Source of the DNA: a virus
Lineage: Duplodnaviria; Heunggongvirae; Uroviricota; Caudoviricetes
Virus record (IMG/VR): IMGVR_UViG_3300021256_000075
Coordinates: 1-64,000 of that record
Direction: 5' to 3' (one strand)
Length of the DNA stretch: 64,000 nt
The notes below the pieces were generated by a model. The model did not search any database, had not been told where the DNA came from, and saw only the letters and a program-made list of their open reading frames with translations. Each line of letters begins with the position of its first letter. Positions within the stretch are counted from its first letter, which is position 1. The position numbers and the translations under genes are program-made. Positions 1-64,000 of this stretch are shown piece after piece.

Positions 1-705
1 GCCACAAATATCTCGGCCACAGGCAGGCTTGTCGGAGGTAACTGGACGTTTGATACAAACGGCGGCAAGTATTCAGACTCTGATGGAAGAAAAGTGGTCA
101 TGGAAATTCTCCCAGGCGGTCGGGAGGCGGACGGCGCAGAGCTTGCGGATAATCCGTCAGAATATCGGGGTTATTTCCATGTGAGCAATTGTGATTCGCT
201 ATACGGGGATGACCTGAGTTACAGTCATAACGTGTTTATTCGTGGCAAACGAATCATCCTGATGGCTGGAAAGGATAACGAACAGAAAGCCATCATGGGA
301 CTGTTTAAGAGTGGTGAGGGATCTGGCACGCAGTTTTCTTTCTTCCCTTATACAGATTCGTGCGGGAATATCGGTTCATCAGTCAGACGATGGGATTATG
401 TGCGTGGCGCACATAATTACAGCACTTCATCATCCAGAAAGCGAAAAAAGAACATTCGGAGTATTGAAGATGCCGGTTCGATTATTGATGCACTTCAGCC
501 TGTAACGTTTGATTATAAATCAGACCACAGACATTCTGCTGGATTCATCCTGGAAGATGTGTATAAGGTGGATCCGCTGTTCTGCGATGTAAAAGGGGAT
601 GACTTTGAACATGGCGGACTTTTTTATGAGCAGTTCATCCCATACCTCGTCAAAGAGGTTCAGTCACTGAGAAGACGCATGAAAAAGATGGAGGAATCTG
701 CATGA
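1..705 (+). CDS. tail fiber protein, C-terminal part (ORF open from nt 1, continues upstream) with intramolecular-chaperone-like C-terminal domain
   Basis: No stop in frame 1 before the listed Met; C-terminus ...TFDYKSDHRHSAGFILEDVYKV...LVKEVQSLRRRMKKME resembles auto-cleaving chaperone (peptidase S74-type) domains of phage fibers. Confidence 0.45.
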   Translation, partial: ATNISATGRLVGGNWTFDTNGGKYSDSDGRKVVMEILPGGREADGAELADNPSEYRGYFHVSNCDSLYGDDLSYSHNVFIRGKRIILMAGKDNEQKAIMGLFKSGEGSGTQFSFFPYTDSCGNIGSSVRRWDYVRGAHNYSTSSSRKRKKNIRSIEDAGSIIDALQPVTFDYKSDHRHSAGFILEDVYKVDPLFCDVKGDDFEHGGLFYEQFIPYLVKEVQSLRRRMKKMEESA

Positions 706-920
706 TCAGAACAAAGGAAGAGGCTGTAAACGCACTGCAAACCGTTGCATCAACGCTTGACAGTCTGGGTGTACAGGGCGGAATGATGTGCTTTCGGGTC
801 GGAAACGCATACATGGCATGTCTGGATCTGAAGGACTATCTCCAGACGGTCGAAGATCCGATGCCGGAAGATGATCCATCCGAGGAGGATCCGGCAGAGG
901 ATGTCAAAAAGGAGGAATGA
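702..920 (+). CDS. hypothetical phage protein (72 aa, acidic C-terminus)
   Basis: ORF overlaps upstream stop (ATGA); sits in tail fiber gene block. Confidence 0.35.
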   Translation: MIRTKEEAVNALQTVASTLDSLGVQGGMMCFRVGNAYMACLDLKDYLQTVEDPMPEDDPSEEDPAEDVKKEE

Positions 921-926
921 TAGGTT

Positions 927-1955
927 GTGAACTCAGTTTTTTCATACAGAGCAACAATCGACCTCCGCACAAAGCAAAACGAAGTTTTCTGGGATACCAT
1001 TGCCAATGTCGGTGACAAAAGTGCACATCAGTTTGTACTCGATTTCATCGATGTGAACGGGAAGGATGTGGATCTGACCGGAGCGGTTGTCGGCCTGTAC
1101 TGTATACGACCTGATAATGAGACAGTGATCGTGGAAGGACATGTCGAAAATAACTGTGCGGTTGTTGCCCTGAATGATCAGTGCTATTCATACACGGGGC
1201 GGGTAAAGTGTACGGTCACCGTAAGTAAGGACGGGACGATGATCTCGGCGGTGCGGGTGTGGATCACGATTGGAATATCCAGCACGGATGCTATCGTGGA
1301 TCCGGGTGAGGTTATTCCTTCGCTTCCTGAACTGCTTGCGGAAATCGCTACGATGCGCCAGGCAACAGCGGCGGCCGCGCAAGCGGTTACGAATGCGAAC
1401 AATGCTGCAAGCAATGCTACGAGTGCCGCGTCACAGGCGGGTACGGCAGCACAGCGTGCGAATACCGCAGCAGGGACGGCAGATACGGCTGCCCAGAACG
1501 CCAATAGTGCTGCATCTGCCATTACAGGCATGACGGTATCGGCCACGAAGCTTCCTCCCGGATCGAATCCGACTGCGGCGATATCTGACGTAGACGGACA
1601 TAAGCATGTTGCTTTCGGGCTGGTCACCGGTGATACGGGTCCAAAGGGAGATTTCTCCAGGGTGGAATCCACAACCGTTTACTACCAGAACAGTCAGGAC
1701 GGAAGCACGATTCCGACAGGAACATGGCTGCCGGAACAGCCGGCAACTCCACAGGGCTACTTCCTGTGGATGAAGATTCACCGTGTCTGGACAAGCGGCC
1801 AGGCGACTGATGATTACAGCGTGAGCCGGATGGGAATGGACGGAACAGGATCTGTCCGGTCCGTCATGAACATTTCCCCGGATGACGGAGGAAACATCAG
1901 CCTGCAGGCGGCCGTCTCTGTCAGTGCGGATACGCTGCGTCTGACGTTTACGTAA
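927..1955 (+). CDS. tail/baseplate protein with BppU-like N-terminal domain and Ala/Thr/Asn-rich repeat stalk
   Basis: GTG start after RBS aaggagg; N-terminal pattern resembles baseplate upper protein N-domain; central AAQAVTNANNAASNATSAA low-complexity coiled stalk. Confidence 0.45.
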   Translation: MNSVFSYRATIDLRTKQNEVFWDTIANVGDKSAHQFVLDFIDVNGKDVDLTGAVVGLYCIRPDNETVIVEGHVENNCAVVALNDQCYSYTGRVKCTVTVSKDGTMISAVRVWITIGISSTDAIVDPGEVIPSLPELLAEIATMRQATAAAAQAVTNANNAASNATSAASQAGTAAQRANTAAGTADTAAQNANSAASAITGMTVSATKLPPGSNPTAAISDVDGHKHVAFGLVTGDTGPKGDFSRVESTTVYYQNSQDGSTIPTGTWLPEQPATPQGYFLWMKIHRVWTSGQATDDYSVSRMGMDGTGSVRSVMNISPDDGGNISLQAAVSVSADTLRLTFT

Positions 1956-1973
1956 TGGGGGAGGTGATGCACA

Positions 1974-2513
1974 ATGGGAAACGTCATGATCATAAAATAC
2001 AATGGATCAAGCTCGTATCGCGGATCGGTTCTTTACCAGTACGACTACGGGCAAAGGATTGTGTTTGAAGGTTTCAACCTTCCGGATACGTATGAGGTAC
2101 ATTTTGCCAATACTTTTCGCAACGGCTTCACTCACACCGTACTTGGTGACAAGGACGGTGTAATGATTCCGGATGCCTGTCTCCTGACAGGGAAAGAGAT
2201 CTATGTATGGATTTTTCTGCATGAGACAGCGGAAGACGGTGAAACGGTCTATCATATCCAGATCCCGGTTATCAGCCGGCCATACATCAGCAATGCGGAG
2301 CCAACGCCGGTACAGCAGAACATCATCACGCAGGCAATTGCCGTATTGCGTGAGGCTTCAAGCACGTCAAAAAAGGCGAAGGAAGATGCGGAAGCAGCAG
2401 CAGAGAGGGCAGAGAGTACAGCGGAGGATCTTATCAGGGTCATTACCGAGCAGGGAATAACCTTTGATGAGGGGACGCTGGATGATTTACCAGATGATGG
2501 AGGTGGCTCGTAA
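1974..2513 (+). CDS. hypothetical tail-associated protein
   Basis: ORF in fiber operon, RBS gggaggtg upstream. Confidence 0.4.
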   Translation: MGNVMIIKYNGSSSYRGSVLYQYDYGQRIVFEGFNLPDTYEVHFANTFRNGFTHTVLGDKDGVMIPDACLLTGKEIYVWIFLHETAEDGETVYHIQIPVISRPYISNAEPTPVQQNIITQAIAVLREASSTSKKAKEDAEAAAERAESTAEDLIRVITEQGITFDEGTLDDLPDDGGGS

Positions 2514-2866
2514 TGGCTTTGGGAGCTGCATGGAGACCTTTGCGGGGAACCACTGCTCAGTGGAATGCGAGGCCTTCATTTATTCCGGAGGATGGGCAGG
2601 TAATTGCCTATACGGATTATCGGGCGAAGATTGAGGAAGACGGTACGACAAAGCTGGTTGCCGGATTTAAGTTTGGGGATGGAAAGACATACGCCATCGA
2701 TCTTCCCTTCGTCAACGAAAGTGTTGCTACTCAGATCGAAGAAGAACTGAGGGCGCACACATCAAATGAGAAGATTCACGTCTCACCAACCGACAGGAAC
2801 AGGTGGGACGGGAAGCTTAACTCCACTATCCGTGGAGAGACGTTGGTACTTTCGAACGACCTGTGA
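2513..2866 (+). CDS. hypothetical tail-associated protein
   Basis: ORF start overlaps stop of upstream gene. Confidence 0.4.
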   Translation: MALGAAWRPLRGTTAQWNARPSFIPEDGQVIAYTDYRAKIEEDGTTKLVAGFKFGDGKTYAIDLPFVNESVATQIEEELRAHTSNEKIHVSPTDRNRWDGKLNSTIRGETLVLSNDL

Positions 2867-2886
2867 GAAAAAGGAGTGGTATCACA

Positions 2887-4110
2887 ATGGCTGAAATCAG
2901 CAAAATTCAACTTCCCAGCGGTAGTATTTATGACATTAAGGACTCGGTAGCCCGTGAGATGGCGGCCGGCACCATCCACCTTGTGGAAGGTACCTGCACA
3001 ACGCCTCTTGTGGACAAGGCGACCACAAACCCGATCATCATCGATGACGAATCCTATACGGCAAAAAAGGCCGATGCGGTCATCTACAACAACAAAGAGT
3101 TCGTCTTTGATGGGACGCAGTGGCACGAGTTTGGTGACCTGACGGGTCTCGGATCTCTCGCGTTCAAGAACAGCGCATCCGGATCCTTCACCCCTGAAGG
3201 CACGGTCAGCCAGCCGACCTTCACGGGCGAGGAAATGACCTCGACCGGCACTGTTGCCGCAACAGGCACGGTTTCCCAGCCGACATTCACGGGCGATGAG
3301 ATGACCAGCACCGGATCTGTCACGGCAGCCGGCACGGTCAGCCAGCCCACCTTCACCGGTGACGAGATGACCAGTACGGGTACTTTCCAGCCCACTGGTA
3401 CGGTCAGCCAGCCGACCTTTGAGGGTGCGCAGGGCAACGTCTCTGTCAGCGGTACTCCTGCCGGAAGCATCGGGGTTGGTACAGGAACGGCGAACTATAC
3501 GCCTGCCGGAACGGTGTCTGCACCGAACATCTCGGTTACGCCCACAAAGGACAACACCGGCTATATGGCCAGCAGTGCTACAGGCGGTGGCGTGGTGACG
3601 GCTGGTACGGCTGCGCAGGCAACGATGCCCGAACTCGCTATGTCGGTCGAAAACGAGACCCTGTCGCTGAACTGGACGGCGGGATCCTTCACGCCGAACA
3701 CGCCGACCGCTGTTACTCTGCCGACCTTTGCTGCGAAGGAGGTTGTCACTGACATTGAGTCTGCGACCGCATCTGTTCCGACCTTCACGGGAACTGGCGT
3801 GGATCTGGAGTTTACAGGCACTGCCATGAACTCTACCGGAAAGTTCACTCCGGAAGGCACGGTTTCTCAGCCCACCTTCAGCGGAAACACGGGCAATGTG
3901 TCCGTATCCGGAACGCCGGAAGGCACGGTTTCCCAGCCGACCTTCACCGGATCTGCTGCGGCTGTTTCCGTCACCGGCACTCCGGCTGGCACGGTTTCTC
4001 AGCCCACGTTCACCGGAACGGAAGCACCTGTTTCTGTCAAGGGAACTCCCACCGGCGATGTCAGCCAGCCCACCTTCACCGGTACTGCCGGAAACGTCAC
4101 CGTATCCTGA
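2887..4110 (+). CDS. tail fiber protein with about 8 tandem GTVSQPTF(T/S)G repeats
   Basis: RBS aaaggag before ATG 2887; about 60-nt tandem repeats at 3180-3420 and 3840-4100 in protein and DNA. Confidence 0.5.
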   Translation: MAEISKIQLPSGSIYDIKDSVAREMAAGTIHLVEGTCTTPLVDKATTNPIIIDDESYTAKKADAVIYNNKEFVFDGTQWHEFGDLTGLGSLAFKNSASGSFTPEGTVSQPTFTGEEMTSTGTVAATGTVSQPTFTGDEMTSTGSVTAAGTVSQPTFTGDEMTSTGTFQPTGTVSQPTFEGAQGNVSVSGTPAGSIGVGTGTANYTPAGTVSAPNISVTPTKDNTGYMASSATGGGVVTAGTAAQATMPELAMSVENETLSLNWTAGSFTPNTPTAVTLPTFAAKEVVTDIESATASVPTFTGTGVDLEFTGTAMNSTGKFTPEGTVSQPTFSGNTGNVSVSGTPEGTVSQPTFTGSAAAVSVTGTPAGTVSQPTFTGTEAPVSVKGTPTGDVSQPTFTGTAGNVTVS

Positions 4111-4187
4111 TAAGACCGGACAATATGAACAGGAGAGCGATGCCTTACGGCATCCTCTCCTGATTTTTATGAAAGAGGAGGGTAGAG

Positions 4188-5333
4188 ATGGCAGGAAAAC
4201 TCAGGCATATTGCCGTTGGAAACAACACATACGATCTCCAGGGCGGCAATCTGCGGATCTTTTACGGGACGTGTTCTACCGGTGCTGCTGCACAAACAAA
4301 AGTAGTGAACATCGCAGAGGTGTCGGTGCTTGAAACGGGCGATGTCTTTTACATCAAAATGACAAACGCCCAGACATACAACGGAGTTCCCAAGCTGCAG
4401 ATTAACAGTCTGGCAGCCAAGAACATTACAAGAACGGGATCTGTAAACGCAGCCAGGTATGAATGGAACGCAGGGGAGATCCTTGAATTTCTCTATGACG
4501 GAACATCCATGGTCCTGGTGGACGGAGCCATCGCTAATACTACTTATTATGGGCTTACAAAGCTCTCCAGCGCAGTCAACAGCAGCAGCGAGGACATTGC
4601 CGCCACACCAAAAGCCGTTAAGGCGGCGTACGATAAAGCGACCACTTCGATGTCCGGAGCAACTGCCACACAACCTGGCGCAGCCGGAATCGTTCCACAG
4701 CCCGTTGCCGGAGACCAGGTGAAGTTCCTGAGGGGCGACGGAAAGTGGGTAGAGAACAGTGGATCTGTTCTGACTGTAAACGGTGTCTCGCCGGACATCT
4801 CAAAAAATGTGCAGATCGATGCGGATGATATCGGTCAGAGTGCCATCACAGAGACTGGAGTGGATACGGTAAACGATGCTCTGGCTCATCAAGCCACAAA
4901 GATTACGAACTTAGGACCTGTAAACAACCTGACGAGCGACAGCACGACTGCGGCACTCTCAGCGGCGCAGGGAAAGGCACTAAATGAGCGACTTTCCAAC
5001 TTAGAAACTCCTCAATCGACTTACTATGTTTCACTTGCTACGGTTACAGGTGCTGTCGGAGATGGGTCTATTAGTATTTGCAAGATTGGGCGCCTTGCTT
5101 TTATGGTCATGAATTTTATACTATCTAGTAGTATGCCTCATGGTATACTTCTAACCGTACCTGATAGCCTTCGACCATATGCTGGGTTTACTTTTGGTAC
5201 TTTTTGCGCGCAAGGTATCAACTCAGTACCCGGATATTTCGAACTTAATTCTGACGGGCAATTAATTTGTTACGACAGTCCCACTACTGATATATGGTGT
5301 AACTTTTGTACAATGTATATTACAGCTAACTAG
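4188..5333 (+). CDS. tail fiber protein (Phage_fiber_2-type repeat)
   Basis: Motif TTYYGLTKLSSAVNSSSEDIAATPKAVKAAYD and FLRGDGKW typical of phage tail fiber repeats; AT-rich C-terminal tip. Confidence 0.6.
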   Translation: MAGKLRHIAVGNNTYDLQGGNLRIFYGTCSTGAAAQTKVVNIAEVSVLETGDVFYIKMTNAQTYNGVPKLQINSLAAKNITRTGSVNAARYEWNAGEILEFLYDGTSMVLVDGAIANTTYYGLTKLSSAVNSSSEDIAATPKAVKAAYDKATTSMSGATATQPGAAGIVPQPVAGDQVKFLRGDGKWVENSGSVLTVNGVSPDISKNVQIDADDIGQSAITETGVDTVNDALAHQATKITNLGPVNNLTSDSTTAALSAAQGKALNERLSNLETPQSTYYVSLATVTGAVGDGSISICKIGRLAFMVMNFILSSSMPHGILLTVPDSLRPYAGFTFGTFCAQGINSVPGYFELNSDGQLICYDSPTTDIWCNFCTMYITAN

Positions 5334-5346
5334 GAGGAGAAAATAA

Positions 5347-5589
5347 ATGAATAACAAGTATTTCATGCATAAAACGCGAATGGCAGGCAACGAAGTAATT
5401 GATAAAAGTACAGAGGCGCATGACACATACGACTCTGCAAAACAATCCATGCATGCATATCTTGGCGCATATGGTTATGGTCACGATAAAGACATAACGT
5501 TTGTACAGGCCTTTATCACTGACAAAACAACCCATCAGCCTCTCATGGGTGAAACTTGGAACGCACCTGCTGAAACACCCGAAGCTTAA
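5347..5589 (+). CDS. hypothetical protein (80 aa)
   Basis: ORF with RBS aggagg; AT-rich region. Confidence 0.3.
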   Translation: MNNKYFMHKTRMAGNEVIDKSTEAHDTYDSAKQSMHAYLGAYGYGHDKDITFVQAFITDKTTHQPLMGETWNAPAETPEA

Positions 5590-5737
5590 TTACCAATTGA
5601 AAGATGATGCATAGATGACGGTACAGGCACTCATCGCCAATTTATCGGAGAGTCCATGACGGATAGAGGGTAAGAAAGGTTCTCAAAACACCGACTCGGT
5701 AAAATGCTCAATGCGCAAAAAAATCTCGTAAAACATA

Positions 5738-5766
5738 TTGACAATTATAATATATTTGTATATTAT
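5738..5766 (+). promoter_or_regulatory. sigma-70 type promoter upstream of lysis cassette A
   Basis: TTGACA-17bp-TATTAT. Confidence 0.45.
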
Positions 5767-5967
5767 AGCCTCATGCGGATGTTGAATATAGGGGGATCCT
5801 TAAGGTTCTCCCTTTTCGCATTGGTTACCAACTTGGAGGACGAAAGAATGAGCAGAAAAAATGGCCCATACATAATACCGACAGAGCGGATGACAATTCA
5901 TGCAATCGAACCATCTATTAAGGATCCAGGCAGAAAAAGGAAGTCCCACAGAGAGAGAAGGATCAAA

Positions 5968-6054
5968 ATGATCGCAACTGGGATTGCATTCTTTATGCTT
6001 GGCACGCTTCTGGTTGGATTTATGCTTGCAGTTTTTGCGGCTGTCGGAATTTGA
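5968..6054 (+). CDS. small single-TM peptide (28 aa) immediately upstream of endolysin A
   Basis: atg 5968 after RBS agaaggat; MIATGIAFFMLGTLLVGFMLAVFAAVGI; analogous peptide precedes endolysin B. Confidence 0.3.
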   Translation: MIATGIAFFMLGTLLVGFMLAVFAAVGI

Positions 6055-6064
6055 CAGAAGGAAG

Positions 6065-6895
6065 GTGGTAACCATCGCCACGATTAGCCTGGATAAATTT
6101 CTTGAATGCCTGAAAGAGAATGCGGCACGCATTAAAGACTATGATTACGGACATGACGGAAGTGATGGTACTAGCGACTGCGTGGGCTATGTTATCGGTG
6201 CGCTGAGGCTCGCCGGTATCAACTATAAGGGGACACACGGGAGCAATTATTTTGAGAGAAAGTGCACGATTGACGTCCATCGTGTAACAAACGCAGATCA
6301 GCTGGAGCTTGGGGAGGTTGTCTACAAGGCGTATGAGCCAGGTGAATCCGGGTGGGATCTTCCCAGCAGTTACTTCAGAGATCCTGATCAGAACGATTAT
6401 TATCACATCGGCGTTGTGACGAGTGTGAATCCGCCGGTCATCTCGCATTGTTCAACCGGCGGCATGCACTATGACAACAGTCTTGGAAAATGGAAGTACG
6501 CCGGATGGTGTATATATGTACAGGGAGGGAAAATCTTGAAACCGCCATATATTGCCAGTGTAATCACCCAGAAGGGATCTCTCAACATCCGCTCGGGCCC
6601 CGGAACGGAGTATCCGAAGATCGGGAGCGTTCCGAAAGGTGCATCTGTCACGGTCAAGACACACCGGGAAGAGTGGGATTTTATCGAGTATGCCAATACC
6701 CAGGGGTATGTAAGCAATCAGTACCTGCAGCCGATAAAAGAAATTCCGGATGATCCGACACCTACGCCGGAACCGGATCCGGAAGATCCGACAATGATTA
6801 TTCTGAAGATCCCGGCTGAAACAGCACGGATGTGGGCAGAGGTACTCAGCCAAATTGTGGCTGTACTAAACGAGGGAAAAACCAATGGAGACTAG
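6065..6895 (+). CDS. endolysin: NlpC/P60-like cysteine peptidase domain plus C-terminal SH3b domain
   Basis: Catalytic-Cys context SDCVGYV; C-terminal GSLNIRSGPGTEYPKIGSVPKGASVTV SH3b pattern; homolog of CDS 44265-45077; start uncertain (GTG 6065 or upstream TTG 5984). Confidence 0.55.
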   Translation: MVTIATISLDKFLECLKENAARIKDYDYGHDGSDGTSDCVGYVIGALRLAGINYKGTHGSNYFERKCTIDVHRVTNADQLELGEVVYKAYEPGESGWDLPSSYFRDPDQNDYYHIGVVTSVNPPVISHCSTGGMHYDNSLGKWKYAGWCIYVQGGKILKPPYIASVITQKGSLNIRSGPGTEYPKIGSVPKGASVTVKTHREEWDFIEYANTQGYVSNQYLQPIKEIPDDPTPTPEPDPEDPTMIILKIPAETARMWAEVLSQIVAVLNEGKTNGD

Positions 6896-7145
6896 TGTTA
6901 TGGCAGCTGTCATCAGCGTTGTCGGATCGATCATCGTGGCAATGATATCCTTCTACGCCAACCGAAAGGGTGCGAAAGAAGCATCGGAAACCAATGCCAA
7001 ACTGATTGCTTACAGGATACAGGAACTCGAAAAAAAGCAGGATAAACATAACAGCATGATTGAAAGAACCTTCAATCTGGAAGGAAAAATGACCGAAGTG
7101 GAGCACGATATACGCGACATCAAAAGGAGGATGGAACTGTCATGA
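6885..7145 (+). CDS. lysis-cassette membrane protein (N-terminal TM helix plus coiled coil; XhlA-like/holin accessory)
   Basis: Homolog of 45074-45325; between lysin and holin in both cassettes. Confidence 0.45.
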   Translation: METSVMAAVISVVGSIIVAMISFYANRKGAKEASETNAKLIAYRIQELEKKQDKHNSMIERTFNLEGKMTEVEHDIRDIKRRMELS

Positions 7146-7420
7146 TAAACTGGGACGTACGGTGGAAAAACAAAACCTTCTGGATTACGATAATTCCAGC
7201 GATTATTCTGCTGGTGCAGGCTGTAGCTGGGCTTTTCGGCTTTGAACTGGAGCTCTCTGAGCTGCAGGAAAAGCTCCTGGTGGTTGTTAACGCCGTCTTT
7301 GGAGTCCTCGTGATTCTGGGTGTTGTGGTGGATCCGACTACGCACGGCGTAAACGACAGCGTACGGGCGCTTGGATACAAAGAACCCTGGAAAGATGACG
7401 ATGTTCAGGATGCAAAGTAA
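7142..7420 (+). CDS. holin, phi LC3 family
   Basis: Two TM helices and C-terminal VVDPTTHGVNDS motif characteristic of the phi LC3 holin family; ATGA overlap with upstream gene. Confidence 0.65.
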   Translation: MINWDVRWKNKTFWITIIPAIILLVQAVAGLFGFELELSELQEKLLVVVNAVFGVLVILGVVVDPTTHGVNDSVRALGYKEPWKDDDVQDAK

Positions 7421-7474
7421 GATTGACCTTTTCTGCACCTGACAGAAAACTATATGCAGACAGGAGTTGTGAAA

Positions 7475-7750
7475 ATGGAAGAGAAAGAGATCCAGATTTC
7501 GTACATCGTTCATGAGTCAGAAGTAGCCAGGCTGGAACGGGTCATCCGAAGGCTGTGGATTCTCTGCATCATCATATTCGTTGCATTGATCGCAACAAAC
7601 GCAGCCTGGATCTGGTACGAGTCCAGGTACATTGATGAAGTTGTGACCGAAACATACACGGCCGATACAGATGGAGGCGGGACGGCAATCGCAAACGGAG
7701 AAGGAAGTGTTGTGATCAATGGCGACAGCAACGAGAACAAAAGTAACTAA
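7475..7750 (+). CDS. cassette protein 1: small single-TM protein
   Basis: RBS aggag 7 nt before ATG 7475; homolog of 52555-52830 (HESEVARLER...LWILCIIIF...VVTETYTA). Confidence 0.45.
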   Translation: MEEKEIQISYIVHESEVARLERVIRRLWILCIIIFVALIATNAAWIWYESRYIDEVVTETYTADTDGGGTAIANGEGSVVINGDSNENKSN

Positions 7751-7936
7751 GACCAGAATCCTGAAGGGCGGTAAAAATACAAGAAAGTGCAATATATGCC
7801 ATGGTAGAGGTTATATTGTCACGAAGAAGTAGATGAAAAAATATCGCCACAAGGACAGCGGGTTGCAAACCGTTTCTTACATTCCTATGCATGTAAGATT
7901 ACTTGTGGCGATTTTGTAAGCATAGGAGAAATAATT

Positions 7937-8800
7937 ATGGGAACAAAGAATTCTCACAAATACAAAGATATTGATTTGACAGGGAAAAGACACGAAAGAT
8001 TAACGGTCATATCAAAATCAAAGAATGGAAGAAGCAGGTATATTTGCAAATGTGACTGTGGTAACGTAATAGAATTGCCTGCTCATAGATTTTTTGATTA
8101 TAAGTCATGTGGATGTCTCGAAAAAGAAAACAAAACACAGCTCACCAAATACACACGAACTCACGGAATGACGGAGACGAAACTGTACAAAACATGGTGT
8201 GGGATAAAGGCAAGGTGTAACAATCCAAACACACCTCACTATGAGCGATATGGCGGAAGAGGAATTTCAGTATGTGACGAATGGATGAATTCATTTGAAG
8301 ATTTCAGAGACTGGGCATTTTCTGCCGGGTATCAGGAAAACGATTCATGCAAAAAACTTAGTATAGACAGAATCAATCCGAACGGGAACTACGAGCCTTC
8401 GAATTGCAGGTGGATAACAACAAAAGAGCAGTCACGCAATAGAGAAAACTCACGTTATATTTCCGTAAATAACGAAATGATACCATTGGAACAATTTGCA
8501 GAAGAAGAAAAAATACCTGGTTATTTTATCAGACGTAGACTTGAAAAAGGTCAATCATCAGACGAAATAATCCATGACTGGAAAATGTTGCACGAAACCC
8601 CGCAGGGTTACATGGACATTCGGGATGCAATGAAATATTACAATGTATGTTATGTAACAATTTTAAAGTGGATAAAATCAGGTTTGCTTAAAGCCGAAAG
8701 ATACGGCCAGAAATGGTACATACCAAATGGCCAATCGGTGAAAAACGAGAGTGAAGGAAGAGACACATATGGGAGATTCATCAAAGGACATAATCACTAA
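7937..8800 (+). CDS. AP2/HNH-related DNA-binding protein with C-terminal HTH (homing-endonuclease-like insertion)
   Basis: Motifs GKRHERLTVI...CKCDCG, YERYGGRGISVCDEW, IDRINPNGNYEPSNCRWIT; absent from the second cassette copy; AT-rich. Confidence 0.45.
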   Translation: MGTKNSHKYKDIDLTGKRHERLTVISKSKNGRSRYICKCDCGNVIELPAHRFFDYKSCGCLEKENKTQLTKYTRTHGMTETKLYKTWCGIKARCNNPNTPHYERYGGRGISVCDEWMNSFEDFRDWAFSAGYQENDSCKKLSIDRINPNGNYEPSNCRWITTKEQSRNRENSRYISVNNEMIPLEQFAEEEKIPGYFIRRRLEKGQSSDEIIHDWKMLHETPQGYMDIRDAMKYYNVCYVTILKWIKSGLLKAERYGQKWYIPNGQSVKNESEGRDTYGRFIKGHNH

Positions 8801-8824
8801 AATATTTGCAAGGCGGATCAGAAA

Positions 8825-9040
8825 GTGAAACCGGAAGAGCTGAACCTTTCTGTCGCAGATCTGTCTTCGCTGATTGACCAGTGGATCTTCAGTTCAAGAG
8901 ATCGGGCAATCCTGAAGAGGAGATACTGTGACGGAATCACCTATGCGAGGATCGCAGAGGAGTTCGACATGAGCGACAGGCAGATCGTACGGATCTGCTA
9001 TAAACAGTTTGAAAGAGTTATTCAGCACGCAGAAAAGTGA
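8825..9040 (+). CDS. cassette protein 2: sigma-70 region-4-only protein (putative transcription regulator)
   Basis: RDRAILKRRYCDGITYARIAEEFDMSDRQIVRI matches sigma-70 region 4.2 HTH; GTG start; homolog 52903-53118. Confidence 0.45.
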   Translation: MKPEELNLSVADLSSLIDQWIFSSRDRAILKRRYCDGITYARIAEEFDMSDRQIVRICYKQFERVIQHAEK

Positions 9041-9046
9041 ATGACA

Positions 9047-9095
9047 AAGAGGTCTTGCAGGATGCGAAAAGTCCTGTGAGACCTCTTTTTTTCGT
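9047..9095 (+). terminator. rho-independent terminator
   Basis: agaggtct...agacctct stem followed by T7. Confidence 0.5.
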
Positions 9096-9119
9096 TCTGC
9101 AATTTTTTTTAAAAACCTA

Positions 9120-9148
9120 TTGACACAATACGTTAATAGGGTTATAAT
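9120..9148 (+). promoter_or_regulatory. strong sigma-70 promoter (moron)
   Basis: TTGACA-17-TATAAT; near-identical copy at 9702-9730 with a similar leader. Confidence 0.55.
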
Positions 9149-9196
9149 GTGCACATAAGGTCAAGCGAACGAAACGACACACAGGAGGGCGCAAAA

Positions 9197-9427
9197 ATGA
9201 AGATGTATCAGATCGTAGAACAGGGCAGAGGACTCAACGAGTCCTATATGCTCGGCTTTGACAGCGATGCCGAACTTGGCAGATATCTCCACGGCAAGGA
9301 GGCAATGTCTGAGATAAAGAACTACTCCATCGTAGCCTGGAGCGTCCGCGATGACGGCGCCGGCTATGTGGATGTTGAAAGGTACTGGAGATGGAATGCA
9401 ATCCACAAAGCCATGGGGATTGCATGA
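9197..9427 (+). CDS. hypothetical moron protein (76 aa)
   Basis: RBS acaggaggg; own promoter and downstream terminator-less spacer. Confidence 0.4.
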   Translation: MKMYQIVEQGRGLNESYMLGFDSDAELGRYLHGKEAMSEIKNYSIVAWSVRDDGAGYVDVERYWRWNAIHKAMGIA

Positions 9428-9496
9428 CCCGTCTGAATCAGACAGGCCGAGCCTGAGCGGCTAATCTCCGGCAGAAAGAAGGAGAACGTGGATACA

Positions 9497-9661
9497 ATGA
9501 AAAAATGGTACGCAACAGTAACGCGGGAGGACGGCACCCAGTTCGAGATTGGCGGATATTCTGAAAAAGAAATCCAGAAGGATTTGAGAGACATCCACAG
9601 GACAGGTTTTGCTGATCTGGACAAGGCAAGCGTGGAAGTGTACAGCATCAGCATATTCTAA
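9497..9661 (+). CDS. hypothetical small protein (54 aa)
   Basis: RBS aaggagaacg; ATG 9497; not in ORF track (<60 aa). Confidence 0.3.
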   Translation: MKKWYATVTREDGTQFEIGGYSEKEIQKDLRDIHRTGFADLDKASVEVYSISIF

Positions 9662-9701
9662 TCCGGCCAAAAAGAAATTTCAGAAATTTTAAAATTCCAT
9701 G

Positions 9702-9730
9702 TTGACATAATACGCCAACAGGGTTATAAT
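9702..9730 (+). promoter_or_regulatory. strong sigma-70 promoter (moron)
   Basis: TTGACA-17-TATAAT, paralog of 9120-9148. Confidence 0.55.
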
Positions 9731-9779
9731 ACAACCATCGAACGACAAACCAACCTAACCACGACAGGAGGCACAAACC

Positions 9780-10211
9780 ATGAAGAACATCAATCTCTCC
9801 GCCGTTTACGGCATGGACGTTACCCACGAGCAGCTGACCACTGCTGGATTCCGGAAGGTGGATGAACGCGGCGGCTCATACGTCACGGTCACGTACTACA
9901 ATCCGGAAACGGATGAGGGTGGCAGCCTCCTGGCTCGTGACTATGAGTACAGCAACTGCTCCCGTGACAATGACTCCATCTATAACGCCAGTATAGATGA
10001 GAGAGTCCGCAGGAACTGGATGCACCAAAACGGCTGCATCTTTGTCGGAGACACCGTGGTTGTGGTCAAGGGCCGGAAGGTTCCGAAAGGAACATTCCAC
10101 ACGGTCATCCGGATCAAGGAGATCCATGACCGCTTCGGCCGGTGGCAGGCTGACTACCTCATCTTCGATGATGGTCTGGCAACGAACATCACGAACTGCG
10201 TTCTTGCCTGA
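9780..10211 (+). CDS. hypothetical moron protein (143 aa)
   Basis: RBS acaggagg; followed by terminator 10212-10250. Confidence 0.45.
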   Translation: MKNINLSAVYGMDVTHEQLTTAGFRKVDERGGSYVTVTYYNPETDEGGSLLARDYEYSNCSRDNDSIYNASIDERVRRNWMHQNGCIFVGDTVVVVKGRKVPKGTFHTVIRIKEIHDRFGRWQADYLIFDDGLATNITNCVLA

Positions 10212-10250
10212 TACAGTGAAAAGCTCCCCTGAAGGGGGGCTTTTTTTTTA
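10212..10250 (+). terminator. rho-independent terminator
   Basis: gctcccctgaaggggggc hairpin plus T9. Confidence 0.5.
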
Positions 10251-10356
10251 TGTCCTTAAAACCGCACAGGAGCCCGGAAAAAGTGTCTCCCGGATGTCAT
10301 AAAAGCTTCTTCCTGGTGACATTTTGATGGACTGCCTCCAAAACTATACTTTCCCC

Positions 10357-10587
10357 ATGAGTACGACAGATATTGATGACATCATGGCTGCCCTGCGCAA
10401 CCAGGGAGTGTCACGTGAATTTTGCGAACAGATCCGCAGGAATGCGGATGCCGGTGCACTGGATTATGCACTGAATCTGATACGGGGAGAAGAAGATGGG
10501 TGTTTGGCTGGACGTAAATGTCAATCCGCTCGGGAGGAGAGTGGGAGACTGCGCTGTCAGAGCCATTGCCGTAGCCCTCGATACTGA
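10357..10587 (+). CDS. cassette protein 3: small helical protein (end uncertain, overlaps next gene)
   Basis: DIDDIMAALRNQGVSREFCEQIRRNADAGALDYALNLI is homologous to the 54-aa ORF 53232-53396. Confidence 0.25.
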   Translation: MSTTDIDDIMAALRNQGVSREFCEQIRRNADAGALDYALNLIRGEEDGCLAGRKCQSAREESGRLRCQSHCRSPRY

Positions 10588-10876
10588 CTGGGAAACGGCG
10601 TACTGCCTCCTGGCATCCTGCGGCTATGACACAAAAAACATCATGAATGCCGATGCGGTAATCGGCAAAACGCTCCGGGATCATGGCTTCAAGCGTGCGG
10701 TAATCCCGAACAGCTGTCCGGACTGCTACTCCGCAGAGGAATTCTGCGAGGACCACCCGACCGGCACGTACGTGCTTTTCTTCGGCGGGCATGTAGCTTG
10801 TGTGAAGGATGGGAAGCTGTACGACACCTGGAACAGCAGTTATGAAATCCCGCAGTACTACTGGGAAAAGGAGTGA
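10496..10876 (+). CDS. cassette protein 4: papain-fold Cys-His-Asp enzyme (C39-like peptidase or transglutaminase-like)
   Basis: Ordered motifs GDCAVRAIAVAL (Cys), GGHVACV (His), DTWNSS (Asp/Asn); homolog 53368-53754. Confidence 0.45.
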   Translation: MGVWLDVNVNPLGRRVGDCAVRAIAVALDTDWETAYCLLASCGYDTKNIMNADAVIGKTLRDHGFKRAVIPNSCPDCYSAEEFCEDHPTGTYVLFFGGHVACVKDGKLYDTWNSSYEIPQYYWEKE

Positions 10877-10881
10877 AGTGA

Positions 10882-11349
10882 ATGGCCCTGTTTAACAATG
10901 GATTTCCGACAAGCTACCCCCAGATGTATCCGCAGCAGTATCCGCAGACCTACCAGCAGATGCAGGGAATTCAGCAGCCACAGAGTCCCGTGCAGAACTC
11001 CGGGCTGATCTGGATTCAGGGTCTTCAGGCAGCGAAATCCTTCCTGATAGCACCGAATACTACGGTTCCGCTTTTTGACTCGGAGGCACAGTGCATCTAC
11101 CTGAAATCATCCGATGCCAGCGGAATGCCCTCGCTGAAAATCCTCGATTACACGATACGCGATCAGACGCAGGGAAACGGCGTTTTAAGCACTCCCGGAA
11201 AAACGGAAGAGAATCCACCCAAGTACGTCACAAAAGCCGAATATGAGGCACTCCAGGCCGAATTTGATGACCTTAAAGCAAAGTTCGAAAGTTTCACGTC
11301 TAAGCGACCGATTAAGCCGATGAAAAAGGAGGAGCTTGCAAATGAATGA
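10882..11349 (+). CDS. cassette protein 5: Q/P/Y-rich N-terminus protein
   Basis: YPQMYPQQYPQTYQQMQGIQQPQSP then conserved IWIQGLQAAKSFLIAPNTTVPLFDSEAQCIYLKS; homolog 53757-54221. Confidence 0.5.
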   Translation: MALFNNGFPTSYPQMYPQQYPQTYQQMQGIQQPQSPVQNSGLIWIQGLQAAKSFLIAPNTTVPLFDSEAQCIYLKSSDASGMPSLKILDYTIRDQTQGNGVLSTPGKTEENPPKYVTKAEYEALQAEFDDLKAKFESFTSKRPIKPMKKEELANE

Positions 11350-11545
11350 ACTGTACAAGCAGATCCAGCCGAATCAGAACCCGACAGAAGGATTCATTCA
11401 GCGGTTTCAGCAGTTCCGTCAGGGCATAAAAGGAGATCCGAAGGAACAGATTCAGGCTCTCATGAATTCTGGGAGGGTCTCCCAGGCACAGTACAACAAC
11501 GCCTACCAGATGGCCAGCCAGCTCATAAGGATGTTCGGCAAATAA
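11336..11545 (+). CDS. cassette protein 6: small Q-rich helical protein (69 aa)
   Basis: Homolog 54211-54426 (QRFQQFRQ...AQYNNAYQMA). Confidence 0.4.
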   Translation: MQMNELYKQIQPNQNPTEGFIQRFQQFRQGIKGDPKEQIQALMNSGRVSQAQYNNAYQMASQLIRMFGK

Positions 11546-11596
11546 AAAAGTCAGTCCGTAGACTGACTAATCTGCGACCGCATTTGCCGCAACCAC
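11543..11596 (-). ncRNA. antisense mini transcription unit 3 (about 50-nt RNA)
   Basis: Minus-strand promoter TTGATC-17-TATAAT (11603-11631), then hairpin gtcagtc/gactgac and T6. Confidence 0.35.
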
Positions 11597-11632
11597 ATAA
11601 CCATTATAGCGGATGTATGACTCCGGATCAAC

Positions 11633-11689
11633 AAAAAAAAGGCCAGCAAAGCTGACCTTTGGGGGAAATCCGTGACATTGCCGCGCAGC
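11633..11689 (-). ncRNA. antisense mini transcription unit 2 (about 55-nt RNA)
   Basis: Minus-strand promoter TTGACA-17-TAGAAT (11696-11724), then hairpin ggtcagc/gctggcc and T8. Confidence 0.35.
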
Positions 11690-11725
11690 AAAGACATTCT
11701 ACCAAAACAAAGGGTTCCTGTCAAC

Positions 11726-11787
11726 AAAAAACCACCCGGCGGGTACCGGGTGGAAAATGAAAGGAAATCCATGAAGCAGTACAGATC
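11726..11787 (-). ncRNA. antisense mini transcription unit 1 (about 60-nt RNA)
   Basis: Minus-strand promoter TTGACA-17-TATACT (plus coords 11794-11822), then hairpin ccacccgg/ccgggtgg and T7. Confidence 0.35.
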
Positions 11788-11882
11788 AAATTGAGTATAC
11801 ACATCAGACAGAAAAATGTCAAGCTTACAAATTCCGGCGCGCAGGAATTTTGTAATAAATCACAAGTAAAGGAGAAAACGAA

Positions 11883-12806
11883 ATGGCTCTTACTGATGAA
11901 GCAAACGGAATGGGAACGACTATGCTTGTGCAGCCTTCCAACTACAACGGGAACGGCGGAGACGGATTCTTCGGTGCCAATGGCATTTGGTTTCTGATCC
12001 TCTTCATCCTGCTTGGAGGCTGGGGGAACGGCTTCGGCGGAGGCTTTGGAAACGGCTACGGTGCCAATGCAATGGCCGATATGTACCCGTGGTTTAATCA
12101 GTCCAATCAGATCAACGGTGGTTTCCGCGACCAGATGATCAGCGGGAAGATCGATGCGATCAACAACAACCTTGTTTCCGGATTTGGTGACGTGCAGCTC
12201 GGAATTGCCGGCATCAACCAGAACATCTGTCAGACCGGCAACGGAATCGTGTCGGCGGTGACGGGTGCGCAGAATGCCCTGACATCCCAGATGTATGCCA
12301 ATCAGATCGCTGATATGGAACGGTCCTTCGCCGCCCAGACAGCTCAGACAGCCGGCATGACCGCTCTTCAGGCGCAGCTGGCGCAGTGCTGCTGCGACAA
12401 TCGCGCCGCAACGGCCGACCTGAAATACACGGTAGCAACCGAGAACTGTGCGGACCGGACTGCGGCTGCCCAGAACACCCGTGACATTATCGATGCGCAG
12501 ACCAGGGGAACCCAGGCAATTCTGGACAAACTGTGCGCTCTTGAGCTGGATGGCGTGAAGAACCAGCTGGCACAGGCACAGCGTGAGAATGTCGGGCTCC
12601 AGAATCAGCTGAACATGGCGAACCTTTCCGCTTCCCAGGCGGCTCAGACTGCGGCGTTCCAGCAGGGAATGAACAACGAGGTGGATGCCTTGTATAACCG
12701 TCTCAAAAATTGCCCGGTCCCCAGTCAGCCGGTATATGGCAATCAGCCGATTTTCACATGCGGCGGTAACAGCGGCTGCGGCTGCGGCTGCGGCGCGATG
12801 GCGTAA
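11883..12806 (+). CDS. cassette protein 7: Gly-rich membrane protein with Cys-rich C-terminus ending CGCGCG
   Basis: N-terminal GIWFLILFILLGGWGNGFGGGFGNGYG TM/Gly-rich; QCCCDN, C-terminal TCGGNSGCGCGCGAMA encoded by (GCTGCG)n; homolog 54488-55411. Confidence 0.55.
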   Translation: MALTDEANGMGTTMLVQPSNYNGNGGDGFFGANGIWFLILFILLGGWGNGFGGGFGNGYGANAMADMYPWFNQSNQINGGFRDQMISGKIDAINNNLVSGFGDVQLGIAGINQNICQTGNGIVSAVTGAQNALTSQMYANQIADMERSFAAQTAQTAGMTALQAQLAQCCCDNRAATADLKYTVATENCADRTAAAQNTRDIIDAQTRGTQAILDKLCALELDGVKNQLAQAQRENVGLQNQLNMANLSASQAAQTAAFQQGMNNEVDALYNRLKNCPVPSQPVYGNQPIFTCGGNSGCGCGCGAMA

Positions 12807-12818
12807 GAGGTGAGAGAC

Positions 12819-13274
12819 ATGGCAGAGTTTGTGCAGAACGAGATCCAGCTTGTACAGCCGAATCAGAACGTTTTACTACAGTCCTCCATTCCGTGCAACA
12901 GAGGGTATGTCTATCACCGGAATGGATCCGGAATCCTAACTCTCCGTGGCGTTGTAAACGGTGCGTGCGGATGCTTCGCACGCTATCAGGTCACCTTCAA
13001 TGGAAACATCGCCGTTCCGGAAGATGGAACAGTCGGACCGATTGCCATTGCGCTGGCACTGGATGGTGAACCCATTCAGACCAGCCGGGCAATCGTAACG
13101 CCTGCGGCAGTCGATGAGTACTTCAACGTCACATCCACGGCAATCATCACGATCCCGAGAGGATGCTGCGAGAACCTGTCCGTGGAAAATGTGTCGTTCG
13201 GCGCGACTGCAGCAGATGCACCGACAGCCATCAATGTCCAGAACGCCAACCTGACCGTATCGAGAATAGCCTGA
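12819..13274 (+). CDS. cassette protein 8: Cys-containing beta-rich protein (152 aa)
   Basis: NGACGCFARY...PRGCCENLS; homolog 55424-55888; ATG 12819 with RBS agaggtgagag. Confidence 0.5.
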   Translation: MAEFVQNEIQLVQPNQNVLLQSSIPCNRGYVYHRNGSGILTLRGVVNGACGCFARYQVTFNGNIAVPEDGTVGPIAIALALDGEPIQTSRAIVTPAAVDEYFNVTSTAIITIPRGCCENLSVENVSFGATAADAPTAINVQNANLTVSRIA

Positions 13275-13290
13275 GAAAGGAGAGAAGGAA

Positions 13291-13701
13291 ATGGATAAAG
13301 TCAAAGAACTCACAACGATGTGCGAGACGTTGTTTAAAGAGATCGCTGACATGAATAAGAAGATTGAGAACGCCAACGGCAAAATGTCTGCCGGTGACCT
13401 GGAAGCGATCCAGAAGCTGATGCATTCCGTGAAGTCTGCGAAAACCTCCCTGGCGATGATCGAAGCCGAGGAAGGATCCTCGAATGATGACGGCACTAAG
13501 TACAACAGCAACCGCAGCCGCCGGATGAGTTACGGGATGCCGTACTATGGGTATATGCCTTCCTACGGATACCGTCCGGAGATGGGATATTCCAGGCATG
13601 GAGATTTTGTGGATGATCTGCAGGAAGTCATGATGGATGCTCCCAACGACAATGTGCGCAGAGAGATCCAGAAGCTGATTGATAAGGTATCGATGATGTG
13701 A
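13291..13701 (+). CDS. cassette protein 9: N-terminal coiled coil plus Gly/Tyr-rich low-complexity region
   Basis: YGMPYYGYMPSYGYRPEMGY; homolog 55906-56355 with a longer G/Y/N tract. Confidence 0.5.
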   Translation: MDKVKELTTMCETLFKEIADMNKKIENANGKMSAGDLEAIQKLMHSVKSAKTSLAMIEAEEGSSNDDGTKYNSNRSRRMSYGMPYYGYMPSYGYRPEMGYSRHGDFVDDLQEVMMDAPNDNVRREIQKLIDKVSMM

Positions 13702-13707
13702 TGTTAA

Positions 13708-13745
13708 AGAGGGTTGCCTTGAGGGGCAATCCTCTTTTTTGCATA
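13708..13745 (+). terminator. rho-independent terminator ending cassette 1
   Basis: gagggttgcc/ggcaatcctc stem plus T6. Confidence 0.5.
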
Positions 13746-13933
13746 AAAAAAGATCCGGTCATGCCTGAACCGGATCAACTTTGTAAGGAGAATTCCTCAT
13801 GCGGACATGATAGCACTGACAATTCTGAAAGTCAATATGATACGAGAAAAATTATAAAAATACAGTTGACGATTATATTATAATGGTGTATCATTGATGC
13901 ATCGGCACATCCAGGTATTCAACCGGTGCGGAG

Positions 13934-14134
13934 GTGAGGAGATTGAAAACGGAAATCGGGAATGGTGACCGATTCTTTATCGGAGGGAAGGAATATGAGA
14001 TTGTGGATCTCCTGAAAGAGAACGTCACCATCCGGCAGGTGAAAACCGGGAGGCTGTTGACGTATGGGACAGAGATGCTAAAGCGGATCCTCCTGGCAAC
14101 CAATTACGGACTGAAAGATGTAGGTGGCCGATAA
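13934..14134 (+). CDS. hypothetical small protein
   Basis: ORF downstream of TTGACG-17-TATCAT promoter at about 13866-13894. Confidence 0.25.
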   Translation: MRRLKTEIGNGDRFFIGGKEYEIVDLLKENVTIRQVKTGRLLTYGTEMLKRILLATNYGLKDVGGR

Positions 14135-14292
14135 TGTCACACAAAAGAGAGGATGGATACGAATGGTCGAGCTGCTCCATCTGTGGACACATGGTATTGT
14201 GTAAAAAATACACCGGAGCTGTACATGGACAATGGTGTCGATATATGTGCTGCGAACTGTGTGAGCAGAAAAGAGCGTTTATTTTTTCGTGA
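14134..14292 (+). CDS. small Cys-rich (zinc-ribbon-like) protein, 52 aa
   Basis: CSICGH...CRYMCCELC; not in ORF track (<60 aa). Confidence 0.3.
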   Translation: MSHKREDGYEWSSCSICGHMVLCKKYTGAVHGQWCRYMCCELCEQKRAFIFS

Positions 14293-14305
14293 TAGGTGAG
14301 GCAGA

Positions 14306-14584
14306 ATGACAGAACAAAAAATCATCCGGAACATTGATGTAATCATCCGGAATCTTAAGATGCTGAAGGAAAATTATGAGGAGGCAGACGGGGATGCGGA
14401 AGAAACCTCGCTGTATGACGAGTACGGGAACGATCTGACCTGGCAGATAGACTGTCATCCGGTGTTTAAAGGAGATCCGCCGTGCATAAACGGATTGAAG
14501 GGAATCGAATACAACGGAAAAGGCTGGGAAGAAAACTGCCGGGAATGCAAGAAAAACTGGCTGTTAAGGAGGTACGATTCATGA
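14306..14584 (+). CDS. small Cys-rich protein
   Basis: C-terminal CRECKKNWLL, paralogous to the C-terminus of 14966-15349. Confidence 0.4.
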   Translation: MTEQKIIRNIDVIIRNLKMLKENYEEADGDAEETSLYDEYGNDLTWQIDCHPVFKGDPPCINGLKGIEYNGKGWEENCRECKKNWLLRRYDS

Positions 14585-14895
14585 AAAAATGCTTTATCTG
14601 TTGGCGTGAGTATGATGAAACAAAAAGAGAATATGCCGTGTTTGCATTCATGAATGGAGAAAAACGTGGCATAGATAGCCTTGCAAGACAAGATGGAAAC
14701 CGAAGGCGAGTACTTGCGCTATGCAAGTACTGTATAAAAGCAGCTGTTGTCGGCATTGGCATGATGAACGCATCGATAAACATCACCGAACCGCTTGAAT
14801 ACGAGGATGAACAGGATGTCGAAGCTCATGCACTCCAGAATGAAATTCCGGCTGAAGGTGTCGGTGCTGTGGAAAAATCGATGGAGAATTGGTGA
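14581..14895 (+). CDS. small Cys-rich protein
   Basis: MKKCFICW...CKYC; ATGA overlap. Confidence 0.4.
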   Translation: MKKCFICWREYDETKREYAVFAFMNGEKRGIDSLARQDGNRRRVLALCKYCIKAAVVGIGMMNASINITEPLEYEDEQDVEAHALQNEIPAEGVGAVEKSMENW

Positions 14896-14965
14896 ATGTA
14901 CAGGAAAAGCCTGCTTTGCTATTTAGGCATCCATAAAAAATCAAAGTTTGTGTCTGAAATAAGAA

Positions 14966-15349
14966 ATGGAACTGAGTATGCCGTCTGCGAGCGTTGCGGT
15001 GCGCGATATCTGGAAAAGGAAAGGAAAAACATTGGGAACACTTGAACGGGAGCAGTACGAAAAGCTCTATAGACGCTTTATTCTCAAAATCCAAAGGAAA
15101 AAGAATGTGCAGCAGGCAATGCAAAGAAATGTGCATCATCCGCAGAAGACATCAGTATACAGGGATAAGGGGATCCATAACGGATGCTATATATATCCAC
15201 TTTATAGTTGCATCCGATGCCCATACTATGTGTTTGATGAGCGTGCGCTGTGCAAGAATCGCCCGTTCGAATTCCATCCGGACTTGTGTGCACGCTGCAA
15301 GAAAGACTGGCTGATGCATCAGAAGAACAAACCACAAAGGAGATACTGA
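14966..15349 (+). CDS. small Cys-rich protein (start uncertain; a 49-aa ORF 14896-15045 overlaps in another frame)
   Basis: C-terminal CIRCPYYVF...CARCKKDWLMHQ, paralog of 14306-14584. Confidence 0.3.
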   Translation: MELSMPSASVAVRDIWKRKGKTLGTLEREQYEKLYRRFILKIQRKKNVQQAMQRNVHHPQKTSVYRDKGIHNGCYIYPLYSCIRCPYYVFDERALCKNRPFEFHPDLCARCKKDWLMHQKNKPQRRY

Positions 15350-15351
15350 AT

Positions 15352-15783
15352 ATGGCTGGGAGAGACAGAGAGACGGTTGTGAAGTGGCTGGAGATTTGCG
15401 GAAAGAACGGAGATTGTTCAGGTACATGTCCGTACAGCTTTGACCCCGATGTCGAACGCTGCCGGGACAAACTGATGAGTGATGCGTATGACATTCTCAC
15501 TGAAAAAGAAGAAAGGGGATGGATAAAGACATCAGTCCAGCTGCCGGATGACAGAGACTGGTATCTTGGGATCTTCCAGGAGACGGATACCGGGTGGATA
15601 AATCCAATCCCATTCGTTTGTTGTTATCTCGGCAGGCAAACTCTGGGAACCACAAAAGAAGGGTGGATCATAAAGGAATGCACCGATATGAACAATCCGA
15701 ACAAGTATTTTCTGATTCTGCGCTGTGTAGCTTGGACGCATCTGCCGAAACCGTATGAACACACGGAAAAGGAGACATTATGA
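15352..15783 (+). CDS. hypothetical protein
   Basis: ATG 15352 after RBS aaggagatactg; Cys pairs CGKNGDCSGTCP. Confidence 0.4.
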   Translation: MAGRDRETVVKWLEICGKNGDCSGTCPYSFDPDVERCRDKLMSDAYDILTEKEERGWIKTSVQLPDDRDWYLGIFQETDTGWINPIPFVCCYLGRQTLGTTKEGWIIKECTDMNNPNKYFLILRCVAWTHLPKPYEHTEKETL

Positions 15784-16112
15784 ATAACAGTGAAAAACTT
15801 CTGAAGCTTGTACAGGAAAACCCGGATCTCCCGGTCATTCCTATGGTGGACAGCGAAGTGGTCGCAGATGACAGTTATTATTGGTGGATGGGAGAATGGG
15901 GAAACTCGGAAGTAACGGAGTACTATATGGGACGTGAACATGTCCACTTTAAATCAGACGATGAAGAAGATGTGCTGACTGACATGGCCGGATGCAAGTA
16001 TTCGATGACAAAAGACGGACGTGATGTATACGATCTATCGGATGATGAATGGAATGAGCTATACAACTCCCTGGAATGGAAGAGGGCAATTGTTGTATAC
16101 ATAACAATTTAA
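15780..16112 (+). CDS. hypothetical acidic protein
   Basis: ATGA overlap; Asp/Glu/Trp-rich. Confidence 0.4.
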   Translation: MNNSEKLLKLVQENPDLPVIPMVDSEVVADDSYYWWMGEWGNSEVTEYYMGREHVHFKSDDEEDVLTDMAGCKYSMTKDGRDVYDLSDDEWNELYNSLEWKRAIVVYITI

Positions 16113-16137
16113 GATGAGACTGTAAGGAGAAAACGAG

Positions 16138-17109
16138 ATGTTGGAAATCATAAAAACGCACACCGGAAAAATCTACGTTGACAGAGAGAAAAAGCTGGAG
16201 TTTCTGACAGTAGGAGATTACGGCAAAGAGAACAATATCAAAGCGAATTTTCTTGGACTGACAAAGGAGATCCACGGTGTCCGGAATACGGATGTAGATC
16301 TGAAAAAGAAATGGGTCGCTACCATCAGCACCCAGCATGGTTGTCCGATGAAGTGCGCCTTCTGTGATTGCCCGAAATACGGATTCTACGGGAACGTGTC
16401 TCGTGAAGACCTTGCTTATCAGATCTCAACAATTTGCAGCAACGAGGATGCTCGTGAGACGGAGCGGTTCAACGTCCACTTTGCCCGCATGGGTGAGCCG
16501 ACATTCAACCTTCAGACATTACTGTTTGCGGAATTTGATCTGAGAGACTGCGTCAAAGAAGCGGGCGTAGATGCAAAGACGATTCACCCCGTTGTGTCCA
16601 CCATGCTTCCTGCGAATAACGTCAATCTTGAATCATTCCTGAAACAGTGGTGCTGGATTAAGAATGAGAGTTATCATGGAGAAGCAGGACTTCAGTTCTC
16701 GATCAATTCGACTGATGCAGATCAGCGCAAGAATCAGTTCAGGGACAGATCGCTAAGTCTGTTAAAGATTGCGGCTCTTGCCGAAAATCTTCCGATGCCT
16801 GTTGGAAGGAAATACACGTTAAACTTTGCGGTAACCCCTGACACGATCCTTGATCCGCATATGCTGGATGTCTTATTTGACAAGAACAAGTTTATCGTGA
16901 AGATCACGCCGATTCATCAGACGAAGGCTGCGGTTGAAAATCATTTCGATGTTGCTTCTACGTATCGTGATTATGACGTTTACAGGAGATTTGAGGATCC
17001 GCTCCTTGAAGCAGGATGGGACGTGATTGTCTTTGTTCCAAGTCTTGAAGAGGACAGCGATCGCATCACCTGTGGCAATGCATTGATATCAACGACAGAA
17101 TTGAGATAA
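16138..17109 (+). CDS. radical SAM enzyme, RlmN/Cfr-like family
   Basis: ISTQHGCPMKCAFCDC (CxxxCxxC), ARMGEPTFN and C-terminal ITCGNAL resemble the RlmN/Cfr Cys cluster, MGEP motif and second catalytic Cys. Confidence 0.5.
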   Translation: MLEIIKTHTGKIYVDREKKLEFLTVGDYGKENNIKANFLGLTKEIHGVRNTDVDLKKKWVATISTQHGCPMKCAFCDCPKYGFYGNVSREDLAYQISTICSNEDARETERFNVHFARMGEPTFNLQTLLFAEFDLRDCVKEAGVDAKTIHPVVSTMLPANNVNLESFLKQWCWIKNESYHGEAGLQFSINSTDADQRKNQFRDRSLSLLKIAALAENLPMPVGRKYTLNFAVTPDTILDPHMLDVLFDKNKFIVKITPIHQTKAAVENHFDVASTYRDYDVYRRFEDPLLEAGWDVIVFVPSLEEDSDRITCGNALISTTELR

Positions 17110-17119
17110 GGAGAGAAAA

Positions 17120-17575
17120 ATGAGCGGAGGAGCGTTAGATTATTTTTACGCAGCTCTGGATGATCACGCCAGAGATCTTGGTGATAAGGAATTGGATGAC
17201 CTGGTGAAAGATCTGTCAGAGCTGTTCCGGAGAAGAGAATGGTATCTGTCGGGTGATACCGGCGAAGGAGACTGGGCAGAAGCTCGTTATGAGTTCAAAA
17301 AGAAGTGGTTCACGGCGATGGGGCGCGAAGCACGGATCGAGAAGTACTTGGCAGATATCCGGGATGAGCTGCTTAAGTCATTTGGTCTGTCAGAAGAGTA
17401 TTGCAGAAACTGTGCACACTTCACACCGACCAAGGAGTATGATGGCAAGTACGGTAAATGTAGCTTGACGTCCGGATGCCTCATGCACAGGAGCGGGACG
17501 TGTCCGAAATATACAGCGCAACAGATCGCACAAAATGAGAAGAAAGATGGTCGAAAAGAAAAAGGCAGAGTATAA
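17120..17575 (+). CDS. hypothetical protein with C-terminal Cys cluster
   Basis: CRNCAHF...CSLTSGCLMHRSGTCPKY; follows the radical SAM gene. Confidence 0.4.
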   Translation: MSGGALDYFYAALDDHARDLGDKELDDLVKDLSELFRRREWYLSGDTGEGDWAEARYEFKKKWFTAMGREARIEKYLADIRDELLKSFGLSEEYCRNCAHFTPTKEYDGKYGKCSLTSGCLMHRSGTCPKYTAQQIAQNEKKDGRKEKGRV

Positions 17576-17579
17576 CGAT

Positions 17580-17612
17580 AAAACGCAGTCCACAAAAAAA
17601 GGCTGCGTTTTA
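17580..17612 (+). terminator. rho-independent terminator
   Basis: aaacgcag...ctgcgttt hairpin plus T-run. Confidence 0.5.
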
Positions 17613-17639
17613 TTCTTAAAAATTTCTCGTAAAACAATA

Positions 17640-17668
17640 TTGCAATTATGAGATAATTGTGATATGAT
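17640..17668 (+). promoter_or_regulatory. sigma-70 promoter
   Basis: TTGCAA-17-TATGAT. Confidence 0.45.
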
Positions 17669-17716
17669 ACGTACATAAGTTCAAACAAGGCAAAGATTGC
17701 ATGGAAGGGCTGTGAA

Positions 17717-17887
17717 ATGTGCAAAAGTTGCGGAAAATGTGCAGATCTGGATATTAATTGGGAAACTGATGAGGCTTACTGTGTAGCGGCAGATGGAATG
17801 GAGATCTTCCTGAGGCGGGGACAGAGATGCCCGAAGTGGTGTCCTCTAAAAATATCTGTAGATGAAAGGGGGAGAGAACATGGATGA
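17717..17887 (+). CDS. small Cys-rich protein (56 aa)
   Basis: MCKSCGKCADL...CPKWCP; not in ORF track. Confidence 0.3.
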   Translation: MCKSCGKCADLDINWETDEAYCVAADGMEIFLRRGQRCPKWCPLKISVDERGREHG

Positions 17888-18194
17888 AAAATACTTTTAT
17901 TTCATCACGGTGTTTCAAAAGCTCCCATCTGATGCGATTCATTTCGACATCGGAAACAGGCGCTGTTGGGGGTTTTTCTGCGATAAAGAGACGGCTGTAA
18001 AGGCGGTATGCGAGAATTGGACAGACTTGTCCGAGTATCTGTACAACTTTGCGGTAGTAGAAGAATACCGTGAAGGATTAATCGGATGGACCGGAAACAG
18101 ATGGTTCTTCAGATTCGATGCAAAGAAGAAAAGATTTTTTGCCATTGATGAACCTGTTGCATTTAGACATGTCGGAGCATTTTCTATCGGATGA
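17880..18194 (+). CDS. hypothetical protein
   Basis: ATG 17880 (MDEKYFYF) with RBS aagggggagag. Confidence 0.35.
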   Translation: MDEKYFYFITVFQKLPSDAIHFDIGNRRCWGFFCDKETAVKAVCENWTDLSEYLYNFAVVEEYREGLIGWTGNRWFFRFDAKKKRFFAIDEPVAFRHVGAFSIG

Positions 18195-18226
18195 GAGGTA
18201 CAGAAGCGGATAAAAGGTGAAATGGA

Positions 18227-18523
18227 ATGAATAATCTGGAGAAAGTGATTAAAGGGCTTGTAAGCTGTAACTCAGCTTCGTGTCAAAAATGCCCTTATAA
18301 CGAAAAAAAGGAATGCAATGACAGAGGATTCTTTTATTCACAGGCAATTGAAGATGCAATTCAACTGCTGAAAGAGCAAGAACCAAAAGCTGTGTTGCAC
18401 ATTAATGATGGGTATTATTGTCCACGGTGCTCTACTATTGCTACCAGAACTATGGGTGTACAAGAAATACGTCTAGGAACAAAATATTGCCCATATTGTG
18501 GTCAGGCGGTGAAGTGGGAATGA
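18227..18523 (+). CDS. zinc-ribbon protein
   Basis: CxxC...CPRC...CPYCG pairs. Confidence 0.4.
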   Translation: MNNLEKVIKGLVSCNSASCQKCPYNEKKECNDRGFFYSQAIEDAIQLLKEQEPKAVLHINDGYYCPRCSTIATRTMGVQEIRLGTKYCPYCGQAVKWE

Positions 18524-18613
18524 CAGCTTTAATTATCTCAATTATTGCACTTATTTTGTCTATTGTTGGAGCTATTATTAACTCAAGGCGGTGAAAATGT
18601 AGTTAGCGAAACA

Positions 18614-19093
18614 ATGGAAATAATACGCAAGCCAATTAAAGGCTACGAAGGTTTGTATGAAGTAGACAATCTCGCAAGAGTGTTTTCTGTGGACAGAGTT
18701 GTGACTGTCAACGATAACGGGCGAATCTATGACAAACCGCTAATGGGCAAGAAAATTAAGCAAGGGATGCACTCAAAAGGTTATAAAGTTGTGACTCTTA
18801 CAAAGGACGGGAAAATGAAAACATTCTTTGTTCATCGTATTGTAGCAGAAGCATTTATCCAGAATCCGAATAATCTGCCAATAATAAATCACATTGACGA
18901 AGACAAGACGAACAACCTACCGGAAAATCTTGAATGGTGCGACAACTATTACAATATGATGTATGGTCATGCAAGACAAAAACAAGCGAAGAAGATTAGA
19001 GGACGAAAGCATACTGAAGAACATAATAGGCATATTTCCGAAGGGATAAGAAGGCGGTTATGCGCTGACGGAAAAAGGAAAGTGAGCGAATGA
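18614..19093 (+). CDS. HNH homing endonuclease
   Basis: GYEGLYEVDNLARVFS (NUMOD4-like) and HRIVAEAFIQNPNNLPIINHIDEDKTNN (HNH_3-like); AT-rich island. Confidence 0.6.
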   Translation: MEIIRKPIKGYEGLYEVDNLARVFSVDRVVTVNDNGRIYDKPLMGKKIKQGMHSKGYKVVTLTKDGKMKTFFVHRIVAEAFIQNPNNLPIINHIDEDKTNNLPENLEWCDNYYNMMYGHARQKQAKKIRGRKHTEEHNRHISEGIRRRLCADGKRKVSE

Positions 19094-19353
19094 AGAAGAT
19101 TGTTTTTCTTATACTAATGGTAATTCTGTTGGTGACGTTGTGTGGTTGTGGCACGGTAATCAAAATGAATGACGTGCCATCTGAAAATAAAGTCGAAAGA
19201 ACCAGATTTATGCAGATTGAAGACTATGGGCTTGGGAGCATTGTTGTTGACAGTGAAACAAACGTTGAATACTGGATGTCGAAAAGTGCATACAATTGGG
19301 GGACATTAACAATGCTCGTTGATAAAAGTGGAAGCCCCAAGGTAAGGAAATAG
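19090..19353 (+). CDS. lipoprotein
   Basis: Signal peptide MKKIVFLILMVILLVTLCGCG with lipobox. Confidence 0.5.
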   Translation: MKKIVFLILMVILLVTLCGCGTVIKMNDVPSENKVERTRFMQIEDYGLGSIVVDSETNVEYWMSKSAYNWGTLTMLVDKSGSPKVRK

Positions 19354-19381
19354 AAGCATTGAGAATGGAAGAGGCGGTGAA

Positions 19382-20180
19382 GTGGGAATGAATGATTTGT
19401 TAGAAAACAGCATGAAAAATAAACTGATGACACTGGAAGAAATGCGAGAACATGAATGGCTAGTCGGATGGTCTGGAGGAAAAGACAGCACGGCAACTGT
19501 AATTCTGATGAAAGAACATAACATTCCAATTAAGAAGATAGTGTATGTTCGAATGATGTACGATTCTGTAACTCCTGCAACTATTCCAGAAATGGACGAT
19601 TTCATATCGTATGCAAGTGATATTTTCAGCATGTGGGGCTACAAAGTGGAAACCGTGTATACGAAACATACCGCCATTGAGCTTGCGAACAAGGTTAAAA
19701 AGAGATCGAAACATCCAGAAGACAATGGAAAGCCGTATGGAGTAAAAGCATTTACTCGTGGCAGGTGTTGGCTCACTACGGAAAAGGTAGCCGCTATCAA
19801 AAGGTCAATAAGTGGCTATCCGTGGCAGATGATAGGCTATGGTGTGGACGAAACCAAGCGTGTTAAAAATCTCGGGGGGGGGGCGGCAAAGCATCTTAGT
19901 TGCGCTTAATCTTCTTGAAAAAGATGCATATGCAATCTGTGAACGAGATGGACTTCTTGCACCAACGTATCAATTCGGCTTGAAGAGGGATGGCTGTTTC
20001 TTCTGTCCGAACGTTGCAAAGGCACAAAGGGAATGGCTACATGCAGTACACCCGGAGCTTGTTGAAAAAACGTATGACATTGTAAAAATATCCCGTGAAA
20101 CAATCAGATCTGAATCATTCCCGAATGTCTGGGTGAAAGATTACGCTGAACACATGAAAGAACTGGAGGAAAAGAAATGA
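19382..20180 (+). pseudogene. PAPS reductase family protein (PP-loop ATPase), interrupted by frameshift at G10 tract 19874-19883
   Basis: WLVGWSGGKDS PP-loop; N- and C-terminal halves lie in two frames joined at a 10-G homopolymer. Confidence 0.5.
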
Positions 20181-20614
20181 CAGCAGATGAACGAATCGAA
20201 AAACTGTTGAACGAGTTTGGGCAGACAATTAGCGATCTGCCAACCGCAAACGATTACAAACTTCGGCACGATCAGATACCGAACCTGATCGCCGCAATGG
20301 ATACGGCGGAAGCATGGTATGATCCGGAAAGCAACGAAAAAATTGCCTATAGCATGATGGCCTATATCTGCCATCTGGTGGAGATTATCGACCGGATGGA
20401 ATGGGCATTAAGTAATGCCAAAGTTCGGTGGGACGATTTAAAACAAAAACTTCAGTTCCATAAAACTGAAAATGCGGAATTTGATCTTCTGAACAACTAT
20501 ATGCGTAACGATATTTATGCACTTGGGTACAGGGAGGCATGCGGAGACATTCTTGATCTGATGAACAATGAAAGCCCGGATTCACTGGAAAAAGGCAATT
20601 ATTGTGACGGTTGA
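20177..20614 (+). CDS. hypothetical protein
   Basis: ATGA overlap with upstream gene. Confidence 0.4.
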   Translation: MTADERIEKLLNEFGQTISDLPTANDYKLRHDQIPNLIAAMDTAEAWYDPESNEKIAYSMMAYICHLVEIIDRMEWALSNAKVRWDDLKQKLQFHKTENAEFDLLNNYMRNDIYALGYREACGDILDLMNNESPDSLEKGNYCDG

Positions 20615-20638
20615 TGAGTAGAAAGGAGATGTCTTTTC

Positions 20639-21097
20639 ATGGTAGATATGGATTCCACCTGCAGAAAATGCATGTACAAGAATTGCCCTAAAATTTGCGA
20701 ACCATGTTGCGACTGCGATCATACGCATGATTTATTTAAGGAGGATGAGGGATTCGAGAAAAGGGTAACTACAGGCCTTTCATGCTGTACTACCATGACA
20801 GCAAGTTATTGCGAGCAATGCCCGTATTCTTACGAATGCAAGGATATTATGGGGTCTGGAGTGGCACATCTAGCACAAGATGCAAACACGTTGATAGATG
20901 ATTTAAAAATTGAAATAAACGAATTGAAGAGAAAACTCGAAGTGTTAAGACCAAAACTGGTAAAAATCGCAAAAGATGAAATCGGCCTTAAATGTTATTA
21001 CTGCCCAACCTGCAATGAGGGCATACTCCGTGGATTGCTATCCAATCCGTTATATTGCAGAAATTGCGGACAGGCACTGGAATGGGATGATGAGTAA
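20639..21097 (+). CDS. Cys-rich protein (multiple CxxC)
   Basis: CRKCMYKNCPKICEPCCDCDH...CPTCNEG...CRNCG. Confidence 0.4.
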   Translation: MVDMDSTCRKCMYKNCPKICEPCCDCDHTHDLFKEDEGFEKRVTTGLSCCTTMTASYCEQCPYSYECKDIMGSGVAHLAQDANTLIDDLKIEINELKRKLEVLRPKLVKIAKDEIGLKCYYCPTCNEGILRGLLSNPLYCRNCGQALEWDDE

Positions 21098-21384
21098 TGG
21101 AGCTTGATTTTACTGATGTCCAAATCCAGTATATTGAAGATGAAACTTACATGAAAATTCTAGAAGAAATGAAGGTGAATATCGAAAGAAAATGTTCCAA
21201 ACCAAGAACAGCTACTGAGATGGTACAAGCAGAGGAATGGATACGATTATACGGTGAGTCTATGTGGCGTGATTATTTTAAACTAATGGAAGAACTGGCA
21301 GACAAAATGGTCAAGCAAAGACGTATGATTGTATACTGCAAGGAGAAAGTAGAAAGCGATGACGAAAATAATCGAACGGAATAA
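21097..21384 (+). CDS. hypothetical protein
   Basis: ORF with TAATGG overlap. Confidence 0.35.
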   Translation: MELDFTDVQIQYIEDETYMKILEEMKVNIERKCSKPRTATEMVQAEEWIRLYGESMWRDYFKLMEELADKMVKQRRMIVYCKEKVESDDENNRTE

Positions 21385-21398
21385 GGAAGGCATTAAAA

Positions 21399-21584
21399 AT
21401 GATTATTAAAAAGGGAAAAATAATATATTTTATATGCTTATCCTGTGATTGCGAATTTACAGTAGGAATTCATTCTGTGAAAAGTAACGATGGAAATTAT
21501 TACTGCTCTTGTCCTATGTGCGGCATGGAATGCCATACAGATGTTGCGGAGCAAGGAGACAAAAAAGGAGGAAAACAACAATGA
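21399..21584 (+). CDS. small zinc-finger protein
   Basis: CLSCDCEF...CSCPMCGMEC. Confidence 0.3.
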   Translation: MIIKKGKIIYFICLSCDCEFTVGIHSVKSNDGNYYCSCPMCGMECHTDVAEQGDKKGGKQQ

Positions 21585-22444
21585 AAAAGGCTATTGGTAC
21601 AATCGTGGTTCTGATGATGATTTTTGCAACGGTTACGGTATCTGCCGCAACGATCATTGACGAAGGATTTGTGGGAATTGTTCTGCATCACGGACAGATG
21701 CAGGATGATCTTCTGTACCCCGGAAAACATCGGCTTGGATTCCTCGGAATCGGCTATGATGTAATCAAGATGGACTGCCGTTGGCAGAACTACAGCATTC
21801 AAACATCTGCTTTCTCCAAAGATATTCAGCAGGTTGATTTGATTGTTTCTGTTAATTATCAGCTTCAGAAACAGGGAGCACAGCGGATGTACAGGGACGT
21901 TGGCGAGGATTACGCGGACAAGATCATAAAGCCCAGAATGCTTGATGCTTTGAAGTCGGTTATATCGAAATACAGTGCGGAAGAACTGATTGCAAAGAGG
22001 CAGGAGATTTCATACCAAGTTCTTGATTTAATCAAAGCACAGTTGGAATTCTACGAGTTGAATATCCGTGAAATCGCTATTGAAGATATTGATTTCACTG
22101 ACGCATACACGGATGCCATTGAGGCAAAACAGGTTGCCACACAGCGTTCATTGCAAATCAAGACCGAGCAGGAGCAGTTAACGCTTGAAACCGAAGCGGA
22201 AGCAGAGCGTAAAAAGATCGAAGCGCAGAATGCTTTGGAGATCGCGAAACTGGAAGCGGATGCAATTGTGTACACTGCTGAAAAACAAGCGGAAGCAAAC
22301 AAGAAACTCGCGGAAAGTATGACGAATGAGCTTCTTGACTATTACCGAATTGAGAAGTGGGATGGAAAGCTCCCGAAGATTTCTGGCGGTGAGTCTATGA
22401 TTACTCTAGTTGATGGAACAAAGGAAACTGAGGAACAGCAGTAA
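21581..22444 (+). CDS. SPFH/band-7 (prohibitin-like) membrane protein
   Basis: N-terminal TM then SPFH-type core and long E/A/K-rich coiled coil. Confidence 0.55.
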   Translation: MKKAIGTIVVLMMIFATVTVSAATIIDEGFVGIVLHHGQMQDDLLYPGKHRLGFLGIGYDVIKMDCRWQNYSIQTSAFSKDIQQVDLIVSVNYQLQKQGAQRMYRDVGEDYADKIIKPRMLDALKSVISKYSAEELIAKRQEISYQVLDLIKAQLEFYELNIREIAIEDIDFTDAYTDAIEAKQVATQRSLQIKTEQEQLTLETEAEAERKKIEAQNALEIAKLEADAIVYTAEKQAEANKKLAESMTNELLDYYRIEKWDGKLPKISGGESMITLVDGTKETEEQQ

Positions 22445-22460
22445 TTTGAAAGGGAAAAAC

Positions 22461-22598
22461 ATGGAAATTAAAAGCCTTTACGGGTTTGAATGCTCCGTGG
22501 AAGAGCTGATTGACAATGCGCTCAATCAGCTTCCCCCGGAACAATTTAAACGGTTTTTACAATTTTTACGCGAAATACCGAATGACTATGAGGACTAG
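22461..22598 (+). CDS. hypothetical small protein
   Basis: ATG 22461 after RBS gaaagggaaaaac. Confidence 0.3.
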   Translation: MEIKSLYGFECSVEELIDNALNQLPPEQFKRFLQFLREIPNDYED

Positions 22599-22600
22599 CT

Positions 22601-22789
22601 ATGAAAAAGCCTGTTCCGAAAATGTGCTTGACTTGCAGGAATTTTTATTATTACGAGTATTATTGCAAAACGCTCCACCTGTATATCGGATATTTGTATT
22701 GCGCGGAAGAAACGAAATGCAAAGATTATAGATTGCACGATGATTACAGGCGCGGAGGAAAGTTTTACGATTCAAGGGAGGATATATGA
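22601..22789 (+). CDS. small Cys-rich protein
   Basis: CLTCRNFYYYEYYC. Confidence 0.3.
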   Translation: MKKPVPKMCLTCRNFYYYEYYCKTLHLYIGYLYCAEETKCKDYRLHDDYRRGGKFYDSREDI

Positions 22790-23082
22790 GGCTGATTGAT
22801 GCGGACAAAATCGAATACCACCAACGTGCTGTGATTGAAGATGTGAAAAATGTCGGAATGTATTTACATAAAAGGTGTATTACTGAAGATGAAATTAACG
22901 CAATTCCAACTGAAATTAACGCAATTCCAACGGCTAAAGTTTCCAGTAGAAGTATTCCTGTAATTTGGATTCTGGACTATATCACGGATAAAACGCAGGA
23001 AGGAACGTTAAAAAGGCAGTATTTTGTTGATATGTTTGTTACGTGGTGCAAGGAGCAGGAGCAGAAGGCATGCGGAAATTAA
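22786..23082 (+). CDS. hypothetical protein with in-frame 18-bp tandem duplication (EINAIPT x2)
   Basis: gaaattaacgcaattcca repeated at about 22904-22939. Confidence 0.35.
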   Translation: MRLIDADKIEYHQRAVIEDVKNVGMYLHKRCITEDEINAIPTEINAIPTAKVSSRSIPVIWILDYITDKTQEGTLKRQYFVDMFVTWCKEQEQKACGN

Positions 23083-23250
23083 CGTTTAAAACAGGCAAGG
23101 ACGAACAGAAAAACGAGCAAGGGAAATCTACTACTCCGAAAAATAAATGTTCCAAAGCGGACGAAAACGATGAAGAATGCAGGAAATGCATGAGCAGGGA
23201 CGAGCGTACCGGGCAATGGTACTATAACGATTGGGATTGACGGGGGAAAT

Positions 23251-23442
23251 ATGCAGACAATCATAAACACTTTTGTTTCAGCACTGTGCATGTTATGTTT
23301 TGTGGTATTTGTAACGTGCCTCATACAGAGCATAAAAGATGATGAATCAGAAACAATTTTCGGGCTTATTCTTGGTTTTTTCGCGGGCATTGGAATCAGC
23401 TGTTTTGTGTTGATGTGGGAGAAGGGTATGATAGCGATATGA
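23251..23442 (+). CDS. small membrane protein
   Basis: Two hydrophobic helices. Confidence 0.35.
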   Translation: MQTIINTFVSALCMLCFVVFVTCLIQSIKDDESETIFGLILGFFAGIGISCFVLMWEKGMIAI

Positions 23443-23696
23443 GCAAATTAGTAAAAGCGAATCGTCAATGCAAAACTTGCTTTGCAAACCATAACCGAAA
23501 AGGATGCAGAGCTTTGGCGTGGCCGGACTATGAGGACGGGCAATGTCCATTCTTCAAAACGCGGGAACAGCATATAAAAGATGTTCAGTACTGGGAGAAT
23601 CTGGCAAAGGCAAGAGGCAAAATGACTGCGAATGGCATTTATTACAAACGAGCAAGAATGCAGGAGAACAAAGAGATACTGGAGGATGCAGAATGA
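23439..23696 (+). CDS. Cys-containing small protein
   Basis: CKTCFANHNRKGC...CPFF. Confidence 0.35.
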   Translation: MSKLVKANRQCKTCFANHNRKGCRALAWPDYEDGQCPFFKTREQHIKDVQYWENLAKARGKMTANGIYYKRARMQENKEILEDAE

Positions 23697-24349
23697 AAAT
23701 TGAGGAACAGCGGTACAGGATTCTTACACCAGAGTATTTTCTCATTTACGGAAACTTGACTATTATCGAAGAAGCGGCAAGGACTTGCTACAAATCGGAA
23801 GGAAAAACGGTAGCAGATGCAGAGCACTCTTCCGCACAAAGGTTAATTCGAAGCTGTATCAAACGTGGGCATGAATCAGTTCTGGAGCATTCCATCTTGT
23901 CTGTGCGCTTTGTCACGAATAGGGCTATTGCACAGCAGTTAACGAGGCACAGACTTTGCGCATTCTCAATGGAAAGCCAGAGGTATTGCAATTACACGCA
24001 GGACAGGTTTTCAAACGAGATATCCTTTATCAAGCCGCTTTGGTGGTATGGTGCAAGCGATACGCAAAGAATAGCGTGGGCAGAAGCATGCGAACATGCT
24101 GAGTACGATTACAACAATTGCATCAAGGACGGCATGAGGCCGGAAGAAGCGCGTGAATTCCTGCCGAACTGCACCAAGACGGAATTGGTCATGTCTGCGA
24201 ACTTGCGCGAATGGCGACACATTCTGAAGCTCAGAACGGCAAAGGAAGCTGACCCGATGATTCGGAACTTATGCACACCCTTGCTCAAGGAGCTTGCGGA
24301 GAAACTGCCTTGCATCTTTGAGGATATCGCTGTACAGCTCAAAAACTGA
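23693..24349 (+). CDS. thyX: flavin-dependent thymidylate synthase ThyX
   Basis: ThyX signature RHRLCAFSMESQRY (RHRx7-8S) plus conserved H/E context; ATG 23693 after RBS ggagga. Confidence 0.65.
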   Translation: MKIEEQRYRILTPEYFLIYGNLTIIEEAARTCYKSEGKTVADAEHSSAQRLIRSCIKRGHESVLEHSILSVRFVTNRAIAQQLTRHRLCAFSMESQRYCNYTQDRFSNEISFIKPLWWYGASDTQRIAWAEACEHAEYDYNNCIKDGMRPEEAREFLPNCTKTELVMSANLREWRHILKLRTAKEADPMIRNLCTPLLKELAEKLPCIFEDIAVQLKN

Positions 24350-24436
24350 AAAAAGTTGCAAAAACATTCAAAAGTCGGCGGTATTTGGCGGTTCACGGTT
24401 GTTTATGTTGGTTAAATATGTGCTATAATACTATCG

Positions 24437-24545
24437 TCAACAGAGTATGGGTGTTGCACACATGAAGAGTTTCTTCCTCTAACAAACTTTTCTATTTCCC
24501 GAAAAGGCTCACGAGTTATGGTCATCTCGTGGGCCTTTTACTTTT
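24437..24545 (+). ncRNA. small transcription unit (about 105 nt) upstream of the tRNA
   Basis: Extended -10 TGCTATAAT at 24421-24429; strong terminator ggctcacgag...ctcgtgggcc plus T-run at 24506-24545. Confidence 0.3.
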
Positions 24546-24592
24546 ATTTACAATTGGCACAAAGCGAACAATTCGCACCACTTTAAAAAAAC

Positions 24593-24667
24593 AGTGGATT
24601 AGCCAAGAGGTAAGGCATGGGACTTTGAATCCTGTATCCGTAGGTTCGAATCCTACATCCACCGCCA
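24593..24667 (+). tRNA. tRNA-Gln (anticodon UUG), CCA encoded
   Basis: Manual cloverleaf: acceptor agtggat/atccacc with A1:C72 mismatch, U8, D-arm with A14/GG, anticodon loop CUUUGAA, T-arm gtagg-TTCGAAT-cctac, G73, CCA. Confidence 0.5.
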
Positions 24668-24689
24668 TAACACTAGCAAGGAGCGATGA

Positions 24690-25154
24690 ATGGACGAATT
24701 AAAACTCGTTTATATTCCTGTTGATGAGCTTACACCGTATGAGAGGAATGCAAGGAAACATACTGAGCATGACATTGAAGCGATCAAGGAAAGCATTAAA
24801 CAGTCTGGAGGTTTCAACGACCCTATTGGAATCTGGGGAAAGAATAATTTAATCGTTGAAGGGCATGGCAGACTTATCGCCGCAAAAGAGCTAGGAATGC
24901 AGGAAGTGCCGTGTATCCGCCTTGACCATATGACAGACGAGGAACGGAAGAAATATGCCTTACTGCATAACCAAACAGCATTGCTCTCTGAATGGGACAG
25001 TTTAAAGCTTGCGGAAGAACTGAACGGCTTGGATTTTCAAGGCTTTGATTTTGAATTCTATACACCTTCCGAAAATATTGTGGGGGGGGTACTGATGATA
25101 ATGCAAGATATACCGGAGAAACCAAAATACCTCAGTACGAGCCTTATCGGATGA
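24690..25154 (+). CDS. ParB-like nuclease domain protein
   Basis: ParB N-terminal nuclease motifs (YERNARKH, GHGRLIAAKELG); G8 tract at 25082-25089 is in frame (VGGV). Confidence 0.55.
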   Translation: MDELKLVYIPVDELTPYERNARKHTEHDIEAIKESIKQSGGFNDPIGIWGKNNLIVEGHGRLIAAKELGMQEVPCIRLDHMTDEERKKYALLHNQTALLSEWDSLKLAEELNGLDFQGFDFEFYTPSENIVGGVLMIMQDIPEKPKYLSTSLIG

Positions 25155-25441
25155 ATGTTGGAATTGAGCAATGCATAGACAGGCAGAAAGCAAACGAACT
25201 TGTCGCAGAAATACAAGCTTCTGGAGTTACCGATGAAGAAAAAGAATTTCTGTGCAGTGCGGCTATGCGACACAATGTTTTTAACTATGCAATCATCGCA
25301 GAGTATTATGCAAATGCATCTCATGAAATGCAGAAACTTATGGAGAAATCTGCTCTTGTGATAATTGACGTTGACGATGCAATAGCAAATGGATATGCCA
25401 AGTTATCGAAGGCAATGGCGGAAATGAGAGATGAAAAATGA
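25151..25441 (+). CDS. hypothetical protein
   Basis: ATGA coupling to the ParB-like gene. Confidence 0.35.
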   Translation: MNVGIEQCIDRQKANELVAEIQASGVTDEEKEFLCSAAMRHNVFNYAIIAEYYANASHEMQKLMEKSALVIIDVDDAIANGYAKLSKAMAEMRDEK

Positions 25442-26289
25442 GAGATGATTTTGCAATTTTCATTCTTACTCATGGACGCGCAGACCGTGTTGAAACTGTG
25501 AAAACTCTTGAAAGATGCAATTATACTGGCAAATGGTATATTGTCATTGACAATGAAGATGATTCTGAAGACGAATACCGAAGAATATTTGGAAACAGAG
25601 TATTACAGTTTGATAAACTAGCTGTATCGAAGACTTTTGACACAATGGATTTATCCGATGACAGAAGAACAATTGTATATGCAAGGAATGTGTGCTTTGA
25701 TCTCGCAAAACAGGTCGGAGTACGCTTTTTTCTTGAACTTGACGATGATTATAAAAGCTTTGAATGGAGATATATAGAGGACAATAAATTTAGAGGCAAA
25801 GCAGTTACCGACATGGATAAAGTTTGCAATATCATGCTCGATTTTCTTGAAGAGAGCAATGCAGATACTGTTGCAATGACACAAGGCGGTGACTTCATAG
25901 GCGGCAAAGATGGTGGAAATGTTTCAAAAGGCGTTTTAAGAAAGGCTATGAATTCATTTTTCTGTGATGTTAATAAGCCGTTTAAATTTATTGGACGAAT
26001 CAATGAAGATGTGAACACTTATGTTTCGCTTGGTTCTGTTGGAAAGCTCTTCTTTTCTGTTACTGATGTATCATTTACACAGGAAACAACGCAGAAAAAC
26101 AAAGGCGGCATGAGTGATGTATATCTCGATATGGGGACATATTTGAAAAGCTTTTATACAGTGATGGTTGCTCCATCATGCGTGAAAATTGCTATGATGG
26201 GAGACAAACATAGAAGAATACATCATAGAATCAATTGGGATTGTGCAGTCCCAAAGATATTGAATGAAAAGTGGAGAAAAAAGGGGTGA
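25438..26289 (+). CDS. hypothetical protein (283 aa)
   Basis: ORF between ParB-like and terminase genes; function not recognisable. Confidence 0.4.
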   Translation: MRDDFAIFILTHGRADRVETVKTLERCNYTGKWYIVIDNEDDSEDEYRRIFGNRVLQFDKLAVSKTFDTMDLSDDRRTIVYARNVCFDLAKQVGVRFFLELDDDYKSFEWRYIEDNKFRGKAVTDMDKVCNIMLDFLEESNADTVAMTQGGDFIGGKDGGNVSKGVLRKAMNSFFCDVNKPFKFIGRINEDVNTYVSLGSVGKLFFSVTDVSFTQETTQKNKGGMSDVYLDMGTYLKSFYTVMVAPSCVKIAMMGDKHRRIHHRINWDCAVPKILNEKWRKKG

Positions 26290-26322
26290 TAAACGATTGC
26301 AACTGGCAAATACCGGGACTGG

Positions 26323-26829
26323 TTGACGGATGATGGACTGGCAGAAATACGAAGTTGGGCTAGACATGGCGACACGGATGAAATGATCGCCAAACGCATC
26401 GGAATATCAAGAAGCTATTTTTATACGTGGCTCAACAAATATGCTGAGATAAAACAAGCCGTAAAAGAAGGTAGACGGATTGAGCTTGTAGAGCAGGAAG
26501 ATGCTTTAAAAAAAGCAGGGCTTGGATACAAGATCACTGTCAAAAAGCCTATCAAGCTGAGAGAAGAAAAACAGAAAGCCGGAGAAGGCAAGATCGTAAC
26601 AGAGCGGATTGAGTACGCTGACGAGGAATTGTATTTTCCGCCAAACGTAGCCGCTCTTATTTTCTACTTAAAGAACAGAGCGCCGGACTATTGGAAGGAC
26701 AAGCCGAAAGACAACATTGAGGAAAGCGATGACCCGTTGAAAGAACTGCTTAAGCGGCTGAACGATGAAGCTGAGAGGGACAAGGATGAGAAAAAAACAG
26801 CAGACACTGACAAGCCTCTTGACTCCTAA
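26323..26829 (+). CDS. terminase small subunit
   Basis: N-terminal HTH (IAKRIGISRSYFYTWLNKY), charged C-terminus, directly upstream of TerL. Confidence 0.5.
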   Translation: MTDDGLAEIRSWARHGDTDEMIAKRIGISRSYFYTWLNKYAEIKQAVKEGRRIELVEQEDALKKAGLGYKITVKKPIKLREEKQKAGEGKIVTERIEYADEELYFPPNVAALIFYLKNRAPDYWKDKPKDNIEESDDPLKELLKRLNDEAERDKDEKKTADTDKPLDS

Positions 26830-27967
26830 ACAGCGGCAGTTCTGGAATAATTGCACACACCGCTATAACGTAAAAAGCGGCGCTACACGCTCCGGGAAAA
26901 CTTACATGGATTATTACATGATTCCTCGAAGAATCATAGAGCGCAAGGGAAAAGACGGCTTATACGTGATTCTGGGCAACACCAAAGGAACGCTACAAAG
27001 AAACATCATTCTTCCGATGCAGGAAAAATACGGAGTTGACCGTGTTTCTGATATCAGATCGGATAACACTGCAACTATGTTTGGCGAGAAGGTTTACTGC
27101 TTGGGCGCGGACAAGACGAACATGGTGGACAGAATCAGAGGTTCTAGCATTAAATACTGCTATGGCGATGAGGTTGTAACGTGGAGCAAAGACGTTTTTG
27201 ATATGCTCAAGTCACGTCTTGACAAGCCTTATTCCTGCTTTGACGGTTCATGCAATCCCGATTCTCCACAACACTGGTTTCACGACTTTCTTGAATCCGA
27301 TTCGGATATCTATCTTCAAAATTACACTCTTGATGACAATCCTTTTCTGGATGATAGCGTAAAAGAGAATATAAAGCGAGACTATGCAGGAACAGTACTT
27401 TATGACAGGTATGTTCTAGGATTATGGGTTGCATCCGAAGGAGCTTTGTTTACCACTTACCCGGAATACACGGATGACGAAACGTTACTGAGAGATGGAA
27501 TAGCGCATATCGATGCATCTTACGGAGGCGAGGACTTTACAGCGTTCACGTGCGGAAAAAGGCATGGTGATACGCTTTTTTTGTATGGCAGGTTGTGGCA
27601 CAAACATGTTGATTTAGTCCTTGATACTTGTATCCGGGAAGCAAAAAGATTGATGTGTGCACCGATCTTAATGGAATCAAACGCGGATAAAGGCTACCTT
27701 GCAAAAGAAATTGTTCGGAGAGGCTATAGCGCCAGAACATACAACGAAAGCATGAACAAGTTCTTGAAGATATCTTCTTATCTGCGTAAATGGTGGGGAA
27801 ACGTTGTTTTTCTGAACGGTACGGATAAGGCGTACATAGCGCAGATATTGAGCTATACAGAATCCGCAGAGCATGACGATGCCCCGGATAGTTGTTCCTG
27901 CGTTGCACGCCATTTTGACAGACGCAATGACACTGGCGATGAATACAAATCACCTTTTGGAGGATAA
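26765..27967 (+). CDS. terminase large subunit (PBSX-like family)
   Basis: Walker A-like KSGATRSGKT, ATPase and nuclease halves, about 400 aa; start 26765 or 26786. Confidence 0.65.
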   Translation: MKLRGTRMRKKQQTLTSLLTPKQRQFWNNCTHRYNVKSGATRSGKTYMDYYMIPRRIIERKGKDGLYVILGNTKGTLQRNIILPMQEKYGVDRVSDIRSDNTATMFGEKVYCLGADKTNMVDRIRGSSIKYCYGDEVVTWSKDVFDMLKSRLDKPYSCFDGSCNPDSPQHWFHDFLESDSDIYLQNYTLDDNPFLDDSVKENIKRDYAGTVLYDRYVLGLWVASEGALFTTYPEYTDDETLLRDGIAHIDASYGGEDFTAFTCGKRHGDTLFLYGRLWHKHVDLVLDTCIREAKRLMCAPILMESNADKGYLAKEIVRRGYSARTYNESMNKFLKISSYLRKWWGNVVFLNGTDKAYIAQILSYTESAEHDDAPDSCSCVARHFDRRNDTGDEYKSPFGG

Positions 27968-27971
27968 AAGC

Positions 27972-28283
27972 ATGGCAGATACTGTTGCAAAAGTAAAGAT
28001 TGGACTTTCGGTAGACGAGGAAACCGCGGAAACCTGTCTGAGGATTGTTGAGCTTTATGTAAACGAAAACGATATGGAGATTGAAGAAACCGTTGACGAT
28101 AACGGCTATTCTCATTTTGAGTTCCATGAATTTTTTGACGATGAAGATGACGAAGACGAACTGACCGTTGAAACGATTGCGAACATGCTTGATGAAATGG
28201 CAGATGCCGGATACATTCGCATTTGTGGCGGTAACGATGCTTTCTCCGTTGCGGAGAGTTATGTAGAGGATGCTGATGAATGA
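27972..28283 (+). CDS. acidic hypothetical protein
   Basis: Asp/Glu-rich; between terminase and portal. Confidence 0.35.
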   Translation: MADTVAKVKIGLSVDEETAETCLRIVELYVNENDMEIEETVDDNGYSHFEFHEFFDDEDDEDELTVETIANMLDEMADAGYIRICGGNDAFSVAESYVEDADE

Positions 28284-29671
28284 CTTACGAACGGACTTTT
28301 CAAGATTTTGAAATTGAAAAGGCTAGAGGAAGAATAACGGACTTTTTAAGAGAAGTTATCAACGCACACAAGGATAGTGAAGCTCTGAAGATTGCGCTAG
28401 ATGCGGATGCATATGACCATCGGGAAAACATCACTATAAGGAAGTTCGAAAAAAAGCTCTTCACAACAAATGGGCATAAAGTTGCGGACTACACCTCATC
28501 GAACATGAAGGTATGTAGCAACTTTTTCAACATTCTGAATACTCAGCGCGTTTCGTACTCACTGGGCAATGGAGTTACTTTTTCGGACACAAAAATCAAA
28601 GATAAACTTGGCATTGATTTTGATACGGTACTCAAAAAGGCCGCTAGATACGCTCTTATTCACGGCGTATCTTTTTTGTTTTTCAATAACGATCACTGCC
28701 ACCTGTTCAAGTTGACGGAGTTCGTCCCGCTGTACGATGAAGCAACGGGAATGCTCCGGGCAGGAGTACGCTATTACCAGATTGATCAAAGAAAGCCGTT
28801 GACTTGCGTCCTGTATGAGGAAGACGGATATACAACTTACAGGACGAAAAACCGTGGAGACAAACTTTATGAGATTGAGCCGAAACGGGCATACAAGCAA
28901 ATTGTTTCTTATTCTGTAGCGGAAGGTGAAACCGTTATCGGCGAGGAAAATTATGGCGCTCTTCCGATTGTTCCGTTGTGGGGTTCAGATCTGAAGCAAT
29001 CCACATTAATTGGAATGCGCGAACAGATTGATTCCTATGACTTGATTCGTTCCGGCTTTGCCAACGATCTTCTGGACTGCGCACAGATTTATTGGATTGT
29101 CTCCGGCTTTATGGGAATGACTGACAATGAGCTTTCGCAGTTCCGCGACAGGCTCTTATTCAATCATATTGCCCTTGCTGACACGGACAACGGAACGGTA
29201 ACACCTTACACACAGCAGATACCATTCGAGGCTAGAACAGGCTATTTAACGCAAATACGCAAGCAAATTTACGATGACTTCGGAGCTTTGGACGTAACGA
29301 ATTTCGCATCTGGCGAAAAAACTGCAACAGAGATTCAAGCGGCCTATCAGCCTATGGATGATATGGCGGATGATTTCGAGTATCAAATCATTCAAGCCGT
29401 TCAACAGATTCTGAAACTGCTAGGAATGGAAGATACACCGATATTCAAGCGGAATAAGCTCACGAATCCTCTGGAGCAGGTGCAAATGGTAATTCAAGAG
29501 GCTGAATATCTGGATGATAGAACAATCCTTGAAAAACTCCCGAACATCACTCCAGACGAGGTTGAGGAAATCTTGAAGCGCAAGGATGCGGAAGACGCAA
29601 ACAGAATGGCACAGTTTGATACTGGGAATCAGCAGGAAAACGAAGAAGACGAAGACGAGACTGAGGAATAA
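28280..29671 (+). CDS. portal protein
   Basis: 463 aa, follows TerL, acidic C-terminal tail; SPP1 gp6-like arrangement. Confidence 0.6.
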   Translation: MTYERTFQDFEIEKARGRITDFLREVINAHKDSEALKIALDADAYDHRENITIRKFEKKLFTTNGHKVADYTSSNMKVCSNFFNILNTQRVSYSLGNGVTFSDTKIKDKLGIDFDTVLKKAARYALIHGVSFLFFNNDHCHLFKLTEFVPLYDEATGMLRAGVRYYQIDQRKPLTCVLYEEDGYTTYRTKNRGDKLYEIEPKRAYKQIVSYSVAEGETVIGEENYGALPIVPLWGSDLKQSTLIGMREQIDSYDLIRSGFANDLLDCAQIYWIVSGFMGMTDNELSQFRDRLLFNHIALADTDNGTVTPYTQQIPFEARTGYLTQIRKQIYDDFGALDVTNFASGEKTATEIQAAYQPMDDMADDFEYQIIQAVQQILKLLGMEDTPIFKRNKLTNPLEQVQMVIQEAEYLDDRTILEKLPNITPDEVEEILKRKDAEDANRMAQFDTGNQQENEEDEDETEE

Positions 29672-29694
29672 GCTGTATTTGAGCTTGGAGGCAT

Positions 29695-31401
29695 ATGAGT
29701 TATTACGGGGATAGCGCAAGCGAGAAAGCCGCAATGAGGCTTGAAGCAAAGATAAAGCGCATATATGCCGAAGCGGCAAGAGACGTTGAGCAAAAGATAC
29801 TCCAGTATACGGACACTTTTAAAAAACGTGACGCCGAAATGCAGAAGAAGCTCAAGAACGGTGAAATATCGCAAGCTGATTACGATAATTGGAAAAGTCG
29901 AATTGTTTTCCGTGGAAAGCGGTGGAACAATGTCCGTGATACTATTTGGTCACAGCTCTATCACACTCGCCAAACAACAACTGATATGATAAATGACGAA
30001 AGAAAGGCAATGTTTCAAAACGTTGTCAACTACAGCCAATATCAAATAGATAAGGATTTCAACTTCAGCCTTTCTTTCAATATTTACGACAATGCAACCG
30101 TTACAAGATTAATCAAGGAAGACCCAGACCTTGTGCCGGATGTAAAGTACCCTGTTCCCGGCAGAGATTACGCATGGTCGAAGAAACAGATTGCAAGCGC
30201 GGCTACTCAAGGCGTTATTCAAGGTGAAAGCATCCCGGAAATCAGCAGAAGAATAGCAAACAAGCTTTCGAGCGCGAACATGGTATCAATGACACGGTGT
30301 GCAAGAACTGCGATGACTGGAGCGCACAACTCCGGCAGAATCGAGGCTATGCACAATGCTATCGATTTAGGTATCAAAGTGCAGAAGCTTTGGATTGCCA
30401 CTTTGGACAGCAGGACAAGAGACTGGCATCGTGATTTGGATGGACAACTTGCGGAGGTGGACGAGCCTTTTAATTCGCATTTCGGAGAAATTATGTACCC
30501 CGGTGACCCAAATGCTCGGCCTGCGAACGTATGGAATTGCCGCTGTTCTCTAGGTTGGGAGTATCCAGAATACAGAAACCAGTACGATACCAGAGCGGCG
30601 CGAGAAGAAGAAGCGAATAACGGTGGTCAAGTTGAAGAAATTCCATACATGAGCTATAATAAATGGGTACAGTGGGTTAAAGATGGCAAACCAGAAATCA
30701 AAAAGGAAATACCGAAACCGAAAGAACCAGAAATAGATCAAGTAATACAAAACTTCTTGAAAGAGTGTGAACAAACAAAAATCAAGTATCATGAAGTCAA
30801 AAAACTTGATACAGATTGGGCAAATGATAATGGAATATGGGCAATGAGTGAAATTTTTGAAAGGTTGCATGGCGGAGATTTAACATCTGGCTCATGTGCC
30901 TCTCTAGCTCTTGCATATGCAGGCAACAGATGCGGTTACGATGTTATAGACTTCCGTGGCGGCGCGAGCCAAACTAAATTTTCATCTGGTTACAATCTTA
31001 GAAAATTATTCAATGCCACTGGTGTTGAAACAATTACGGAAAAGGATACAAATGATATAAAAGCATGTGAACGCCTATTCAATCAGATGAAAGATGATAA
31101 AGAGTATATCCTTTGCACAGGAAAACATGCATCGATAGTGAGAAAGCAGAATGGCTCAGTGCAATACTTAGAATTGCAATCTGCGACTAACGGAGGATGG
31201 CACGACTTTGAAAAAGATACTTTAAAATGGCGTTTCGGTTGTCAGAGAAGCCATTCAACTTATGGCATGAAATATGAGAGATCAAATGAGCTTGTTGATG
31301 TTGAATCGTTTAAAAATTTTGTAGGGTTCGATAAAGTACTTGGATATATAAACACTCCAGAAAATGAGCAGAAAAAAGGTAGAGCGGGACATGAAAAGTA
31401 A
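29695..31401 (+). CDS. head morphogenesis protein (MuF/SPP1 gp7 domain) fused to a C-terminal papain-like toxin-like domain
   Basis: MuF motifs LDSRTRDWHRDLDGQ and NCRCSLGW; about 240-aa C-terminal extension with TSGSCASLALAY (Cys) and GKHASIV (His). Confidence 0.6.
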   Translation: MSYYGDSASEKAAMRLEAKIKRIYAEAARDVEQKILQYTDTFKKRDAEMQKKLKNGEISQADYDNWKSRIVFRGKRWNNVRDTIWSQLYHTRQTTTDMINDERKAMFQNVVNYSQYQIDKDFNFSLSFNIYDNATVTRLIKEDPDLVPDVKYPVPGRDYAWSKKQIASAATQGVIQGESIPEISRRIANKLSSANMVSMTRCARTAMTGAHNSGRIEAMHNAIDLGIKVQKLWIATLDSRTRDWHRDLDGQLAEVDEPFNSHFGEIMYPGDPNARPANVWNCRCSLGWEYPEYRNQYDTRAAREEEANNGGQVEEIPYMSYNKWVQWVKDGKPEIKKEIPKPKEPEIDQVIQNFLKECEQTKIKYHEVKKLDTDWANDNGIWAMSEIFERLHGGDLTSGSCASLALAYAGNRCGYDVIDFRGGASQTKFSSGYNLRKLFNATGVETITEKDTNDIKACERLFNQMKDDKEYILCTGKHASIVRKQNGSVQYLELQSATNGGWHDFEKDTLKWRFGCQRSHSTYGMKYERSNELVDVESFKNFVGFDKVLGYINTPENEQKKGRAGHEK

Positions 31402-31609
31402 CTGGGCATTCTACAAAAATGAAGAAGACGATGTTATTTGGTGGGTTGATAATAGTGAGGATGTAATTGGAGAGCATTTATTTACATTCGATAAAAAGAA
31501 AATTTACAATCTTTTTGCCGATTATCCAAATAACATGACGGCAGAAGAAGTTGCTATTTTTGATAAAGAAAACCCGAAATGGGCTGAATTCTTCTTCGAC
31601 AGGAAGTGA
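31364..31609 (+). CDS. putative immunity protein for the MuF C-terminal domain
   Basis: Small gene immediately downstream, the usual position of polymorphic-toxin immunity genes. Confidence 0.3.
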   Translation: MSRKKVERDMKSNWAFYKNEEDDVIWWVDNSEDVIGEHLFTFDKKKIYNLFADYPNNMTAEEVAIFDKENPKWAEFFFDRK

Positions 31610-31613
31610 TAAT

Positions 31614-32024
31614 ATGCCTGCGTCTATGGATTTTCGTATTGCCATTGATAATACTGGCAAAGTTGGAGAAGAGCTTGAACTTGCCATTGTTAGAGCTTTG
31701 GAAATATGCGGTGGCAAGGCGGAAACATATGCAAAGCTTAATTGTCCTGTTGATACTGGCCTTTTGAGAAACAGTATAACGCATGCTGTTGAGGGGAATG
31801 CGCCGTCTGTTCAATCTTATAAGGCAAACAAGGGAGATGGTCAAGGCTCTTACTCCGGCTCAATCGGTAAAAAGGGCGATCATACAGTTTATGTTGGTTC
31901 AAACGTTTCTTATGCCACGGACAATGAATTGCACCACAAAACAAAAAGCGGATTCATACGGCAGTCTTTGGAAAATCACATGGAAGAATATAAAACCGTG
32001 ATTCAAAGCGAATTGAGCAAATAA
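31614..32024 (+). CDS. HK97 gp10-like virion protein
   Basis: NCPVDTGLLRNS motif; ATG 31614. Confidence 0.4.
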   Translation: MPASMDFRIAIDNTGKVGEELELAIVRALEICGGKAETYAKLNCPVDTGLLRNSITHAVEGNAPSVQSYKANKGDGQGSYSGSIGKKGDHTVYVGSNVSYATDNELHHKTKSGFIRQSLENHMEEYKTVIQSELSK

Positions 32025-32272
32025 ATGAATTTAGGAGTTTTTGCACACACCGCATGCTCAAGAAACCCTATGGAAAACCAAGTAGAAGACGGAGATGAAA
32101 GGCCAAAGCATTGCCCACTAAAAGAAGTTAAATAGGAATTTAATATGTGGAGAAAGTTTTACGATGGATGGTTTGAATATTACTACAATATTGAAACTGG
32201 CGAGCGTAAATTCAAACTTGAGCCTTGCGACAAATTGGTTGATTAAATAAAACAATAAAAATCAATAATCTG

Positions 32273-32312
32273 AATGCAATTCGAGATGATTTGTTTCGAA
32301 TTGCATTTTTTC
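32273..32312 (+). terminator. rho-independent terminator (a second one lies at 32322-32357)
   Basis: tgcaattcga...tcgaattgca hairpin plus T6. Confidence 0.45.
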
Positions 32313-32414
32313 TTTGGTAATTACAAGCCACACGAAGCACTGTGCGGCTTGTTTTTATATACAAACAATTCTCAAAGGGCGAAGAACAGCCCCAAAGCAA
32401 TGGAGGATTAAGGA

Positions 32415-33020
32415 ATGGCAAATTTTAGGCGAAAAGAAATTCGCGAAATCATCGGAGAAGCATGCACTGACGAGATGGAAAACAGACTAATTGCTCTGCA
32501 TTTAAGTGTGGTTGACCCTCTGAAGGATGAGCTTACCGATGCAAAGGCAAACGCAGATAAGGTTGCCGATCTTCAGAAGCAGTTGGAGAAGGCACAGAAA
32601 GACCTGCAGGATGCCGGAGACTGGAAAGCCAAGTTCGAGAAAGAACATTCGGATTTTGACGAGTACAAAAAACAAATTGAGGAAGGAAAGGCTGTAGACA
32701 CTGTAAAGGGGCTTTATCGGACACTTTTGAAAGAAGCCAAAGTGGATGATAAGCGCATCGATTCCATTCTGAAGGTCACTGATTTCAGCGGCATGAAGGT
32801 GGACAAAGATGGAAAGCTTGAAGGTGCTGACAAACTGACCGAATCAATCAAAAAGGACTGGAGCGACTTTATTAATGTTACAAGCACGAAGGGTGCTGAC
32901 GTTGAAACGCCTCCAGAAGGCAATGGCAACAAGATGACGCGTGAAGAGATCATGAAGATCAAAGACACTGCGAAACGTCAAGAGGCCATTGCAAACAACT
33001 TAGATATTTTCAACCAATAA
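32415..33020 (+). CDS. scaffolding protein
   Basis: K/E/D-rich coiled coil directly upstream of the capsid gene. Confidence 0.5.
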   Translation: MANFRRKEIREIIGEACTDEMENRLIALHLSVVDPLKDELTDAKANADKVADLQKQLEKAQKDLQDAGDWKAKFEKEHSDFDEYKKQIEEGKAVDTVKGLYRTLLKEAKVDDKRIDSILKVTDFSGMKVDKDGKLEGADKLTESIKKDWSDFINVTSTKGADVETPPEGNGNKMTREEIMKIKDTAKRQEAIANNLDIFNQ

Positions 33021-33033
33021 AGGAGTGATTTAA

Positions 33034-34062
33034 ATGGCCAAAGCCAATCTTACCAAGTCTGCTCAGATTCAGACAACTGCGCGTGAAGTTGATTTCGTAA
33101 CCCGTTTTGATAATAACTGGGATCACCTCCGCGATATCATGGGTATTACCCGTCTAATTCGCAAAACTCCCGGAACTGTGCTGAAGAGCAAATACGCGGA
33201 AGTTACCCTTCAGAACGGAGCAATTGCAGAGGGCGAGGAAATTCCGTATTCTCAGGCCCAAGTTAAGACAAAGGATTATGCAAGCATCAACGTCGAAAAA
33301 TATGCAAAGGCGGTTACCATTGAGGCTATTAACGAGCATGGTTACGATGATGCCATCAACCTTACGGATGAACAGTTTCTTTTCGAGCTTCAGAACAATG
33401 TTACCGATCGTTTCTATACCTTTCTGCGCGGCGGCACTCTGATCAAAGCCAAGGCCACTTTCCAAGCCGCTCTCGCTGAGGCACAGGGACAGGTGCGGAA
33501 CAAGTGGAAGAAGATGCACAAGGGAATCACCGAGATTGTTGGCTTCTGCAACATTCTTGATGCTTATGACTATCTTGGAGCGGCGGCTATCACTGTGCAG
33601 AACGAGTTCGGAATGAACTACATTGAGAACTTCCTCGGTTATCGCCGTCTCTTCCTGTGCTCTGAGGCTGAGATTCCTTCCGGAGTTGTCCTTGCTACCC
33701 CCGTGGAAAACCTCATTCTTTACTATGTTTCTCCCGATGATTCCGACTTTGCCCGTGCCGGACTGGTTTACACCACTGATGGAGTTACGAACCTCATCGG
33801 TTTCCACGTGCAGGGCAATTATGGCACTGCTGTTTCCGAGTCGTTTGCTCTGATGGGAATGACGCTCATGGCTGAGTACCTTGATGGCATTGCATCCGTT
33901 GATATCGGTACTGAAACTTATACGGCGGTTCAATCTCCTGCAAAGGCAAACCTTGGCACATATTTCGAGAAGGCCGCTGACAATACCTACTTTAAAACTT
34001 TGGATACGGATATCGTGTCCGGCAAGACTTATTACACCCGTTCCGTGACTCGTGCCGCCTAA
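33034..34062 (+). CDS. major capsid protein
   Basis: 342 aa after scaffold, RBS aaaggagtg. Confidence 0.55.
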   Translation: MAKANLTKSAQIQTTAREVDFVTRFDNNWDHLRDIMGITRLIRKTPGTVLKSKYAEVTLQNGAIAEGEEIPYSQAQVKTKDYASINVEKYAKAVTIEAINEHGYDDAINLTDEQFLFELQNNVTDRFYTFLRGGTLIKAKATFQAALAEAQGQVRNKWKKMHKGITEIVGFCNILDAYDYLGAAAITVQNEFGMNYIENFLGYRRLFLCSEAEIPSGVVLATPVENLILYYVSPDDSDFARAGLVYTTDGVTNLIGFHVQGNYGTAVSESFALMGMTLMAEYLDGIASVDIGTETYTAVQSPAKANLGTYFEKAADNTYFKTLDTDIVSGKTYYTRSVTRAA

Positions 34063-34376
34063 TGTACATAACAGTTAAGGCGTTTGCGGACGCGCAGGAC
34101 AACAGCCACACTTACCAGATCGGGGACGAGTATCCCCGTTCTGGAGTGGTTGTGACGGATGCAAGACTGTTCGAACTGTCAACGTCCGCAAACAGGCTTA
34201 GAATGCCTCTTATAGAGCTTGTGAACGAAGATAATGGAAATGCACAGGCGAAAGCAGAAAATGCGCCAGAAGTACAAAAAAGCGATAAAAAAGAGCATTC
34301 TGAGCCAAATGAACAGAAGACAGCAGAAAACAAGCCGAAAAGGCAGTACAAGAAGCGAGTGAATGCCGATGCTTGA
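34062..34376 (+). CDS. hypothetical head protein with Lys-rich tail
   Basis: ATG overlapping capsid stop. Confidence 0.35.
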   Translation: MYITVKAFADAQDNSHTYQIGDEYPRSGVVVTDARLFELSTSANRLRMPLIELVNEDNGNAQAKAENAPEVQKSDKKEHSEPNEQKTAENKPKRQYKKRVNADA

Positions 34377-34806
34377 AAAGATATTGAGGCATCTGAATAA
34401 CTGGTTTGTCTATGAGATGCATAAAGGCATTTTCACCGTTACGGGCAACGGAGATTTTGATTTCCTTCAACCCGGGCAGTATTACCGCATCGTCGGCAGT
34501 GTGTTTAACGATGGTTTGCATCGTTACATGTACGATGATGAGGATATACGTCAGGAAACTTTTAGCGGTGAAATCTGGTCTTTGGCTATTCCTAAAGCAG
34601 TAATTGAACTGGCAGAAAGAATATCTGAATTGCAGGAAAAATACGGACAGGCATACGATAGCCCGTATGATTCTGAGAACGTTATCGGTGTTTACAGCTA
34701 TTCCAAGTCTTCCGGCTCTACAATTGCTGATTCGTTGGATAAACGAAACTGGTGGCAACGCCAGTACGCGAGTGAACTGAACGCATGGAGGAAGATTTCA
34801 CCGTGA
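34363..34806 (+). CDS. head-tail connector/adaptor protein
   Basis: Position and size. Confidence 0.4.
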   Translation: MPMLEKILRHLNNWFVYEMHKGIFTVTGNGDFDFLQPGQYYRIVGSVFNDGLHRYMYDDEDIRQETFSGEIWSLAIPKAVIELAERISELQEKYGQAYDSPYDSENVIGVYSYSKSSGSTIADSLDKRNWWQRQYASELNAWRKISP

Positions 34807-35156
34807 GTATGATCGAGGAAATGATGACTCAGTGCATCATGATGGATAAAGTGTCTGTGCCGGATGGGCTCGGAGGATTTGATTTTGTATGGCAGGATGG
34901 CGCGGAGTTTAAGGCAACTGTAATTAAGGACAGCTCCCCGGAAATGCTGATTGCAGAAAAACAGGGTATAACCGAGACATACACTATTGTGACAAAATCA
35001 AACGTGGGCCTGCAATACCACGATGTTTTTCGGAGACTGGAAGACGGGCAAATTTTCCGTGTTACCTCAAACACAGTTGATTCTAAAGCTCCGGCGCATT
35101 CAACTGTTCAGATAGCAAAGGTTACCGCCGAGAAGTGGGTGATTCCGAGTGCTTGA
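34785..35156 (+). CDS. head closure protein
   Basis: Position and size. Confidence 0.4.
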   Translation: MEEDFTVSMIEEMMTQCIMMDKVSVPDGLGGFDFVWQDGAEFKATVIKDSSPEMLIAEKQGITETYTIVTKSNVGLQYHDVFRRLEDGQIFRVTSNTVDSKAPAHSTVQIAKVTAEKWVIPSA

Positions 35157-35523
35157 TACTGCAAAGGCGCTTTATACGTTTTATTCCTCGTTTGGTCTTC
35201 CTGCTTACACCGTTCAGAATGTGCCGGATGATATAGTACTGCCATACCTTACGTATAGTTACGTAGAGCCAGATTGGGATAGATCGGCAACACATTATGT
35301 GCAGATCTTCATGCGGACACATACCGATGGGCCATTGTTGGAAAAAGCAGGAGAGATTGTACGGGCGATAGGCACTGGGTTGCGTCTTCCTTGCGAAAAC
35401 GGCGGATGCGTTTATCTGCATCTGGATTCCCCCATGGTACAAATTAACGTGGAGACGGATAGCGATATTAGGTACGCTTATCTTAATCTCCAACTGGATG
35501 CACTGCATCCATACGGACAATAA
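35149..35523 (+). CDS. tail completion/terminator protein
   Basis: Position upstream of the major tail protein. Confidence 0.4.
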   Translation: MLDTAKALYTFYSSFGLPAYTVQNVPDDIVLPYLTYSYVEPDWDRSATHYVQIFMRTHTDGPLLEKAGEIVRAIGTGLRLPCENGGCVYLHLDSPMVQINVETDSDIRYAYLNLQLDALHPYGQ

Positions 35524-35546
35524 AAAAGAAAGGATGAGAAGAGTAT

Positions 35547-36110
35547 ATGGGAACTTACACCCGAATTCCGCAGAGCACGTTCAACGAGCTACAGATGGAT
35601 GCAGGAATTCTGCTCACCACATTTGATGTAACAAAAACTACTGCTGTTGCGGATGAAGATATCATCACTGCCACTACTGGCGGTGTAAACGTGGTTTGTG
35701 AACCTACATACAGCGATCTCGGCGAGGACATTGATAACTGCCCGAACAACACGAAGGAGCTGAAGCACCTTGACGGATGGGATTGCAGAATTGAAACCAC
35801 GGCTTTGGGAACTTCTGCTGAGGCAATTAAGCTTGCCCTAGGTGCGGCTGATATTGACGGAACAAACACTAGCAAGATTATTCCGCGAAGAGACCTTAAT
35901 CAGTCAGACTTTTCGGACATCTGGTGGGTCGGCGACCGTGCTGATGGCGGTTGCGTTGCCATTAAATTGAAGAACGCTCTTTCCACTGGCGGTTTTTCAC
36001 TTCAGACCACGAAGAACGGCAAAGGACAAACGGCGATGACTATCACTGGCCATGTATCTATCACAGCACAAGATACTATGCCAATGGAGTTTTACAGCAT
36101 CGAACCTTAA
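35547..36110 (+). CDS. major tail protein
   Basis: 187 aa, RBS, followed by terminator-like hairpin and chaperone genes. Confidence 0.5.
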   Translation: MGTYTRIPQSTFNELQMDAGILLTTFDVTKTTAVADEDIITATTGGVNVVCEPTYSDLGEDIDNCPNNTKELKHLDGWDCRIETTALGTSAEAIKLALGAADIDGTNTSKIIPRRDLNQSDFSDIWWVGDRADGGCVAIKLKNALSTGGFSLQTTKNGKGQTAMTITGHVSITAQDTMPMEFYSIEP

Positions 36111-36192
36111 AGAGGTTGGCGAAAGCCAACCTCTTTTTTACAGTTTACGATAATTTCCGTTTTTAACTGAAAATGCAGGAGGATAAATACGC

Positions 36193-36585
36193 GTGAAAAC
36201 AATCGCAGAACTCAGCGGAGTGGATTTTCTGAGACGTTGCAACCAGATTAGGCACAAGGCAGAAGAAGTACTTAAAAACACGAATGTTCTGGAAATTCGG
36301 AAGAGAAAACCGATTATCAAAGGCACTGAAAAGCCGGAAGAAATTGAAGCTCTTTACGATGAACAGGCAAAGAAAAACATCAATGACATGCTCGATCTGA
36401 TGCTCGAGGAAAAGCCGGAAGAAACGATCAAGCTTTTTGAAATGCTCGTTGATGTAGACAAGGACGAAGAAAAGCCTTCCGGCATGGATTTGGTGCTCGT
36501 TGGAATGTCGGTGCTTTCTGATAAGCGGGTACTGGATTTTTTAGCGTCGTTGATGCGATTGGGGCAGACGAGTATGGGCGCTTAA
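36193..36585 (+). CDS. tail assembly chaperone (G)
   Basis: Acidic about 130 aa between the major tail protein and tape measure genes. Confidence 0.5.
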   Translation: MKTIAELSGVDFLRRCNQIRHKAEEVLKNTNVLEIRKRKPIIKGTEKPEEIEALYDEQAKKNINDMLDLMLEEKPEETIKLFEMLVDVDKDEEKPSGMDLVLVGMSVLSDKRVLDFLASLMRLGQTSMGA

Positions 36586-36908
36586 TATCCTCCATTCGCC
36601 TCGATATGCTAGATGTTCTTGGCGATGACTATATTGTTCAGCATATTACGCAGGAATACAAGAAAGAGCAAAAAGAGCTGATTTACAGAATTTATGTAAC
36701 GGATGCTCTGTACTCAATTGCCACTCGTACAAGTGTGCCGTCAAAGCGGTATATTGATATTATTAACGAGGCACAGGATGAGCCGATGGACGAACAAACC
36801 GCCAAGATCAAAGCAAACGAGATCAAATCGCATTTTCTCGAAAAGTTAAACGGAAGGAGGGAGCGCACAAATGGATTTGATGAATCTGGTAGCAAAGCTG
36901 AGTCTTGA
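36543..36908 (+). CDS. tail assembly chaperone T extension via -1 programmed frameshift (G-T fusion)
   Basis: Slippery heptamer T_TTT_TTA at 36537-36543 in G frame; -1 frame open to 36908. Confidence 0.45.
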   Translation, partial: SVVDAIGADEYGRLISSIRLDMLDVLGDDYIVQHITQEYKKEQKELIYRIYVTDALYSIATRTSVPSKRYIDIINEAQDEPMDEQTAKIKANEIKSHFLEKLNGRRERTNGFDESGSKAES

Positions 36909-39900
36909 TACCAGTGATTACGATAAAGGCATTAAAGGCGCGAAAAATGCGCTTCCAAGCCTGTCCACGGGGGCTGTTGTCGCAGGAAATCTTATTTCTG
37001 CCGGATTTCAGCAAGCGGGGTCAGTGATTTCTGGCTTTGCCAACGGCATCATGGAAACAGGCATGAACTTCGAAAAGTCACTTTCACAGGTAGTTGCAAC
37101 TACTGGCTTGCAAGGCCAAGAAGCGGCTGAGGCATACGATAAATTCAAAGCGGCGGCAGAACAGGCAGGAGCGACAACAAAATTCACTTCTGAAGAAGCA
37201 GGACAGGCATTGAATTATCTTGCTTTGGCAGGATATGAAACTGAAAAAGCAACAGCGGTTCTCCCGTCTGTGCTTTCCCTTGCCGCCGCAGGTGATATGG
37301 AGCTTGCGTACGCTTCAGACCTTGCAACAGATGCAATGTCCGCTTTAGGGCTTGAAGCAAACAAAGCGAATTTTGACGCTTTCGGTGATAAACTTGCGCG
37401 AACAGCAAGTAAATCAAATACTTCCGTTGCTCAGCTTGGTGAGGCAATTCTTACTGTTGGCGGTACTGCAAAACAGTTAAACGGCGAAACAACGGAATTA
37501 AACACCGCTCTTGGTGTGCTAGCAAACCGTGGTATTAAAGGTTCTGAAGGTGGTACTGCTCTTCGTAACGTTATCTTAACGCTTACCGCAGGAACGAAAA
37601 AAGCCCAAAAGGCTATGAATAAACTCGGAATCGTAGTTGAAGATAAGGTTACCGGGAAAATGAAGCCTCTGAATGATATCATGGGGCAATTCAATAAGGC
37701 TTTGTCTGGAATGTCAGACGTCGAAAAAATGGACGCTCTGAACAAGATTTTCAACAAAACAGACCTCGCGGCTGTGCAGGGCCTTATGGCAGGTATCGGC
37801 ACAGAATGGGACAATCTTGAAAAAGAGATTAAAGACTCCGCGGGTGCAATGAAGGCGATGGAGGAAACGCAACTTGACAACTTGAAGGGCGATGTAACCA
37901 TTATGGAATCTGCCATTCAAGGATTGCAAATTGCTGTATTCAACGGCTTGAACGGCACGGCACGGGAAGCGGTTCAAGGATTTACAAACGCTATAGGCAT
38001 TATGACGGAAAAAGTTTCTGCGTGGGTTTCCTCCGATGCGGTACAGCAGAGACTTGCGGCTATTACTGCGTCTGTTTCAAAGTTCCTCGCACTGATGGCA
38101 AACAATCTTGGCCCGATTCTGGATGGCATATTAAACCTCTTTGGTCTTTTGGCAGATGGGCTTGTATTTGTGGCAAATAACTTTGATCAAATCATTTCCG
38201 TTGTTGGTACTGCCATTACGGTTTTTGGAACAATGAAAGCGGCTACAGCGGCCTTGAATTTTGCAAAACTCGCATTGTCCGCAGGGCCTTTGGTGCTTGC
38301 ATTCATGGCACTGGCAGATATCGTAAAAGCATCCGGCATCACAATGGACGATGTGAAAGTGATTTTCACAAAAGCCGTTGATAAAATCAAGAATGTTCTG
38401 AACAAGCTTTTACCACCGATTCAGAAAGTTTTCGGAATGCTGAAGGGTATTCTTGGCCCACTGAAGTTTGAACTGCACCAGTTTTTTGAGGCCATGCATC
38501 AAGGCGGCGAGGTAACGCTCGAAATATTCGGAATGGCCATGAAAGCGGCCTTTGAGCGGATATGGATAAACCTTAAAAACACTTTCTCGGTTGTAGGGCA
38601 GATGATCACAAAATGGTTCACAAGCATCGAATGGCAACCGATTATCGATAAAGTTTCTGGATGGGCAGTCGGTGCATGGGAAGCGATTAAAGGCGTTTTC
38701 GCACTGGCAGGAGCAAAGATTGTCGAATGGTTCACTTCTGTAGATTGGGAAGCCGTAAAGAACACAGTCGGCGGATGGGCGCAGGGTGCGCTTGACAAGA
38801 TCGGCGAAGTGCTTTCCCTTGCCGGGCAAGCCATTTACAACTGGTTTACTAGCGTTGACTGGGAAGGAATAAAGAACAAGGTCGGCGGATGGGCGCAAGG
38901 TGCGTTTGAAAAGATCAAAACCTTTTTGAGCAGTGTCGGCGCTAAGCTTGTTGAATGGTTTACTTCCGTAGACTGGGACAACGTAATTCAAACGGTCGGC
39001 GGTTGGGCTTCAAATGCGTTTGACAAAATTAAAGAGTTTCTTGGTGGAGTCGGCGCAAAGCTGAAAGAATGGTTTACTTCAGTTGATTGGGAATCCATTA
39101 AAGCCACTGTAGGTGGATGGGGCGAAGAAGCCTATCAGAAGATTTACACTGCTCTTGGCAACGTTGGCAAGAAGCTGAAAACGTGGTTTACGAATACGGA
39201 CTGGAACAAGGTTAAATCCAAAGTTTCCTCGTGGACGACTGGAGCACTGACGAAGATTCAAGAAGTTCTCGGAAATCTGGCTGAGACAATTGCCGGATGG
39301 TTCAAGGGCAAAGACACCGACTGGGAAGGCGTAAAAGATAAGGTTTCCGGATGGGCATCTGCCGCTTGGACAATCATAAAAGCGGTATTCGAAGGCGCGG
39401 CAGAAGGAATTGCCAACTGGTTTAAAGGCAATGAGGAAACATGGGAGCTTGTTAAAACCAAGGTTTCTGCATGGGCGCAAGGCGCGTGGGATGCTATCAA
39501 AGAAATCTTTGAGAACTTCGGTTCAAACTTCGTTACTTGGATTACTTCATTCGATGTAAACGAAATACTCGCGGCGTTTAAAAGGCTTGGTGGGCAGATT
39601 TGGAACAGTATCAAATCTGGATTAGGAAATATTCCGAAGAACATTGTAAACGCTATTACTGGTGGTACTAGCGAGGCAGGAGAACAAGCAGGCGAAAACA
39701 CATCTGGAGGCTTTATAAAGGGCATTACGAGTACGGTAAACAAAGTTACTGAGGGTGCAAAGAATCTTGCAAGTTCGGCCGTAAGTGGAATAAAGAATTT
39801 CTTGAAGATAAAATCTCCGTCCAAAGTTACCGATGAACTTGGCCAGTATTTCGGAGAAGGCTATGAACAGGGCATTATTAAAAAGATCAAAGATGTTTTA

Positions 39901-40173
39901 GATGCTTCCGAAGACATGGCAAGAGCCTCTGTAAATCCGCTTGAAAACCTTACAGCACCGACTATGGCACTCCGTAGTAATCTTAACGCAAGTGCAGGAG
40001 CGGTGACTGGTGGAGCACAGGCGTTTGCGCTGACGGATGATAACATCACTAAACTTGCAGACGCAATTGTGGCAGGAATTCAGCGTTCCGGCATGGATAA
40101 GGGTACAATCTCAATTGATGGCAGGGAGTTCGGAAGATATCTGAGGAACGGAATGGAGGTTGGTTTCGTATGA
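36871..40173 (+). CDS. tail tape measure protein
   Basis: 1100 aa; about 9 tandem 40-aa WFTSVDWE...GGWAQGA repeats at about 38580-39520. Confidence 0.7.
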   Translation: MDLMNLVAKLSLDTSDYDKGIKGAKNALPSLSTGAVVAGNLISAGFQQAGSVISGFANGIMETGMNFEKSLSQVVATTGLQGQEAAEAYDKFKAAAEQAGATTKFTSEEAGQALNYLALAGYETEKATAVLPSVLSLAAAGDMELAYASDLATDAMSALGLEANKANFDAFGDKLARTASKSNTSVAQLGEAILTVGGTAKQLNGETTELNTALGVLANRGIKGSEGGTALRNVILTLTAGTKKAQKAMNKLGIVVEDKVTGKMKPLNDIMGQFNKALSGMSDVEKMDALNKIFNKTDLAAVQGLMAGIGTEWDNLEKEIKDSAGAMKAMEETQLDNLKGDVTIMESAIQGLQIAVFNGLNGTAREAVQGFTNAIGIMTEKVSAWVSSDAVQQRLAAITASVSKFLALMANNLGPILDGILNLFGLLADGLVFVANNFDQIISVVGTAITVFGTMKAATAALNFAKLALSAGPLVLAFMALADIVKASGITMDDVKVIFTKAVDKIKNVLNKLLPPIQKVFGMLKGILGPLKFELHQFFEAMHQGGEVTLEIFGMAMKAAFERIWINLKNTFSVVGQMITKWFTSIEWQPIIDKVSGWAVGAWEAIKGVFALAGAKIVEWFTSVDWEAVKNTVGGWAQGALDKIGEVLSLAGQAIYNWFTSVDWEGIKNKVGGWAQGAFEKIKTFLSSVGAKLVEWFTSVDWDNVIQTVGGWASNAFDKIKEFLGGVGAKLKEWFTSVDWESIKATVGGWGEEAYQKIYTALGNVGKKLKTWFTNTDWNKVKSKVSSWTTGALTKIQEVLGNLAETIAGWFKGKDTDWEGVKDKVSGWASAAWTIIKAVFEGAAEGIANWFKGNEETWELVKTKVSAWAQGAWDAIKEIFENFGSNFVTWITSFDVNEILAAFKRLGGQIWNSIKSGLGNIPKNIVNAITGGTSEAGEQAGENTSGGFIKGITSTVNKVTEGAKNLASSAVSGIKNFLKIKSPSKVTDELGQYFGEGYEQGIIKKIKDVLDASEDMARASVNPLENLTAPTMALRSNLNASAGAVTGGAQAFALTDDNITKLADAIVAGIQRSGMDKGTISIDGREFGRYLRNGMEVGFV

Positions 40174-41012
40174 GCGAGATTGCATACGAGAACAGTAAGG
40201 GCACGAGGATTATTCTTAATAGAGGCCATTACTTCTGTTCCGAGCAGACTTTGCGGAGTTTTAAGTGGAATTACACATACAATGTTCTTCCGAGCAATCG
40301 AGGCGGCTCTGTAAGCTCGTTTTACAAGGGCGAGAATGGTATCTCATGGACAATTGCAATTTTCGGGGAAAACACGGAAATACAAGAGTACGTGGATGCA
40401 CTCGCAAACCTTTTTGAGTATGATGTGCGCGTGAGAACTCCCGGAAAGCTCTGGATTGACAATCAGTATATCAATGTTTATGTAACTGAAGGGCAGATAA
40501 TGCATATGGCTTTCAACAAAACACAGGTTGTTAAAACATATACCATTCTGCCCACAAATCCTTTCTGGTGCACGGAGGAAAAAGTCAGTTTCACAATAGG
40601 TTCTGGCAAAAGCTCTTCTGAAGGTGTGAAGCGGTACAATAACCGCTATCCGTACAAGTACGGAACTGGCTATTCTTCTCAAACCATTTATAATACAAGT
40701 GAGGTATGGGATACTCCTGCCGTGATCACGATTTACGGAGCAGTCAATAATCCCGAAATTCAGATTGCAGGGCATCGATACAAGGTCAATGTGCAAGTTC
40801 TGGCGAATGAAAGAATTGTAATCAACCAGATCGATAAAACCATTTACAAAATAGGCAGTTCCGGCACAAAAACCAACATTTTTCATTATCGTGATAGGGA
40901 AAATGATATCTTCCAGTATATTCCGGCCGGAGCGGCAAACGTGGTTTACTCAGGCGATTTCGGATTTGATGTAACACTTATGCACCAAAGGAGTGAACCA
41001 TATTGGACGTGA
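40170..41012 (+). CDS. distal tail protein (Dit)
   Basis: Position after the tape measure gene, 280 aa. Confidence 0.5.
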   Translation: MSEIAYENSKGTRIILNRGHYFCSEQTLRSFKWNYTYNVLPSNRGGSVSSFYKGENGISWTIAIFGENTEIQEYVDALANLFEYDVRVRTPGKLWIDNQYINVYVTEGQIMHMAFNKTQVVKTYTILPTNPFWCTEEKVSFTIGSGKSSSEGVKRYNNRYPYKYGTGYSSQTIYNTSEVWDTPAVITIYGAVNNPEIQIAGHRYKVNVQVLANERIVINQIDKTIYKIGSSGTKTNIFHYRDRENDIFQYIPAGAANVVYSGDFGFDVTLMHQRSEPYWT

Positions 41013-41995
41013 TTCATGCCGGAGCGGATAGGATAGAGATAGGTGTTGTACGGGATTTCCGCAAGTTTGATGCTCAGATTCGGAACAATGGCAAGATGGA
41101 AGATAACACCTTTGAGCTTCAGATGAGTATTGATGCTTGGAAAGTTTCGCCAATTCAAAAAGATGACTATTTGTACGTTGACAAGACGGAGTTCGGCGGT
41201 GTTGTGAGATCGGTGCGGAAAGACACAAGCACCAGAACAATGACCGTAAAGGGTTTAACATGGCGCGGAATTCTCGCAAAAAAGGTCATTGAGCCGCCTT
41301 CGGGACAAGGGTATAGGGTTTATACAAGCGTGTCTCCTGCGGCGATTCTGAGCGATGTTGTAGGCGATTTTTATGATGTTTTTGAGGTACAGGAAACAGG
41401 GCATTCTCCGATATCTGCACAATATCGGTATCAAACAATTCTAGAGGGCATAACAGCGACATTCCAAAAAAACGGGATGTCGCTGTTTGTTCAATATGAC
41501 GCGGATGAAATGAAATGTATCTTGAAACCTAGGACGATTGTTGACTATTCCGGCCTGTATGATATCTCCGCGGATTCCGGCATCGGTATCACAATAGAGG
41601 ATAACGGGCTAGTCACTTACAATCATGTGATAGGGCTAGGACGCGGAGAACTGGCAGAAAGACAGGTTGTAGAGCGATGGATTTATGACGGAGTGATTTA
41701 CACTTCAAGGCCATCTCAAATTCCCGAAGAAAAGCAAGATACGCTTGTTTACGACTATTCTAGTGTTGAATCATTGGAAGACTTGGAAGACGGAGCGGAG
41801 CAGAAGCTGAGGGAATCACAACCTACTGTATCCGTGAATGTTGGCACATTGACTTATATTGATGCAGATTTGGAGCTTGGAGACGTGATAACTGTAGTTG
41901 ATGCAGATATGGGCATTGATATCAAAAAAACAGTATCGCAGAAAATCCTTACAATCACGGGCGAAAATGAGAAAATTGAAACGGGGGTATCTTAA
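41003..41995 (+). CDS. tail-associated protein (Tal-like, structural N-domain only)
   Basis: Position after Dit. Confidence 0.4.
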   Translation: MDVIHAGADRIEIGVVRDFRKFDAQIRNNGKMEDNTFELQMSIDAWKVSPIQKDDYLYVDKTEFGGVVRSVRKDTSTRTMTVKGLTWRGILAKKVIEPPSGQGYRVYTSVSPAAILSDVVGDFYDVFEVQETGHSPISAQYRYQTILEGITATFQKNGMSLFVQYDADEMKCILKPRTIVDYSGLYDISADSGIGITIEDNGLVTYNHVIGLGRGELAERQVVERWIYDGVIYTSRPSQIPEEKQDTLVYDYSSVESLEDLEDGAEQKLRESQPTVSVNVGTLTYIDADLELGDVITVVDADMGIDIKKTVSQKILTITGENEKIETGVS

Positions 41996-42516
41996 TGGCA
42001 TCAAAGGCACTTACTATTTATACTCCTGCATCCGAGGAGGCCCATATTTATGCAGAGGATGATGCACAGATATACCGTGCAATCTTCGGCGGCGATGGAA
42101 CAGGCATTGCGGATGCGGATGACAAACTAGCGGCAACTATTGTAGACAATAACACTGTACGACTTTCTAGCGGAGTATTTTTCAACATGGGTTACGCGCT
42201 TGTTGTTCCCTTTGGCGAAACTGTTGATATATCAATCGGAAGTGGAACGCAGGGCAAATACAGAGTTGATCAAATCGTGGCTGATTTTACACGCGGTGGC
42301 GGTGATACCGCTGATGCTCACATTTTTACTGTAGTTGAGGGTACTCCCGCCAATGATTCTGCCGGAGCTATTGCAGGAAAGGGAACGTTAACCCAGTACG
42401 ATATCAGAGCAGGAGGAACAAGGCGGCAATCTGCTGTGTATGATGTAACAATTGTGGGAACGGAGATTACTGCTGTAACTCGTACTGCTTCTTACATCGG
42501 CTCTTTCTATGCGTGA
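41995..42516 (+). CDS. hypothetical tail protein
   Basis: ORF with ATG overlap. Confidence 0.35.
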   Translation: MASKALTIYTPASEEAHIYAEDDAQIYRAIFGGDGTGIADADDKLAATIVDNNTVRLSSGVFFNMGYALVVPFGETVDISIGSGTQGKYRVDQIVADFTRGGGDTADAHIFTVVEGTPANDSAGAIAGKGTLTQYDIRAGGTRRQSAVYDVTIVGTEITAVTRTASYIGSFYA

Positions 42517-42529
42517 GGAGTGTTGAAGC

Positions 42530-44176
42530 ATGGCAAGCGCAAGCTACGTTTTTACCAGAAACAGTTCTGGAAGTACCACGGGCGATGGGCATATTGATTT
42601 CAGTGGTTCGGGACATGTCGGAAGCGGATATATTGCCTCTTCCATTTCTTTTTCGTTCACGCAGATTCGGAACTATTCAAGTGGTACTCGTTCCGGCGAT
42701 GCCAATATCAATGTTATATTTTCGGACGGCACTTATTACCAGATAGGGCGAACAAATACGGCTACTCTTCCCGGCTCTGGAACGTCCGCAGGAACAACGG
42801 TTACTGGTTCATTCAGCCGTAGCACAATTGGAGATACAAGAGCAAGACAACTTTGTACTAAAACTATTTCTCAGATTCAATTGGAGCGGTGGAATGATGA
42901 TTACGATATTCGTTGCAATTCTGCTTCTACTTGCACTGTAAACATCGAATATACTGATGATTATACTGCTCCTTCTGTTCCTTCCGGCGTAACTCTTGCA
43001 AGGGCGTACATTCGGGAAACGGAAACAACTACTCTCAGTTGGAATGCATCTTCTGGCGGTAACAATAATCCTGTTACGGGATATACGGTGTTTCGGAATG
43101 GTGTGGAATTCGCTACAGTTGATGCAAATACAAGAAGCGTAACTGTTCAGCCTTCCACTACTTCCTGTACGTACGCAGTACGGGCAAACGGTGATTATGG
43201 CAATTCTTCTGCTTCTTCTGCCGTAACGCTGTATACCTATTCTGATGTTACTGCGCCGAGGACTTTTACGGCATCGGAGAGCAAGCCTCATGCAGGAGAT
43301 ACGGTTACGCTTTCATTTTCTGGGGCGGCGGCAGGAACGAACAATGCCATCACAAAGCATGAACTTTTGAAAGCTGATTCTGAAGCAGGAACATATGCCG
43401 TTATTCAGACTCTTACAACCTCCGCAACTTCTGGCAGTTTCTCCGTAACTGCTCCTGCAAGCGGGATTGATTTTTACAAAGTTCGAACCACTGGCACAAG
43501 AGGAGCGGAGCAGGAATCATCTGCGCTTTCTATCCTCGTGAACACCGCACCGAGCAAGCCACAAATCAAGCTGAATGGTGCAGGAAGTTGGAGCGAATCG
43601 GATGCCACGGCAGAAAGTGATGTTTCTGTGTTTTTTGTGCTGATTAAGGCGGAGGACGATGATTCCGGGCAGAGAAGGCAACTGATGCGGCAAGTTGGTA
43701 GCGGAGCATGGGAATCTATCTGGAGTGGAACGGCGAACGTTGAATACACTGAAAGACTGAAGGCTAGCGGAGTTTACAAATACAAGGTTGTTGATTCTGA
43801 AAGCGCAGAGTCTGAATCAATCACAGTAACATACACTAAGCAAGCCTATTCCTATGCGGACAACCCTGTTATAGCAGGAGGAACGAGAATAAAGGCACAG
43901 CACATCAACGACATTCGCCACATGATTGAGCATTATTCCGCTCTCTGCGGTATCGGAAGTATTACATGGGCAGAAGAAATCATTGCCGGAACAACGTCCA
44001 CGAGAAATGCAAACGCGCATATTTCGGAATGCAGGGAGAAGATGAACGCTGTTTATTCGCAGTACAGAAGCAATGGCATCGATTCAAATGCACCGAGTTT
44101 TGTAGCTAGCGTTACCGAGCAGGTTGTGTATGCGGAGGCAATAAACGAACTTTACAGGGCATTGGAGGGGATTTGA
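42530..44176 (+). CDS. tail fiber/receptor-binding protein with FN3-like segments
   Basis: Ser/Thr/Gly-rich beta-type sequence. Confidence 0.45.
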   Translation: MASASYVFTRNSSGSTTGDGHIDFSGSGHVGSGYIASSISFSFTQIRNYSSGTRSGDANINVIFSDGTYYQIGRTNTATLPGSGTSAGTTVTGSFSRSTIGDTRARQLCTKTISQIQLERWNDDYDIRCNSASTCTVNIEYTDDYTAPSVPSGVTLARAYIRETETTTLSWNASSGGNNNPVTGYTVFRNGVEFATVDANTRSVTVQPSTTSCTYAVRANGDYGNSSASSAVTLYTYSDVTAPRTFTASESKPHAGDTVTLSFSGAAAGTNNAITKHELLKADSEAGTYAVIQTLTTSATSGSFSVTAPASGIDFYKVRTTGTRGAEQESSALSILVNTAPSKPQIKLNGAGSWSESDATAESDVSVFFVLIKAEDDDSGQRRQLMRQVGSGAWESIWSGTANVEYTERLKASGVYKYKVVDSESAESESITVTYTKQAYSYADNPVIAGGTRIKAQHINDIRHMIEHYSALCGIGSITWAEEIIAGTTSTRNANAHISECREKMNAVYSQYRSNGIDSNAPSFVASVTEQVVYAEAINELYRALEGI

Positions 44177-44268
44177 TGGGATATTCAGCGGTTATTGTGG
44201 CTTTTATCCTTGGCGGCGTGTTTGGCGTTATTATCACAAGCCTCTTGCATGCGAACGGAGATGATTGA
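44176..44268 (+). CDS. small single-TM peptide (30 aa) immediately upstream of endolysin B
   Basis: MGYSAVIVAFILGGVFGVIITSLLHANGDD; ATG overlaps upstream stop. Confidence 0.3.
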   Translation: MGYSAVIVAFILGGVFGVIITSLLHANGDD

Positions 44269-45077
44269 GGATGATGAATAAAATTCCGATTAACGACATT
44301 TTCGGATGGTGCAAAACAATGCTCGAGGATGAATGGGGCTACATCCTAGGCACTGCCGGAATACTGTGGACGCAGAGCAGGCAGGATGCCACCGAAAACG
44401 AGATGGCAAAGAAATACGGAAGCAAATGGATTGGGCATACTGTTGCCGACTGTTCCGGCGTGATGGTTTATATTTGGAAACAATACGGATTATCCATTTA
44501 TCATGGCTCAAATACCATCGCCAGAAAGTACTGCGGAGAAATGACGAAAGTGCCTCATAAAGGTTTTGCCGCGTTCAAATGGCGCAAGTACGGTGGCCCG
44601 TATTCTGATGGCAAAGGAGACTTTTATCACATCGGAATTGTTGATGAAAAGGAAGAATATGTGTACGAGTCCCGAAGCACACAGGCAGGATTTAAACACG
44701 ATTCTCCTGTGTCTAAATGGGACTTTTTCGCGCCGTTCACTGATTTTAATTACGGGGAGGTAGCGCCGTTGGAAACGTGGTACAGGGCATACGTGAATAC
44801 GGAAAAGGGCAGTTTGAATTTGCGTGTTGCTCCGGGAACAAACAGCAGAATAATTACAACGCTTGAAAAAGGCACGGTGGTAGATGTTTACAGCGTTGAC
44901 GGAGACTGGTCACAGGTTTCTCCCGATGGCGGAGCTATTGTAGGTTGGTGCTCTAGCAAATACCTCACAAAGATCAAAACAAGCGCACGATATGGGGTTT
45001 TCATTCCTTGCGAGAGTGAGGAAGAAGCTATAAAGGTATCCCAACTTTTTAAAAATGCAGAGGTGAGGGAATTATGA
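44265..45077 (+). CDS. endolysin: NlpC/P60-like peptidase plus SH3b
   Basis: ADCSGVMVY catalytic Cys context; C-terminal SH3b (GSLNLRVAPGTNSRIITTLEKGTVV). Confidence 0.65.
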   Translation: MRMMNKIPINDIFGWCKTMLEDEWGYILGTAGILWTQSRQDATENEMAKKYGSKWIGHTVADCSGVMVYIWKQYGLSIYHGSNTIARKYCGEMTKVPHKGFAAFKWRKYGGPYSDGKGDFYHIGIVDEKEEYVYESRSTQAGFKHDSPVSKWDFFAPFTDFNYGEVAPLETWYRAYVNTEKGSLNLRVAPGTNSRIITTLEKGTVVDVYSVDGDWSQVSPDGGAIVGWCSSKYLTKIKTSARYGVFIPCESEEEAIKVSQLFKNAEVREL

Positions 45078-45325
45078 ACACCGAAATTGTAACGGCACTG
45101 ATAAGCATTGCCGGAAGCATCATTGTGGCTATTATCAGTTACAACGCCAACAAAAAGGGTGCGGAAGAGGCTTCAAAGGCAAATGCCGCATTGATCGCGT
45201 ATCGTCTGGAACAGCTCGAAAAGAAGCAGGATAAACACAATGATTTAATTATGAGGACATTTAAACTTGAAGGTAGAATGCAGGAAGCAGAACATGATAT
45301 TCGCGATATCAAAGAGAGGTTGTGA
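45074..45325 (+). CDS. lysis-cassette membrane coiled-coil protein (XhlA-like)
   Basis: Homolog of 6885-7145. Confidence 0.45.
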   Translation: MNTEIVTALISIAGSIIVAIISYNANKKGAEEASKANAALIAYRLEQLEKKQDKHNDLIMRTFKLEGRMQEAEHDIRDIKERL

Positions 45326-45329
45326 GAGT

Positions 45330-45587
45330 ATGATTAACTGGAAAGTACGCATCAAAAACAAAGCATTCTGGCTCGCTATTATTCCTGCCGTTATCCTGCT
45401 GATTCAAGCGATTGCAAAAGCGGCAGGAATTGAAATAAACCTAGGAGATTTGCAGGAAAACCTTCTGAACATCGTGAATGCTGTGTTCTCGGTGCTTGTG
45501 ATTCTCGGTGTTGTGGTTGACCCGACTACTCACGGCGTTTCCGACAGCGACAGAGCGATGGGCTACGAAGAACCGTGGCAAGACTGA
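45330..45587 (+). CDS. holin, phi LC3 family
   Basis: VVDPTTHGVSDS motif; homolog of 7142-7420. Confidence 0.65.
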   Translation: MINWKVRIKNKAFWLAIIPAVILLIQAIAKAAGIEINLGDLQENLLNIVNAVFSVLVILGVVVDPTTHGVSDSDRAMGYEEPWQD

Positions 45588-45639
45588 CAAAAGGCAGACT
45601 TAAAAGTCTGCCTTTATCTTTGGAAAGGAGGGTTAAGCC

Positions 45640-46446
45640 ATGATAAAAATTGAGTACAACATCCGGCAAGCGCATGTCATTGCAAACGAAATTGTAACGA
45701 ATAAATCCGTTGGCATCGAAGCGCAATTTCAGTTTTCTTCTGACTGGGACGGGCTTTCCAAAATTGTTGAGTTCAAAGGCTCTGGAAACACTGTGGACGT
45801 TGCGTTGCTTGAAGGCAATGAATGTGTTATTCCGCATGAAGTGCTTACCGAGTACGGCGGTGAATTGAAGATCGGTGCATATGGCGTGAACACTGCCGGA
45901 GATGTTGTAATTCCTACTGTTTGGGCAGTGATCGGAATCATCCGGCAAGGCACAATCCCGGAAAGCGAGACTGAGCCAGTACCTACGCAGTCCGTGATTG
46001 ATCAAATCTTAACAACTGCCGGAAACGCGTACACAATGGCATCGGATGCACTCACAAAAGTTGATACTGTTGTAGATGAATCGCTTGAAGCTATTTCAGA
46101 AGCGAAAAATGACGCGCTGAACGCTATTTCTGACGCGACTGAGGATTTATATCAAGCGCGTGATGAAGCTGTTCAAGCGGCAGAAACAGCGGTAAATGCC
46201 AAGACTGATACAGAGGATGCTCTTGCAGATGCAACGGAGCTTATTCAGACGGAAACGGCTGAATCTGCAAAGAATGCTGACAAGGCTGAGACTTATTACT
46301 ATCTCTCAAGGATGCAAGCCGCTACAGGTGGTTTCCTACATCTTGTAAATAAAAACGGACGAATTTACTGCATCCGAACTGGCAATTGTGGTTTGGACAT
46401 GAAGATGGAGAACGGGAGGTTATTCTATGGCTACACCGAGCAGTGA
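45640..46446 (+). CDS. tail/baseplate protein (BppU-like N-domain plus coiled coil)
   Basis: N-terminal pattern similar to 927-1955. Confidence 0.4.
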   Translation: MIKIEYNIRQAHVIANEIVTNKSVGIEAQFQFSSDWDGLSKIVEFKGSGNTVDVALLEGNECVIPHEVLTEYGGELKIGAYGVNTAGDVVIPTVWAVIGIIRQGTIPESETEPVPTQSVIDQILTTAGNAYTMASDALTKVDTVVDESLEAISEAKNDALNAISDATEDLYQARDEAVQAAETAVNAKTDTEDALADATELIQTETAESAKNADKAETYYYLSRMQAATGGFLHLVNKNGRIYCIRTGNCGLDMKMENGRLFYGYTEQ

Positions 46447-49444
46447 GTACAGTGCCATTGTTGAGCAGATTTATGCTGATATGCAAGCAAAGGGCTACAA
46501 TGGCACAATGGCAGACTTGGCACTTGCTCTGAGCACTCTCAACGATGACAATCCGGCTACGACAAAATGGATTGATCTTGGTGCAAGCTCTGCTTATGCC
46601 ATTTATGTGGAACACGGTGGTACAATGTCGGAGGCAGAGTGGATTGAGTACCTTTCCACCGTTTCTGAAAAGTCTGCGCAGGCGCATACTGATGCACAGA
46701 GCGCCAAGGAATCTGCGGAAGCGGCAGAACAGGCAAAAACCGATGTAACGGAAGAAGCCGAACAGGCTATTACCAACATTCAAACTGAAGGGCAAACGCA
46801 AATTACTGCCGTGACCAACAAAGGTACTGAGCAAGTCGGAGCAGTTAACACGGCAGGAACTACACAAGTAAATGCCGTGAATGCCGCAGGGACAACGCAA
46901 GTCACTGCTGTGAATACTGCCGGAAGTACACAGGTAACGGCGATTCAAGCGCAAGGAACAACTTCCAAAGATGCTGTAACTGCTGAAGGCGAAAAACAGA
47001 TAGAACGTGTATCGAATCAAGGTACTGCGGAAGTGCAAGCTGTAAGCGGAGAAGGCACGAGGCAAACTGGCCTTGTAACTACTGAGGGAACAAGGCAAGT
47101 AGGACTTGTTACCACCGAGGGTACAACTCAAGTCACTGCCGTAGAGACAAGAGGGCAGGAGATCATTGATTCTCTTCCCGAAGATTATACCGAAATCCAA
47201 ACCGAGGTTGCTAGTTTAAAAAGCGCAATCATTCAGAATAATGATATGCAAGATGCTTCGCTCTGGTCATATGGACTTCTGAATGTAACAAACGGTAGTG
47301 TTGACAGTACAAACCATACAAAAATTGCTTCTGATTGGATTCGTGTTAGTAAAGGCAGTACATTGTCAGTTGATAGCGGTTACAAGTTTTCCTGCATTAT
47401 CAATAAACAGCCAATTGAAGCCGCATCATATAGGCTTGAAAACAGGTCAATGGGTACAGGGGCATTTACTGCTAATAATGATGGATATATTCGTGTGTGT
47501 TTGAGCTTGGTGTCTAATGAGGAAACGGATATATCTATCAGGACGTACCTTAAAGCTAATATTATTCAAAACAAAGTAAGCGAAAATGCCTTAGATATCG
47601 GTATCGTAGATGATAAAATAGACGATGTTCAAAATGGATTGATTAATTCCCAGAATGGAGAATTGTATTTTGAAAAGATTTTAGACTCTTATGTAGCAAC
47701 AACAGGTGTTATTACAGACTTCACAGGTTGGGAAAGAACAGACTACATTCCTGTTTCTAATATTGCTTCAATTACCGTCACAAAAACAACAGCATCAGTC
47801 TATAATGTGTTCTTTGATAGTAGTAAAGTTAAAGTTTCAAGTTTCAACACACCTATAGGCACAAAAAATATTGCAGTTCCGAGCAATGCCGCTTATGTGA
47901 TTTTAAGTGATACAAAAGCAGGTATGGAAAGTACGGTTATCACTTTTACATCCAAAAAAGAAAACGAGATTAACAATATCAGTAAATCTGTTGTAGTTAT
48001 CAATCCATATTTGCAAGAAAGATACAGTGGCGATGTTATAGAAGGTGAAAATCTTGTACCAAACGGAATATTTTTCAGATTCGATGCGATAGAAGTAAAC
48101 ACTAACACGGGGATTTATACTTCAGATTGGGCAAATTTCTTATCTGACCTATCAGAATCTTTTGGTGCAAGCAATCCTGTTAACGCACCTGTTGTATCTT
48201 ACGACTACACAACAAATTGTGCGAGAATGAGCAGGACATACAGTATCGTATTTAATACCGCTACTGATAAATTTGAGTTAGTTAGAACTCTTTATACATA
48301 CTCAAATACTCAGGTAATAATTGTCGGTGTAGATAATTCTAATGTTCCGTTCGGGGCATTATATGAACAGGCAAAGCTTTCAGAAAAACGCGGACTTAAA
48401 TGCTACAGAGATAAGTTTCTGGAAATAGAAGAAACGGCATTAACAGGAAACCATGATTTTATGTTTACGTTCGCAACTGATTGCCATTTCCCGTCTGATG
48501 ATGAAAAAACGTATTACAACCCAACAAACGAAGTAATAAAAGCTATTAATGATAACTTTCATGTCGATGCAATTATTAACGGTGGTGACTCTGATATTTA
48601 CGGCAGTAAAAAGAGAACTTATGCTCTTGGATGTTACGACCATATTTTCAAAAACTTACCGCAAGATAAAGTTATATATTGCATGGGCAACCACGATTGG
48701 AACGGCGTAAGTGGCATTAGCTATCAGCAAGATGAAGATTGGATGCTTGATAACAGCATGACTAATACACTATTTATGCGGCACAATACAGATGCTGTTT
48801 TCCCCACTTCAGCTACCGATGATGTTAAGTATTTTTACAGAGATTTCACTGACAAGAAAATCCGTGTAATAGTATTGAATACATCCGATGTCGATGTGTC
48901 GTTCACAGATGGAATTGTAGACATTGACCCATTAGCCGCACTTGGAGTTAGACAGGCACAAATTAATTGGTTGACAGGAACAGCATTGAATGTGCCAGAT
49001 GACGATTGGCACATCATCATAATTATGCACGTCGGTCTGTACATAAGAGCAGAAGGTTTTCCAGATAACAATGCACTGATTAATCGTGAATCTATTCAAG
49101 CAATTCTTTCAGCATATGTTAACAAAACTACTTACACATATTCGGAGACAGACAGTACATATAACGGATACTTTGATATTAGCGGCTCTGGCTCATTTGA
49201 AAACTATCATGGTACACTAATCGGTGTATTTAGTGGGCACGCACATACTGATGGGTATTGCGATGATGATGGATTCAACGCTATTCAGACAGAGTGTTCC
49301 TACCTTGACTATAATCAGAAGCCACAAAGAATAGTGCGAACAATTGATGAAGTTGCAGTTGATTGCGTTGCTATTAATAAGACAGCTAAGACTATTACAA
49401 TTAAGCGATTTGGTTATGGTGATAGCCGCAATTATACTTACTGA
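46427..49444 (+). CDS. large fiber-like protein with 11-aa repeat stalk and C-terminal calcineurin-like metallophosphoesterase domain
   Basis: Repeats xGTxQVxAVNT; phosphoesterase motifs GGDSDIYG, GNHDWN, GHAHTD; AT-rich C-terminal half. Confidence 0.5.
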   Translation: MATPSSEYSAIVEQIYADMQAKGYNGTMADLALALSTLNDDNPATTKWIDLGASSAYAIYVEHGGTMSEAEWIEYLSTVSEKSAQAHTDAQSAKESAEAAEQAKTDVTEEAEQAITNIQTEGQTQITAVTNKGTEQVGAVNTAGTTQVNAVNAAGTTQVTAVNTAGSTQVTAIQAQGTTSKDAVTAEGEKQIERVSNQGTAEVQAVSGEGTRQTGLVTTEGTRQVGLVTTEGTTQVTAVETRGQEIIDSLPEDYTEIQTEVASLKSAIIQNNDMQDASLWSYGLLNVTNGSVDSTNHTKIASDWIRVSKGSTLSVDSGYKFSCIINKQPIEAASYRLENRSMGTGAFTANNDGYIRVCLSLVSNEETDISIRTYLKANIIQNKVSENALDIGIVDDKIDDVQNGLINSQNGELYFEKILDSYVATTGVITDFTGWERTDYIPVSNIASITVTKTTASVYNVFFDSSKVKVSSFNTPIGTKNIAVPSNAAYVILSDTKAGMESTVITFTSKKENEINNISKSVVVINPYLQERYSGDVIEGENLVPNGIFFRFDAIEVNTNTGIYTSDWANFLSDLSESFGASNPVNAPVVSYDYTTNCARMSRTYSIVFNTATDKFELVRTLYTYSNTQVIIVGVDNSNVPFGALYEQAKLSEKRGLKCYRDKFLEIEETALTGNHDFMFTFATDCHFPSDDEKTYYNPTNEVIKAINDNFHVDAIINGGDSDIYGSKKRTYALGCYDHIFKNLPQDKVIYCMGNHDWNGVSGISYQQDEDWMLDNSMTNTLFMRHNTDAVFPTSATDDVKYFYRDFTDKKIRVIVLNTSDVDVSFTDGIVDIDPLAALGVRQAQINWLTGTALNVPDDDWHIIIIMHVGLYIRAEGFPDNNALINRESIQAILSAYVNKTTYTYSETDSTYNGYFDISGSGSFENYHGTLIGVFSGHAHTDGYCDDDGFNAIQTECSYLDYNQKPQRIVRTIDEVAVDCVAINKTAKTITIKRFGYGDSRNYTY

Positions 49445-49469
49445 GCAATTTTGCACTTTAAAATAGTCA

Positions 49470-49505
49470 TAACTGCACATTGTGACTATCTTTATCTTTT
49501 TTGAC
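49470..49505 (+). terminator. rho-independent terminator
   Basis: atagtca...tgactat hairpin plus T-run. Confidence 0.4.
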
Positions 49506-49522
49506 GTTTTAAAAATAGCTCT

Positions 49523-49551
49523 TTACATGGTGATTAGAGGGTGATATAATA
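49523..49551 (+). promoter_or_regulatory. sigma-70 promoter
   Basis: TTTACA-17-TATAAT. Confidence 0.5.
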
Positions 49552-49571
49552 CCGTCCAAGGAGGTGGTATT

Positions 49572-49940
49572 ATGTCCCCGAAATCACCAGAGAATACAGA
49601 ACGTATCAATGTATTTTTCTCCAAGAAAGCACTGGAAGCACTGAAAGAAGAAGCGCTTGAACGAGGCATTGCCGTTTCTGCGCTTATCCGAATGATTGTG
49701 CTAGAATGGCTTAAAAAGTTTGAAGCGCGAGAAATGACAATGGATGAGTGGCGTAAATGGAAGGCAGACGCAAAACGCGACCCGATCTGTATGGTATATG
49801 AGAACGATGATTGCCCGATATGGGTAATGAATCCTAACGCTGTTCATGAACCTGCGCTGTTAATGGGTAAAATTAAATTGTTCGTTAACAAACCGACCCA
49901 TGAGCAATGCAGGGCGATAAAGTGGAACACTACTTTTTAA
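49572..49940 (+). CDS. ribbon-helix-helix (CopG/Arc-like) DNA-binding protein
   Basis: N-terminal RINVFFSKKALEALKEEALERGIAVSALIRMIV. Confidence 0.4.
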   Translation: MSPKSPENTERINVFFSKKALEALKEEALERGIAVSALIRMIVLEWLKKFEAREMTMDEWRKWKADAKRDPICMVYENDDCPIWVMNPNAVHEPALLMGKIKLFVNKPTHEQCRAIKWNTTF

Positions 49941-49955
49941 GATGTAAGCTTTTGA

Positions 49956-50126
49956 GGTGGTTTCATGAGTGATTTGATTCATAAAACAACCGCTGAAACT
50001 ATGGATAAGGCAGAAATTGCCGTTAGTGGAAATTGCGTAGTATGCGGGAAGCAACTTAATTGTAGGCGATTGCTTGTTTGCAGAGATTGTGAATCAAAAC
50101 GATCAGAAAAAATAGATGGTAGGTGC
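49956..50126 (+). CDS. small Cys-rich protein, partial duplicate of the next gene's central region
   Basis: VSGNCVVCGKQLN...C..C shared with 50123-50548 (about 75-bp direct repeat). Confidence 0.25.
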
Positions 50127-50548
50127 ATTCCATGACAAACGGTGAAATACTTAAAAAGTTCAAGGCACAGTACCCACAAATGGAAATCAGCGACTTCCGT
50201 CCTGCTTGCATTCCTTCCGATGGGCAATGCATAACAATATGGCTTAAAAACGGAGATGCGATAATATACTTTCCGAAGCCAGATAAAACAGAAGTTGTAG
50301 TTAGTGGAAATTGCGTAGTATGTGGGAAGCAACTTAACTATGGGCGTTTGTTCGTTTGCAAGGAATGTGAACCTTGCATGGATTTTGTTTCACGATACGC
50401 AAAAGCAGAAACCTTTAAGGAAAAAGCAAAATGTTTTATTGCAAAAGTGCTACATGCCCATGTCATTACTCCGCTTGGAAGAATCATGCTGTTACCAAAG
50501 GATTATAACAGACTTGCTATAGCAACTGGAAATGAAGATATGATTTAA
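50123..50548 (+). CDS. hypothetical Cys-containing protein
   Basis: ORF. Confidence 0.35.
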   Translation: MHSMTNGEILKKFKAQYPQMEISDFRPACIPSDGQCITIWLKNGDAIIYFPKPDKTEVVVSGNCVVCGKQLNYGRLFVCKECEPCMDFVSRYAKAETFKEKAKCFIAKVLHAHVITPLGRIMLLPKDYNRLAIATGNEDMI

Positions 50549-50692
50549 ATAACCCTTATGTGAGGCAATCTGATGGAATGGATTATTTTTGAATGGGTAT
50601 TCATTACAATTGGTATACTATTTGCGCTATGGCTTAACAAGCAGATTAAATAATCCTTTAAAGGAGCATTAAAAACAGGAGGATTGCAATAA

Positions 50693-51115
50693 GTGGGCGT
50701 TACAATCAGAGGACGGTACTTAGGAAGCCCATCGTATGACATGGGATATTTAACATTTTTCAAACTTAGATCGGATATTGCGCATACCGTATCAGAAGAA
50801 TATGGGGCACATTATGACGAAATGCCGAAAGCGTGTGCAAAAATCATTGATGTAAAGGCATATGATAGAAGGACGGAATGCTTGATTAAAAAATTCCATT
50901 GCAAGGAGAGGTTTCTTTCGTTTCTTTATCAGCCGGACGCAGAAGGAAAATTGTCTCCATTCCAGTGTAAAGCATTACTCAATCAAATTGAAAGTATGGA
51001 TAGCAAACGGTTATATGGTTATATGGCTTATCCGAAGGATTGCATGAGCATCGGCCAATTTAGAGCACTACTGCGGGAGTGCTTTGATCGAAAAGTATAT
51101 TTGGAGTGGAAGTAA
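50693..51115 (+). CDS. hypothetical protein
   Basis: GTG start after RBS aacaggagg. Confidence 0.35.
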   Translation: MGVTIRGRYLGSPSYDMGYLTFFKLRSDIAHTVSEEYGAHYDEMPKACAKIIDVKAYDRRTECLIKKFHCKERFLSFLYQPDAEGKLSPFQCKALLNQIESMDSKRLYGYMAYPKDCMSIGQFRALLRECFDRKVYLEWK

Positions 51116-51175
51116 AATAGGAGATGAAGAAAATAGGACGCATTAATATAGTCGAAGATAAGGCGGCGAAAATCA

Positions 51176-51493
51176 ATGATTGATAAACTGTATTATGACC
51201 ACTTTACCGAATCATGTGTTTTTGAAAAGGATGAAATTGCACCACCAGAACGTTATACCTTGTTTTTCCGTGGGACTGGCGAATCGTATATTGAATCTTG
51301 GTACGTTGATCATGAACGGAGCAAATGCTTGAACATAGCGTTTAATGCAGATGAGTACAACGACCCTTTGTTCCGTCAGGGAGTTATAACGCGCAGATGT
51401 GAAGAAAACAGATGTGAACTTGTAGGGCTTAGGTATATCGTGATTCCGGGTGAAAAGTTTGATGAGATTTGCGAATCACTTTATGGAGCGTAA
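51176..51493 (+). CDS. hypothetical protein
   Basis: ORF. Confidence 0.35.
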   Translation: MIDKLYYDHFTESCVFEKDEIAPPERYTLFFRGTGESYIESWYVDHERSKCLNIAFNADEYNDPLFRQGVITRRCEENRCELVGLRYIVIPGEKFDEICESLYGA

Positions 51494-51513
51494 CAAAAAT
51501 AGGAGTTTAATAG

Positions 51514-51741
51514 ATGGTAGAAGATATGTATATCCGTGCGATTGCGAAGGAAAGCACAAGTATTCCTGAAAAGCAGAAGCAACGCATTCGAGAGCGTTTC
51601 ACCAAGAAACAATTACTGTTTGAGAATCAAAGATACTATTGTCCTTATTGCAAAATGCCAACGCCGAAAATATCAAAATATTGTTGTAATTGTGGGCAAA
51701 AGGTCACACTGGATAAGCCTGCTATGGTGGTTCTTGATTGA
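51514..51741 (+). CDS. zinc-ribbon small protein
   Basis: CPYCKMP...CCNCG. Confidence 0.35.
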   Translation: MVEDMYIRAIAKESTSIPEKQKQRIRERFTKKQLLFENQRYYCPYCKMPTPKISKYCCNCGQKVTLDKPAMVVLD

Positions 51742-51800
51742 TTAAATAGGAGGATGCGTGTTGTAAAGATGCCCGGATTTTTTTTCTGGGGTGGAAGCAT

Positions 51801-51847
51801 ACCGGGCCTTCAACCCGGAGGAGTCAGTTCGAGTCTGACCGCATCCC
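51801..51847 (+). other. tRNA 3'-half-like fragment (anticodon arm + T-arm + acceptor 3' strand); possible att core
   Basis: ccggg-ccttcaa-cccgg, variable agga, gtcag-TTCGAGT-ctgac, cgcatcc; no matching 5' half found. Confidence 0.3.
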
Positions 51848-52157
51848 TGTTTCGGTAAAAATGCTATGAAGAAAATGATTTTTAACACTTTGGTTTTCTT
51901 AAGACGGCGCACGTGGAAATTCCTAATTACCACAAACCATCCGCCTTTTATCGGTTGGTTAGTGAACAAAATTGATGATATTTTGCTTGATTTGATAGAA
52001 TATGCAGAAGAAAAACTGTATCCCAACGGGCATGACAATTTAGATGAATTTTGATCAAGTTGAGCATTTCAACCCCGAAATACTCAACTTGGCTTTTAAA
52101 AAGGCTTAAAAATTGCTGTTTTCAGAAACAAGATGCGTTTTAAAAGAGGTTTGTTGT

Positions 52158-52310
52158 ATGGCACTGGACAAAGCAATCGCACATGGCAAAGAGCATAGAA
52201 AAGCCTATCGAGGAACGAAAGCTGTTGACCACTCCTGCCGGAATCATGGCGGTTGTTCGTATTGCGAGGAAAACAGAAAGCACAAGTTCCGAGACAAGCA
52301 TCCCGCATAA
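52158..52310 (+). CDS. small Cys/His-rich protein
   Basis: HSCRNHGGCSYCEENRKH. Confidence 0.3.
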   Translation: MALDKAIAHGKEHRKAYRGTKAVDHSCRNHGGCSYCEENRKHKFRDKHPA

Positions 52311-52349
52311 AAAGATGCACAAGTGAAGGAAATGCTGTAATATTAAGTT

Positions 52350-52382
52350 GCAAGTTAGTAGCAAGTTAGTAGCAAGTTGCAA
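52350..52382 (+). repeat. 3 tandem 11-bp direct repeats (gcaagttagta)
   Basis: Direct reading; followed by hairpin 52417-52448. Confidence 0.5.
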
Positions 52383-52495
52383 AGAATGAAAAACAATCCG
52401 ATTGCAAGTGTAATTCGGGTTTCTTGGCACGGCATACGAGCGATGTCCGTGCCTTGTTTAAAAGAACAAAAACTAAAGAATATTTAAAAAATAAC

Positions 52496-52524
52496 TTGAT
52501 TTAACAATTAGCTTATGTTATAAT
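52496..52524 (+). promoter_or_regulatory. sigma-70 promoter of cassette copy 2
   Basis: TTGATT-17-TATAAT. Confidence 0.5.
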
Positions 52525-52554
52525 TTAGCTGACTAAATAAAGGAGGCTAAAACA

Positions 52555-52830
52555 ATGGAAGACAAGATGATTCCCTACATTGCGCACGAATCCGAAGTTG
52601 CAAGACTTGAACGAATAATTAAGAGGTTATGGATTCTGTGCATCATTATTTTCGCGGCGCTGATTGCCACGAACGGAGCTTGGTTGTGGTACGAGAGCCA
52701 GTATGTTGATGAAGTTGTAACGGAAACTTATACGGCTGAATCTGAAAGCGGTGGCACTGCTATTGCGAACGGAGAAGGAAGTGTAGTAATCAATGGCGAA
52801 AGCAACAAGAACAAAGGTATCGAAAACTAG
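52555..52830 (+). CDS. cassette protein 1 (copy 2): small single-TM protein
   Basis: Homolog of 7475-7750. Confidence 0.45.
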   Translation: MEDKMIPYIAHESEVARLERIIKRLWILCIIIFAALIATNGAWLWYESQYVDEVVTETYTAESESGGTAIANGEGSVVINGESNKNKGIEN

Positions 52831-52902
52831 GGTTAAAAAGGCAAGAAAGCAAAGCAGAAAATGCAATATGTGTCATGGAACGGGATATATTAAGGTGAAG
52901 GC

Positions 52903-53118
52903 ATGAGCACTGAAGATTTCAACATTTCCGTTTCTGAAGTATCACGGTTGATAGATGAATGGATATTTAATGCAAGAGATAGGGCCATCATGAAGCGTAG
53001 GCTTTGTGATGGCATTATTTATGCTCAGATTGCAGAAGAATTCGACATGAGCGATAGACAAGTTAAAAGGATTGTTTACAGGTTGCAGGACAAGATTTTC
53101 CGGCATTTGAAGCATTGA
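52903..53118 (+). CDS. cassette protein 2 (copy 2): sigma-70 region-4-only protein
   Basis: Homolog of 8825-9040. Confidence 0.45.
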   Translation: MSTEDFNISVSEVSRLIDEWIFNARDRAIMKRRLCDGIIYAQIAEEFDMSDRQVKRIVYRLQDKIFRHLKH

Positions 53119-53231
53119 GTTTTGATAAATGGGTGGCGAAAGCCACCCTTCTTTTTTTATGTCCGAAATTGTCGCAGAAATGTCACTCTGGCGGCATTTT
53201 GACGCGAAGTAGATAAAACTATAATGCGAAT

Positions 53232-53396
53232 ATGAAAAACGATTTAGAGGCCATTTTAAGCGATTTAAGAGCAATGGGCATTTCGAAGGAAATCTGCGAA
53301 ACGATAAAACGCTATTCCAAGGCCGGAGCTTTGGAGTACGCCAAAGCACTGCTGATGGAGGACGGGCATGAGTGCATGGAAAGAGTTCCGCAATAA
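53232..53396 (+). CDS. cassette protein 3 (copy 2): small helical protein (54 aa)
   Basis: MKNDLEAILSDLRAMGISKEICETIKRYSKAGALEYAKAL; not in ORF track. Confidence 0.3.
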   Translation: MKNDLEAILSDLRAMGISKEICETIKRYSKAGALEYAKALLMEDGHECMERVPQ

Positions 53397-53754
53397 CCCT
53401 CTTGGAAAAAGTGTAGGTGATTGCTCAATTCGCGCCATATCTGCGGCACTGGGTATTGATTGGGATAAAGCATATGCATTGCTTTGCTCAAAAGGTTTCG
53501 CTATGGCAGATCTTCCGAACGCGGACTCCGTGTGGGGAAATGTTCTGAAAGAAAGAGGATTTACAAGGGAAGTAATTCCAAACTCCTGCCCAGAGTGCTA
53601 CACATTCGAAGATTTTTGCCGTGAACATCAAAAAGGTATTTACGTGTTGGGGACAGGGAATCATGTGGCAACTGTCAAAGACGGAGGACAGCTTTTTGAT
53701 TCGTGGGACAGTTCCAAGGAAGTTCCCGTATTTTTCTGGAGAAAGGACGATTGA
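53368..53754 (+). CDS. cassette protein 4 (copy 2): papain-fold Cys-His-Asp enzyme
   Basis: GDCSIRAISAAL / GNHVATV / DSWDSS. Confidence 0.45.
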   Translation: MSAWKEFRNNPLGKSVGDCSIRAISAALGIDWDKAYALLCSKGFAMADLPNADSVWGNVLKERGFTREVIPNSCPECYTFEDFCREHQKGIYVLGTGNHVATVKDGGQLFDSWDSSKEVPVFFWRKDD

Positions 53755-53756
53755 AA

Positions 53757-54221
53757 ATGGCACTTTATAACAATGGTTTTCCTGCGACTTATCCGCAGAT
53801 GTATCCGGCCTATCCTGCATATCAGCAACCGCAGAACATGCAACAGCCTCAACAAGTGCAGGGACAGAATACCGGAATTATCTGGATTCAAGGAGAACAG
53901 GCGGCAAAATCCTTCTTGATTGCTCCAAATACCACTGTACCTCTTTTCGATACTGAAAGCCAGTGCATCTATCTGAAATCAGCTGATGCAAGCGGGATGC
54001 CATCCTTGAAAATCCTTGATTACACGATACGTGACCAACGGCCGCAGAATAGCCCTGCAAACGTATTGGAGCAAGGTAAGGGGAATAGCAACTACGTCAC
54101 AAAAGCGGAATATGACGATATTGTGCGCGAAATTGGGGCACTTAAAGCGCAAGTAGAAAGCATGTCAGCAAGAAGAGCTACAAGAGCGGCAAAACGGGAG
54201 GAATCAGACGATGAGCAATAA
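53757..54221 (+). CDS. cassette protein 5 (copy 2): Q/P/Y-rich protein
   Basis: YPQMYPAYPAYQQPQNMQQPQQVQGQ. Confidence 0.5.
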   Translation: MALYNNGFPATYPQMYPAYPAYQQPQNMQQPQQVQGQNTGIIWIQGEQAAKSFLIAPNTTVPLFDTESQCIYLKSADASGMPSLKILDYTIRDQRPQNSPANVLEQGKGNSNYVTKAEYDDIVREIGALKAQVESMSARRATRAAKREESDDEQ

Positions 54222-54426
54222 CCCATTGTATCAGCAGATGAATAAGCAGAACAACGGAATGCAGGGTTTTATGCAGAGATTTCAGCAGTTCCGGCAGAGC
54301 ATGACTGGTGATCCACAACAGCAGATACAGCAGTTGATGAATTCCGGGAAGATTACGCAAGCGCAGTATAACAACGCTTACCAGATGGCAACGCAGATGA
54401 TGCGGATGCTTAACGGCGGCACTTAA
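54211..54426 (+). CDS. cassette protein 6 (copy 2): small Q-rich helical protein
   Basis: Homolog of 11336-11545. Confidence 0.4.
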   Translation: MSNNPLYQQMNKQNNGMQGFMQRFQQFRQSMTGDPQQQIQQLMNSGKITQAQYNNAYQMATQMMRMLNGGT

Positions 54427-54487
54427 CAAGGTTACAGCCTCGGTGCACAGGGGATTGTAATAGATTTTCAGAAAGGATTTTTTAACA

Positions 54488-55411
54488 ATGGCTCTTATGG
54501 ACGAAAACAATGGCGGCATGGTAATGCCTGTTGCTCCTATGGGCAACGCTTATGGAAACGGCGGAAATGATGGTTTTTTCGGTTCTAACGGCATCTGGTT
54601 TCTGATTCTCTTTATCCTGCTTGGAGGATGGGGGAACGGATTTGGCGGCGGCTATGGGAACGGCATGAACGGTGGTTTCGGTGGCCTGTATCCGTGGATG
54701 AACCAGTCCAATCAGATCAATGATGGCTTCCGTGATCAGATGATTTCTAGCAAGATTGATACCATCGGGAACAACATTGTTTCCGGCTTTGGTGATGTAC
54801 AGCTCGGAATTGCCGGAATCAACCAGAATCTGTGCCAGACTGGCAATAATGTTGTTTCTGCCGTTACTGGCGCTCAGAACGCTATTACCTCTCAGATGTA
54901 TTCTAATCAGATTGCTGATCTTGAGCGTAGCTTTGCCGCTCAGACGGCGCAGACCGCAGGAATGACGGCTCTCCAGTCTCAGCTTGCCTCTTGTTGCTGT
55001 GATAATCGTTTGGCTACGGCTGACACGAAATACACGATTGCAACAGAAGCATGCGCCACTCGTACTGCGGATGCCCAGAATACTCGCGACATTATTGATG
55101 CTCAGACTCGCGGAACGCAGGCTATTCTGGATAAGCTTTGCGCTTTGGAACTTGATGGCGTTAAGAATCAGCTTGCGGCGGCACAGCGTGAAAACGTCGG
55201 CCTCCAGAATCAGCTGAACATGGCTTCCTTCCGTGAATCTCAAGCGAACCAGAATGCTCTGTTCGCGCAGGGCATGAACGCAGAAGTTGATGCACTGTAC
55301 AATCGCCTTAAAAACTGCCCTGTTCCCACTCAGCCCGTTTACGGCAATCAGCCCATTTTCACCTGCAACGGAAATGTTGGCTGTGGCTGTGGCTGTGGCG
55401 GAGTAGCCTAA
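54488..55411 (+). CDS. cassette protein 7 (copy 2): Gly-rich membrane protein with CGCGCG C-terminus
   Basis: Homolog of 11883-12806; (GCTGTG)n codes CGCGCGG. Confidence 0.55.
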   Translation: MALMDENNGGMVMPVAPMGNAYGNGGNDGFFGSNGIWFLILFILLGGWGNGFGGGYGNGMNGGFGGLYPWMNQSNQINDGFRDQMISSKIDTIGNNIVSGFGDVQLGIAGINQNLCQTGNNVVSAVTGAQNAITSQMYSNQIADLERSFAAQTAQTAGMTALQSQLASCCCDNRLATADTKYTIATEACATRTADAQNTRDIIDAQTRGTQAILDKLCALELDGVKNQLAAAQRENVGLQNQLNMASFRESQANQNALFAQGMNAEVDALYNRLKNCPVPTQPVYGNQPIFTCNGNVGCGCGCGGVA

Positions 55412-55423
55412 TGAGGTGATACT

Positions 55424-55888
55424 ATGGCAGAATATTTATCAAGGGATGCCGTTGAGACTGTTGCTCTTAACAGTGCCATTCCGTTTATTGATTCTATTCC
55501 TTGTAACCGTGGGTATGTGTTACATCAAAGCGGATCTGGAATTTTTATCCTCCGTGGTATCGTGAACAATCCGAGAGCTTGTTTTGCTCGTTACAACGTT
55601 GAGTTTACTGGAAATATTGCCATCCCCGAAGATGGCGAAGTGACCCCTATAGCTACGGCAATCGTGGTAAATTTGGAAGCGAGGGAAGGGAGTAAAAGCA
55701 TCTTTACCCCTGCCGCTGTAGACGAGTATGGCAATGTTACAAGCAGGGCCACTATTGATGTACCTCGTGGGTGCTGTTTTATGGTTTCCGTGGAATATGT
55801 CAATGGCTCTGTAAATGATCCAACTGTAACACCGACTCCGTTAATTAACGTTGTTGACGGCAGTCTTAGTATCAGCAGAATAGCTTGA
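55424..55888 (+). CDS. cassette protein 8 (copy 2)
   Basis: Homolog of 12819-13274. Confidence 0.5.
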   Translation: MAEYLSRDAVETVALNSAIPFIDSIPCNRGYVLHQSGSGIFILRGIVNNPRACFARYNVEFTGNIAIPEDGEVTPIATAIVVNLEAREGSKSIFTPAAVDEYGNVTSRATIDVPRGCCFMVSVEYVNGSVNDPTVTPTPLINVVDGSLSISRIA

Positions 55889-55905
55889 AGAAAGGAGAAC
55901 GAAAC

Positions 55906-56355
55906 ATGGATTACATGAATGATTTGCATGAACTTTGCGAGAGCATTTCCCGTGAGATTGCGGATGCCAATGAGAAAATCCGCAAGGCCGGAGGCAAACT
56001 GTCCGCAGGAGATGTTGATTACATTGACAAATTGACGCACACGCTGAAAAGCCTTAAAACAACTGTTGCTATGATGGAAGCCGAGGAAGATGGTTATAGC
56101 CAGAACAACTATGATGGCGGTTACAATGGCGGGAACTATAACGGTGGTAATTCCTATGGCTACCGTGGTGGAAACTCCTATGCGCGAGGACGCGGCAGAA
56201 ACGCAAACCGGGACAGCATGGGCAGATACTCTAGCGGCTATTCCCGGAATGGTGATTTTGTGGAACAGCTTCACGAGCTGATGCAGGATGCTCCGAACGA
56301 TCAGATTCGGAAGGACATTCAGCGTCTCGCGGATAAGGTCGAACAGTCTATGTAA
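55906..56355 (+). CDS. cassette protein 9 (copy 2): G/Y/N-rich low-complexity protein
   Basis: GGYNGGNYNGGNSYGYRGGNSYARGRGRN. Confidence 0.5.
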   Translation: MDYMNDLHELCESISREIADANEKIRKAGGKLSAGDVDYIDKLTHTLKSLKTTVAMMEAEEDGYSQNNYDGGYNGGNYNGGNSYGYRGGNSYARGRGRNANRDSMGRYSSGYSRNGDFVEQLHELMQDAPNDQIRKDIQRLADKVEQSM

Positions 56356-56370
56356 TGGGAGGGAATCACT

Positions 56371-56715
56371 TTGATACGGGAAGACGATCTGGATGAGGCC
56401 ATCGCCTCGTGTCAAGGGGAACGGAATCCCACGGCAAGCACTTGCATAAAGCTTGCGGCGTTTTACAATCTCAAGGAACACTTGTTTCCTGCTCAAAATA
56501 ACGCTCAAATTGCCCCTTCTGCGCGTTTTCCAGAGATGGATAGGTATTCATACGCATCTGGAGAACAAACGATAGAAACGGCAATAGAATCGGAATTTTG
56601 CGATGCCATACGAGGCAAAACGGTTTCGGAAGTGCTTCCCGTTCTGAATGAGCTTATGGAAACGCTGAAAGTGATCAATCCGAAACTTTACAATGTGGCA
56701 CTCTCGAAGTTCTGA
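56371..56715 (+). CDS. cassette protein 10, copy 2 only (114 aa; TTG start)
   Basis: RBS gggaggg; no counterpart in copy 1. Confidence 0.35.
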   Translation: MIREDDLDEAIASCQGERNPTASTCIKLAAFYNLKEHLFPAQNNAQIAPSARFPEMDRYSYASGEQTIETAIESEFCDAIRGKTVSEVLPVLNELMETLKVINPKLYNVALSKF

Positions 56716-56717
56716 GC

Positions 56718-56750
56718 CTTGAAAAGTCCTGCTTTTGCAGGGCTTTTTTT
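56718..56750 (+). terminator. rho-independent terminator ending cassette 2
   Basis: cctgc...gcagg hairpin plus T8. Confidence 0.5.
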
Positions 56751-56787
56751 CATGCAAAAAATTTCTGAAAAAATTTCGAAAAAGCCC

Positions 56788-56816
56788 TTGACTTCTGTAT
56801 AGGTAAGCTGTATACT
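56788..56816 (+). promoter_or_regulatory. phage C early promoter P1
   Basis: TTGACT-17-TATACT with AT-rich UP region. Confidence 0.55.
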
Positions 56817-56851
56817 ATGTACATAAATTAACTGATATGGAGGATGAAACC

Positions 56852-57994
56852 ATGACTAACACCTACCGCATTGCTGAAGACAACCGCGAGAATGTTGCGA
56901 AGAAGATCAACCGCCTTCTCAAGAAGGCGAACCAGTACGGTTTCGAACTGGAAGTAAGCTTCGGAGAAACCTATGTTGCTGAAATCCCCGTGGTTAATGA
57001 GGAAGAGGGAACGAGCTACACAGAGTATTATGAAGTGTTCGATCTTACAATCACTTCTGAAGGCCGCATCAAAAAGGGCGACTATGAAGTTCTCGCAAAG
57101 CTCGACCACACGGACGAAGGAAACGTTGTGACCTTGATCGATGCTGATGAGTGCAAGCCGGAATGGACAACAATCAAGCCTTTCTGCAAGCACTGCAACA
57201 GCAACCACAATCTCAAGTATACTTACATCGTGAAGGGAGCAGAAGGAGAAAAACAGATCGGAAAAACCTGCTTGAAAGACTATTGCGGAATCGACCCGCA
57301 GTCGGTTGGCATTTGGAATGAGCTGAATGCAGTTGCTACTTCCGAGGACATTGAGCACGAGCAGAGAGATTTAACCATACATTCTCACATGATTCGGACG
57401 GTTGAAGCTCTGGCGCTTGCCATTGAAATCATGGCAGAGCAGGGATACGTTAAGAGTGATGAGAAAGGATGCAACAAGATTAAACTGGCAGAAAGGATTG
57501 CTAAGAAAGCAACGCCTTCCGAGGAATCCATGAAGAAGGCTGAAGAAATCGGAAAGGCGATCTTGGAAATCAGCCTTGAAGATGCTTGCAGAGCAATGCT
57601 CAACACGGTGCAGACACTGCTCAAAAACAAGTTCTCCAAGCTCAACTACCTCGGATACATCGCATATGCTCCTCTGGCATACGAGATGTACGCCAAGAAA
57701 GAGGCAGAAAGGAAGGCAAAAGAGCAGAGCGAAAAGAATTCCCAGTACATCGGGAACATTGGTGAAAAGGTGAGCATTGCAGTTGCTGAATGTAAGCTTT
57801 GCACCAGTTGGGAAAACCAGTGGGGATACACCTACCTCTATAAGATCACTGATCAGCAGGGAAATGTGTTCATTTGGTACGCTTCCTCCTGCATCACTCA
57901 CGAAGTAAGCAAGATCACTGGGACAGTGAAACAGCACTCCGAACGGGATGGAGTAAAACAGACGATAATCACCAGATGCAAAGCAGTGGCATAA
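56852..57994 (+). CDS. phage early protein (381 aa) with CxxC pairs
   Basis: ATG 56852 after RBS ggagga. Confidence 0.45.
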   Translation: MTNTYRIAEDNRENVAKKINRLLKKANQYGFELEVSFGETYVAEIPVVNEEEGTSYTEYYEVFDLTITSEGRIKKGDYEVLAKLDHTDEGNVVTLIDADECKPEWTTIKPFCKHCNSNHNLKYTYIVKGAEGEKQIGKTCLKDYCGIDPQSVGIWNELNAVATSEDIEHEQRDLTIHSHMIRTVEALALAIEIMAEQGYVKSDEKGCNKIKLAERIAKKATPSEESMKKAEEIGKAILEISLEDACRAMLNTVQTLLKNKFSKLNYLGYIAYAPLAYEMYAKKEAERKAKEQSEKNSQYIGNIGEKVSIAVAECKLCTSWENQWGYTYLYKITDQQGNVFIWYASSCITHEVSKITGTVKQHSERDGVKQTIITRCKAVA

Positions 57995-58057
57995 ACCACT
58001 GCTTTTCTTTTGTTTTCCGGCAGGAAAAAATTTTTCAAACTTTTTTTCAAAAACCCC

Positions 58058-58086
58058 TTGACAGTTATATAGGCTAGCTGTATAAT
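58058..58086 (+). promoter_or_regulatory. phage C early promoter P2
   Basis: TTGACA-17-TGTATAAT (extended -10); spacer ataggctagctg conserved. Confidence 0.6.
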
Positions 58087-58116
58087 GAGTACATCAAATG
58101 AGGGAGGGACAACACC

Positions 58117-58719
58117 ATGAAGAAAGCAGAACTGAGCTACACCGCACGGATGAACGATATGATCAAGGCAAACGCAAGCCTTGAAAGAGCTAAGAAGAGC
58201 TACGATAAGAAGCTTGCAAACGCTGTAAAGCTCGGAGTCGACCAGATGACCAACGAAGAGCGGCTTGCATGGCTGAAGACCGTTCCTTGTGACGAATACG
58301 GATTTATGCAGGACAAAGAAGCGATTAAGAAGAACGGCGCTTGGTTTGATCTCCTTATAGCCCGGCAGAATCTGGAGGGTGCAGAATACAAGGTACAGAA
58401 AGCAGAAGAACAGCTGAACAAAGCAGAAGAAGCTTTCCAGAATGTAAAGGCTGAAGAAGAAATGATGGCAGATGCCAAGATGAAAGAAGCCCTTTGGGAA
58501 GAGGAATTCGAGAAGGAACAGAAGGAATGGGCGAAGGACGGAATCAACCTCATGAAGAGATACGAGGGAATGACTCCGAAGGGACAGCACTTCATGATTT
58601 ACGGGAACAGCGGATGGACAATGAGGTCTCGCCACTGCGTAACCCTCTACGTTGGAGGAAACGTGATCTTCACTTCCGGCGAGTTCTGGAGAGCATACAT
58701 GGAGATCAAAGCAAGGTAA
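58117..58719 (+). CDS. coiled-coil early protein
   Basis: ORF with RBS gagggaggg. Confidence 0.45.
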   Translation: MKKAELSYTARMNDMIKANASLERAKKSYDKKLANAVKLGVDQMTNEERLAWLKTVPCDEYGFMQDKEAIKKNGAWFDLLIARQNLEGAEYKVQKAEEQLNKAEEAFQNVKAEEEMMADAKMKEALWEEEFEKEQKEWAKDGINLMKRYEGMTPKGQHFMIYGNSGWTMRSRHCVTLYVGGNVIFTSGEFWRAYMEIKAR

Positions 58720-58795
58720 GATAAAGGCCGAGCGGAGCGGCTAAACTCCGCAACCTTGCTTCAAAAATTTCTTCAAAAAAGTTTTAAAAAGGTGC

Positions 58796-58824
58796 TTGAC
58801 AGTTTTATAGATAGGCTGTATAAT
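58796..58824 (+). promoter_or_regulatory. phage C early promoter P3
   Basis: TTGACA-17-TGTATAAT. Confidence 0.6.
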
Positions 58825-58853
58825 AGGAGCATAAATTAAAGGAGGATGAAACA

Positions 58854-59159
58854 ATGCTTAGTGAACTTACTATCAAGGCTCTCGAGGCGAAGGGCTTCAG
58901 CCGTTGGCAGAAAGGCGGCTATGATCGCCTGTACATCAATGCTTTCCATCTGGGCCTTGAATGTGCCTATCACAAAACTTGGAGCATCAAGCTTGCCGAG
59001 TTCCGCGGTGATCACATCAGCAACTCGGAAGCGTACCGAATGAAGAACGAGAAGACCTACATCAATGTGGAAAACGGTAAAGTCTTCTCCGGCAGGGATG
59101 ACTTCCGGGCGCTTGCACAAGAAATGCTTAACGAGGCAATAGCCTCTGTAAACGAGTGA
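58854..59159 (+). CDS. hypothetical early protein
   Basis: RBS aaggagg. Confidence 0.45.
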   Translation: MLSELTIKALEAKGFSRWQKGGYDRLYINAFHLGLECAYHKTWSIKLAEFRGDHISNSEAYRMKNEKTYINVENGKVFSGRDDFRALAQEMLNEAIASVNE

Positions 59160-59172
59160 AAAGAGAGGAGAA

Positions 59173-59472
59173 ATGAACATGACACAGCTTGGGAAATTCA
59201 AGGTATCTCTTCAAATCAAGGATACCAAGAGTGGAAAAAGGCAGACACTTGAAGGGTTTGTTTCCTTCGATCAAAACGAGAAACGGTATGGGAACGGCGT
59301 GTGCATGGTGGTTGAGGGACTTGGCGAACCGTTTGGAGAGCAGGGTTATGACATCCGCTATGATACGGACTTTCACGAGAAAATGCTCATCCAGTATATT
59401 GCAGACTGGTACACGAACAGATTTACACAGAGGTTTGTGCTTACTGGGATAAGCATCATAGAGGCGGAGTAA
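59173..59472 (+). CDS. hypothetical early protein
   Basis: RBS gagaggag. Confidence 0.4.
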   Translation: MNMTQLGKFKVSLQIKDTKSGKRQTLEGFVSFDQNEKRYGNGVCMVVEGLGEPFGEQGYDIRYDTDFHEKMLIQYIADWYTNRFTQRFVLTGISIIEAE

Positions 59473-59536
59473 AAGGGACAGCAAGGAGAGGCATCACGCA
59501 AGATGCATCTCCAGAGAAAAGAGAGGAGAAACGAAC

Positions 59537-59905
59537 ATGGCACTTTTCGGATTACCAACAGGAGAATTTGACCTGCTTTTGAAGCATAAGGGTCGTGGGA
59601 GGTACAAGACGGAATGGCAGACCGTCATGTTTGCAGACAGGCTAGACTTGGAAGATGTCGCGTCAGTAGTTGAAGACTGGTCGAAAAACTATAATGTTGT
59701 TGGAGCAAGGTACAACGGTAAAGCGGTAGATATTCCAACCAAGTACCATTGGGAATTCTCCATTAGTCCTACGGAGAATGAAGGATACTTCAACACCTAT
59801 GAAGAAGCCATTAGGGAAGCGACACGGCGCAGAAGGGCAAACAAAAAGGAAAAAGATAAAAGCAAGTGGTTACGGTCTGGCATGCCAGTTGTGGTATATG
59901 ATTAA
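59537..59905 (+). CDS. hypothetical early protein
   Basis: RBS gagaggag. Confidence 0.4.
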   Translation: MALFGLPTGEFDLLLKHKGRGRYKTEWQTVMFADRLDLEDVASVVEDWSKNYNVVGARYNGKAVDIPTKYHWEFSISPTENEGYFNTYEEAIREATRRRRANKKEKDKSKWLRSGMPVVVYD

Positions 59906-59961
59906 CAGTCTTGGCGAGAGGTACTTGAAACACAGTGCCTCTCAAGAAAGGGGAAGGGAAA

Positions 59962-60174
59962 ATGATCACACTTAAGAAGGCAGTTGGAGTCGGGAGAGTA
60001 ATGAGACTCGTTTCTTACTACCAGAGAGAAACGATAAGCACACACGAGTTCGCCAAGGCAATCACTGAGATGTGGGAGAATGGAGAACTTGCATCCGAAG
60101 AGGAAGAAACCATTCTGAAAAACATCGGAAGATTGAAGAATCTGAGACTCGAAAGAACGGAGGCAGGGGCATGA
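59962..60174 (+). CDS. hypothetical early protein
   Basis: ATG 59962 after ggggaaggg. Confidence 0.35.
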   Translation: MITLKKAVGVGRVMRLVSYYQRETISTHEFAKAITEMWENGELASEEEETILKNIGRLKNLRLERTEAGA

Positions 60175-60356
60175 TAACAAGGCCGATCACAGTGGATAAG
60201 GGCAGATGGTATGTGCAGAAAGCCGGGAGACACTTGATGTTATACGATGGTTTCACCGGGGAGCATATCAGAGACTTCCTGTCATGGGAAAAACTGACAG
60301 ACTATATCTGGGAGCAGAGAGCGAAGAAGGAAAAGAAAAATGAAGCGCATCTATGA
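60171..60356 (+). CDS. hypothetical early protein
   Basis: ATGA overlap. Confidence 0.35.
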   Translation: MITRPITVDKGRWYVQKAGRHLMLYDGFTGEHIRDFLSWEKLTDYIWEQRAKKEKKNEAHL

Positions 60357-60600
60357 AAAGATGGCAGTTCAGACACTTGTGTGGTGTCTGAGGCCGTACA
60401 CGAACATAACAATCATAGATAAGCTGATTGGTGGCGGAGAAATCACCGTATACGAAGGCAAGGTATCTGACGCGAACAAAATTAATGCCAAGTATAATGG
60501 CATCTCTGAATACAATGCCATGAAGGCCGCTGTTCGCGATATTGTCCCGGTAGACAATGGCGTAATCATCCGCATTGACACAAGGAACGAGGAGTTCTGA
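60340..60600 (+). CDS. hypothetical early protein
   Basis: ORF. Confidence 0.35.
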   Translation: MKRIYEKMAVQTLVWCLRPYTNITIIDKLIGGGEITVYEGKVSDANKINAKYNGISEYNAMKAAVRDIVPVDNGVIIRIDTRNEEF

Positions 60601-60615
60601 GAAAGGAGAGTCACG

Positions 60616-60828
60616 ATGGAAAAGAAGCTTTACGCATATGGACTATTACTGAGGCCGAGAGGCCCAATGTGCCAACCCAAAGGATATGTGGACTGGGTGG
60701 ACTTTGATGACAAGTGCAAGCTTTCTTCCAGCAAGGAAGTATGGTGCGTTCTCTGGTATGGCAGGGAACTTTCCGAAAAGGAAACTCACAATTTCGAAAT
60801 GACAAGATTGGAGGAAGAAGACAAATGA
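60616..60828 (+). CDS. hypothetical early protein
   Basis: RBS aaggagag. Confidence 0.35.
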   Translation: MEKKLYAYGLLLRPRGPMCQPKGYVDWVDFDDKCKLSSSKEVWCVLWYGRELSEKETHNFEMTRLEEEDK

Positions 60829-61082
60829 AACTGAAGGAACTCTGGAACGCTTATAAGGAAGCCAAGGTAAAAACACTTGCTCTCGAAAAGCAGATGAAAG
60901 CGGAAGGGCCGAGCATGTCAAGAAATGACATGTGGTTCGCAGTGTACGGAAACGAGTGGATGGCAGGGCAGGAAGTCGCGAGGGAGCTGATGGTTTCTTA
61001 CGGATACGACACGCACGAGGCCAACAGGATGGTATACCGCAGGCCGGAAGAAGTGGAAATGCTGATTAACAAAGTGGCGTAG
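60825..61082 (+). CDS. hypothetical early protein
   Basis: ATGA overlap. Confidence 0.35.
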   Translation: MKLKELWNAYKEAKVKTLALEKQMKAEGPSMSRNDMWFAVYGNEWMAGQEVARELMVSYGYDTHEANRMVYRRPEEVEMLINKVA

Positions 61083-61096
61083 GAAGGTGACGAAGC

Positions 61097-61279
61097 TTGA
61101 AGAATAATCCATGTAACATTTGTAAAAACAAAGTACGGTGTTCCGATATTGACTGTGTTCTCCATAGAGCTTGGAACAAGTGCCTGTACTGTAAGCAGTA
61201 TGAATGCTTTCTGAATTACGATGGTGATTGTGTTCTGTCGCTGTACGATGACTGCGGGAGCAGGAGAGGGGAAGAATAA
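61097..61279 (+). CDS. small Cys-rich protein (TTG start)
   Basis: CNICKNKVRC...C..C. Confidence 0.3.
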   Translation: MKNNPCNICKNKVRCSDIDCVLHRAWNKCLYCKQYECFLNYDGDCVLSLYDDCGSRRGEE

Positions 61280-61281
61280 CA

Positions 61282-61593
61282 ATGTTTACACGAATTGAAT
61301 TTTCACAGGATACAATTGAGTGCAAGATAAAAGTCAATTTCAAAATACTTATGTATATAATCAGTATCATAAGAGCGAACGTTGAATGGGACGAGAATTA
61401 TATCAAAATATTGGAAAAGGATGCTTCCAAAGTAAAAAGCCGTGATACTCTTGTTCGTATTCAGACTCTTTTGGAAAATAGAAAACATGACATTGAAATA
61501 GGGAAGGCTATTTATACAAAACTTTATAATTTCATTTTCGGCAATGATCCTGAGCTTGATTTGCGTGACTGTATGCCGGAAGAAAAGTGTTGA
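61282..61593 (+). CDS. hypothetical early protein
   Basis: ORF, AT-rich. Confidence 0.35.
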   Translation: MFTRIEFSQDTIECKIKVNFKILMYIISIIRANVEWDENYIKILEKDASKVKSRDTLVRIQTLLENRKHDIEIGKAIYTKLYNFIFGNDPELDLRDCMPEEKC

Positions 61594-61619
61594 CACTGCC
61601 TATAGAAAAGGCGTATACT
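61590..61619 (+). promoter_or_regulatory. phage C early promoter P4
   Basis: TTGACA-18-TATACT. Confidence 0.45.
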
Positions 61620-61642
61620 GAGGAGAAGGAGGATGAAAGCGC

Positions 61643-61849
61643 ATGTCAACACTGCCGGAATGCTTACAGAGAGCAAAAGCAAAGTACCAGAAGAAAAACG
61701 GAGTAACGGTGACATTAATCCTGCATAATGAGTATGATGCGGATATCATCGAGAAACTTCAGACCGTTGAAAACAGAGCAGGATATGTCAAGGGGCTTAT
61801 CCTCGAGCAGATAGCAAAAGAGGGGGGTGCTCCAGATGCCAGTAAATGA
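61643..61849 (+). CDS. small DNA-binding-like protein (paralog A)
   Basis: Paralog of 61836-62024. Confidence 0.4.
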   Translation: MSTLPECLQRAKAKYQKKNGVTVTLILHNEYDADIIEKLQTVENRAGYVKGLILEQIAKEGGAPDASK

Positions 61850-62024
61850 GGCACTTGCGAAGGCGCAGAAGAAGTACCGGAAAGAGCATCAGACCCTTAT
61901 AAGCATCCGACTTTACAAGACTTCGAACAAGGACATTCTGGACAGGCTTGAACAGGAGCAGAACCGATCTGGATTTATCAAGAAACTGATACGGGAAGAC
62001 ATTCAAAGAAAAAAAGAAGGCTGA
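61836..62024 (+). CDS. small DNA-binding-like protein (paralog B)
   Basis: Shared KAKAKYQKK/KAQKKYRKE...NR(A/S)G(Y/F)(V/I)K(G/K)LI pattern. Confidence 0.4.
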   Translation: MPVNEALAKAQKKYRKEHQTLISIRLYKTSNKDILDRLEQEQNRSGFIKKLIREDIQRKKEG

Positions 62025-62079
62025 TTTCAGTCTTCTTTTTTTGTCCGAAAATTTTCCTCAAAAAAATGAAAATTGGTGC

Positions 62080-62108
62080 TTGACAGTTTTATAGGCTAGC
62101 TGTATAAT
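62080..62108 (+). promoter_or_regulatory. phage C early promoter P5
   Basis: TTGACA-17-TGTATAAT; near-identical to P2. Confidence 0.6.
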
Positions 62109-62139
62109 GTTGACATACTGATAGAGGAGGAACAAGACA

Positions 62140-62358
62140 ATGACAATCAAACTTTTCGTGGACGGTGAAGAGTACATTCCGCAGGCGAATGAAGCCAAGG
62201 CAGACCACATTGAAATGTGGTACGACCGCCACCAGAAACTTTGGACTCTGTACCCTGTTGACGCTGAAGGATTCCAGATAGCCGGAGCAGAGTATGGATA
62301 TGGAAAGAAAGAGGCGCTGAGAATTAAGAAAGAACTGGAAGAAGAATACGGCCTGTAA
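62140..62358 (+). CDS. hypothetical early protein
   Basis: RBS gaggagg. Confidence 0.4.
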   Translation: MTIKLFVDGEEYIPQANEAKADHIEMWYDRHQKLWTLYPVDAEGFQIAGAEYGYGKKEALRIKKELEEEYGL

Positions 62359-62497
62359 CTTGGAAAGGAGTAAGGAAGATGACAACGAAGGACAAACTGC
62401 ACATGATGCAGGAAATCGAGAAGCGGAACGAAAAGAGGCTTGCCGAGTACCTCGACAAGACCTCTGAAAAATAATTTCAAGAAAATGCAAAATACCT

Positions 62498-62526
62498 ATT
62501 GACATAACAATAGATAGGCTGTATAA
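62498..62526 (+). promoter_or_regulatory. phage C early promoter P6
   Basis: TTGACA-17-TGTATAAT. Confidence 0.6.
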
Positions 62527-62566
62527 TGTGCTATAGTAAAACAGTTAAAGATAAGGAGATAAAACA

Positions 62567-63649
62567 ATGGCAAGAGCAAGAGCAATTTGCAAGTGCAAAT
62601 ACTGTGGCAAAGAGTTTGAGGTAATCGCATTCAGAAACAATCGGAAAGATGCGGACAGTTATGAACAGTGGGCCGTTGAAAACATCGTGCAGTGCCCAGA
62701 GTGCCGTGAGCAGGAACGGCAAAAGCAGAGAGAAGAAGAAGCCATGAAGAATCTGGAAGAGTCCAATGAAAACGGATGGCCGGAGCTGAAGGGAACTGAA
62801 AAGCAGATTAAGTGGGCAATCACTATCCGTGCCGAAGGTATGAAAGCAGTTGCCGAAAAAGTCCGCAAAGATAAGCTGAATGAATTCTGGGCGTATGCTC
62901 TGAAGGTTATGGAAGAAAAGAACAATGCATCTTGGTGGATTGATAACAGGAATTTTATCACACAAAGTATTGTGAAAGTGATTGTAGCCAAAGAAAAAGA
63001 CGCGGCTGAAGAAAAAATGAACGACTCTGCGGCAACGACCGCAGAGCCTGTGGAAAAAAAGCACACTGGTGCAGTGAGCATTGCTATTATTAACGAGGCA
63101 GTGCAGGCAAAGTATCAAAAAAATGATGATTTCATCGCAGTTGTGAAAGCACTGGGATTCAAGTGGGATGGCATTACTTGGATTTTGAAATGCGGAGTAA
63201 CTACGGGAACAGCTGAAGAACGCGCCGCAGAACTTGGCAATAATCTTTTGAATGCAGGATTTGCAATCATGATTCAAGATCAAGAGATTCTCAAAAATGC
63301 CATTGATGGAAATTACACACCTCGCACCTTCAGATGGATTTCAAAACTGATGAGCGAAGAAAAGTTTTCTATCCAGTGGGGAAAAGATGACGATCTTTAC
63401 AAAGCGGCTAAAAGGCTTCCGCATGCGCGGTACAGCTCCGGGAGAATCGAAGTACCAGTTTCCGAGGCAGATGCAGTGATGGATTTTGCAAAAACGTATG
63501 ATTTCAAGCTTACGAAGGGCGCACAAGATGTGATGGATAGAATCATTAAAGTAGTACCTGCAGAGGTTAAAAAGGCCGAATATTGCGAAGAAAACGTAAA
63601 ATATATATTGAATACATCCCGTGAAGTGTTGGAGGATTTGAAAGATTGA
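62567..63649 (+). CDS. early protein with N-terminal zinc ribbon (360 aa)
   Basis: CKCKYCGKEF...CPECREQ. Confidence 0.45.
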   Translation: MARARAICKCKYCGKEFEVIAFRNNRKDADSYEQWAVENIVQCPECREQERQKQREEEAMKNLEESNENGWPELKGTEKQIKWAITIRAEGMKAVAEKVRKDKLNEFWAYALKVMEEKNNASWWIDNRNFITQSIVKVIVAKEKDAAEEKMNDSAATTAEPVEKKHTGAVSIAIINEAVQAKYQKNDDFIAVVKALGFKWDGITWILKCGVTTGTAEERAAELGNNLLNAGFAIMIQDQEILKNAIDGNYTPRTFRWISKLMSEEKFSIQWGKDDDLYKAAKRLPHARYSSGRIEVPVSEADAVMDFAKTYDFKLTKGAQDVMDRIIKVVPAEVKKAEYCEENVKYILNTSREVLEDLKD

Positions 63650-64000
63650 TGAAATTAAAAACACTGCTCTATCCTTGGCAGGAGAAAGCAGTTGAGAAAC
63701 TGATAGGCTTGAAGGTTGGAGCTTTATACTTAGAGATGGGAACGGGAAAGACGAGGACGGCAATAGAAATAATCTATCGCCGCCTCTCTTCCGGGAAACT
63801 TGACAAAGTGCTTTGGCTTTGTCCGTGTTCTGTACGGCAGAATCTTAAGGATGATATTCAAAAGCACACGGAAGGAGCATTCCCTTTAATCACCGTTTAT
63901 GGAATTGAAAGCCTCTCATCGAGTGACAGATTGTACGAATTACTTTTGAAATATGCTTCTTCCGGGCAAACCATGCTTGTGGTTGACGAAAGCAATCTTG
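63649..64000 (+). CDS. SNF2/DEAD-like helicase, N-terminal part (continues beyond window)
   Basis: Motif I EMGTGKT and motif II VVDESNL. Confidence 0.5.
   Translation, partial: MKLKTLLYPWQEKAVEKLIGLKVGALYLEMGTGKTRTAIEIIYRRLSSGKLDKVLWLCPCSVRQNLKDDIQKHTEGAFPLITVYGIESLSSSDRLYELLLKYASSGQTMLVVDESNL

Follow-up and report, generated by a model that had tools for sequence, protein, structure and literature searches.

A conserved gene module following the lysis genes in tailed phages of gut and rumen Clostridia, and a proposal for its regulation

At the late promoter of phage TP901-1, repeats placed before a poor promoter have been described for the activator Alt, and the same layout is met at the locus reported here. 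Moron or lysogenic-conversion cassettes, which Firmicute prophages carry between lysis genes and attP-int, occupy the same slot and likewise have their own promoter and terminator. At the level of single proteins, the parallels are in composition, with the coat proteins GerQ, CotC/CotU and ExsY/CotY, and in architecture only, with Rz-type i-spanins and class I fusion proteins.

Two diverged copies of one gene set

A stretch of phage DNA of 64,000 nucleotides (the window) was analysed. Nine gene pairs, all on the + strand, are present in identical order in two copies, at 7475-13701 and 52555-56355. The starts of A1 (7475), F1 (11342), E2 (53757) and I2 (55906) were revised from independent gene calls. 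The features of copy 1 and its inserts are as follows.

7475-7750, +, A1, immediately 3' of the holin gene (7142-7420)
7937-8800, +, HNH homing endonuclease (phrog_374), an insert outside the module proper
8825-9040, +, B1
9046-9088, +, terminator-like hairpin 3' of B1
9120-10211, +, inserted moron-like genes (9149-9427, 9488-9661, 9780-10211) with no copy 2 equivalent
10218-10245, +, terminator-like hairpin 5' of the C1-I1 operon
10320-10350, +, promoter-like element CATTTTGATG-N15-TATACT
10351-10587, +, C1, uncertain gene missing from an independent gene call, 92-nt overlap with D1
10496-10876, +, D1
10882-11349, +, E1
11342-11545, +, F1
11546-11882, -, 337-bp copy-1-specific insert in the F1-G1 gap, built of three tandem units, each promoter-like plus terminator-like
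11883-12806, +, G1
12810-13274, +, H1, 83% identity to the H protein of phage Ceridwen
13291-13701, +, I1
13721-13736, +, terminator-like hairpin closing copy 1

Copy 2 is made up of the following.

52496-52524, +, sigma-70-type promoter-like site before A2-B2, TTGATT-17-TGnTATAAT (10/12 matches, extended -10)
52555-52830, +, A2, 91-aa bitopic membrane protein with basic N-side and acidic C-terminal tail (KD19 2.29)
52903-53118, +, B2, 71-aa helix-turn-helix (HTH) protein of the sigma-70 r4/Alt-like class, proposed activator of the C-J operon
53131-53148, +, terminator-like (intrinsic) hairpin and T-run ending the A-B unit
53160-53184, +, three TGTC words spaced 10-11 bp, proposed B binding array, of a type seen in the window only before C1 and C2
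53195-53225, +, promoter-like element CATTTTGACG-N15-TATAAT with a sub-optimal 15-nt spacer, matched elsewhere in the window only at 10320-10350
53232-53396, +, C2, 54-aa helical protein, the least conserved of the module
53368-53754, +, D2, 128-aa putative papain-like thiol enzyme with invariant D18-C19, H99 and D111, and CPxC (phrog_3754)
53757-54221, +, E2, Q/P/Y-rich N-terminus, conserved core of ~50 aa, C-terminal helix (phrog_21718)
54211-54426, +, F2, 71-aa Gln-rich protein (phrog_22984)
54488-55411, +, G2, 307 aa, Gly-rich hydrophobic N-terminal segment, long helices, 10 conserved Cys, GCGCGCG tail (phrog_16490)
55424-55888, +, H2, 154-aa TNF/C1q-like jelly-roll protein with conserved Cys27, Cys53 and Cys117-118
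55906-56355, +, I2, helix, G/Y/S/R/N-rich disordered middle, helix
56371-56715, +, J2, conserved 114-aa protein, frequent module member with no copy 1 counterpart

The copy 1 span (7454-13745) includes four inserted genes, the HNH homing endonuclease and three small genes; two of these three moron-like genes are preceded by sigma-70 promoters with 12/12 matches. Protein identity between the copies ranges from 39 to 82% over the nine pairs. By BLASTP it was 79% for A, 62% for B, 52% for D, 62% for E, 63% for F, 81% for G, 51% for H and 46% for I, and 41% over 46 aa only for C, the weakest gene. DNA identity between the copies is patchy (68-75%). The pN values of 0.11-0.42 against pS of 0.70-1.0 indicate purifying selection on every gene pair; at such pS values synonymous sites are saturated and a recent duplication is thus excluded. 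The co-linear, diverged sets proposed in the initial annotation are borne out by these identities and ratios, and so are the low-complexity compositions, for which the proteome of the 64-kb window served as the baseline. Against it, E contains 11% Q and 7-9% P, F 19-24% Q, G 13% Gly, 11% Asn and 3.6% Cys, and I2 12% Gly and 7% Tyr. One hydrophobic segment each is present in A and G; a hydropathy check detected no N-terminal hydrophobic segment in D, E, F, H, I or J.

That the set is not a known module, as had been supposed, agrees with the homology searches. Except for the HTH domain of B, no significant match was obtained in Pfam, NCBIfam or PADLOC, and PDB sequence profiles gave nothing significant for D, E, G, H, I and J. 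In PHROGs, five of the proteins (D-H) are entered under 'unknown function'. No homologue of known function was met for any of C-J. No family match was seen for A2 in family and PHROG searches, and family searches and PADLOC found no toxin, enzyme or defence signature in the module.

Distribution and genomic position

The order A-B-(C)-D-E-F-G-H-I-J recurs in ~110 phage contigs of mammalian gut and rumen Clostridia. Of these, 27 are GTDB MAG contigs and 80 come from IMG/VR; Ceridwen, a cultured Butyrivibrio phage, has the order as well, as do Dulem virus 33 and bajarodcaudo virus 5. The search for the co-linear cassette elsewhere, suggested in the initial annotation, thus returned conserved co-occurrence and not genes captured by chance. 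Hosts include MAGs assigned to Ruminococcus and Solobacterium. The G family comprises >8000 clusters at 90% identity, and the H family 7997 at 90% and 632 at 50% identity. Median gene gaps are -10 nt (D-E), -22 nt (E-F), 13 nt (G-H), 16 nt (H-I) and 6 nt (I-J). J, taken at first for an addition peculiar to copy 2, is present in 58 of the ~110 loci and is instead a frequent member that is absent from copy 1. C is poorly conserved, and A, B, D and J are each absent from some loci: A and B, for example, from Dulem virus 33, and D from bajarodcaudo virus 5. In the phage database E, F, G, H and J occur only together. D is also found solo in unrelated phages (Bacillus, Geobacillus and Lak), where it lies in the early region; together with its absence from bajarodcaudo virus 5, this suggests that D may function apart from E-I.

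In the tailed-phage genomes the module lies 1-2 kb 3' of the lysis genes and 5' of integrase or early genes; in many loci the endolysin gene is 1-2 kb upstream. Downstream, 33 of 70 loci continue on the minus strand and 37 with plus-strand genes; an integrase homologue was detected on this side in ~17 loci. On the present scaffold the next integrase is ~10.7 kb past copy 2. The cassettes had been placed at inter-phage junctions, but three complete circular genomes (Ceridwen, Dulem virus 33 and bajarodcaudo virus 5) carry the module internally, behind the lysis genes. The module is widespread among phages, vertically conserved and recombining, and is neither a junction element nor a within-genome duplication. 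The two copies are, with high probability, the terminal accessory operons of two different tailed phages, both Ceridwen-like and infecting Clostridia of the gut or rumen.

B protein and the control region of the C-J operon

B passes the cut-off for two Pfam HTH families (HTH_Tnp_4 and HTH_23) and scores under that for Sigma70_r4; of the sigma-70 region-4-only protein first described, the HTH domain stands and the region-4 assignment is putative. Weak PHROG matches are to a late activator (phrog_836, E = 1e-4) and to an Alt-like family (phrog_2198, E = 4e-4). The layout is promoter, A-B, terminator, with hairpins 3' of B in both copies. Autocorrelation of 5-mers in the B-D spacer of 40 non-redundant loci has its peak at lag 11, with an observed value of 65 where 6.2 is expected (z = 18); harmonics follow at lags 21-22 and 31-33. 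The repeat word tracks the recognition helix of B, MSDRQ being paired with TGTCC, LSVRQ with TGCAC and xVxQVKRI with TGATAC. Within the window, the TGTC array and the CATTTTGAYG-N15-TATAMT element occur only before C1 and C2, and the array is short, counting three TGTC words before C2 and two to three before C1. These phased repeats 5' of the C-J operon lend support to the earlier suggestion that the cassette has its own regulator, and B would be the protein that binds them. That the cassette is a conserved phage module and has a regulatory layout of its own is, in our judgement, very probable.

A working scheme can be proposed as follows. In copy 1 the A-B unit would be read from the end of the late/lysis operon and in copy 2 from a sigma-70 promoter of its own, stopping in each case at the terminator. 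B would then bind the 10-11-bp-phased direct repeats 3' of the terminator and switch on the weak promoter TTGAYG-15 nt-TATAMT, which would drive the close-packed operon C-D-E-F-G-H-I-(J). Under such late activation by B, the C-J products would be the last to appear in the infection cycle. As A and B are missing from loci such as that of Dulem virus 33, the operon may also be driven by other means.

Proposed assembly and competing explanations

Structure predictions were run on monomers. For G, a predicted membrane helix (36-44) is followed by long helices at 81-99, 120-173 and 178-276 in a poor model (pLDDT 45); the hydrophobic segment is borderline as a membrane helix (KD 1.7-1.9, uncharged flanks). 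Ten Cys are invariant or near-invariant across the family alignment, and the protein ends in ...GCGCGCG(A/G)(M/V)A. H models as a TNF/C1q jelly roll, for which structure comparison gives the exosporium proteins BclA and ExsFA as nearest. In D a predicted helix opens with an invariant Asp-Cys (D18-C19), and His (H99) and Asp (D111/D114) follow further on; by this pattern D is a putative papain-like thiol enzyme, and the papain fold named in the initial annotation is likewise putative. Its Bacillus phage homologues carry the annotation 'putative peptidase', no significant Pfam or PDB match was obtained for it, and hhalign against the C39_2 endolysin of bajarodcaudo virus 5 gave a probability of 1%.

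The module products, which lack signal peptides, may gather at the cytoplasmic membrane on G, which has a Gly-rich hydrophobic anchor, ~150 long-helix residues that probably make an oligomeric coiled coil, and a Cys-rich tail. H would trimerise as a BclA/ExsFA-like TNF fold, Gln-rich E and F with Gly/Tyr-rich I would form a low-complexity matrix, and D may process or cross-link a partner. A function common to all module genes is assumed here from synteny alone. The proposal as a whole, in which B switches on a very late operon whose products build a Cys-rich protein assembly associated with the membrane, is tentative, and the physical mechanism of assembly is doubtful.

In place of a membrane assembly, G, H and their partners could be late parts of the particle, such as a fibre or decoration headed by the H TNF-fold trimer and encoded away from the structural block. 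This is unlikely. The lysis cassette separates the operon, with its own terminator and promoter, from the structural genes; H is a stand-alone protein of ~150 aa, never stalk-fused in the best 150 of 632 representative clusters; and G bears a hydrophobic membrane-type segment. Moreover, the visible tail regions of the two phages in the window have no common protein at E <= 1e-4, yet their modules are 50-80% identical, and hence no shared tail docking partner is visible.

A part in envelope lysis or exclusion is quite unlikely. Here G would be an i-spanin, a fusion-type or a superinfection-exclusion protein acting with A and DUF7365, the soluble partners entering after the holin opens the membrane. 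Besides the module, only lysis genes are common to the phages in the window (holin 71%, DUF7365 66%, endolysin 28%), and bajarodcaudo virus 5 has holin, endolysin and DUF7365 followed by one small gene and then E-F-G-H. The very late timing proposed above and the spanin- or fusion-like architecture of G would also fit. But the monoderm Clostridia hosts have no outer membrane to fuse, a lipoprotein partner is absent, PADLOC yields nothing, and eight genes rich in low complexity go far beyond the needs of known spanins or exclusion systems.

Rather improbable, too, is spore-surface conversion, in which the host spore would be coated with exosporium- or coat-like proteins encoded by a prophage. 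Such a set would include an ExsFA/BclA-like trimer, proteins that are Cys-rich and Gln- or Gly/Tyr-rich, an enzyme like transglutaminase and a small HTH regulator like GerE. In structure H is closest to exosporium proteins, the slot between lysis genes and integrase is that of conversion genes in Firmicute prophages, many hosts belong to Clostridia lineages that include spore formers, and Gln-rich, Gly/Tyr-rich and Cys-rich compositions recall coat proteins. Spore-coat or exosporium membership, as initially suggested, is not supported, since no member matches these families at the sequence level and the TNF/C1q fold is common in phage receptor-binding heads too. It is further weakened by the only cultured host, Butyrivibrio fibrisolvens, on which Ceridwen grows and which to our knowledge is not spore-forming. 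Near about half of the loci no integrase is seen, the module extends to the MAGs assigned to Ruminococcus and Solobacterium, and the operon promoter looks sigma-A-like with an activator and not sigma-E/K-like. The module is intact in Ceridwen, recorded solely in the lytic cycle (PMC7372960), and coat and exosporium genes go unmentioned in a gut-phage survey of sporulation genes (PMC10294663).

Independent morons travelling as a string by chance would account for solo D, weakly conserved C, the absence of A, B, D or J from some loci and the free insertion of foreign genes, but this is very improbable given the strict order and overlapping or near-abutting frames of E-I in ~110 loci at saturated synonymous divergence, and the joint occurrence of E, F, G, H and J.

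The membrane-associated assembly under B control, which we prefer, has partial counterparts among known systems. B is like the Alt (TP901-1), Mor and sigma-70 region-4 HTH activators in its small HTH domain and late-activator PHROG matches, and the module is like the Alt class in its phased direct repeats upstream of a poor promoter. Unlike that class, B has 71 aa, falls below the Sigma70_r4 cut-off, is encoded 3' of the lysis genes and has its array before this single operon and not before packaging or head genes. D follows the Asp-Cys...His...Asp order of clan CA (C39-like or NlpC-P60-like) peptidases, and differs in its additional conserved CPxC motif. G shares with i-spanins and class I fusion proteins a Gly-rich hydrophobic N-terminus and two long helices with a short break flanked by conserved Cys (CCC at 169-171, C189), and its gene adjoins the lysis genes; it is, however, twice as long, without sequence similarity or o-spanin partner, and from hosts without an outer membrane. 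H resembles the C-terminal domain of Bacillus BclA, F-BclA and ExsFA/BxpB at the fold level only, a fold seen also in many phage fibre heads and in eukaryotic TNF and C1q; identity is just 10-15%, with no Pfam or NCBIfam match, and H is phage-encoded and without collagen-like repeats or exosporium-targeting N-terminus. Like moron cassettes, the module is exchanged among otherwise unrelated phages; unlike them, it carries no toxin, enzyme or defence signature, is present also in phages without an adjoining integrase and keeps 8-10 genes in strict order over ~110 contigs. It represents a system undescribed so far, for which Ceridwen provides a testable carrier.

Two diverged copies of one gene module

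Pairwise BLASTP confirmed the two co-linear, homologous gene sets proposed in the initial annotation. Nine gene pairs were found in the same order on the plus strand, 45.1 kb apart, in a window whose genes all lie on one strand. The genes are named A to J in their order, with suffix 1 or 2 for the copy; an A-B unit is followed by an operon of C to J, of which copy 1 lacks J.

Genes of the two module copies and features inserted in copy 1
7475-7750, plus strand: A1, small membrane protein
7937-8800: HNH homing endonuclease, foreign insert in copy 1 (phrog_374, E = 8e-62)
8825-9040, plus strand: B1, 71-aa HTH protein
9149-10211 (block 9120-10211): three small genes, foreign insert, copy 1 only
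10351-10587, plus strand: C1
10496-10876, plus strand: D1, putative papain-like enzyme
10882-11349, plus strand: E1
11342-11545, plus strand: F1
11546-11882, minus strand: 337-bp insert between F1 and G1, copy 1 only
11883-12806, plus strand: G1
12810-13274, plus strand: H1
13291-13701, plus strand: I1
52496-52524: sigma-70 promoter of the A-B unit, copy 2 only
52555-56355, plus strand: A2 to I2
56371-56715, plus strand: J2, 114 aa

The paired proteins are 41-81% identical in strictly kept order, and the DNA shows patchy similarity of 68-75%. Nei-Gojobori counts gave pN of 0.11-0.42 against pS of 0.70-1.0 for each of the nine pairs, indicating an old split and purifying selection on all nine genes. 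C is the weakest member of the module; only 46 of its residues could be aligned between the copies, and C1 was not among the genes of an independent gene call. The unusual amino-acid compositions hold when compared with the window's own proteome: Gln amounts to 11% in E and 19-24% in F, G contains 13% Gly, 11% Asn and 3.6% Cys, and I2 contains 12% Gly and 7% Tyr.

H1 (12810-13274) and its counterpart in the cultured Butyrivibrio phage Ceridwen (record L001, 24411-24863) share 83% identity. H2 is ~52% identical to both, and G1 and G2 share 81% identity. H is of at least two allelic types, swapped independently of the adjoining G.

The HNH endonuclease of copy 1 carries an HTH_17 tail. Its homologues were found at many different intergenic sites of the module, in 15 of ~110 loci and in both orientations, a pattern that suggests preferential homing into the module among co-infecting phages. 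In Dulem virus 33, a minus-strand endonuclease occupies the F-G gap, the site of the 337-bp insert in copy 1. Two of the three small copy-1 genes are preceded by perfect TTGACA-17-TATAAT promoters (9120-9148 and 9702-9730) and the block closes at a terminator (10218-10245); 9120-10211 is of classic moron architecture. The 337-bp insert comprises three tandem units, each with a near-consensus sigma-70 promoter (10-11 of 12 matches) and, ~40 nt past it, a GC-rich hairpin and T-run. The predicted transcripts are ~60 nt long with two hairpins (z = -3.3, -1.1 and -4.8), and the units may encode antisense small RNAs, read towards the operon. The insert gave no Rfam or tRNA match, Rfam matched nowhere else in the cassette, and no similar sequence was present in ~115 related loci.

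Genomic position and spread of the module

Upstream of copy 1 are a tail fibre, an SH3-domain endolysin, a DUF7365 coiled-coil protein and a holin, and A1-B1 follows the holin directly. This lysis trio recurs 7 kb upstream of copy 2. At E <= 1e-4 the flanking regions have no protein in common other than the lysis set and the cassette. They belong to different phages with one mosaic block in common. Tandem duplication inside one genome was rejected, as the flanking phages share only lysis genes. The DUF7365 protein lies between endolysin and holin in both phages (6885-7145 and 45074-45325; 66% identity) and adjoins the module in bajarodcaudo virus 5. Possibly this protein is a lysis accessory travelling with the cassette. 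The 7-kb block between holin and cassette 2 (45640-52500) is missing from copy 1. Its genes include one for a 1005-aa protein that carries a calcineurin-like phosphoesterase domain (46427-49444, phrog_7158) and one for a 268-aa protein (phrog_19695). The block also holds a 90-bp repeat pair of 83% identity (50004-50093 and 50282-50371). At 3178-4088, a tail-fibre-region gene has internal direct repeats of 67-76% identity.

The cassettes had been placed at inter-phage junctions, which proved wrong, as the module is internal in complete circular genomes. It lies after the endolysin and before the early genes in Ceridwen, between endolysin and integrase in Dulem virus 33, and after holin, endolysin and DUF7365 protein in bajarodcaudo virus 5. 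Among 70 loci with enough flanking sequence, the region 3' of the module switches to the minus strand in 33, with an integrase homologue detected there in ~17 loci, and continues with plus-strand genes in the other 37. The internal placement and the flank pattern together indicate that the cassette is a terminal accessory region of each phage genome. The module occupies the slot of morons and lysogenic-conversion cassettes, between the lysis genes and attP-int, and has a promoter and terminator of its own; it is also present where no integrase adjoins (37/70 loci). The possibility that D-J begin the early region, raised by the early or anti-restriction setting of D homologues in Tsamsa-like and GBK2 phages, was rejected for the whole module because temperate relatives have the module on the late side of the integrase.

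The window is part of a 149,135-bp metagenome scaffold (ERZ28612970 scaffold_165), where the genomes of at least two or three different phages follow one another head to tail on a single strand. Cassette 1 is not separated by a lysogeny module from the packaging genes that come next. The sole integrase seen lies outside the window, ~10.7 kb past cassette 2, on the minus strand together with genes for an ImmA-like peptidase and a repressor; Cro-like and replication genes come after these. Several module-bearing IMG/VR contigs are also 94-148 kb long, and the multi-phage scaffold could represent true tandem prophages or a chimeric assembly. Between cassette 2 and the integrase, the sequence just past the 3' end of the window (L114 8050-14617) encodes a DarA_C-domain protein, an SNF2 helicase, a PAPS-reductase/DUF3440 protein and a ParB_N protein; it looks like an anti-restriction or DNA-modification block of the same accessory arm. 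Auxiliary genes upstream of the packaging genes encode a radical-SAM-like protein (16138-17109, phrog_24834), an SPFH/Band 7 protein (21509-22444), a ThyX thymidylate synthase (23543-24349) and tRNA-Gln(TTG) (24593-24667).

The co-linear cassette was sought in other genomes. Scanning IMG/VR yielded 337 confirmed G relatives, from which the 80 best loci were taken, and 27 loci came from rumen and gut Clostridia MAGs (Lachnospiraceae, Ruminococcus, Acutalibacteraceae, Oscillospiraceae, Solobacterium). The order A-B-D-E-F-G-H-I-J was invariant across ~110 loci, the full set being the commonest pattern, with the gene spacing of a translationally packed operon. G forms >8000 clusters at 90% identity, none of them named or with a Pfam domain. 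H forms 7997 clusters at 90% and 632 at 50% identity, the latter always as stand-alone proteins of ~150 aa; a search of the H profile against 1.84 billion representative proteins gave no H-domain fusion among the 150 best of the 632 representatives. In the phage database E, F, G, H and J occur only together. D is found on its own as well, among the early or anti-restriction genes of Tsamsa-like Bacillus phages (where some homologues bear the label 'putative peptidase') and also in Geobacillus phage GBK2 and the Lak megaphages; bajarodcaudo virus 5 lacks it. The sole cultured host is Butyrivibrio fibrisolvens DSM 3071, on which Ceridwen grows, and this sequenced phage-host pair has the whole module. 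Ceridwen has been seen only in the lytic cycle (PMC7372960).

Module proteins and the candidate activator B

Except for the HTH of B, the ten module proteins gave no significant Pfam, NCBIfam or PADLOC match. With the PADLOC defence models nothing fell below E = 0.005, and the best match (E = 0.005) was a coiled-coil match. PDB sequence-profile searches with D, E, G, H, I and J were without significant match, and D, E, F, G and H correspond to five PHROG families of unknown function. Searches on phage-encoded exosporium or coat genes returned no description of the module in the searchable literature. The proposal of an undescribed system in the initial annotation stands.

B passes the cut-offs of two HTH families. 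Its scores are 21.7 against Sigma70_r4 (cut-off 24.1) and 29 against the sigma70-ECF superfamily (cut-off 42.9), and at 71 aa it comprises the HTH only, not regions 2 and 4 of a sigma-70 family member. Its best PHROG matches, though weak, are late transcriptional activators (phrog_836, E = 1.2e-4; phrog_2198, E = 4.3e-4). In both copies A-B is a short unit closed by a strong terminator. The spacer between this terminator and C contains TGTC words at 10-11-bp spacing, an array found only here in the window, and a conserved element, CATTTTGAYG-N15-TATAMT, likewise present nowhere else in the window. In the same spacer of 40 non-redundant loci, 5-mer autocorrelation peaked at lag 11 (65 versus 6.2 expected, z = 18), with harmonics at lags 21-22 and 31-33. 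The repeated word varies by lineage and tracks the sequence of the B recognition helix. In this direct-repeat array in front of the presumed target promoter the module agrees with phage late activators (Alt, phrog_836-like). From these sequence features we infer that B is probably the private activator of the C-J operon, which would be switched on after lysis-gene transcription. By analogy B may be likened to an Alt-type activator; it is not a sigma factor.

N-terminal hydrophobic segments were found only in A and G. That of A is a clear membrane segment, whose basic N-side would face the cytoplasm by the positive-inside rule. D, E, F, H, I and J have no signal-like segment. In D, C19, H99 and D111 are invariant and D114 near-invariant among 23 sequences, giving the Cys-His-Asp order of papain, together with an invariant Asp-Cys and a CPxC motif; no Pfam or PDB profile matched. 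At a nearby position, bajarodcaudo virus 5 encodes a Peptidase_C39_2 endolysin, to which D proved unrelated (hhalign probability 1%). The G monomer model is poor (AF2 pLDDT 45), too poor for a fold search; it places a short hydrophobic helix at 36-44 and longer ones at 81-99, 120-173 and 178-276. Ten cysteines of G are invariant or near-invariant, including CCC at 169-171 and the GCGCG tail. The H model, of moderate confidence (pLDDT 79, pTM 0.74), is a TNF/C1q jelly roll that fills all 154 aa of the protein. Its BFVD matches are similar stand-alone proteins of ~135 aa from uncultured phages and also collagen-tailed proteins of giant viruses.

Proposed function and likeness to known systems

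The analysis shows a conserved, regulated, multi-gene phage function. In the favoured reading, a late, B-dependent operon would supply signal-less products that assemble on the membrane-bound, Cys-rich helical G, with H as a TNF-fold trimer, E, F and I as low-complexity partners and D as a possible processing or cross-linking enzyme. Confidence in this late assembly is moderate to low, as it rests on architecture and synteny. It is clearly unlikely, as a further proposal, that tailed phages of gut Clostridia run an activator-controlled end-of-infection programme that builds a spore-coat- or exosporium-like layer. Its parts would be the membrane-anchored Cys-rich coiled-coil G, the BclA/ExsFA-like TNF-fold trimer H and a Gln- and Gly/Tyr-rich matrix of E, F and I, possibly cross-linked or processed by D, and it could coat the infected cell, cell debris or released particles. 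Such an assembly, if real, would be phage-encoded and of a kind so far undescribed, and it might link TNF-fold proteins of phages to those of the exosporium in evolution.

The module is among the more widespread phage 'dark matter' of mammalian gut and rumen Clostridia, with thousands of sequence clusters, strict gene order and purifying selection, yet no member of known function. It matters because it is very widespread, without known relative, and testable in a cultured phage-host pair: as Ceridwen and B. fibrisolvens DSM 3071 provide the whole module, its function is open to direct test. Lineage-specific pairs of B and its array would also make a set of orthogonal phage transcription switches for use in Clostridia.

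The same proteins might instead form a virion fibre or decoration, which is unlikely. A lysis-associated or exclusion function, for genes placed 3' of the lysis trio, seems improbable. G resembles i-spanins or fusion proteins in outline only. Spanins need an outer-membrane lipoprotein partner and a diderm host, neither of which is seen here; the MAG hosts are Lachnospiraceae, Ruminococcus, Oscillospiraceae and similar, which are monoderm.

A spore-surface conversion module is decidedly improbable. The likeness to spore coat or exosporium seen in the initial annotation gains one fold match, a lead, as H has the TNF/C1q-like jelly-roll fold of BclA-CTD and ExsFA; it finds no sequence-level membership. 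Structural alignment gave only 10-15% identity, and neither H nor any of 22 family members had a Pfam, NCBIfam or PDB-profile match. BclA has a collagen-like GXX region and an N-terminal exosporium-targeting motif, and H is without both. B. fibrisolvens, to our knowledge, is not a spore former. The exosporium likeness is real at fold level and fails in sequence, domain architecture and, for Ceridwen, host biology.

That unrelated morons merely travel together is hardly credible. The exosporium-like fold, the extreme compositions and the apparent private activator point to a discrete regulated process and not to random hypothetical genes. Lysogenic-conversion cassettes occupy the same genomic slot; they are far smaller and far less conserved than the module, which is also kept in a phage with a lytic cycle as its only observed one.

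Follow-up and report, generated by a model that had tools for sequence, protein, structure and literature searches.

Three candidate small-RNA units run against a phage accessory operon at a recurrent insertion site

Results

The cassette and the gap between its genes

The window, i.e., the whole 64-kb stretch of phage DNA that was analyzed, carries two copies of a gene cassette. In copy 1 an upstream gene of 67-69 aa (11342..11545, + strand, phrog_22984) is followed by a gene of 307 aa (11883..12806, + strand, phrog_16490), whose product has a membrane segment and a Cys-rich C-terminus. Both PHROGs are of unknown function, and sequence searches with the cassette against Pfam, PHROGs, NCBIfam and the PDB returned function-unknown families only. 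The gap between the two genes is 337 nt long in copy 1 (11546-11882) and 61 nt in copy 2 (54427-54487); its median at 186 related loci is 91 nt, and it measures 57-67 nt in three contigs (L253, L254, and L256) whose 154-aa neighbour protein is 83-90% identical. The original prediction had taken the additional sequence in copy 1 for an insertion, which agrees with the short gap in copy 2 and in most relatives.

Around the cassette, + strand terminators were found only at 10219-10253 and 13709-13742, with none between them, and no sigma-70-like + strand promoter was detected in the gap or upstream of the cassette. As no + strand terminator lies inside the cassette, its mRNA would have to cross the gap, and the minus-strand RNAs described below would therefore be perfect antisense to the untranslated region (UTR) upstream of the 307-aa gene. 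Transcription of the gap region as mRNA is also suggested by a conserved + strand RNA hairpin (11826..11854, loop GGCGCGCA) in the 5' UTR of this gene. The hairpin was found in 76 of 194 loci (1.15 expected from shuffled sequences), with 57 different stems and a G.U to A.C ratio of 24:4. It ends 3 nt from the -35 element of the first unit and is separate from the small RNAs.

Anatomy of the array

The gap of copy 1 holds three units on the minus strand, u1, u2, and u3, each consisting of a promoter, a short predicted RNA and a terminator-like hairpin. The promoters combine TTGACA and TATACT in u1 (11794..11822), TTGACA and TAGAAT with an upstream TG in u2 (11696..11724), and TTGATC and TATAAT in u3 (11603..11631), all with a spacer of 17 bp. 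The -35 elements lie 98 and 93 bp apart, and the T-runs directly abut the -35 of the next unit, so that the junction TTTTTTGTTGA is present twice. All elements of the original prediction, namely three promoters with exact 17-bp spacers, a hairpin and T-run after each of them and a periodicity of about 95 bp, were recovered on the minus strand where it had placed them.

The predicted RNA of u1 has about 62 nt (11726..11787, minus strand) if transcription starts about 7 nt past the -10 element. It would consist of a weak 5' hairpin, CAUGG, the single-stranded tract UCCUUUCAUUUU and the terminator hairpin (fold z -3.7), the latter with 9 pairs (11753-11732) followed by T6. For u2, sequence and fold predict an RNA of about 60 nt (11630..11689, minus strand) in the order small 5' hairpin, single-stranded tract CACGGAUUUCCCCC, terminator hairpin and T-run. 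Its terminator hairpin (11660-11638) has 10 pairs and is followed by T8 if the T's of the stem are counted; one of the pairs is U.G, which on the + strand would be an A.C mismatch. The predicted RNA of u3, again from sequence and fold, has about 54 nt (11543..11596, minus strand) and is made up of a 5' hairpin, UUGCG...CGCAG, and a terminator hairpin (fold z -4.1) with 8 pairs (11568-11549). Its T-run (11549-11544) overlaps the TAA stop codon of the upstream cassette gene and reaches no further into the operon. At the other end the overlap stops with the u1 RNA at about 11787. The ribosome-binding site of the 307-aa gene lies some 80 nt further downstream and is thus covered by none of the three RNAs.

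The units share short sequences, CAYGGATTTCC between u1 and u2 and GCGGCAA(A)TG between u2 and u3. Pairwise similarity is weak (p ~0.01 for u1-u2, u2-u3, and for u1 with a fourth unit, u4), and on these sequences a common origin of the units is plausible.

The fourth unit and comparison with chance

Unit u4 lies at 13743..13835 on the minus strand, with the promoter TTGACT-17-TATCAT, again with TG, at 13835-13807 and a terminator at 13776-13752 followed by T7. The predicted RNA has about 55 nt and includes CAUGAGGAAUUCUCCUUAC. The unit stands back to back with the + strand terminator of the cassette and is divergent from a + strand early promoter at 13866-13894. It is kept in close relatives, and the more distant contig L259 also has a u4-like unit.

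When both strands of the whole 64-kb window were searched with one fixed definition of promoter plus terminator, 9 units were obtained, three of them in the 280-bp array. In 40 dinucleotide-preserving shuffles the mean was 1.12 units per window, and two units never occurred within 300 bp of each other. Only six minus-strand promoters in the window score at least 10/12, and four of these are the promoters of u1-u4.

Conservation in related phages

The complete three-unit array is limited to one narrow lineage. It was found in five metagenome contigs (L244-L247 and L249) at 97.5-98% identity, and a further contig, L263, contains u1 and the beginning of u2. For L245 and L247 six substituted positions are listed in the 280-bp array: three fall in promoter spacers, two between -10 and start site and one in the body of u2, with none in the hexamers or the terminator stems. 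L249 has additional changes in the single-stranded tract and the terminator loop of u1. In the u3 promoter the close relatives deviate only within the spacer and immediately after the -10, and one close-relative substitution lies inside the GGAUUUCC motif of u2.

More distant relatives carry units of the same families. In L259 and L260 one u1-like and one u3-like unit were found, both with the promoter TTGACA-17-TACAAT and both with compensatory G-C to C-G changes in the terminator stem; in the u3 homologue the stem reads AGTCAGTC/GACTGACT versus AGTCACTC/GAGTGACT. In the u3 family as a whole the stem is kept and the loop is variable. A u1-like unit with stem-restoring changes is also present in L001, L162, and L163. 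The u1 promoter hexamers are invariant in L244-L249, L263, L259 and these three contigs (TTGACT-17-TACAAT in the latter), and the spacers vary.

The best-conserved part of u1 is its pyrimidine tract (UCCUUU...UUUUCC), whereas the remainder of the RNA diverges. The core T[CT]TCCTTT[TC]N0-5TTTTCC is kept in L259/L260 and in L001/L162/L163. In the window and in L259 the tract is predicted to be single-stranded between the terminator and a 5' hairpin of divergent sequence; in the minimum-energy fold of L001 it is partly paired. A search of 1.48 Mb with this core recovered every member of the u1 family in the searched sequence: all 12 of 12 matches with promoter and terminator are u1-family units, and three further matches have neither. 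The family comprises six distinct sequences only. This pattern fits selection on the promoter, the terminator and a pairing seed, and the compensatory stem changes together with the conserved seed between lineages point to purifying selection.

Outside these relatives, neither the 29-mer of u2 nor the 18-mer of u4 with which viral contigs were searched gave a match. The 18-mers of u1 and u3 had one viral-contig match each, which were taken as chance because the matching sequences are unrelated and lack a promoter or terminator. BLAST against 240 related loci matched nothing beyond the identical contig L161 and the 5' untranslated region.

Anti-Shine-Dalgarno motifs and target searches

Units u1, u2, and u4 carry anti-Shine-Dalgarno and anti-start motifs: between the 5' hairpin and the terminator hairpin, CAU or CAC is followed by a pyrimidine-rich tract, and together they could pair with a Shine-Dalgarno sequence and a start codon at natural spacing. 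The motif CA[U/C]-N3-9-CU-rich, which u1, u2, u4, and the L001 family all have, occurs in 2-8% of shuffles per RNA, probabilities that overstate its significance since it was defined after sight of the sequences. In u4 the tract is partly paired in the fold, u3 has no such tract, and in L259 the anti-start CAU is replaced by AAU.

The original prediction had proposed a search for targets complementary to the three RNAs, but no convincing trans target emerged within the window. Sliding duplex-energy scans of both strands gave marginal non-self matches at best, for u1 at 17790-17826, for u2 at 10117-10150 and for u3 a 13-nt exact complement at 3760-3772, none of them at a start region. With up to 3 mismatches, the complements of u1, u2, and u4 in the window are only the units themselves. 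Among 252 candidate start regions of the window no outlier for pairing was found; the top site, 14482, is not a called gene start in close relatives. Seed-complement searches in each lineage yielded no consistent target.

Coding and RNA family tests

The complementarity to start regions also has another reading, in which the region encodes protein or a leader peptide, be it the 83-aa ORF of the minus strand (11551-11802), the 40-aa ORF of the + strand (11672-11794) or short + strand ORFs beginning at the ribosome-binding-site look-alikes opposite the RNAs, which might belong to a type I toxin-antitoxin system. Read on the + strand, the complement of u1, u2, u4, and of the L001 unit does resemble a ribosome-binding site and start at natural spacing, for example GAAAGGAAATCCATG and AAGGAGATCACCATG, and the ORFs from these starts reach 28 and about 38 codons in L001 and L259. 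However, those of the window have 7, 40, and 3 codons, vary in length and sequence between lineages and are hydrophilic, unlike toxins, and a type I toxin-antitoxin system was rejected. L001, L162, and L163 differ from one another in the promoter spacer, and as coding changes these differences would be non-synonymous. Neither the 83-aa ORF, which had been called implausible from the outset, nor the 40-aa ORF has a PHROG match. A coding region would moreover leave three promoters and three terminators in register unexplained, and we consider it very unlikely. A type III (ToxI-like) toxin-antitoxin system was rejected as well: the units resemble each other only weakly, all of them have a promoter and a terminator of their own, and there is no minus-strand gene after them.

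An Rfam search, which the original prediction had named as a check, revealed no family match for the array. With Rfam 15 at the gathering threshold the only match in the whole window is a tRNA, and a permissive scan of 11300-12000 gave at most 22 bits against thresholds of at least 39. No csRNA model is among the Rfam matches up to E = 10, and the u4 region has no Rfam match either.

A recurrent insertion hotspot

In this phage family insertions recur in the gap that precedes the 307-aa gene, which makes the gap a hotspot. One minus-strand unit lies within 450 nt upstream of the gene at 19 of 191 related loci (~10%), and the density of minus-strand units is 0.226/kb in these 450 nt compared with 0.035/kb elsewhere on the same strand. 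The hotspot units of different related phages are strongly divergent and unrelated in sequence. At the same site in other phages, 15 units lack the CA[U/C]-N3-9-CU-rich motif. The gap may simply be a site that tolerates insertions.

Several relatives (L003, L010/L011/L013, L022, L096, and L169) carry minus-strand HNH homing endonuclease genes with their own promoters at the site. Hence u1-u3 could be non-functional leftovers, either promoter and terminator shells of lost minus-strand genes or recent neutral duplications; the confinement of the full array to one narrow lineage would agree with this, and the identical T-run/-35 junction suggests recent duplication. Yet the int-alpA leader of the endonuclease genes does not resemble the units, and between lineages the stem changes are compensatory and the seed is conserved. 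A gene remnant in particular was rejected because the RNAs bear anti-Shine-Dalgarno tracts and not ribosome-binding sites. Overall, leftovers appear distinctly improbable.

Position and orientation recur across the family despite the unrelated RNA sequences, which raises the possibility that transcription itself matters and that the three strong convergent promoters, with their short terminated transcripts, form a barrier blocking or damping + strand read-through from the upstream genes into the 307-aa gene. The units lie exactly between two co-transcribed genes without a + strand terminator there, and three in series would be stronger than one. But the orientation bias has a simpler cause, as a + strand terminator would break the operon, and most relatives, like cassette copy 2, do without any unit. 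In addition, the u1 tract and the three-part RNA architecture are kept in three sublineages in which promoter spacers and the sequence of the 5' hairpin drift, which is unexpected if the RNA is irrelevant. A mere barrier is thus unlikely.

In L180 the same gap harbours two tandem minus-strand units, the second of which is a DUF3800-VIII RNA (Rfam RF03075) with its own promoter and terminator; no DUF3800 gene is among the called neighbours. This orphan at the same site would fit anti-defence decoys, i.e., RNAs that mimic a host RNA bound by a defence protein and titrate the protein, the mimicked RNA being a CRISPR repeat, an RNA antitoxin or an RNA that partners a DUF3800-type nuclease. The DUF3800 domain is RNase H-like and has been tied to defence by retrons and Cas12, while no function is known for its RNA partners. 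Promoters that are strong and of constitutive type, together with the small size of the units, also fit RNA anti-CRISPRs (PMC10651486), and unit sequences differ greatly among related phages, as an arms race would lead one to expect. Against decoys stand the lack of similarity to any Rfam family, DUF3800 motifs included, and the weak pairwise similarity of u1-u3, which have no common repeat-like unit. The u3 family keeps its stem and varies its loop, which would be unexpected for a sequence mimic, conservation in u1 falls on an unstructured pyrimidine tract, as is typical of a pairing seed, and no anti-CRISPR or defence genes were recognized nearby. We therefore regard decoys as rather improbable.

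Discussion

Most likely, to judge from the sequence, u1-u4 are "morons" that encode only RNA, each a self-contained insertion running from promoter to terminator on the strand opposite a conserved accessory operon of the phage. In the reading that we prefer, with a probability of about 0.5, u1-u3 are three independent small-RNA genes which together with the nearby u4 produce base-pairing RNAs, and these RNAs are also antisense to the internal UTR of the operon. The structural part of the original prediction, which had described autonomous antisense units of promoter, RNA and terminator, is strengthened by the comparison with relatives, and the functions that it had offered (small RNAs, antisense regulators or decoys) are candidates. 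Unit u4, the recurrent hotspot and the anti-Shine-Dalgarno/anti-start motifs of u1, u2, and u4 had not been part of it.

If the units are small-RNA genes, each would be read from a host-type sigma-A promoter to an intrinsic terminator, so that host RNA polymerase should suffice, without a phage factor, to make discrete RNAs of about 55-62 nt. For u1, u2, and u4 the most likely action would be base pairing that blocks ribosome binding on target mRNAs. Where both strands are transcribed, duplex formation, cleavage by RNase III or head-on collision of polymerases may follow, which would lower or uncouple the expression of the downstream genes.

A more speculative, and by our estimate quite unlikely, variant is that the gap is a dedicated, fast-evolving "RNA weapon" locus, whose RNAs are decoys of defence proteins or mask ribosome-binding sites of the host or of rival phages. 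RNAs of the u1 family would then mimic, in diffusible form, the pyrimidine-rich 3' tail of 16S rRNA. Such a locus would be loaded differently by different phages, here with three RNAs and in L180 with two, including the orphan DUF3800-VIII.

Phage-encoded small RNAs are well documented in enterobacterial prophages. To our knowledge Clostridia phages have yielded few, and this abundant, uncultured group from the rumen none. With u1-u4 the window provides four candidate RNA genes in a compact set, one family of which has a clearly conserved seed, along with a defined hotspot that is a landing site for unrelated RNA genes, the DUF3800-VIII RNA and homing endonucleases. Cassette copy 2 without the array offers a natural comparison for the effect on the neighbouring operon. 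Should the RNAs turn out to serve anti-defence or host takeover, the hotspot would offer a simple route to more of them.

Comparison with known systems

RNA anti-CRISPRs (Racrs) are highly expressed solitary small noncoding units that lie beside a promoter in phage intergenic regions (PMC10651486). They are defined by their resemblance to CRISPR repeats, whereas in u1 it is an unstructured pyrimidine tract that is conserved. The DUF3800-VIII RNA (RF03075) is among the terminator-ended phage-associated motifs of Weinberg et al., 2017 (PMC5737381). In L180 it lies in the gap that holds u1-u3 here, likewise on the minus strand and with a promoter and terminator of its own, but u1-u4 match neither RF03075 nor other Rfam models.

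The streptococcal, cia-dependent csRNAs have an unpaired tract complementary to the Shine-Dalgarno sequence and start codon (PMC3091779). Like the present units they occur in several related copies with their own promoters, some adjacent, and have two stem-loops, the second being the terminator, with an unpaired anti-Shine-Dalgarno and anti-start (CAU; CAC for GUG) tract between them. This arrangement is shared by u1, u2, and u4 (the tract of u4 being partly paired) and not by u3, which lacks the tract. The present units differ further in that they have a plain TTGACA -35 without a CiaR box and no Rfam match, and are phage-borne, shorter (~55-62 nt) and antisense inside an operon. LhrC and RsaE/RoxS, multicopy small RNAs of Firmicutes, belong to the same comparison group.

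With regard to position, two cis-antisense RNAs of temperate phages, P22 sar, which overlaps the ribosome-binding site of ant, and lambda OOP, which overlaps the 3' end of cII, resemble the predicted u1-u3 RNAs: they have their own promoter, lie in or near an intercistronic region, run against the operon and end at a terminator. Here, in contrast, the predicted overlap is only with an untranslated spacer that is absent from most relatives, and three units stand in series. Finally, the morons of tailed phages, as described by Hendrix and co-workers, are extra blocks of DNA with their own promoter and terminator between two genes that are neighbours in related phages. The same holds for the present units, as the genes on either side of the gap lie next to each other in related phages. 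A classical moron codes for a protein that is expressed from the prophage, whereas the units described here contain no credible ORF, have a predicted RNA-only product and are oriented against the flanking genes.

Structure of the minus-strand array

Three promoter-RNA-terminator units (u1, u2 and u3) lie end to end on the minus strand at 11822-11543. The u1 promoter (11822-11794) reads TTGACA-17-TATACT and is followed by a G+C-rich hairpin of nine pairs (11753-11732) and T6. The u2 promoter (11724-11696) reads TTGACA-17-TAGAAT with an upstream TG and precedes a ten-pair hairpin (11660-11638) with a T-run, and the u3 promoter (11631-11603), TTGATC-17-TATAAT, precedes an eight-pair hairpin (11568-11549) whose T-run overlaps the TAA stop codon of the plus-strand gene upstream. 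The three-unit structure proposed in the original prediction is thus borne out, as the promoters with 17-bp spacers, the hairpins and the T-runs are all present on the minus strand. The -35 elements are spaced by 98 and 93 bp, each T-run directly abuts the next -35 via an identical 11-nt junction, TTTTTTGTTGA, and the predicted RNAs are about 62 (u1), 60 (u2) and 54 nt (u3) long. A fourth unit, u4, is located at 13743-13835 (-) and its RNA contains CAUGAGGAAUUCUCCUUAC. It stands back to back with a plus-strand terminator (13709-13742) and is divergent from a plus-strand early promoter (13866-13894).

Units were counted with a single fixed promoter+terminator definition in the window and in 40 dinucleotide-preserving shuffles. 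Counting both strands, the window holds nine units, with three in the array, whereas the shuffles gave a mean of 1.12 and never two units less than 300 bp apart. Only six minus-strand promoters in the 64 kb score at least 10/12, and four of these belong to u1, u2, u3 and u4. The array is real and far exceeds chance.

Genomic setting

The window comprises portions of two phage genomes that are related and arranged in tandem, with tail-fibre and amidase genes at 0-7 kb, the first copy of a six-gene plus-strand cassette at 10.5-13.7 kb, early-type genes from about 14 kb, terminase and then structural genes from 26.7 kb up to about 50 kb, and cassette copy 2 at 53.4-56.4 kb, after which early-type genes follow again. 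The two copies share 68-75% DNA identity, and their six proteins are assigned only to PHROG families without known function. The same cassette is found in Butyrivibrio virus Ceridwen, placed after the endolysin gene. In copy 1 the array occupies the whole 337-nt gap between the end of the 67-69-aa gene (11545) and the start of the 307-aa gene (11883), whereas the gap in copy 2 measures 61 nt, in line with the short spacer that had been noted there.

Plus-strand terminators flank cassette copy 1 (10219-10253 and 13709-13742). As this copy contains no plus-strand terminator, and neither the gap nor the stretch before the cassette has a sigma-70-like plus-strand promoter, the cassette mRNA has to cross the array. 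Strong consensus plus-strand promoters are clustered in the accessory/early regions (9120, 9702, 13866, 56788-62499), and the minus-strand units therefore share their promoter class with phage early genes. Two moron-like units (9046-10253, +) just before cassette copy 1 enclose small ORFs without family matches; their promoters match the consensus perfectly (TTGACA-17-TATAAT at 9120 and 9702) and their terminators are strong (9052-9091 and 10219-10253). A further plus-strand promoter+terminator unit (24424-24544) immediately precedes a phage tRNA-Gln gene (24593-24667).

Ahead of the 307-aa gene, the 5' untranslated region also contains a conserved RNA hairpin (11826-11854 and 54432-54460, both +), which recurs about 30-35 nt before this gene in many related loci (76 of 194 loci vs 1.15 expected from shuffles). 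Its stems vary freely (57 different sequences) and its loop holds a palindromic core, e.g., GGCGCGCA, GGTGCACA or GAGTGCGCATA. The G.U:A.C ratio of 24:4 indicates that it acts as plus-strand RNA. No Rfam family matches it, and it has the look of a cis-regulatory or protein-binding element not yet described.

Conservation in related phages

Close relatives were found via the neighbouring 154-aa protein. The full array is present in five independent metagenome contigs (L244-L247, L249) at 97.5-98% identity; a contig that begins 192 nt before the 307-aa gene (L263) retains u1 and the beginning of u2, and a short, 100% identical contig (L161) spans u1. The six substitutions listed for L245/L247 in the 280-bp array fall into promoter spacers (three), between the u3 -10 and start site (two) and into the u2 body (one), and none into hexamers or terminator stems; with such small numbers the chance of sparing both is about 0.1. 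Further changes in L249 affect the u1 single-stranded tract and the u1 terminator loop (one each).

Among more distant loci, the 261-nt gap of L259/L260 holds two units, both with TTGACA-17-TACAAT. The first is u1-like, with a different 5' hairpin sequence, the single-stranded tract UCCUUUUCUUUU and, relative to u1, a compensatory pair in the terminator stem (CCACCCGG/CCGGGTGG vs CCACCCCG/CGGGGTGG). The second is u3-like, keeps the 5' stem UUGCG/CGCAA with a different loop, and shows, relative to u3, another compensatory change in the terminator, G-C to C-G. L001/L162/L163, whose 307-aa protein is 80-83% identical to that of the window, have a single u1-like unit: its hexamers are invariant, its 17-bp spacer varies, and changes in its stems restore pairing. 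The u1 core T[CT]TCCTTT[TC]N0-5TTTTCC has 15 matches in the 1.48 Mb of sequence covered, of which 12 have promoter and terminator, all being u1-family units, and the other three lack both. u4 is kept in close relatives, and a u4-like unit also occurs in L259.

Together these patterns are what would be expected from selection on promoter, terminator and RNA seed. Coding sequence and neutral DNA were considered as their source, and the combined conservation is not expected from either. Coding or leader-peptide readings of the array are highly improbable, and it is very unlikely that the units are remnants without function. The array is real and very probably functional.

Predicted RNA folds

u1 is predicted to fold into a weak 5' hairpin, single-stranded UCCUUUCAUUUU and the terminator, u2 into a small 5' hairpin, single-stranded GGAUUUCCCCC and the terminator, and u4 into a GAGGA/UCUCC hairpin, a linker and the terminator. 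u3, in which the 5' hairpin is longer, has a terminator but no pyrimidine tract. CAU or CAC stands 3-9 nt before the tract in u1, u2, u4 and the L001 family, so that the reverse complement reads as Shine-Dalgarno plus start codon (GAAAGGAAAUCCAUG, GGGGGAAAUCCGUG, AAGGAGAAUUCCUCAUG, AAGGAGAUCACCAUG). This pattern occurs in 2-8% of shuffles per RNA and in 0 of 15 units of other phages; as the motif was defined only after it had been seen, these figures are generous.

An insertion hotspot upstream of the 307-aa gene

Viral, genome and metagenome collections supplied 191 distinct related loci; in 19 of them, the 450 nt preceding the 307-aa gene hold a single minus-strand promoter+terminator unit. 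Minus-strand units occur there at a density of 0.226 per kb vs 0.035 elsewhere on the same strand; plus-strand units in the gap reach 0.024 per kb. The RNA bodies are unrelated from lineage to lineage. Three units in the gap are found in the window lineage and in no other sampled locus, and the gap measures 57-67 nt in phages with a 154-aa protein 83-90% identical, so the array is a recent, lineage-specific build-up. The common junction, together with weak similarities between pairs of units (u1-u2 CAYGGATTTCC; u2-u3 GCGGCAA(A)TG), suggests that it grew partly via duplication.

L180 carries two tandem units of the same orientation in the gap, the second being the Rfam RNA DUF3800-VIII (L180:2517-2583, -; 47.4 bits, gathering-score level), with no DUF3800 gene among the neighbouring ORFs. 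DUF3800-VIII is one of eleven unrelated RNAs of unknown function associated with DUF3800 genes, several of which have terminator ends (PMC5737381). DUF3800 is an RNase H-like domain with links to retrons and Cas12 systems. That the units of the array are decoys against host defence is quite unlikely.

In other loci, minus-strand HNH homing-endonuclease genes occupy the gap. Those of L169 and L096 follow a leader with a match to Rfam int-alpA (L169:899-965 and L096:2808-2873, both -), and a closely similar leader is found in L010/L011/L013, which suggests that mobile endonuclease genes of these phages have this motif as their leader. In a close relative, a 327-aa gene that faintly matches NUMOD1 apparently splits the 307-aa gene (L261:359-1342), and may be a homing endonuclease or intron-like insertion. 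In L009, L167, L180 and L198, the minus-strand units that precede the 307-aa gene have the common promoter form TTGACAC..CACGGAAAC and an inverted repeat between promoter spacer and transcribed region 30-45 nt downstream, which could be an operator or alternative structure. Outside the gap, a related phage contig has a hammerhead ribozyme of type II (L009:224-288, -; 41.2 bits in Rfam against a gathering score of 37).

Possible function of the units

In the best-supported reading, host polymerase would make base-pairing small RNAs from the units. We put the probability that they are transcribed as discrete RNAs at about 0.8; regulation by base pairing as their predicted function is an even bet. 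In trans, the RNAs could occlude the start regions of mRNAs from the host, the phage itself or rival phages, a mode favoured because the u1 family keeps a single-stranded seed. The original prediction proposed a search for complementary targets, which, run within the window, identified none. A 13-nt exact complement of u3 (TCTGCGACCGCAT) at 3760-3772 (+), inside a 415-aa ORF (2863-4110) of the tail-fibre region, is too weak for a target call at about 0.04 such matches expected by chance per RNA. In cis, since the cassette mRNA must traverse the gap, each RNA would be a perfect antisense partner, over about 55-60 nt, of the untranslated stretch that precedes the 307-aa gene, and such pairing would permit duplex-dependent cleavage or polymerase collision. 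That the array is purely a transcriptional barrier is unlikely. Regulation in trans and in cis are both possible and not mutually exclusive.

Comparison with known systems

The units are phage-borne small-RNA genes, a kind already known. The array would overturn nothing, but offers a clean, testable entry to regulation or counter-defence through RNA among uncultured rumen phages. Streptococcal csRNAs are defined by two stem-loops and an unpaired anti-SD/anti-start tract (PMC3091779). The units would work like such csRNA/LhrC-type anti-SD small RNAs but are not members, having another type of promoter and no match to any model. Like P22 sar and lambda OOP, they are small antisense RNAs within a phage operon, yet they cover no ribosome-binding site or coding sequence. 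They have the structure that defines a moron, except that no protein is encoded, and they share site and architecture with the DUF3800-VIII RNA of a relative but do not match its model. What is unusual is that three independent units stand end to end, with a fourth nearby, at a family-wide insertion hotspot.

Follow-up and report, generated by a model that had tools for sequence, protein, structure and literature searches.

A predicted papain-like cargo domain on a phage MuF head protein and its DUF7675 neighbour as a candidate effector-antidote pair

Described MuF toxins and related systems

MuF toxins are described as typical of temperate phages. Polymorphic toxins of this kind in phages and prophages were reported by Zhang et al. 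2012 (PMC3482391) and Jamet et al. 2017 (PMC5576092), and a characterised example is MuF-Apk2 with IapK/Aph1 from a pneumococcal prophage, for which the identity of the binding-type immunity protein IapK is 35–38% (PMC12226406). MuF-borne toxins are already known, and in the literature searched the (p)ppApp synthetase Apk2 is the only experimentally studied cargo. MuF-Tox-PL1 was described in PMC3482391, with Zhang et al. 2012 as the only paper on Tox-PL1 in the literature searched, and Cpe1-Cpi1 pairs a papain-like (C39-like) interbacterial toxin with an immunity protein (PMC12136450). Many C-terminal extensions of MuF proteins are still listed as “unknown”; for one of the larger of these (1055 clusters), we provide here a modelled fold, predicted catalytic residues, and a putative cognate partner, together with a first functional hypothesis for the Pfam family DUF7675.

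The gene in question lies in a 64,000-nucleotide stretch of phage DNA (the window), which is itself part of a 149-kb scaffold; no integrase or recombinase domain was found among the part of the window ORFs that was scanned. The locus resembles described MuF polymorphic toxins in that the carrier follows right after the portal gene, the C-terminal enzymatic cargo is swapped, a small gene tracks the cargo, and relatives occur in streptococcal prophages. It differs from them in that the Cys-His cargo is not among the listed toxin domains, is absent from Pfam, and occurred on MuF-type carriers only (83 long members, best 150 of 1055 hits), and it differs from MuF-Apk2/IapK in that DUF7675 is far more conserved than IapK. 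Compared with Tox-PL1 (PF15644, Gln_amidase, papain-fold toxin 1; prototype OspI), no HMM match was obtained with the window protein (E <= 0.1) or with 44 family members (E <= 10); a profile alignment with hhalign gave a probability of 42.7% (E 2.5e-4) and aligned SC with NC, H with H, and ExQ with DxQ. The Cys-His domain also differs from Tox-PL1 in its conserved C-terminal tail, in an additional conserved motif (DFRGGxS), and in its partner, which is DUF7675 rather than an unrelated 68-aa ORF. Cpe1-Cpi1 and the Citrobacter rodentium CdiA-CT (PDB 8ssm/8ssk) show no detectable sequence similarity to this system and rely on T6SS or CDI, whereas we propose delivery by the phage capsid; SpvD (PDB 5lq7), a Salmonella cysteine hydrolase and type III effector acting on eukaryotic cells, is alike only at the level of the fold (8% identity).

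The carrier gene and its neighbourhood

The gene product is a MuF/SPP1-gp7 protein with a separate C-terminal domain (Table 1). All motifs quoted in the original prediction (DSRTRDWHRDLDG, NCRCS, TSGSCASLALAY, and GKHASIV) fall within a single plus-strand ORF (29695–31401, 568 aa), and the proposed MuF/SPP1 gp7 identity of its N-terminal part agrees with a Pfam match to Phage_Mu_F (PF04233) on aa 164–286 (E 1.2e-17, 65.1 bits against a cut-off of 29.6) and with its place after the SPP1-type portal gene. In the NCBIfam search, TIGR01641 scored 34.7 bits on this protein, below its cut-off of 39.65. The gene order, from the SPP1-type portal gene through the MuF gene to the scaffold and capsid genes, is that of a head module. 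Short MuF homologues of 320–335 aa stop at the equivalent of aa ~337, the linker region at the start of the C-terminal domain model has a pLDDT of 74–75, and the cargo-swap breakpoint in one relative (P0309) lies just upstream of the linker, after RAAR[ED]E.

Further downstream, the gp10-like gene is the conserved next gene and stands directly 3' of the MuF gene in a cargo-less relative. Two hairpins (at about 32272–32318 and 32323–32359), each followed by a U-run, separate it from the scaffold gene; the region has a minimum free energy of −38.6 kcal/mol (z −6.8), and none of 200 shuffles folded equally well. Two tandem terminators had been predicted here (32273–32357) and their placement called unusual: the hairpins are real, but the placement is not unusual, because an annotated terminator occurs at the equivalent site, between the gp10-like and scaffold genes, in Butyrivibrio phage Ceridwen, a related phage that is in culture. 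A search of Rfam returned nothing in 29000–33500.

Table 1. Features of the MuF locus in window coordinates
Feature	Position	Strand	Basis or remark
SPP1-type portal protein gene, immediately upstream of MuF gene	28280–29671	+	Pfam SPP1_portal (PF05133), E 1.5e-35
Whole MuF-cargo gene, 568 aa	29695–31401	+	ORF; identical protein called on metagenome scaffold ERZ28612970 scaffold_165
MuF/SPP1 gp7-like carrier module, aa 1–337, with DSRTRDWH and NCRC motifs	29695–30705	+	Pfam Phage_Mu_F match; short homologue ends
Pro/Lys/Glu-rich linker PEIKKEIPKPKEPEI, aa 338–352, carrier-cargo joint	30706–30750	+	Sequence; low pLDDT; cargo-swap breakpoint
Papain-like Cys-His hydrolase cargo domain (predicted), aa 353–568	30751–31398	+	
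Catalytic residues (predicted): Cys401; His478; Glu493/Gln495	30895–30897; 31126–31128; 31171–31179	+	
Conserved C-terminal tail LGYINTPENEQKKGRAGHEK	31339–31398	+	Family pattern LGYINTxxxxQxKGxxGxx[K/R]-COOH
DUF7675 gene, 72 aa, candidate antidote/immunity protein	31391–31609	+	Pfam DUF7675 (PF24723); longest ORF starts at 31364
HK97 gp10-like gene, 136 aa	31614–32024	+	Pfam HK97-gp10_like, E 1.8e-4; PHROG 5; synteny
33-aa ORF MWRKFYDGWFEYYYNIETGERKFKLEPCDKLVD	32145–32246	+	Called as gene on source scaffold; no Pfam match
Two tandem intrinsic-terminator-like hairpins with U-tracts	32272–32359	+	Operon boundary before scaffold/capsid genes
Scaffold gene	32415–33020	+	Pfam Phage_scaffold, E 4.5e-11
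Major capsid gene	33034–34062	+	DNA matches to annotated major capsid genes

The Cys-His domain and DUF7675

The C-terminal domain (aa ~353–568, ~215 aa) was modelled by AF2 as a papain-like fold with a pLDDT of 90.8, and the layout of the papain superfamily (clan CA) is present, i.e., an alpha+beta fold with the Cys at a helix N-terminus and the His on a beta-strand. The residues that do not vary across 142 relatives drawn from 50%-identity clusters include T397, G399, S400, C401, R421, S425, H478, E493, and Q495. The separate domain with Cys and His residues, as originally proposed, is in line with this model, and the Cys/His conservation whose absence would have pointed away from that proposal was found at both Cys401 and His478. 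PHROG 7104, to which no function is assigned there, covers this separate conserved domain (E 2e-41), and no Pfam family does so even at E <= 10 when 44 members are searched. NCBIfam and PADLOC gave no match for either the cargo domain or DUF7675, and matches of the domain to PDB chains at the sequence level were dismissed as chance (all E > 0.5). Its closest structural matches were cytoplasmic-type effectors, DUB-like enzymes, and C39 peptidases, and not wall hydrolases. The signature of the domain is SC...H...ExQ; peptidase, isopeptidase, and glutamine deamidase are conceivable activities for it.

The family comprises 1055 representatives (clusters at 50% identity), with the domain at the extreme C-terminus throughout the members listed, and the hosts of the phages that carry it include Bacillota, Bacteroidota, Fusobacteria, Negativicutes, and Saccharibacteria, both Gram-positive and Gram-negative-type. 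Among the 83 long members in the best 150 of 1055 hits, the carrier domains were PF04233 (44 members), PF06152 (15), and PF25310 (4); recurrent carriers in this set were of MuF type only and were joined to the domain by variable linkers, and none had an N-terminus of LXG, Rhs, CdiA, or VgrG type. One member contains an XkdF protease domain. In two members the Cys-His domain is C-terminal to an ADP-ribosyltransferase domain, which hints at an accessory or processing role as opposed to a stand-alone toxin. Nearly all of 188 listed members end in Q-x-K-G-x-x-G-x-x-[K/R], and the few exceptions (e.g., P0041, P0044, and P0048) appear truncated or aberrant. That this tail is a mere by-product of the overlap with the DUF7675 start and ribosome-binding site was ruled out, as loci with DUF7675 on the opposite strand retain the tail; tentatively, this Gln/Lys-containing stretch may be an intrinsic part of the enzyme that regulates or modifies it.

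The MuF part is combined with different cargoes in close relatives. Of its 120 closest N-terminal homologues, 61 were short, four carried the Cys-His domain, 10 carried Tox-PL1 (PF15644), seven an ADP-ribosyltransferase (PF03496), and two PF18810, and 36 had other extensions. The N-terminal part of P0309 is 93% identical to that of the window protein, yet its C-terminus is ART-like. The small downstream gene changes or vanishes with the cargo: a short MuF gene is followed directly by the gp10-like gene with no small gene between, after MuF-Tox-PL1 comes an unrelated 68-aa ORF, and after MuF-Cys-His comes DUF7675. These comparisons support the view that the MuF part behaves as a polymorphic-toxin carrier, and the swapping of cargo in close relatives, with DUF7675 tracking it, fits the earlier assignment of this locus to the MuF proteins that combine a polymorphic toxin domain with a small immunity gene.

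The downstream gene had been described as an 81-aa gene (31364–31609) in the immunity position. The ORF, its position, and its linkage to the cargo held up, but its length is probably 72 aa: the start is most likely the second ATG at 31391 and not 31364, because the N-terminal nine residues of the 81-aa ORF are missing from most homologues, an AAAGG-type ribosome-binding site lies upstream of the second ATG, and the gene call on the source scaffold begins there. From 31391, the gene shares 11 nt with the 3' end of the MuF gene, stop codon included. The 81-aa ORF matched DUF7675 (PF24723) at E 3.2e-33 (113.8 bits; cut-off 27) and PHROG 6473 with E 1.4e-31, and a literature search on DUF7675 returned no papers. 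Mean pairwise identity was 0.60 for DUF7675 and 0.51 for the enzyme, with DUF7675 at 55–78% across phyla; immunity proteins of the binding type are typically far less conserved. A mirror-tree type test returned no usable signal that DUF7675 and the enzyme have diversified together (Spearman rho 0.25; −0.13 among pairs with unrelated carriers).

DUF7675 adjoined the Cys-His domain gene in all 81 viral loci examined and was paired with the domain in each of the 17 annotated phage records that carry it; 16 of these 17 domain-bearing relatives in the phage collection are streptococcal phage or prophage records. In the linkage set (68 unique enzyme/DUF7675 pairs in 36 clusters), DUF7675 was convergent to the enzyme gene in 12 pairs and therefore requires its own promoter there. 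The linkage is one-way, in that the enzyme was never without DUF7675 in the loci examined and DUF7675 was often without the enzyme, namely in 54 of 80 bacterial genome loci and in eight DUF7675-only phage records, all of them streptococcal satellites. One such satellite, Javan200, and the Cys-His prophage Javan215 come from the same host species, and their DUF7675 proteins share 90% identity. Another orphan copy, in S. infantis, neighbours ctsR. Masking was ruled out as a cause of the enzyme-less loci (a run of N in only one of the 54), and no known immunity family was matched among the neighbours of orphan DUF7675 genes.

Proposed role and competing explanations

[quoted passage not shown] In its favour are the domain architecture, the modelled fold, the invariance of the catalytic residues, the cargo swapping, and the strict one-way linkage of enzyme and DUF7675. 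If SPP1 gp7 and other MuF proteins are a guide, the first 337 aa would position a few copies at the portal within the capsid, and these would exit together with the DNA at infection. A flexible linker would hold the 215-aa papain-like cysteine hydrolase. Once in the cytoplasm of a newly infected cell, this enzyme would attack a target that is conserved across bacterial phyla. DUF7675, presumably translationally coupled to the enzyme gene, would neutralise the enzyme in the producing cell, and such an antidote, being useful alone, may have moved into bacterial chromosomes and phage satellites unaccompanied by the enzyme. Satellites travel in helper capsids, and these would hold the enzyme.

Several observations count against the cargo-antidote reading. 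The domain was found on MuF-type carriers only (83 long members, best 150 of 1055 hits); DUF7675 is more conserved than the enzyme and lacks co-diversification, unlike binding-type immunity proteins that track their toxins; two members have the domain after an ADP-ribosyltransferase; and the window ORFs scanned include no integrase, whereas MuF toxins are described as typical of temperate phages.

A bolder version, which we put forward tentatively, is that the Cys-His domain and DUF7675 form an undescribed cross-phylum effector-antidote pair, in which the injected hydrolase would attack a universally conserved host component and the escaped antidote would protect bacteria and satellites or serve as an anti-helper weapon. 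The occurrence of the partner alone in satellites and chromosomes suggests that virion-delivered proteins exert selection on recipients.

It is unlikely that the Cys-His domain is instead an assembly or self-processing protease that acts on MuF, scaffold, portal, or co-packaged cargo in the procapsid or on ejection, with DUF7675 as a timing inhibitor until packaging and orphan copies that sabotage helper maturation. A processing role was proposed for MuF-fused Tox-PL1 by Zhang et al. (PMC3482391), PHROG 595 (“head maturation protease”) matches the MuF-cargo protein, and the interval from the portal gene to the capsid gene contains no separate gene for a prohead protease. The members with the domain downstream of an ADP-ribosyltransferase or with an XkdF protease domain, the strong conservation of enzyme and partner without co-diversification, and the known carriage of helper-interfering genes by satellites also speak for this explanation. 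However, the same module of portal, gp10-like, scaffold, and capsid genes occurs in close relatives that have an unrelated C-terminal domain or none, so the domain is dispensable for assembly, and it sits on three different carrier families via variable linkers, as a cargo would. SPP1-type scaffolds (PF06810), moreover, need no protease.

The enzyme might also be accompanied by a DUF7675 protein that is no inhibitor at all but serves as its cofactor or substrate, is co-injected with it, or is the product of an independent accessory gene (e.g., anti-defence) in a shared cassette, which we regard as rather improbable. The one-way linkage is the pattern expected of an antidote and not of a cofactor or substrate of a phage-specific enzyme; the slot is empty beside a short MuF gene and filled by a different small gene beside Tox-PL1; and adjacency is kept despite gene inversion. 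That the domain aids DNA entry by hydrolysing the cell wall, as a virion-associated enzyme of NlpC/P60, CHAP, or endoisopeptidase type, is very unlikely, given that MuF proteins are inside the capsid and not at the tail tip, that the structural matches described above are of cytoplasmic type, that a dedicated intracellular antidote kept by satellites and chromosomes would make no sense for an enzyme acting on the wall from outside, and that the domain occurs alike in phages of Gram-positive and Gram-negative-type hosts.

Architecture and predicted fold of the Cys-His domain

The head-gene block of the window (see table) contains a 568-aa ORF in which every motif quoted in the original prediction was found. 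Short relatives of its N-terminal part, an SPP1 gp7-like minor head protein (MuF), stop at the equivalent of residue ~337, past which the window protein continues with a Pro/Lys/Glu linker and then a domain of ~215 aa (the Cys-His domain). No model covering this domain was found in Pfam, NCBIfam or PADLOC, and PHROG 7104 (unknown function) covers it with an E-value of 2e-41. A word-indexed search recovered 47 relatives, and 1055 were recovered when 1.84 billion representatives were searched with a profile, 841 of them at E <= 1e-30.

Features of the window discussed in the text
Feature	Position	Strand	Remarks
ThyX gene	within 23543-26289		PF02511, E 2e-45
tRNA-Gln	24593-24667
ParB_N-like gene	24690-25154
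TET-associated glycosyltransferase (TAGT)	25438-26289		PF20691, E 9e-41
Terminase large subunit	26765-27967	+	First in head-gene block
SPP1-type portal	28280-29671	+	Between terminase and 568-aa ORF
MuF-Cys-His ORF, 568 aa	29695-31401	+	Phage_Mu_F (Pfam) at aa 164-286, E 1.2e-17
Small ORF, DUF7675	31364/31391-31609	+	Pfam DUF7675, E 3e-33; PHROG 6473
HK97 gp10-like gene	31614-32024	+	Next after DUF7675 gene
33-aa ORF	32145-32246	+	Aromatic-rich, MWRKFYDGWFEYYYNIETGERKFKLEPCDKLVD; also a gene call on the source scaffold; immediately 5' of terminators
Two hairpin terminators	between 32246 and 32415	+	Between 33-aa ORF and scaffold gene
Scaffold gene	32415-33020	+
Major capsid gene	33034-34062	+

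The proposal of a C-terminal Cys/His domain suggestive of a thiol hydrolase or transferase was supported by both alignment and modeling. Across 142 representatives, T397, G399, S400, C401, R421, S425, H478, E493 and Q495 were invariant, as were G501, R513, F514, N553, T554 and G565. In an AlphaFold2 model of the domain (44 sequences; pLDDT 90.8, pTM 0.87), the Cys lies at a helix N-terminus, a strand begins with the His, and the adjoining strand terminates in Glu493, so that the predicted active-site layout is the papain arrangement. This layout and the invariant residues therefore identify the domain, at the level of the model, as a divergent papain-like cysteine hydrolase, for which peptide cleavage, isopeptide cleavage and glutamine deamidation are candidate activities.

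Among the matches listed, the domain formed the extreme C-terminus, to the last residue, in every member, and nearly all members shared the tail LGYINTxxxxQxKGxxGxx[K/R]-COOH (31339-31398 in the window), which includes a conserved Gln and Lys; the few exceptions (e.g., P0041, P0044 and P0048) appeared truncated or aberrant. The tail is not a by-product of overlap with the DUF7675 start, because it persists beside convergent DUF7675 genes; autoinhibition, self-modification or docking are possible roles. One homologue (P0048, 877 aa) carries the domain twice.

Exchange of cargo on the MuF carrier

By sequence comparison, the MuF part is a polymorphic carrier. Among its 120 closest homologues (window aa 1-330; 39-98% identity), 61 were short forms without an extension and 4 carried the Cys-His domain, with the others bearing Tox-PL1 (PF15644; 10), an ADP-ribosyltransferase (PF03496; 7), PF18810 (2) or other, unassigned extensions (36). 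One homologue (P0309), 93% identical to the window protein in its MuF part, departs from it directly beyond RAAR[ED]E (aa ~305), continuing as a C-terminus with an ADP-ribosyltransferase (ART)-like R / S-T-T / E pattern. Conversely, among 83 long members from the best 150 of the 1055 matches, the Cys-His domain occurred on three MuF-type carriers, namely PF04233 (44/83), PF06152 (15/83) and PF25310 (4/83), and non-MuF toxin carriers were not seen; in occasional members the domain is preceded by an intein or by an ADP-ribosyltransferase domain. In P0060 (850 aa), an allele 99% identical to the window gene, an intein (PF14890; aa ~277-545) splits the MuF domain's conserved NCRC motif, and P0073 is arranged likewise.

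Tox-PL1, a papain-like toxin domain with the signature NC-H-DxQ that is sometimes found on MuF (Zhang et al., PMC3482391, section 12), corresponds to present-day PF15644. Sister phages encode MuF-Tox-PL1, including one from the same metagenome (P0311) whose MuF part is 58% identical to that of the window protein. PF15644 gave no Pfam match to the window domain, and a profile-profile comparison with seven MuF-Tox-PL1 domains (probability 42.7%, E 2.5e-4) paired SC with NC, GxDV with GYDV, H with H and ExQ with DxQ. The Cys-His domain is thus probably a distant sister family of Tox-PL1 rather than a member of it. It represents a new family in the known class of MuF polymorphic toxins.

DUF7675 as a candidate antidote

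The gene 3' of the MuF-Cys-His gene encodes DUF7675, of which no mention was found in the literature searched. It had been proposed as an 81-aa gene (31364-31609) in the immunity position; the gene and its position hold, and a later start at 31391 (72 aa) is better supported, because residues 1-9 are absent in most homologues, an AAAGG-type ribosome-binding site lies directly 5' of that ATG, and the ATG gives an 11-nt overlap with the MuF stop codon. The gene caller placed the start at the equivalent position on the 149-kb metagenome scaffold, which encodes an identical MuF-Cys-His protein and on which the 33-aa ORF (no family match found) was also called. The overlap suggests translational coupling.

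A DUF7675 homologue lay directly 3' of the enzyme gene in 81/81 viral loci (80 from a viral-contig scan plus phage Javan278) and was present in 17/17 annotated phage records with the Cys-His domain, which lends weight to the proposed immunity role. One of the 17, the cultured Butyrivibrio phage Ceridwen, shares the window order of MuF-Cys-His, DUF7675, gp10-like gene, annotated terminator and scaffold. After removal of duplicates, 68 unique pairs (36 enzyme clusters at 70% identity) remained; the genes abutted or overlapped on the same strand in 56, and DUF7675 was inverted and convergent in 12, so adjacency is independent of co-transcription. The slot between MuF and the gp10-like gene tracks the cargo: it is empty beside a short MuF (P0314), holds an unrelated 68-aa ORF beside MuF-Tox-PL1 (P0311), has no called gene beside the ART-like form (P0309), and holds DUF7675 in the window.

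DUF7675 also occurs without the enzyme. When one genome per species was scanned, 80 loci were returned, in Bacillota, Bacteroidota, Fusobacteria, Negativicutes, Saccharibacteria and Mycoplasma-like organisms, with the enzyme within 3.5 kb in 26 and absent in 54; a check of these 54 loci rejected sequence masking as the cause. Orphan neighbors include a radical-SAM enzyme, HflX, a type ISP restriction enzyme and a serine recombinase. An Anaerovibrio contig (L112, 2947-3737) has two tandem DUF7675 genes with no enzyme gene found nearby. In Streptococcus infantis (L129, 1918-3728), DUF7675 closes an islet of four small genes, all unannotated, that is flanked by an ABC-transporter operon and ctsR-clpC; its neighbors matched no known immunity family, and it could be an orphan-immunity islet. 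The linkage is thus one-way, the enzyme never standing alone and DUF7675 often doing so, as is characteristic of toxin-antidote pairs and their "orphan immunity" genes.

All eight DUF7675-only records in the phage collection were Streptococcus satellite phages. The 9.6-kb satellite Javan200 has the gene close to its right end, and the gene product is 90% identical to the DUF7675 of the enzyme-bearing prophage Javan215; both elements come from S. equinus. Because satellites travel inside helper capsids, the capsid-borne enzyme of the helper would accompany them into each new cell, a direct reason to keep the antidote; alternatively, they may use DUF7675 against the helper rather than for self-protection. 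These satellites and orphan antidote genes offer a testable lead.

DUF7675 does not resemble a partner whose specificity is matched to the enzyme. Its divergence does not track that of the enzyme (rho 0.25), its mean pairwise identity is higher (0.60 vs 0.51), identity across phyla is 55-78%, and 48 sequences share invariant W27, G36, F40, D43, N49, F51, D53, Y54, P55, F66, D67, E69, P71 and W73. In contrast, orthologues of IapK, the binding-type immunity protein of MuF-Apk2, are far more divergent (35-38% identical), and the "universal", product-degrading Aph1 shows 43-57% identity (PMC12226406). Such conservation without enzyme-tracking makes a universal neutralizer conceivable, and DUF7675 may be one; possible modes are docking at the invariant active-site region or competition with substrate, the latter being how Cpi1 acts on Cpe1 (PMC12136450). 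Its predicted model (pLDDT 76.6) has a four-stranded sheet and two helices, and no structural neighbor of it was found.

The original observation is confirmed, and its reading as a MuF protein with a separate cargo domain and a small candidate immunity gene is supported by the architecture, the predicted fold, the invariant catalytic residues, the cargo swapping and the asymmetric linkage. As the most likely mechanism, we favor with moderate confidence a papain-like hydrolase, tethered to its MuF carrier, that would be packaged in the capsid and co-injected with the DNA as a putative toxin for a target in the recipient, while the small, apparently translationally coupled DUF7675 would neutralize it inside the producing cell. 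Sitting less easily with this mechanism are the unusual conservation of DUF7675, the restriction of the domain to MuF-type carriers among the members sampled, the conserved tail, and the failure to find an integrase among the scanned ORFs of the window.

Terminators and other features of the window

The tandem terminators had been regarded as unusually separating the toxin block from the scaffold and capsid genes. Both hairpins are real, each with a U-tract; the separation is not unusual, as a terminator and a promoter are annotated at the equivalent position in Ceridwen, and relatives have an intergenic gap there. Most simply, the hairpins would mark a boundary between low-copy (portal, MuF) and high-copy (scaffold, capsid) genes, and they do not single out the toxin block.

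Hypermodification of the phage DNA is suggested by a likely DNA-modification cluster (23543-26289; ThyX, ParB_N-like and TAGT genes) directly preceding the terminase gene. The GDCSIRA...GNHVATV...D pattern of a 128-aa ORF (53368-53754), for which Pfam gave no match, recalls a small papain-like protein of the Cys-His type. No integrase was found among the scanned ORFs of the window. Repeats ~45 kb apart share 76-78% identity (7550-7745 vs 52624-52819; 11949-12826 vs 54554-55431), and positions 1-7000 hold tail-fibre and SH3-lysin genes that belong to a different element. Tandem phage genomes, related yet different, seem to be covered by the window on the 149-kb scaffold.
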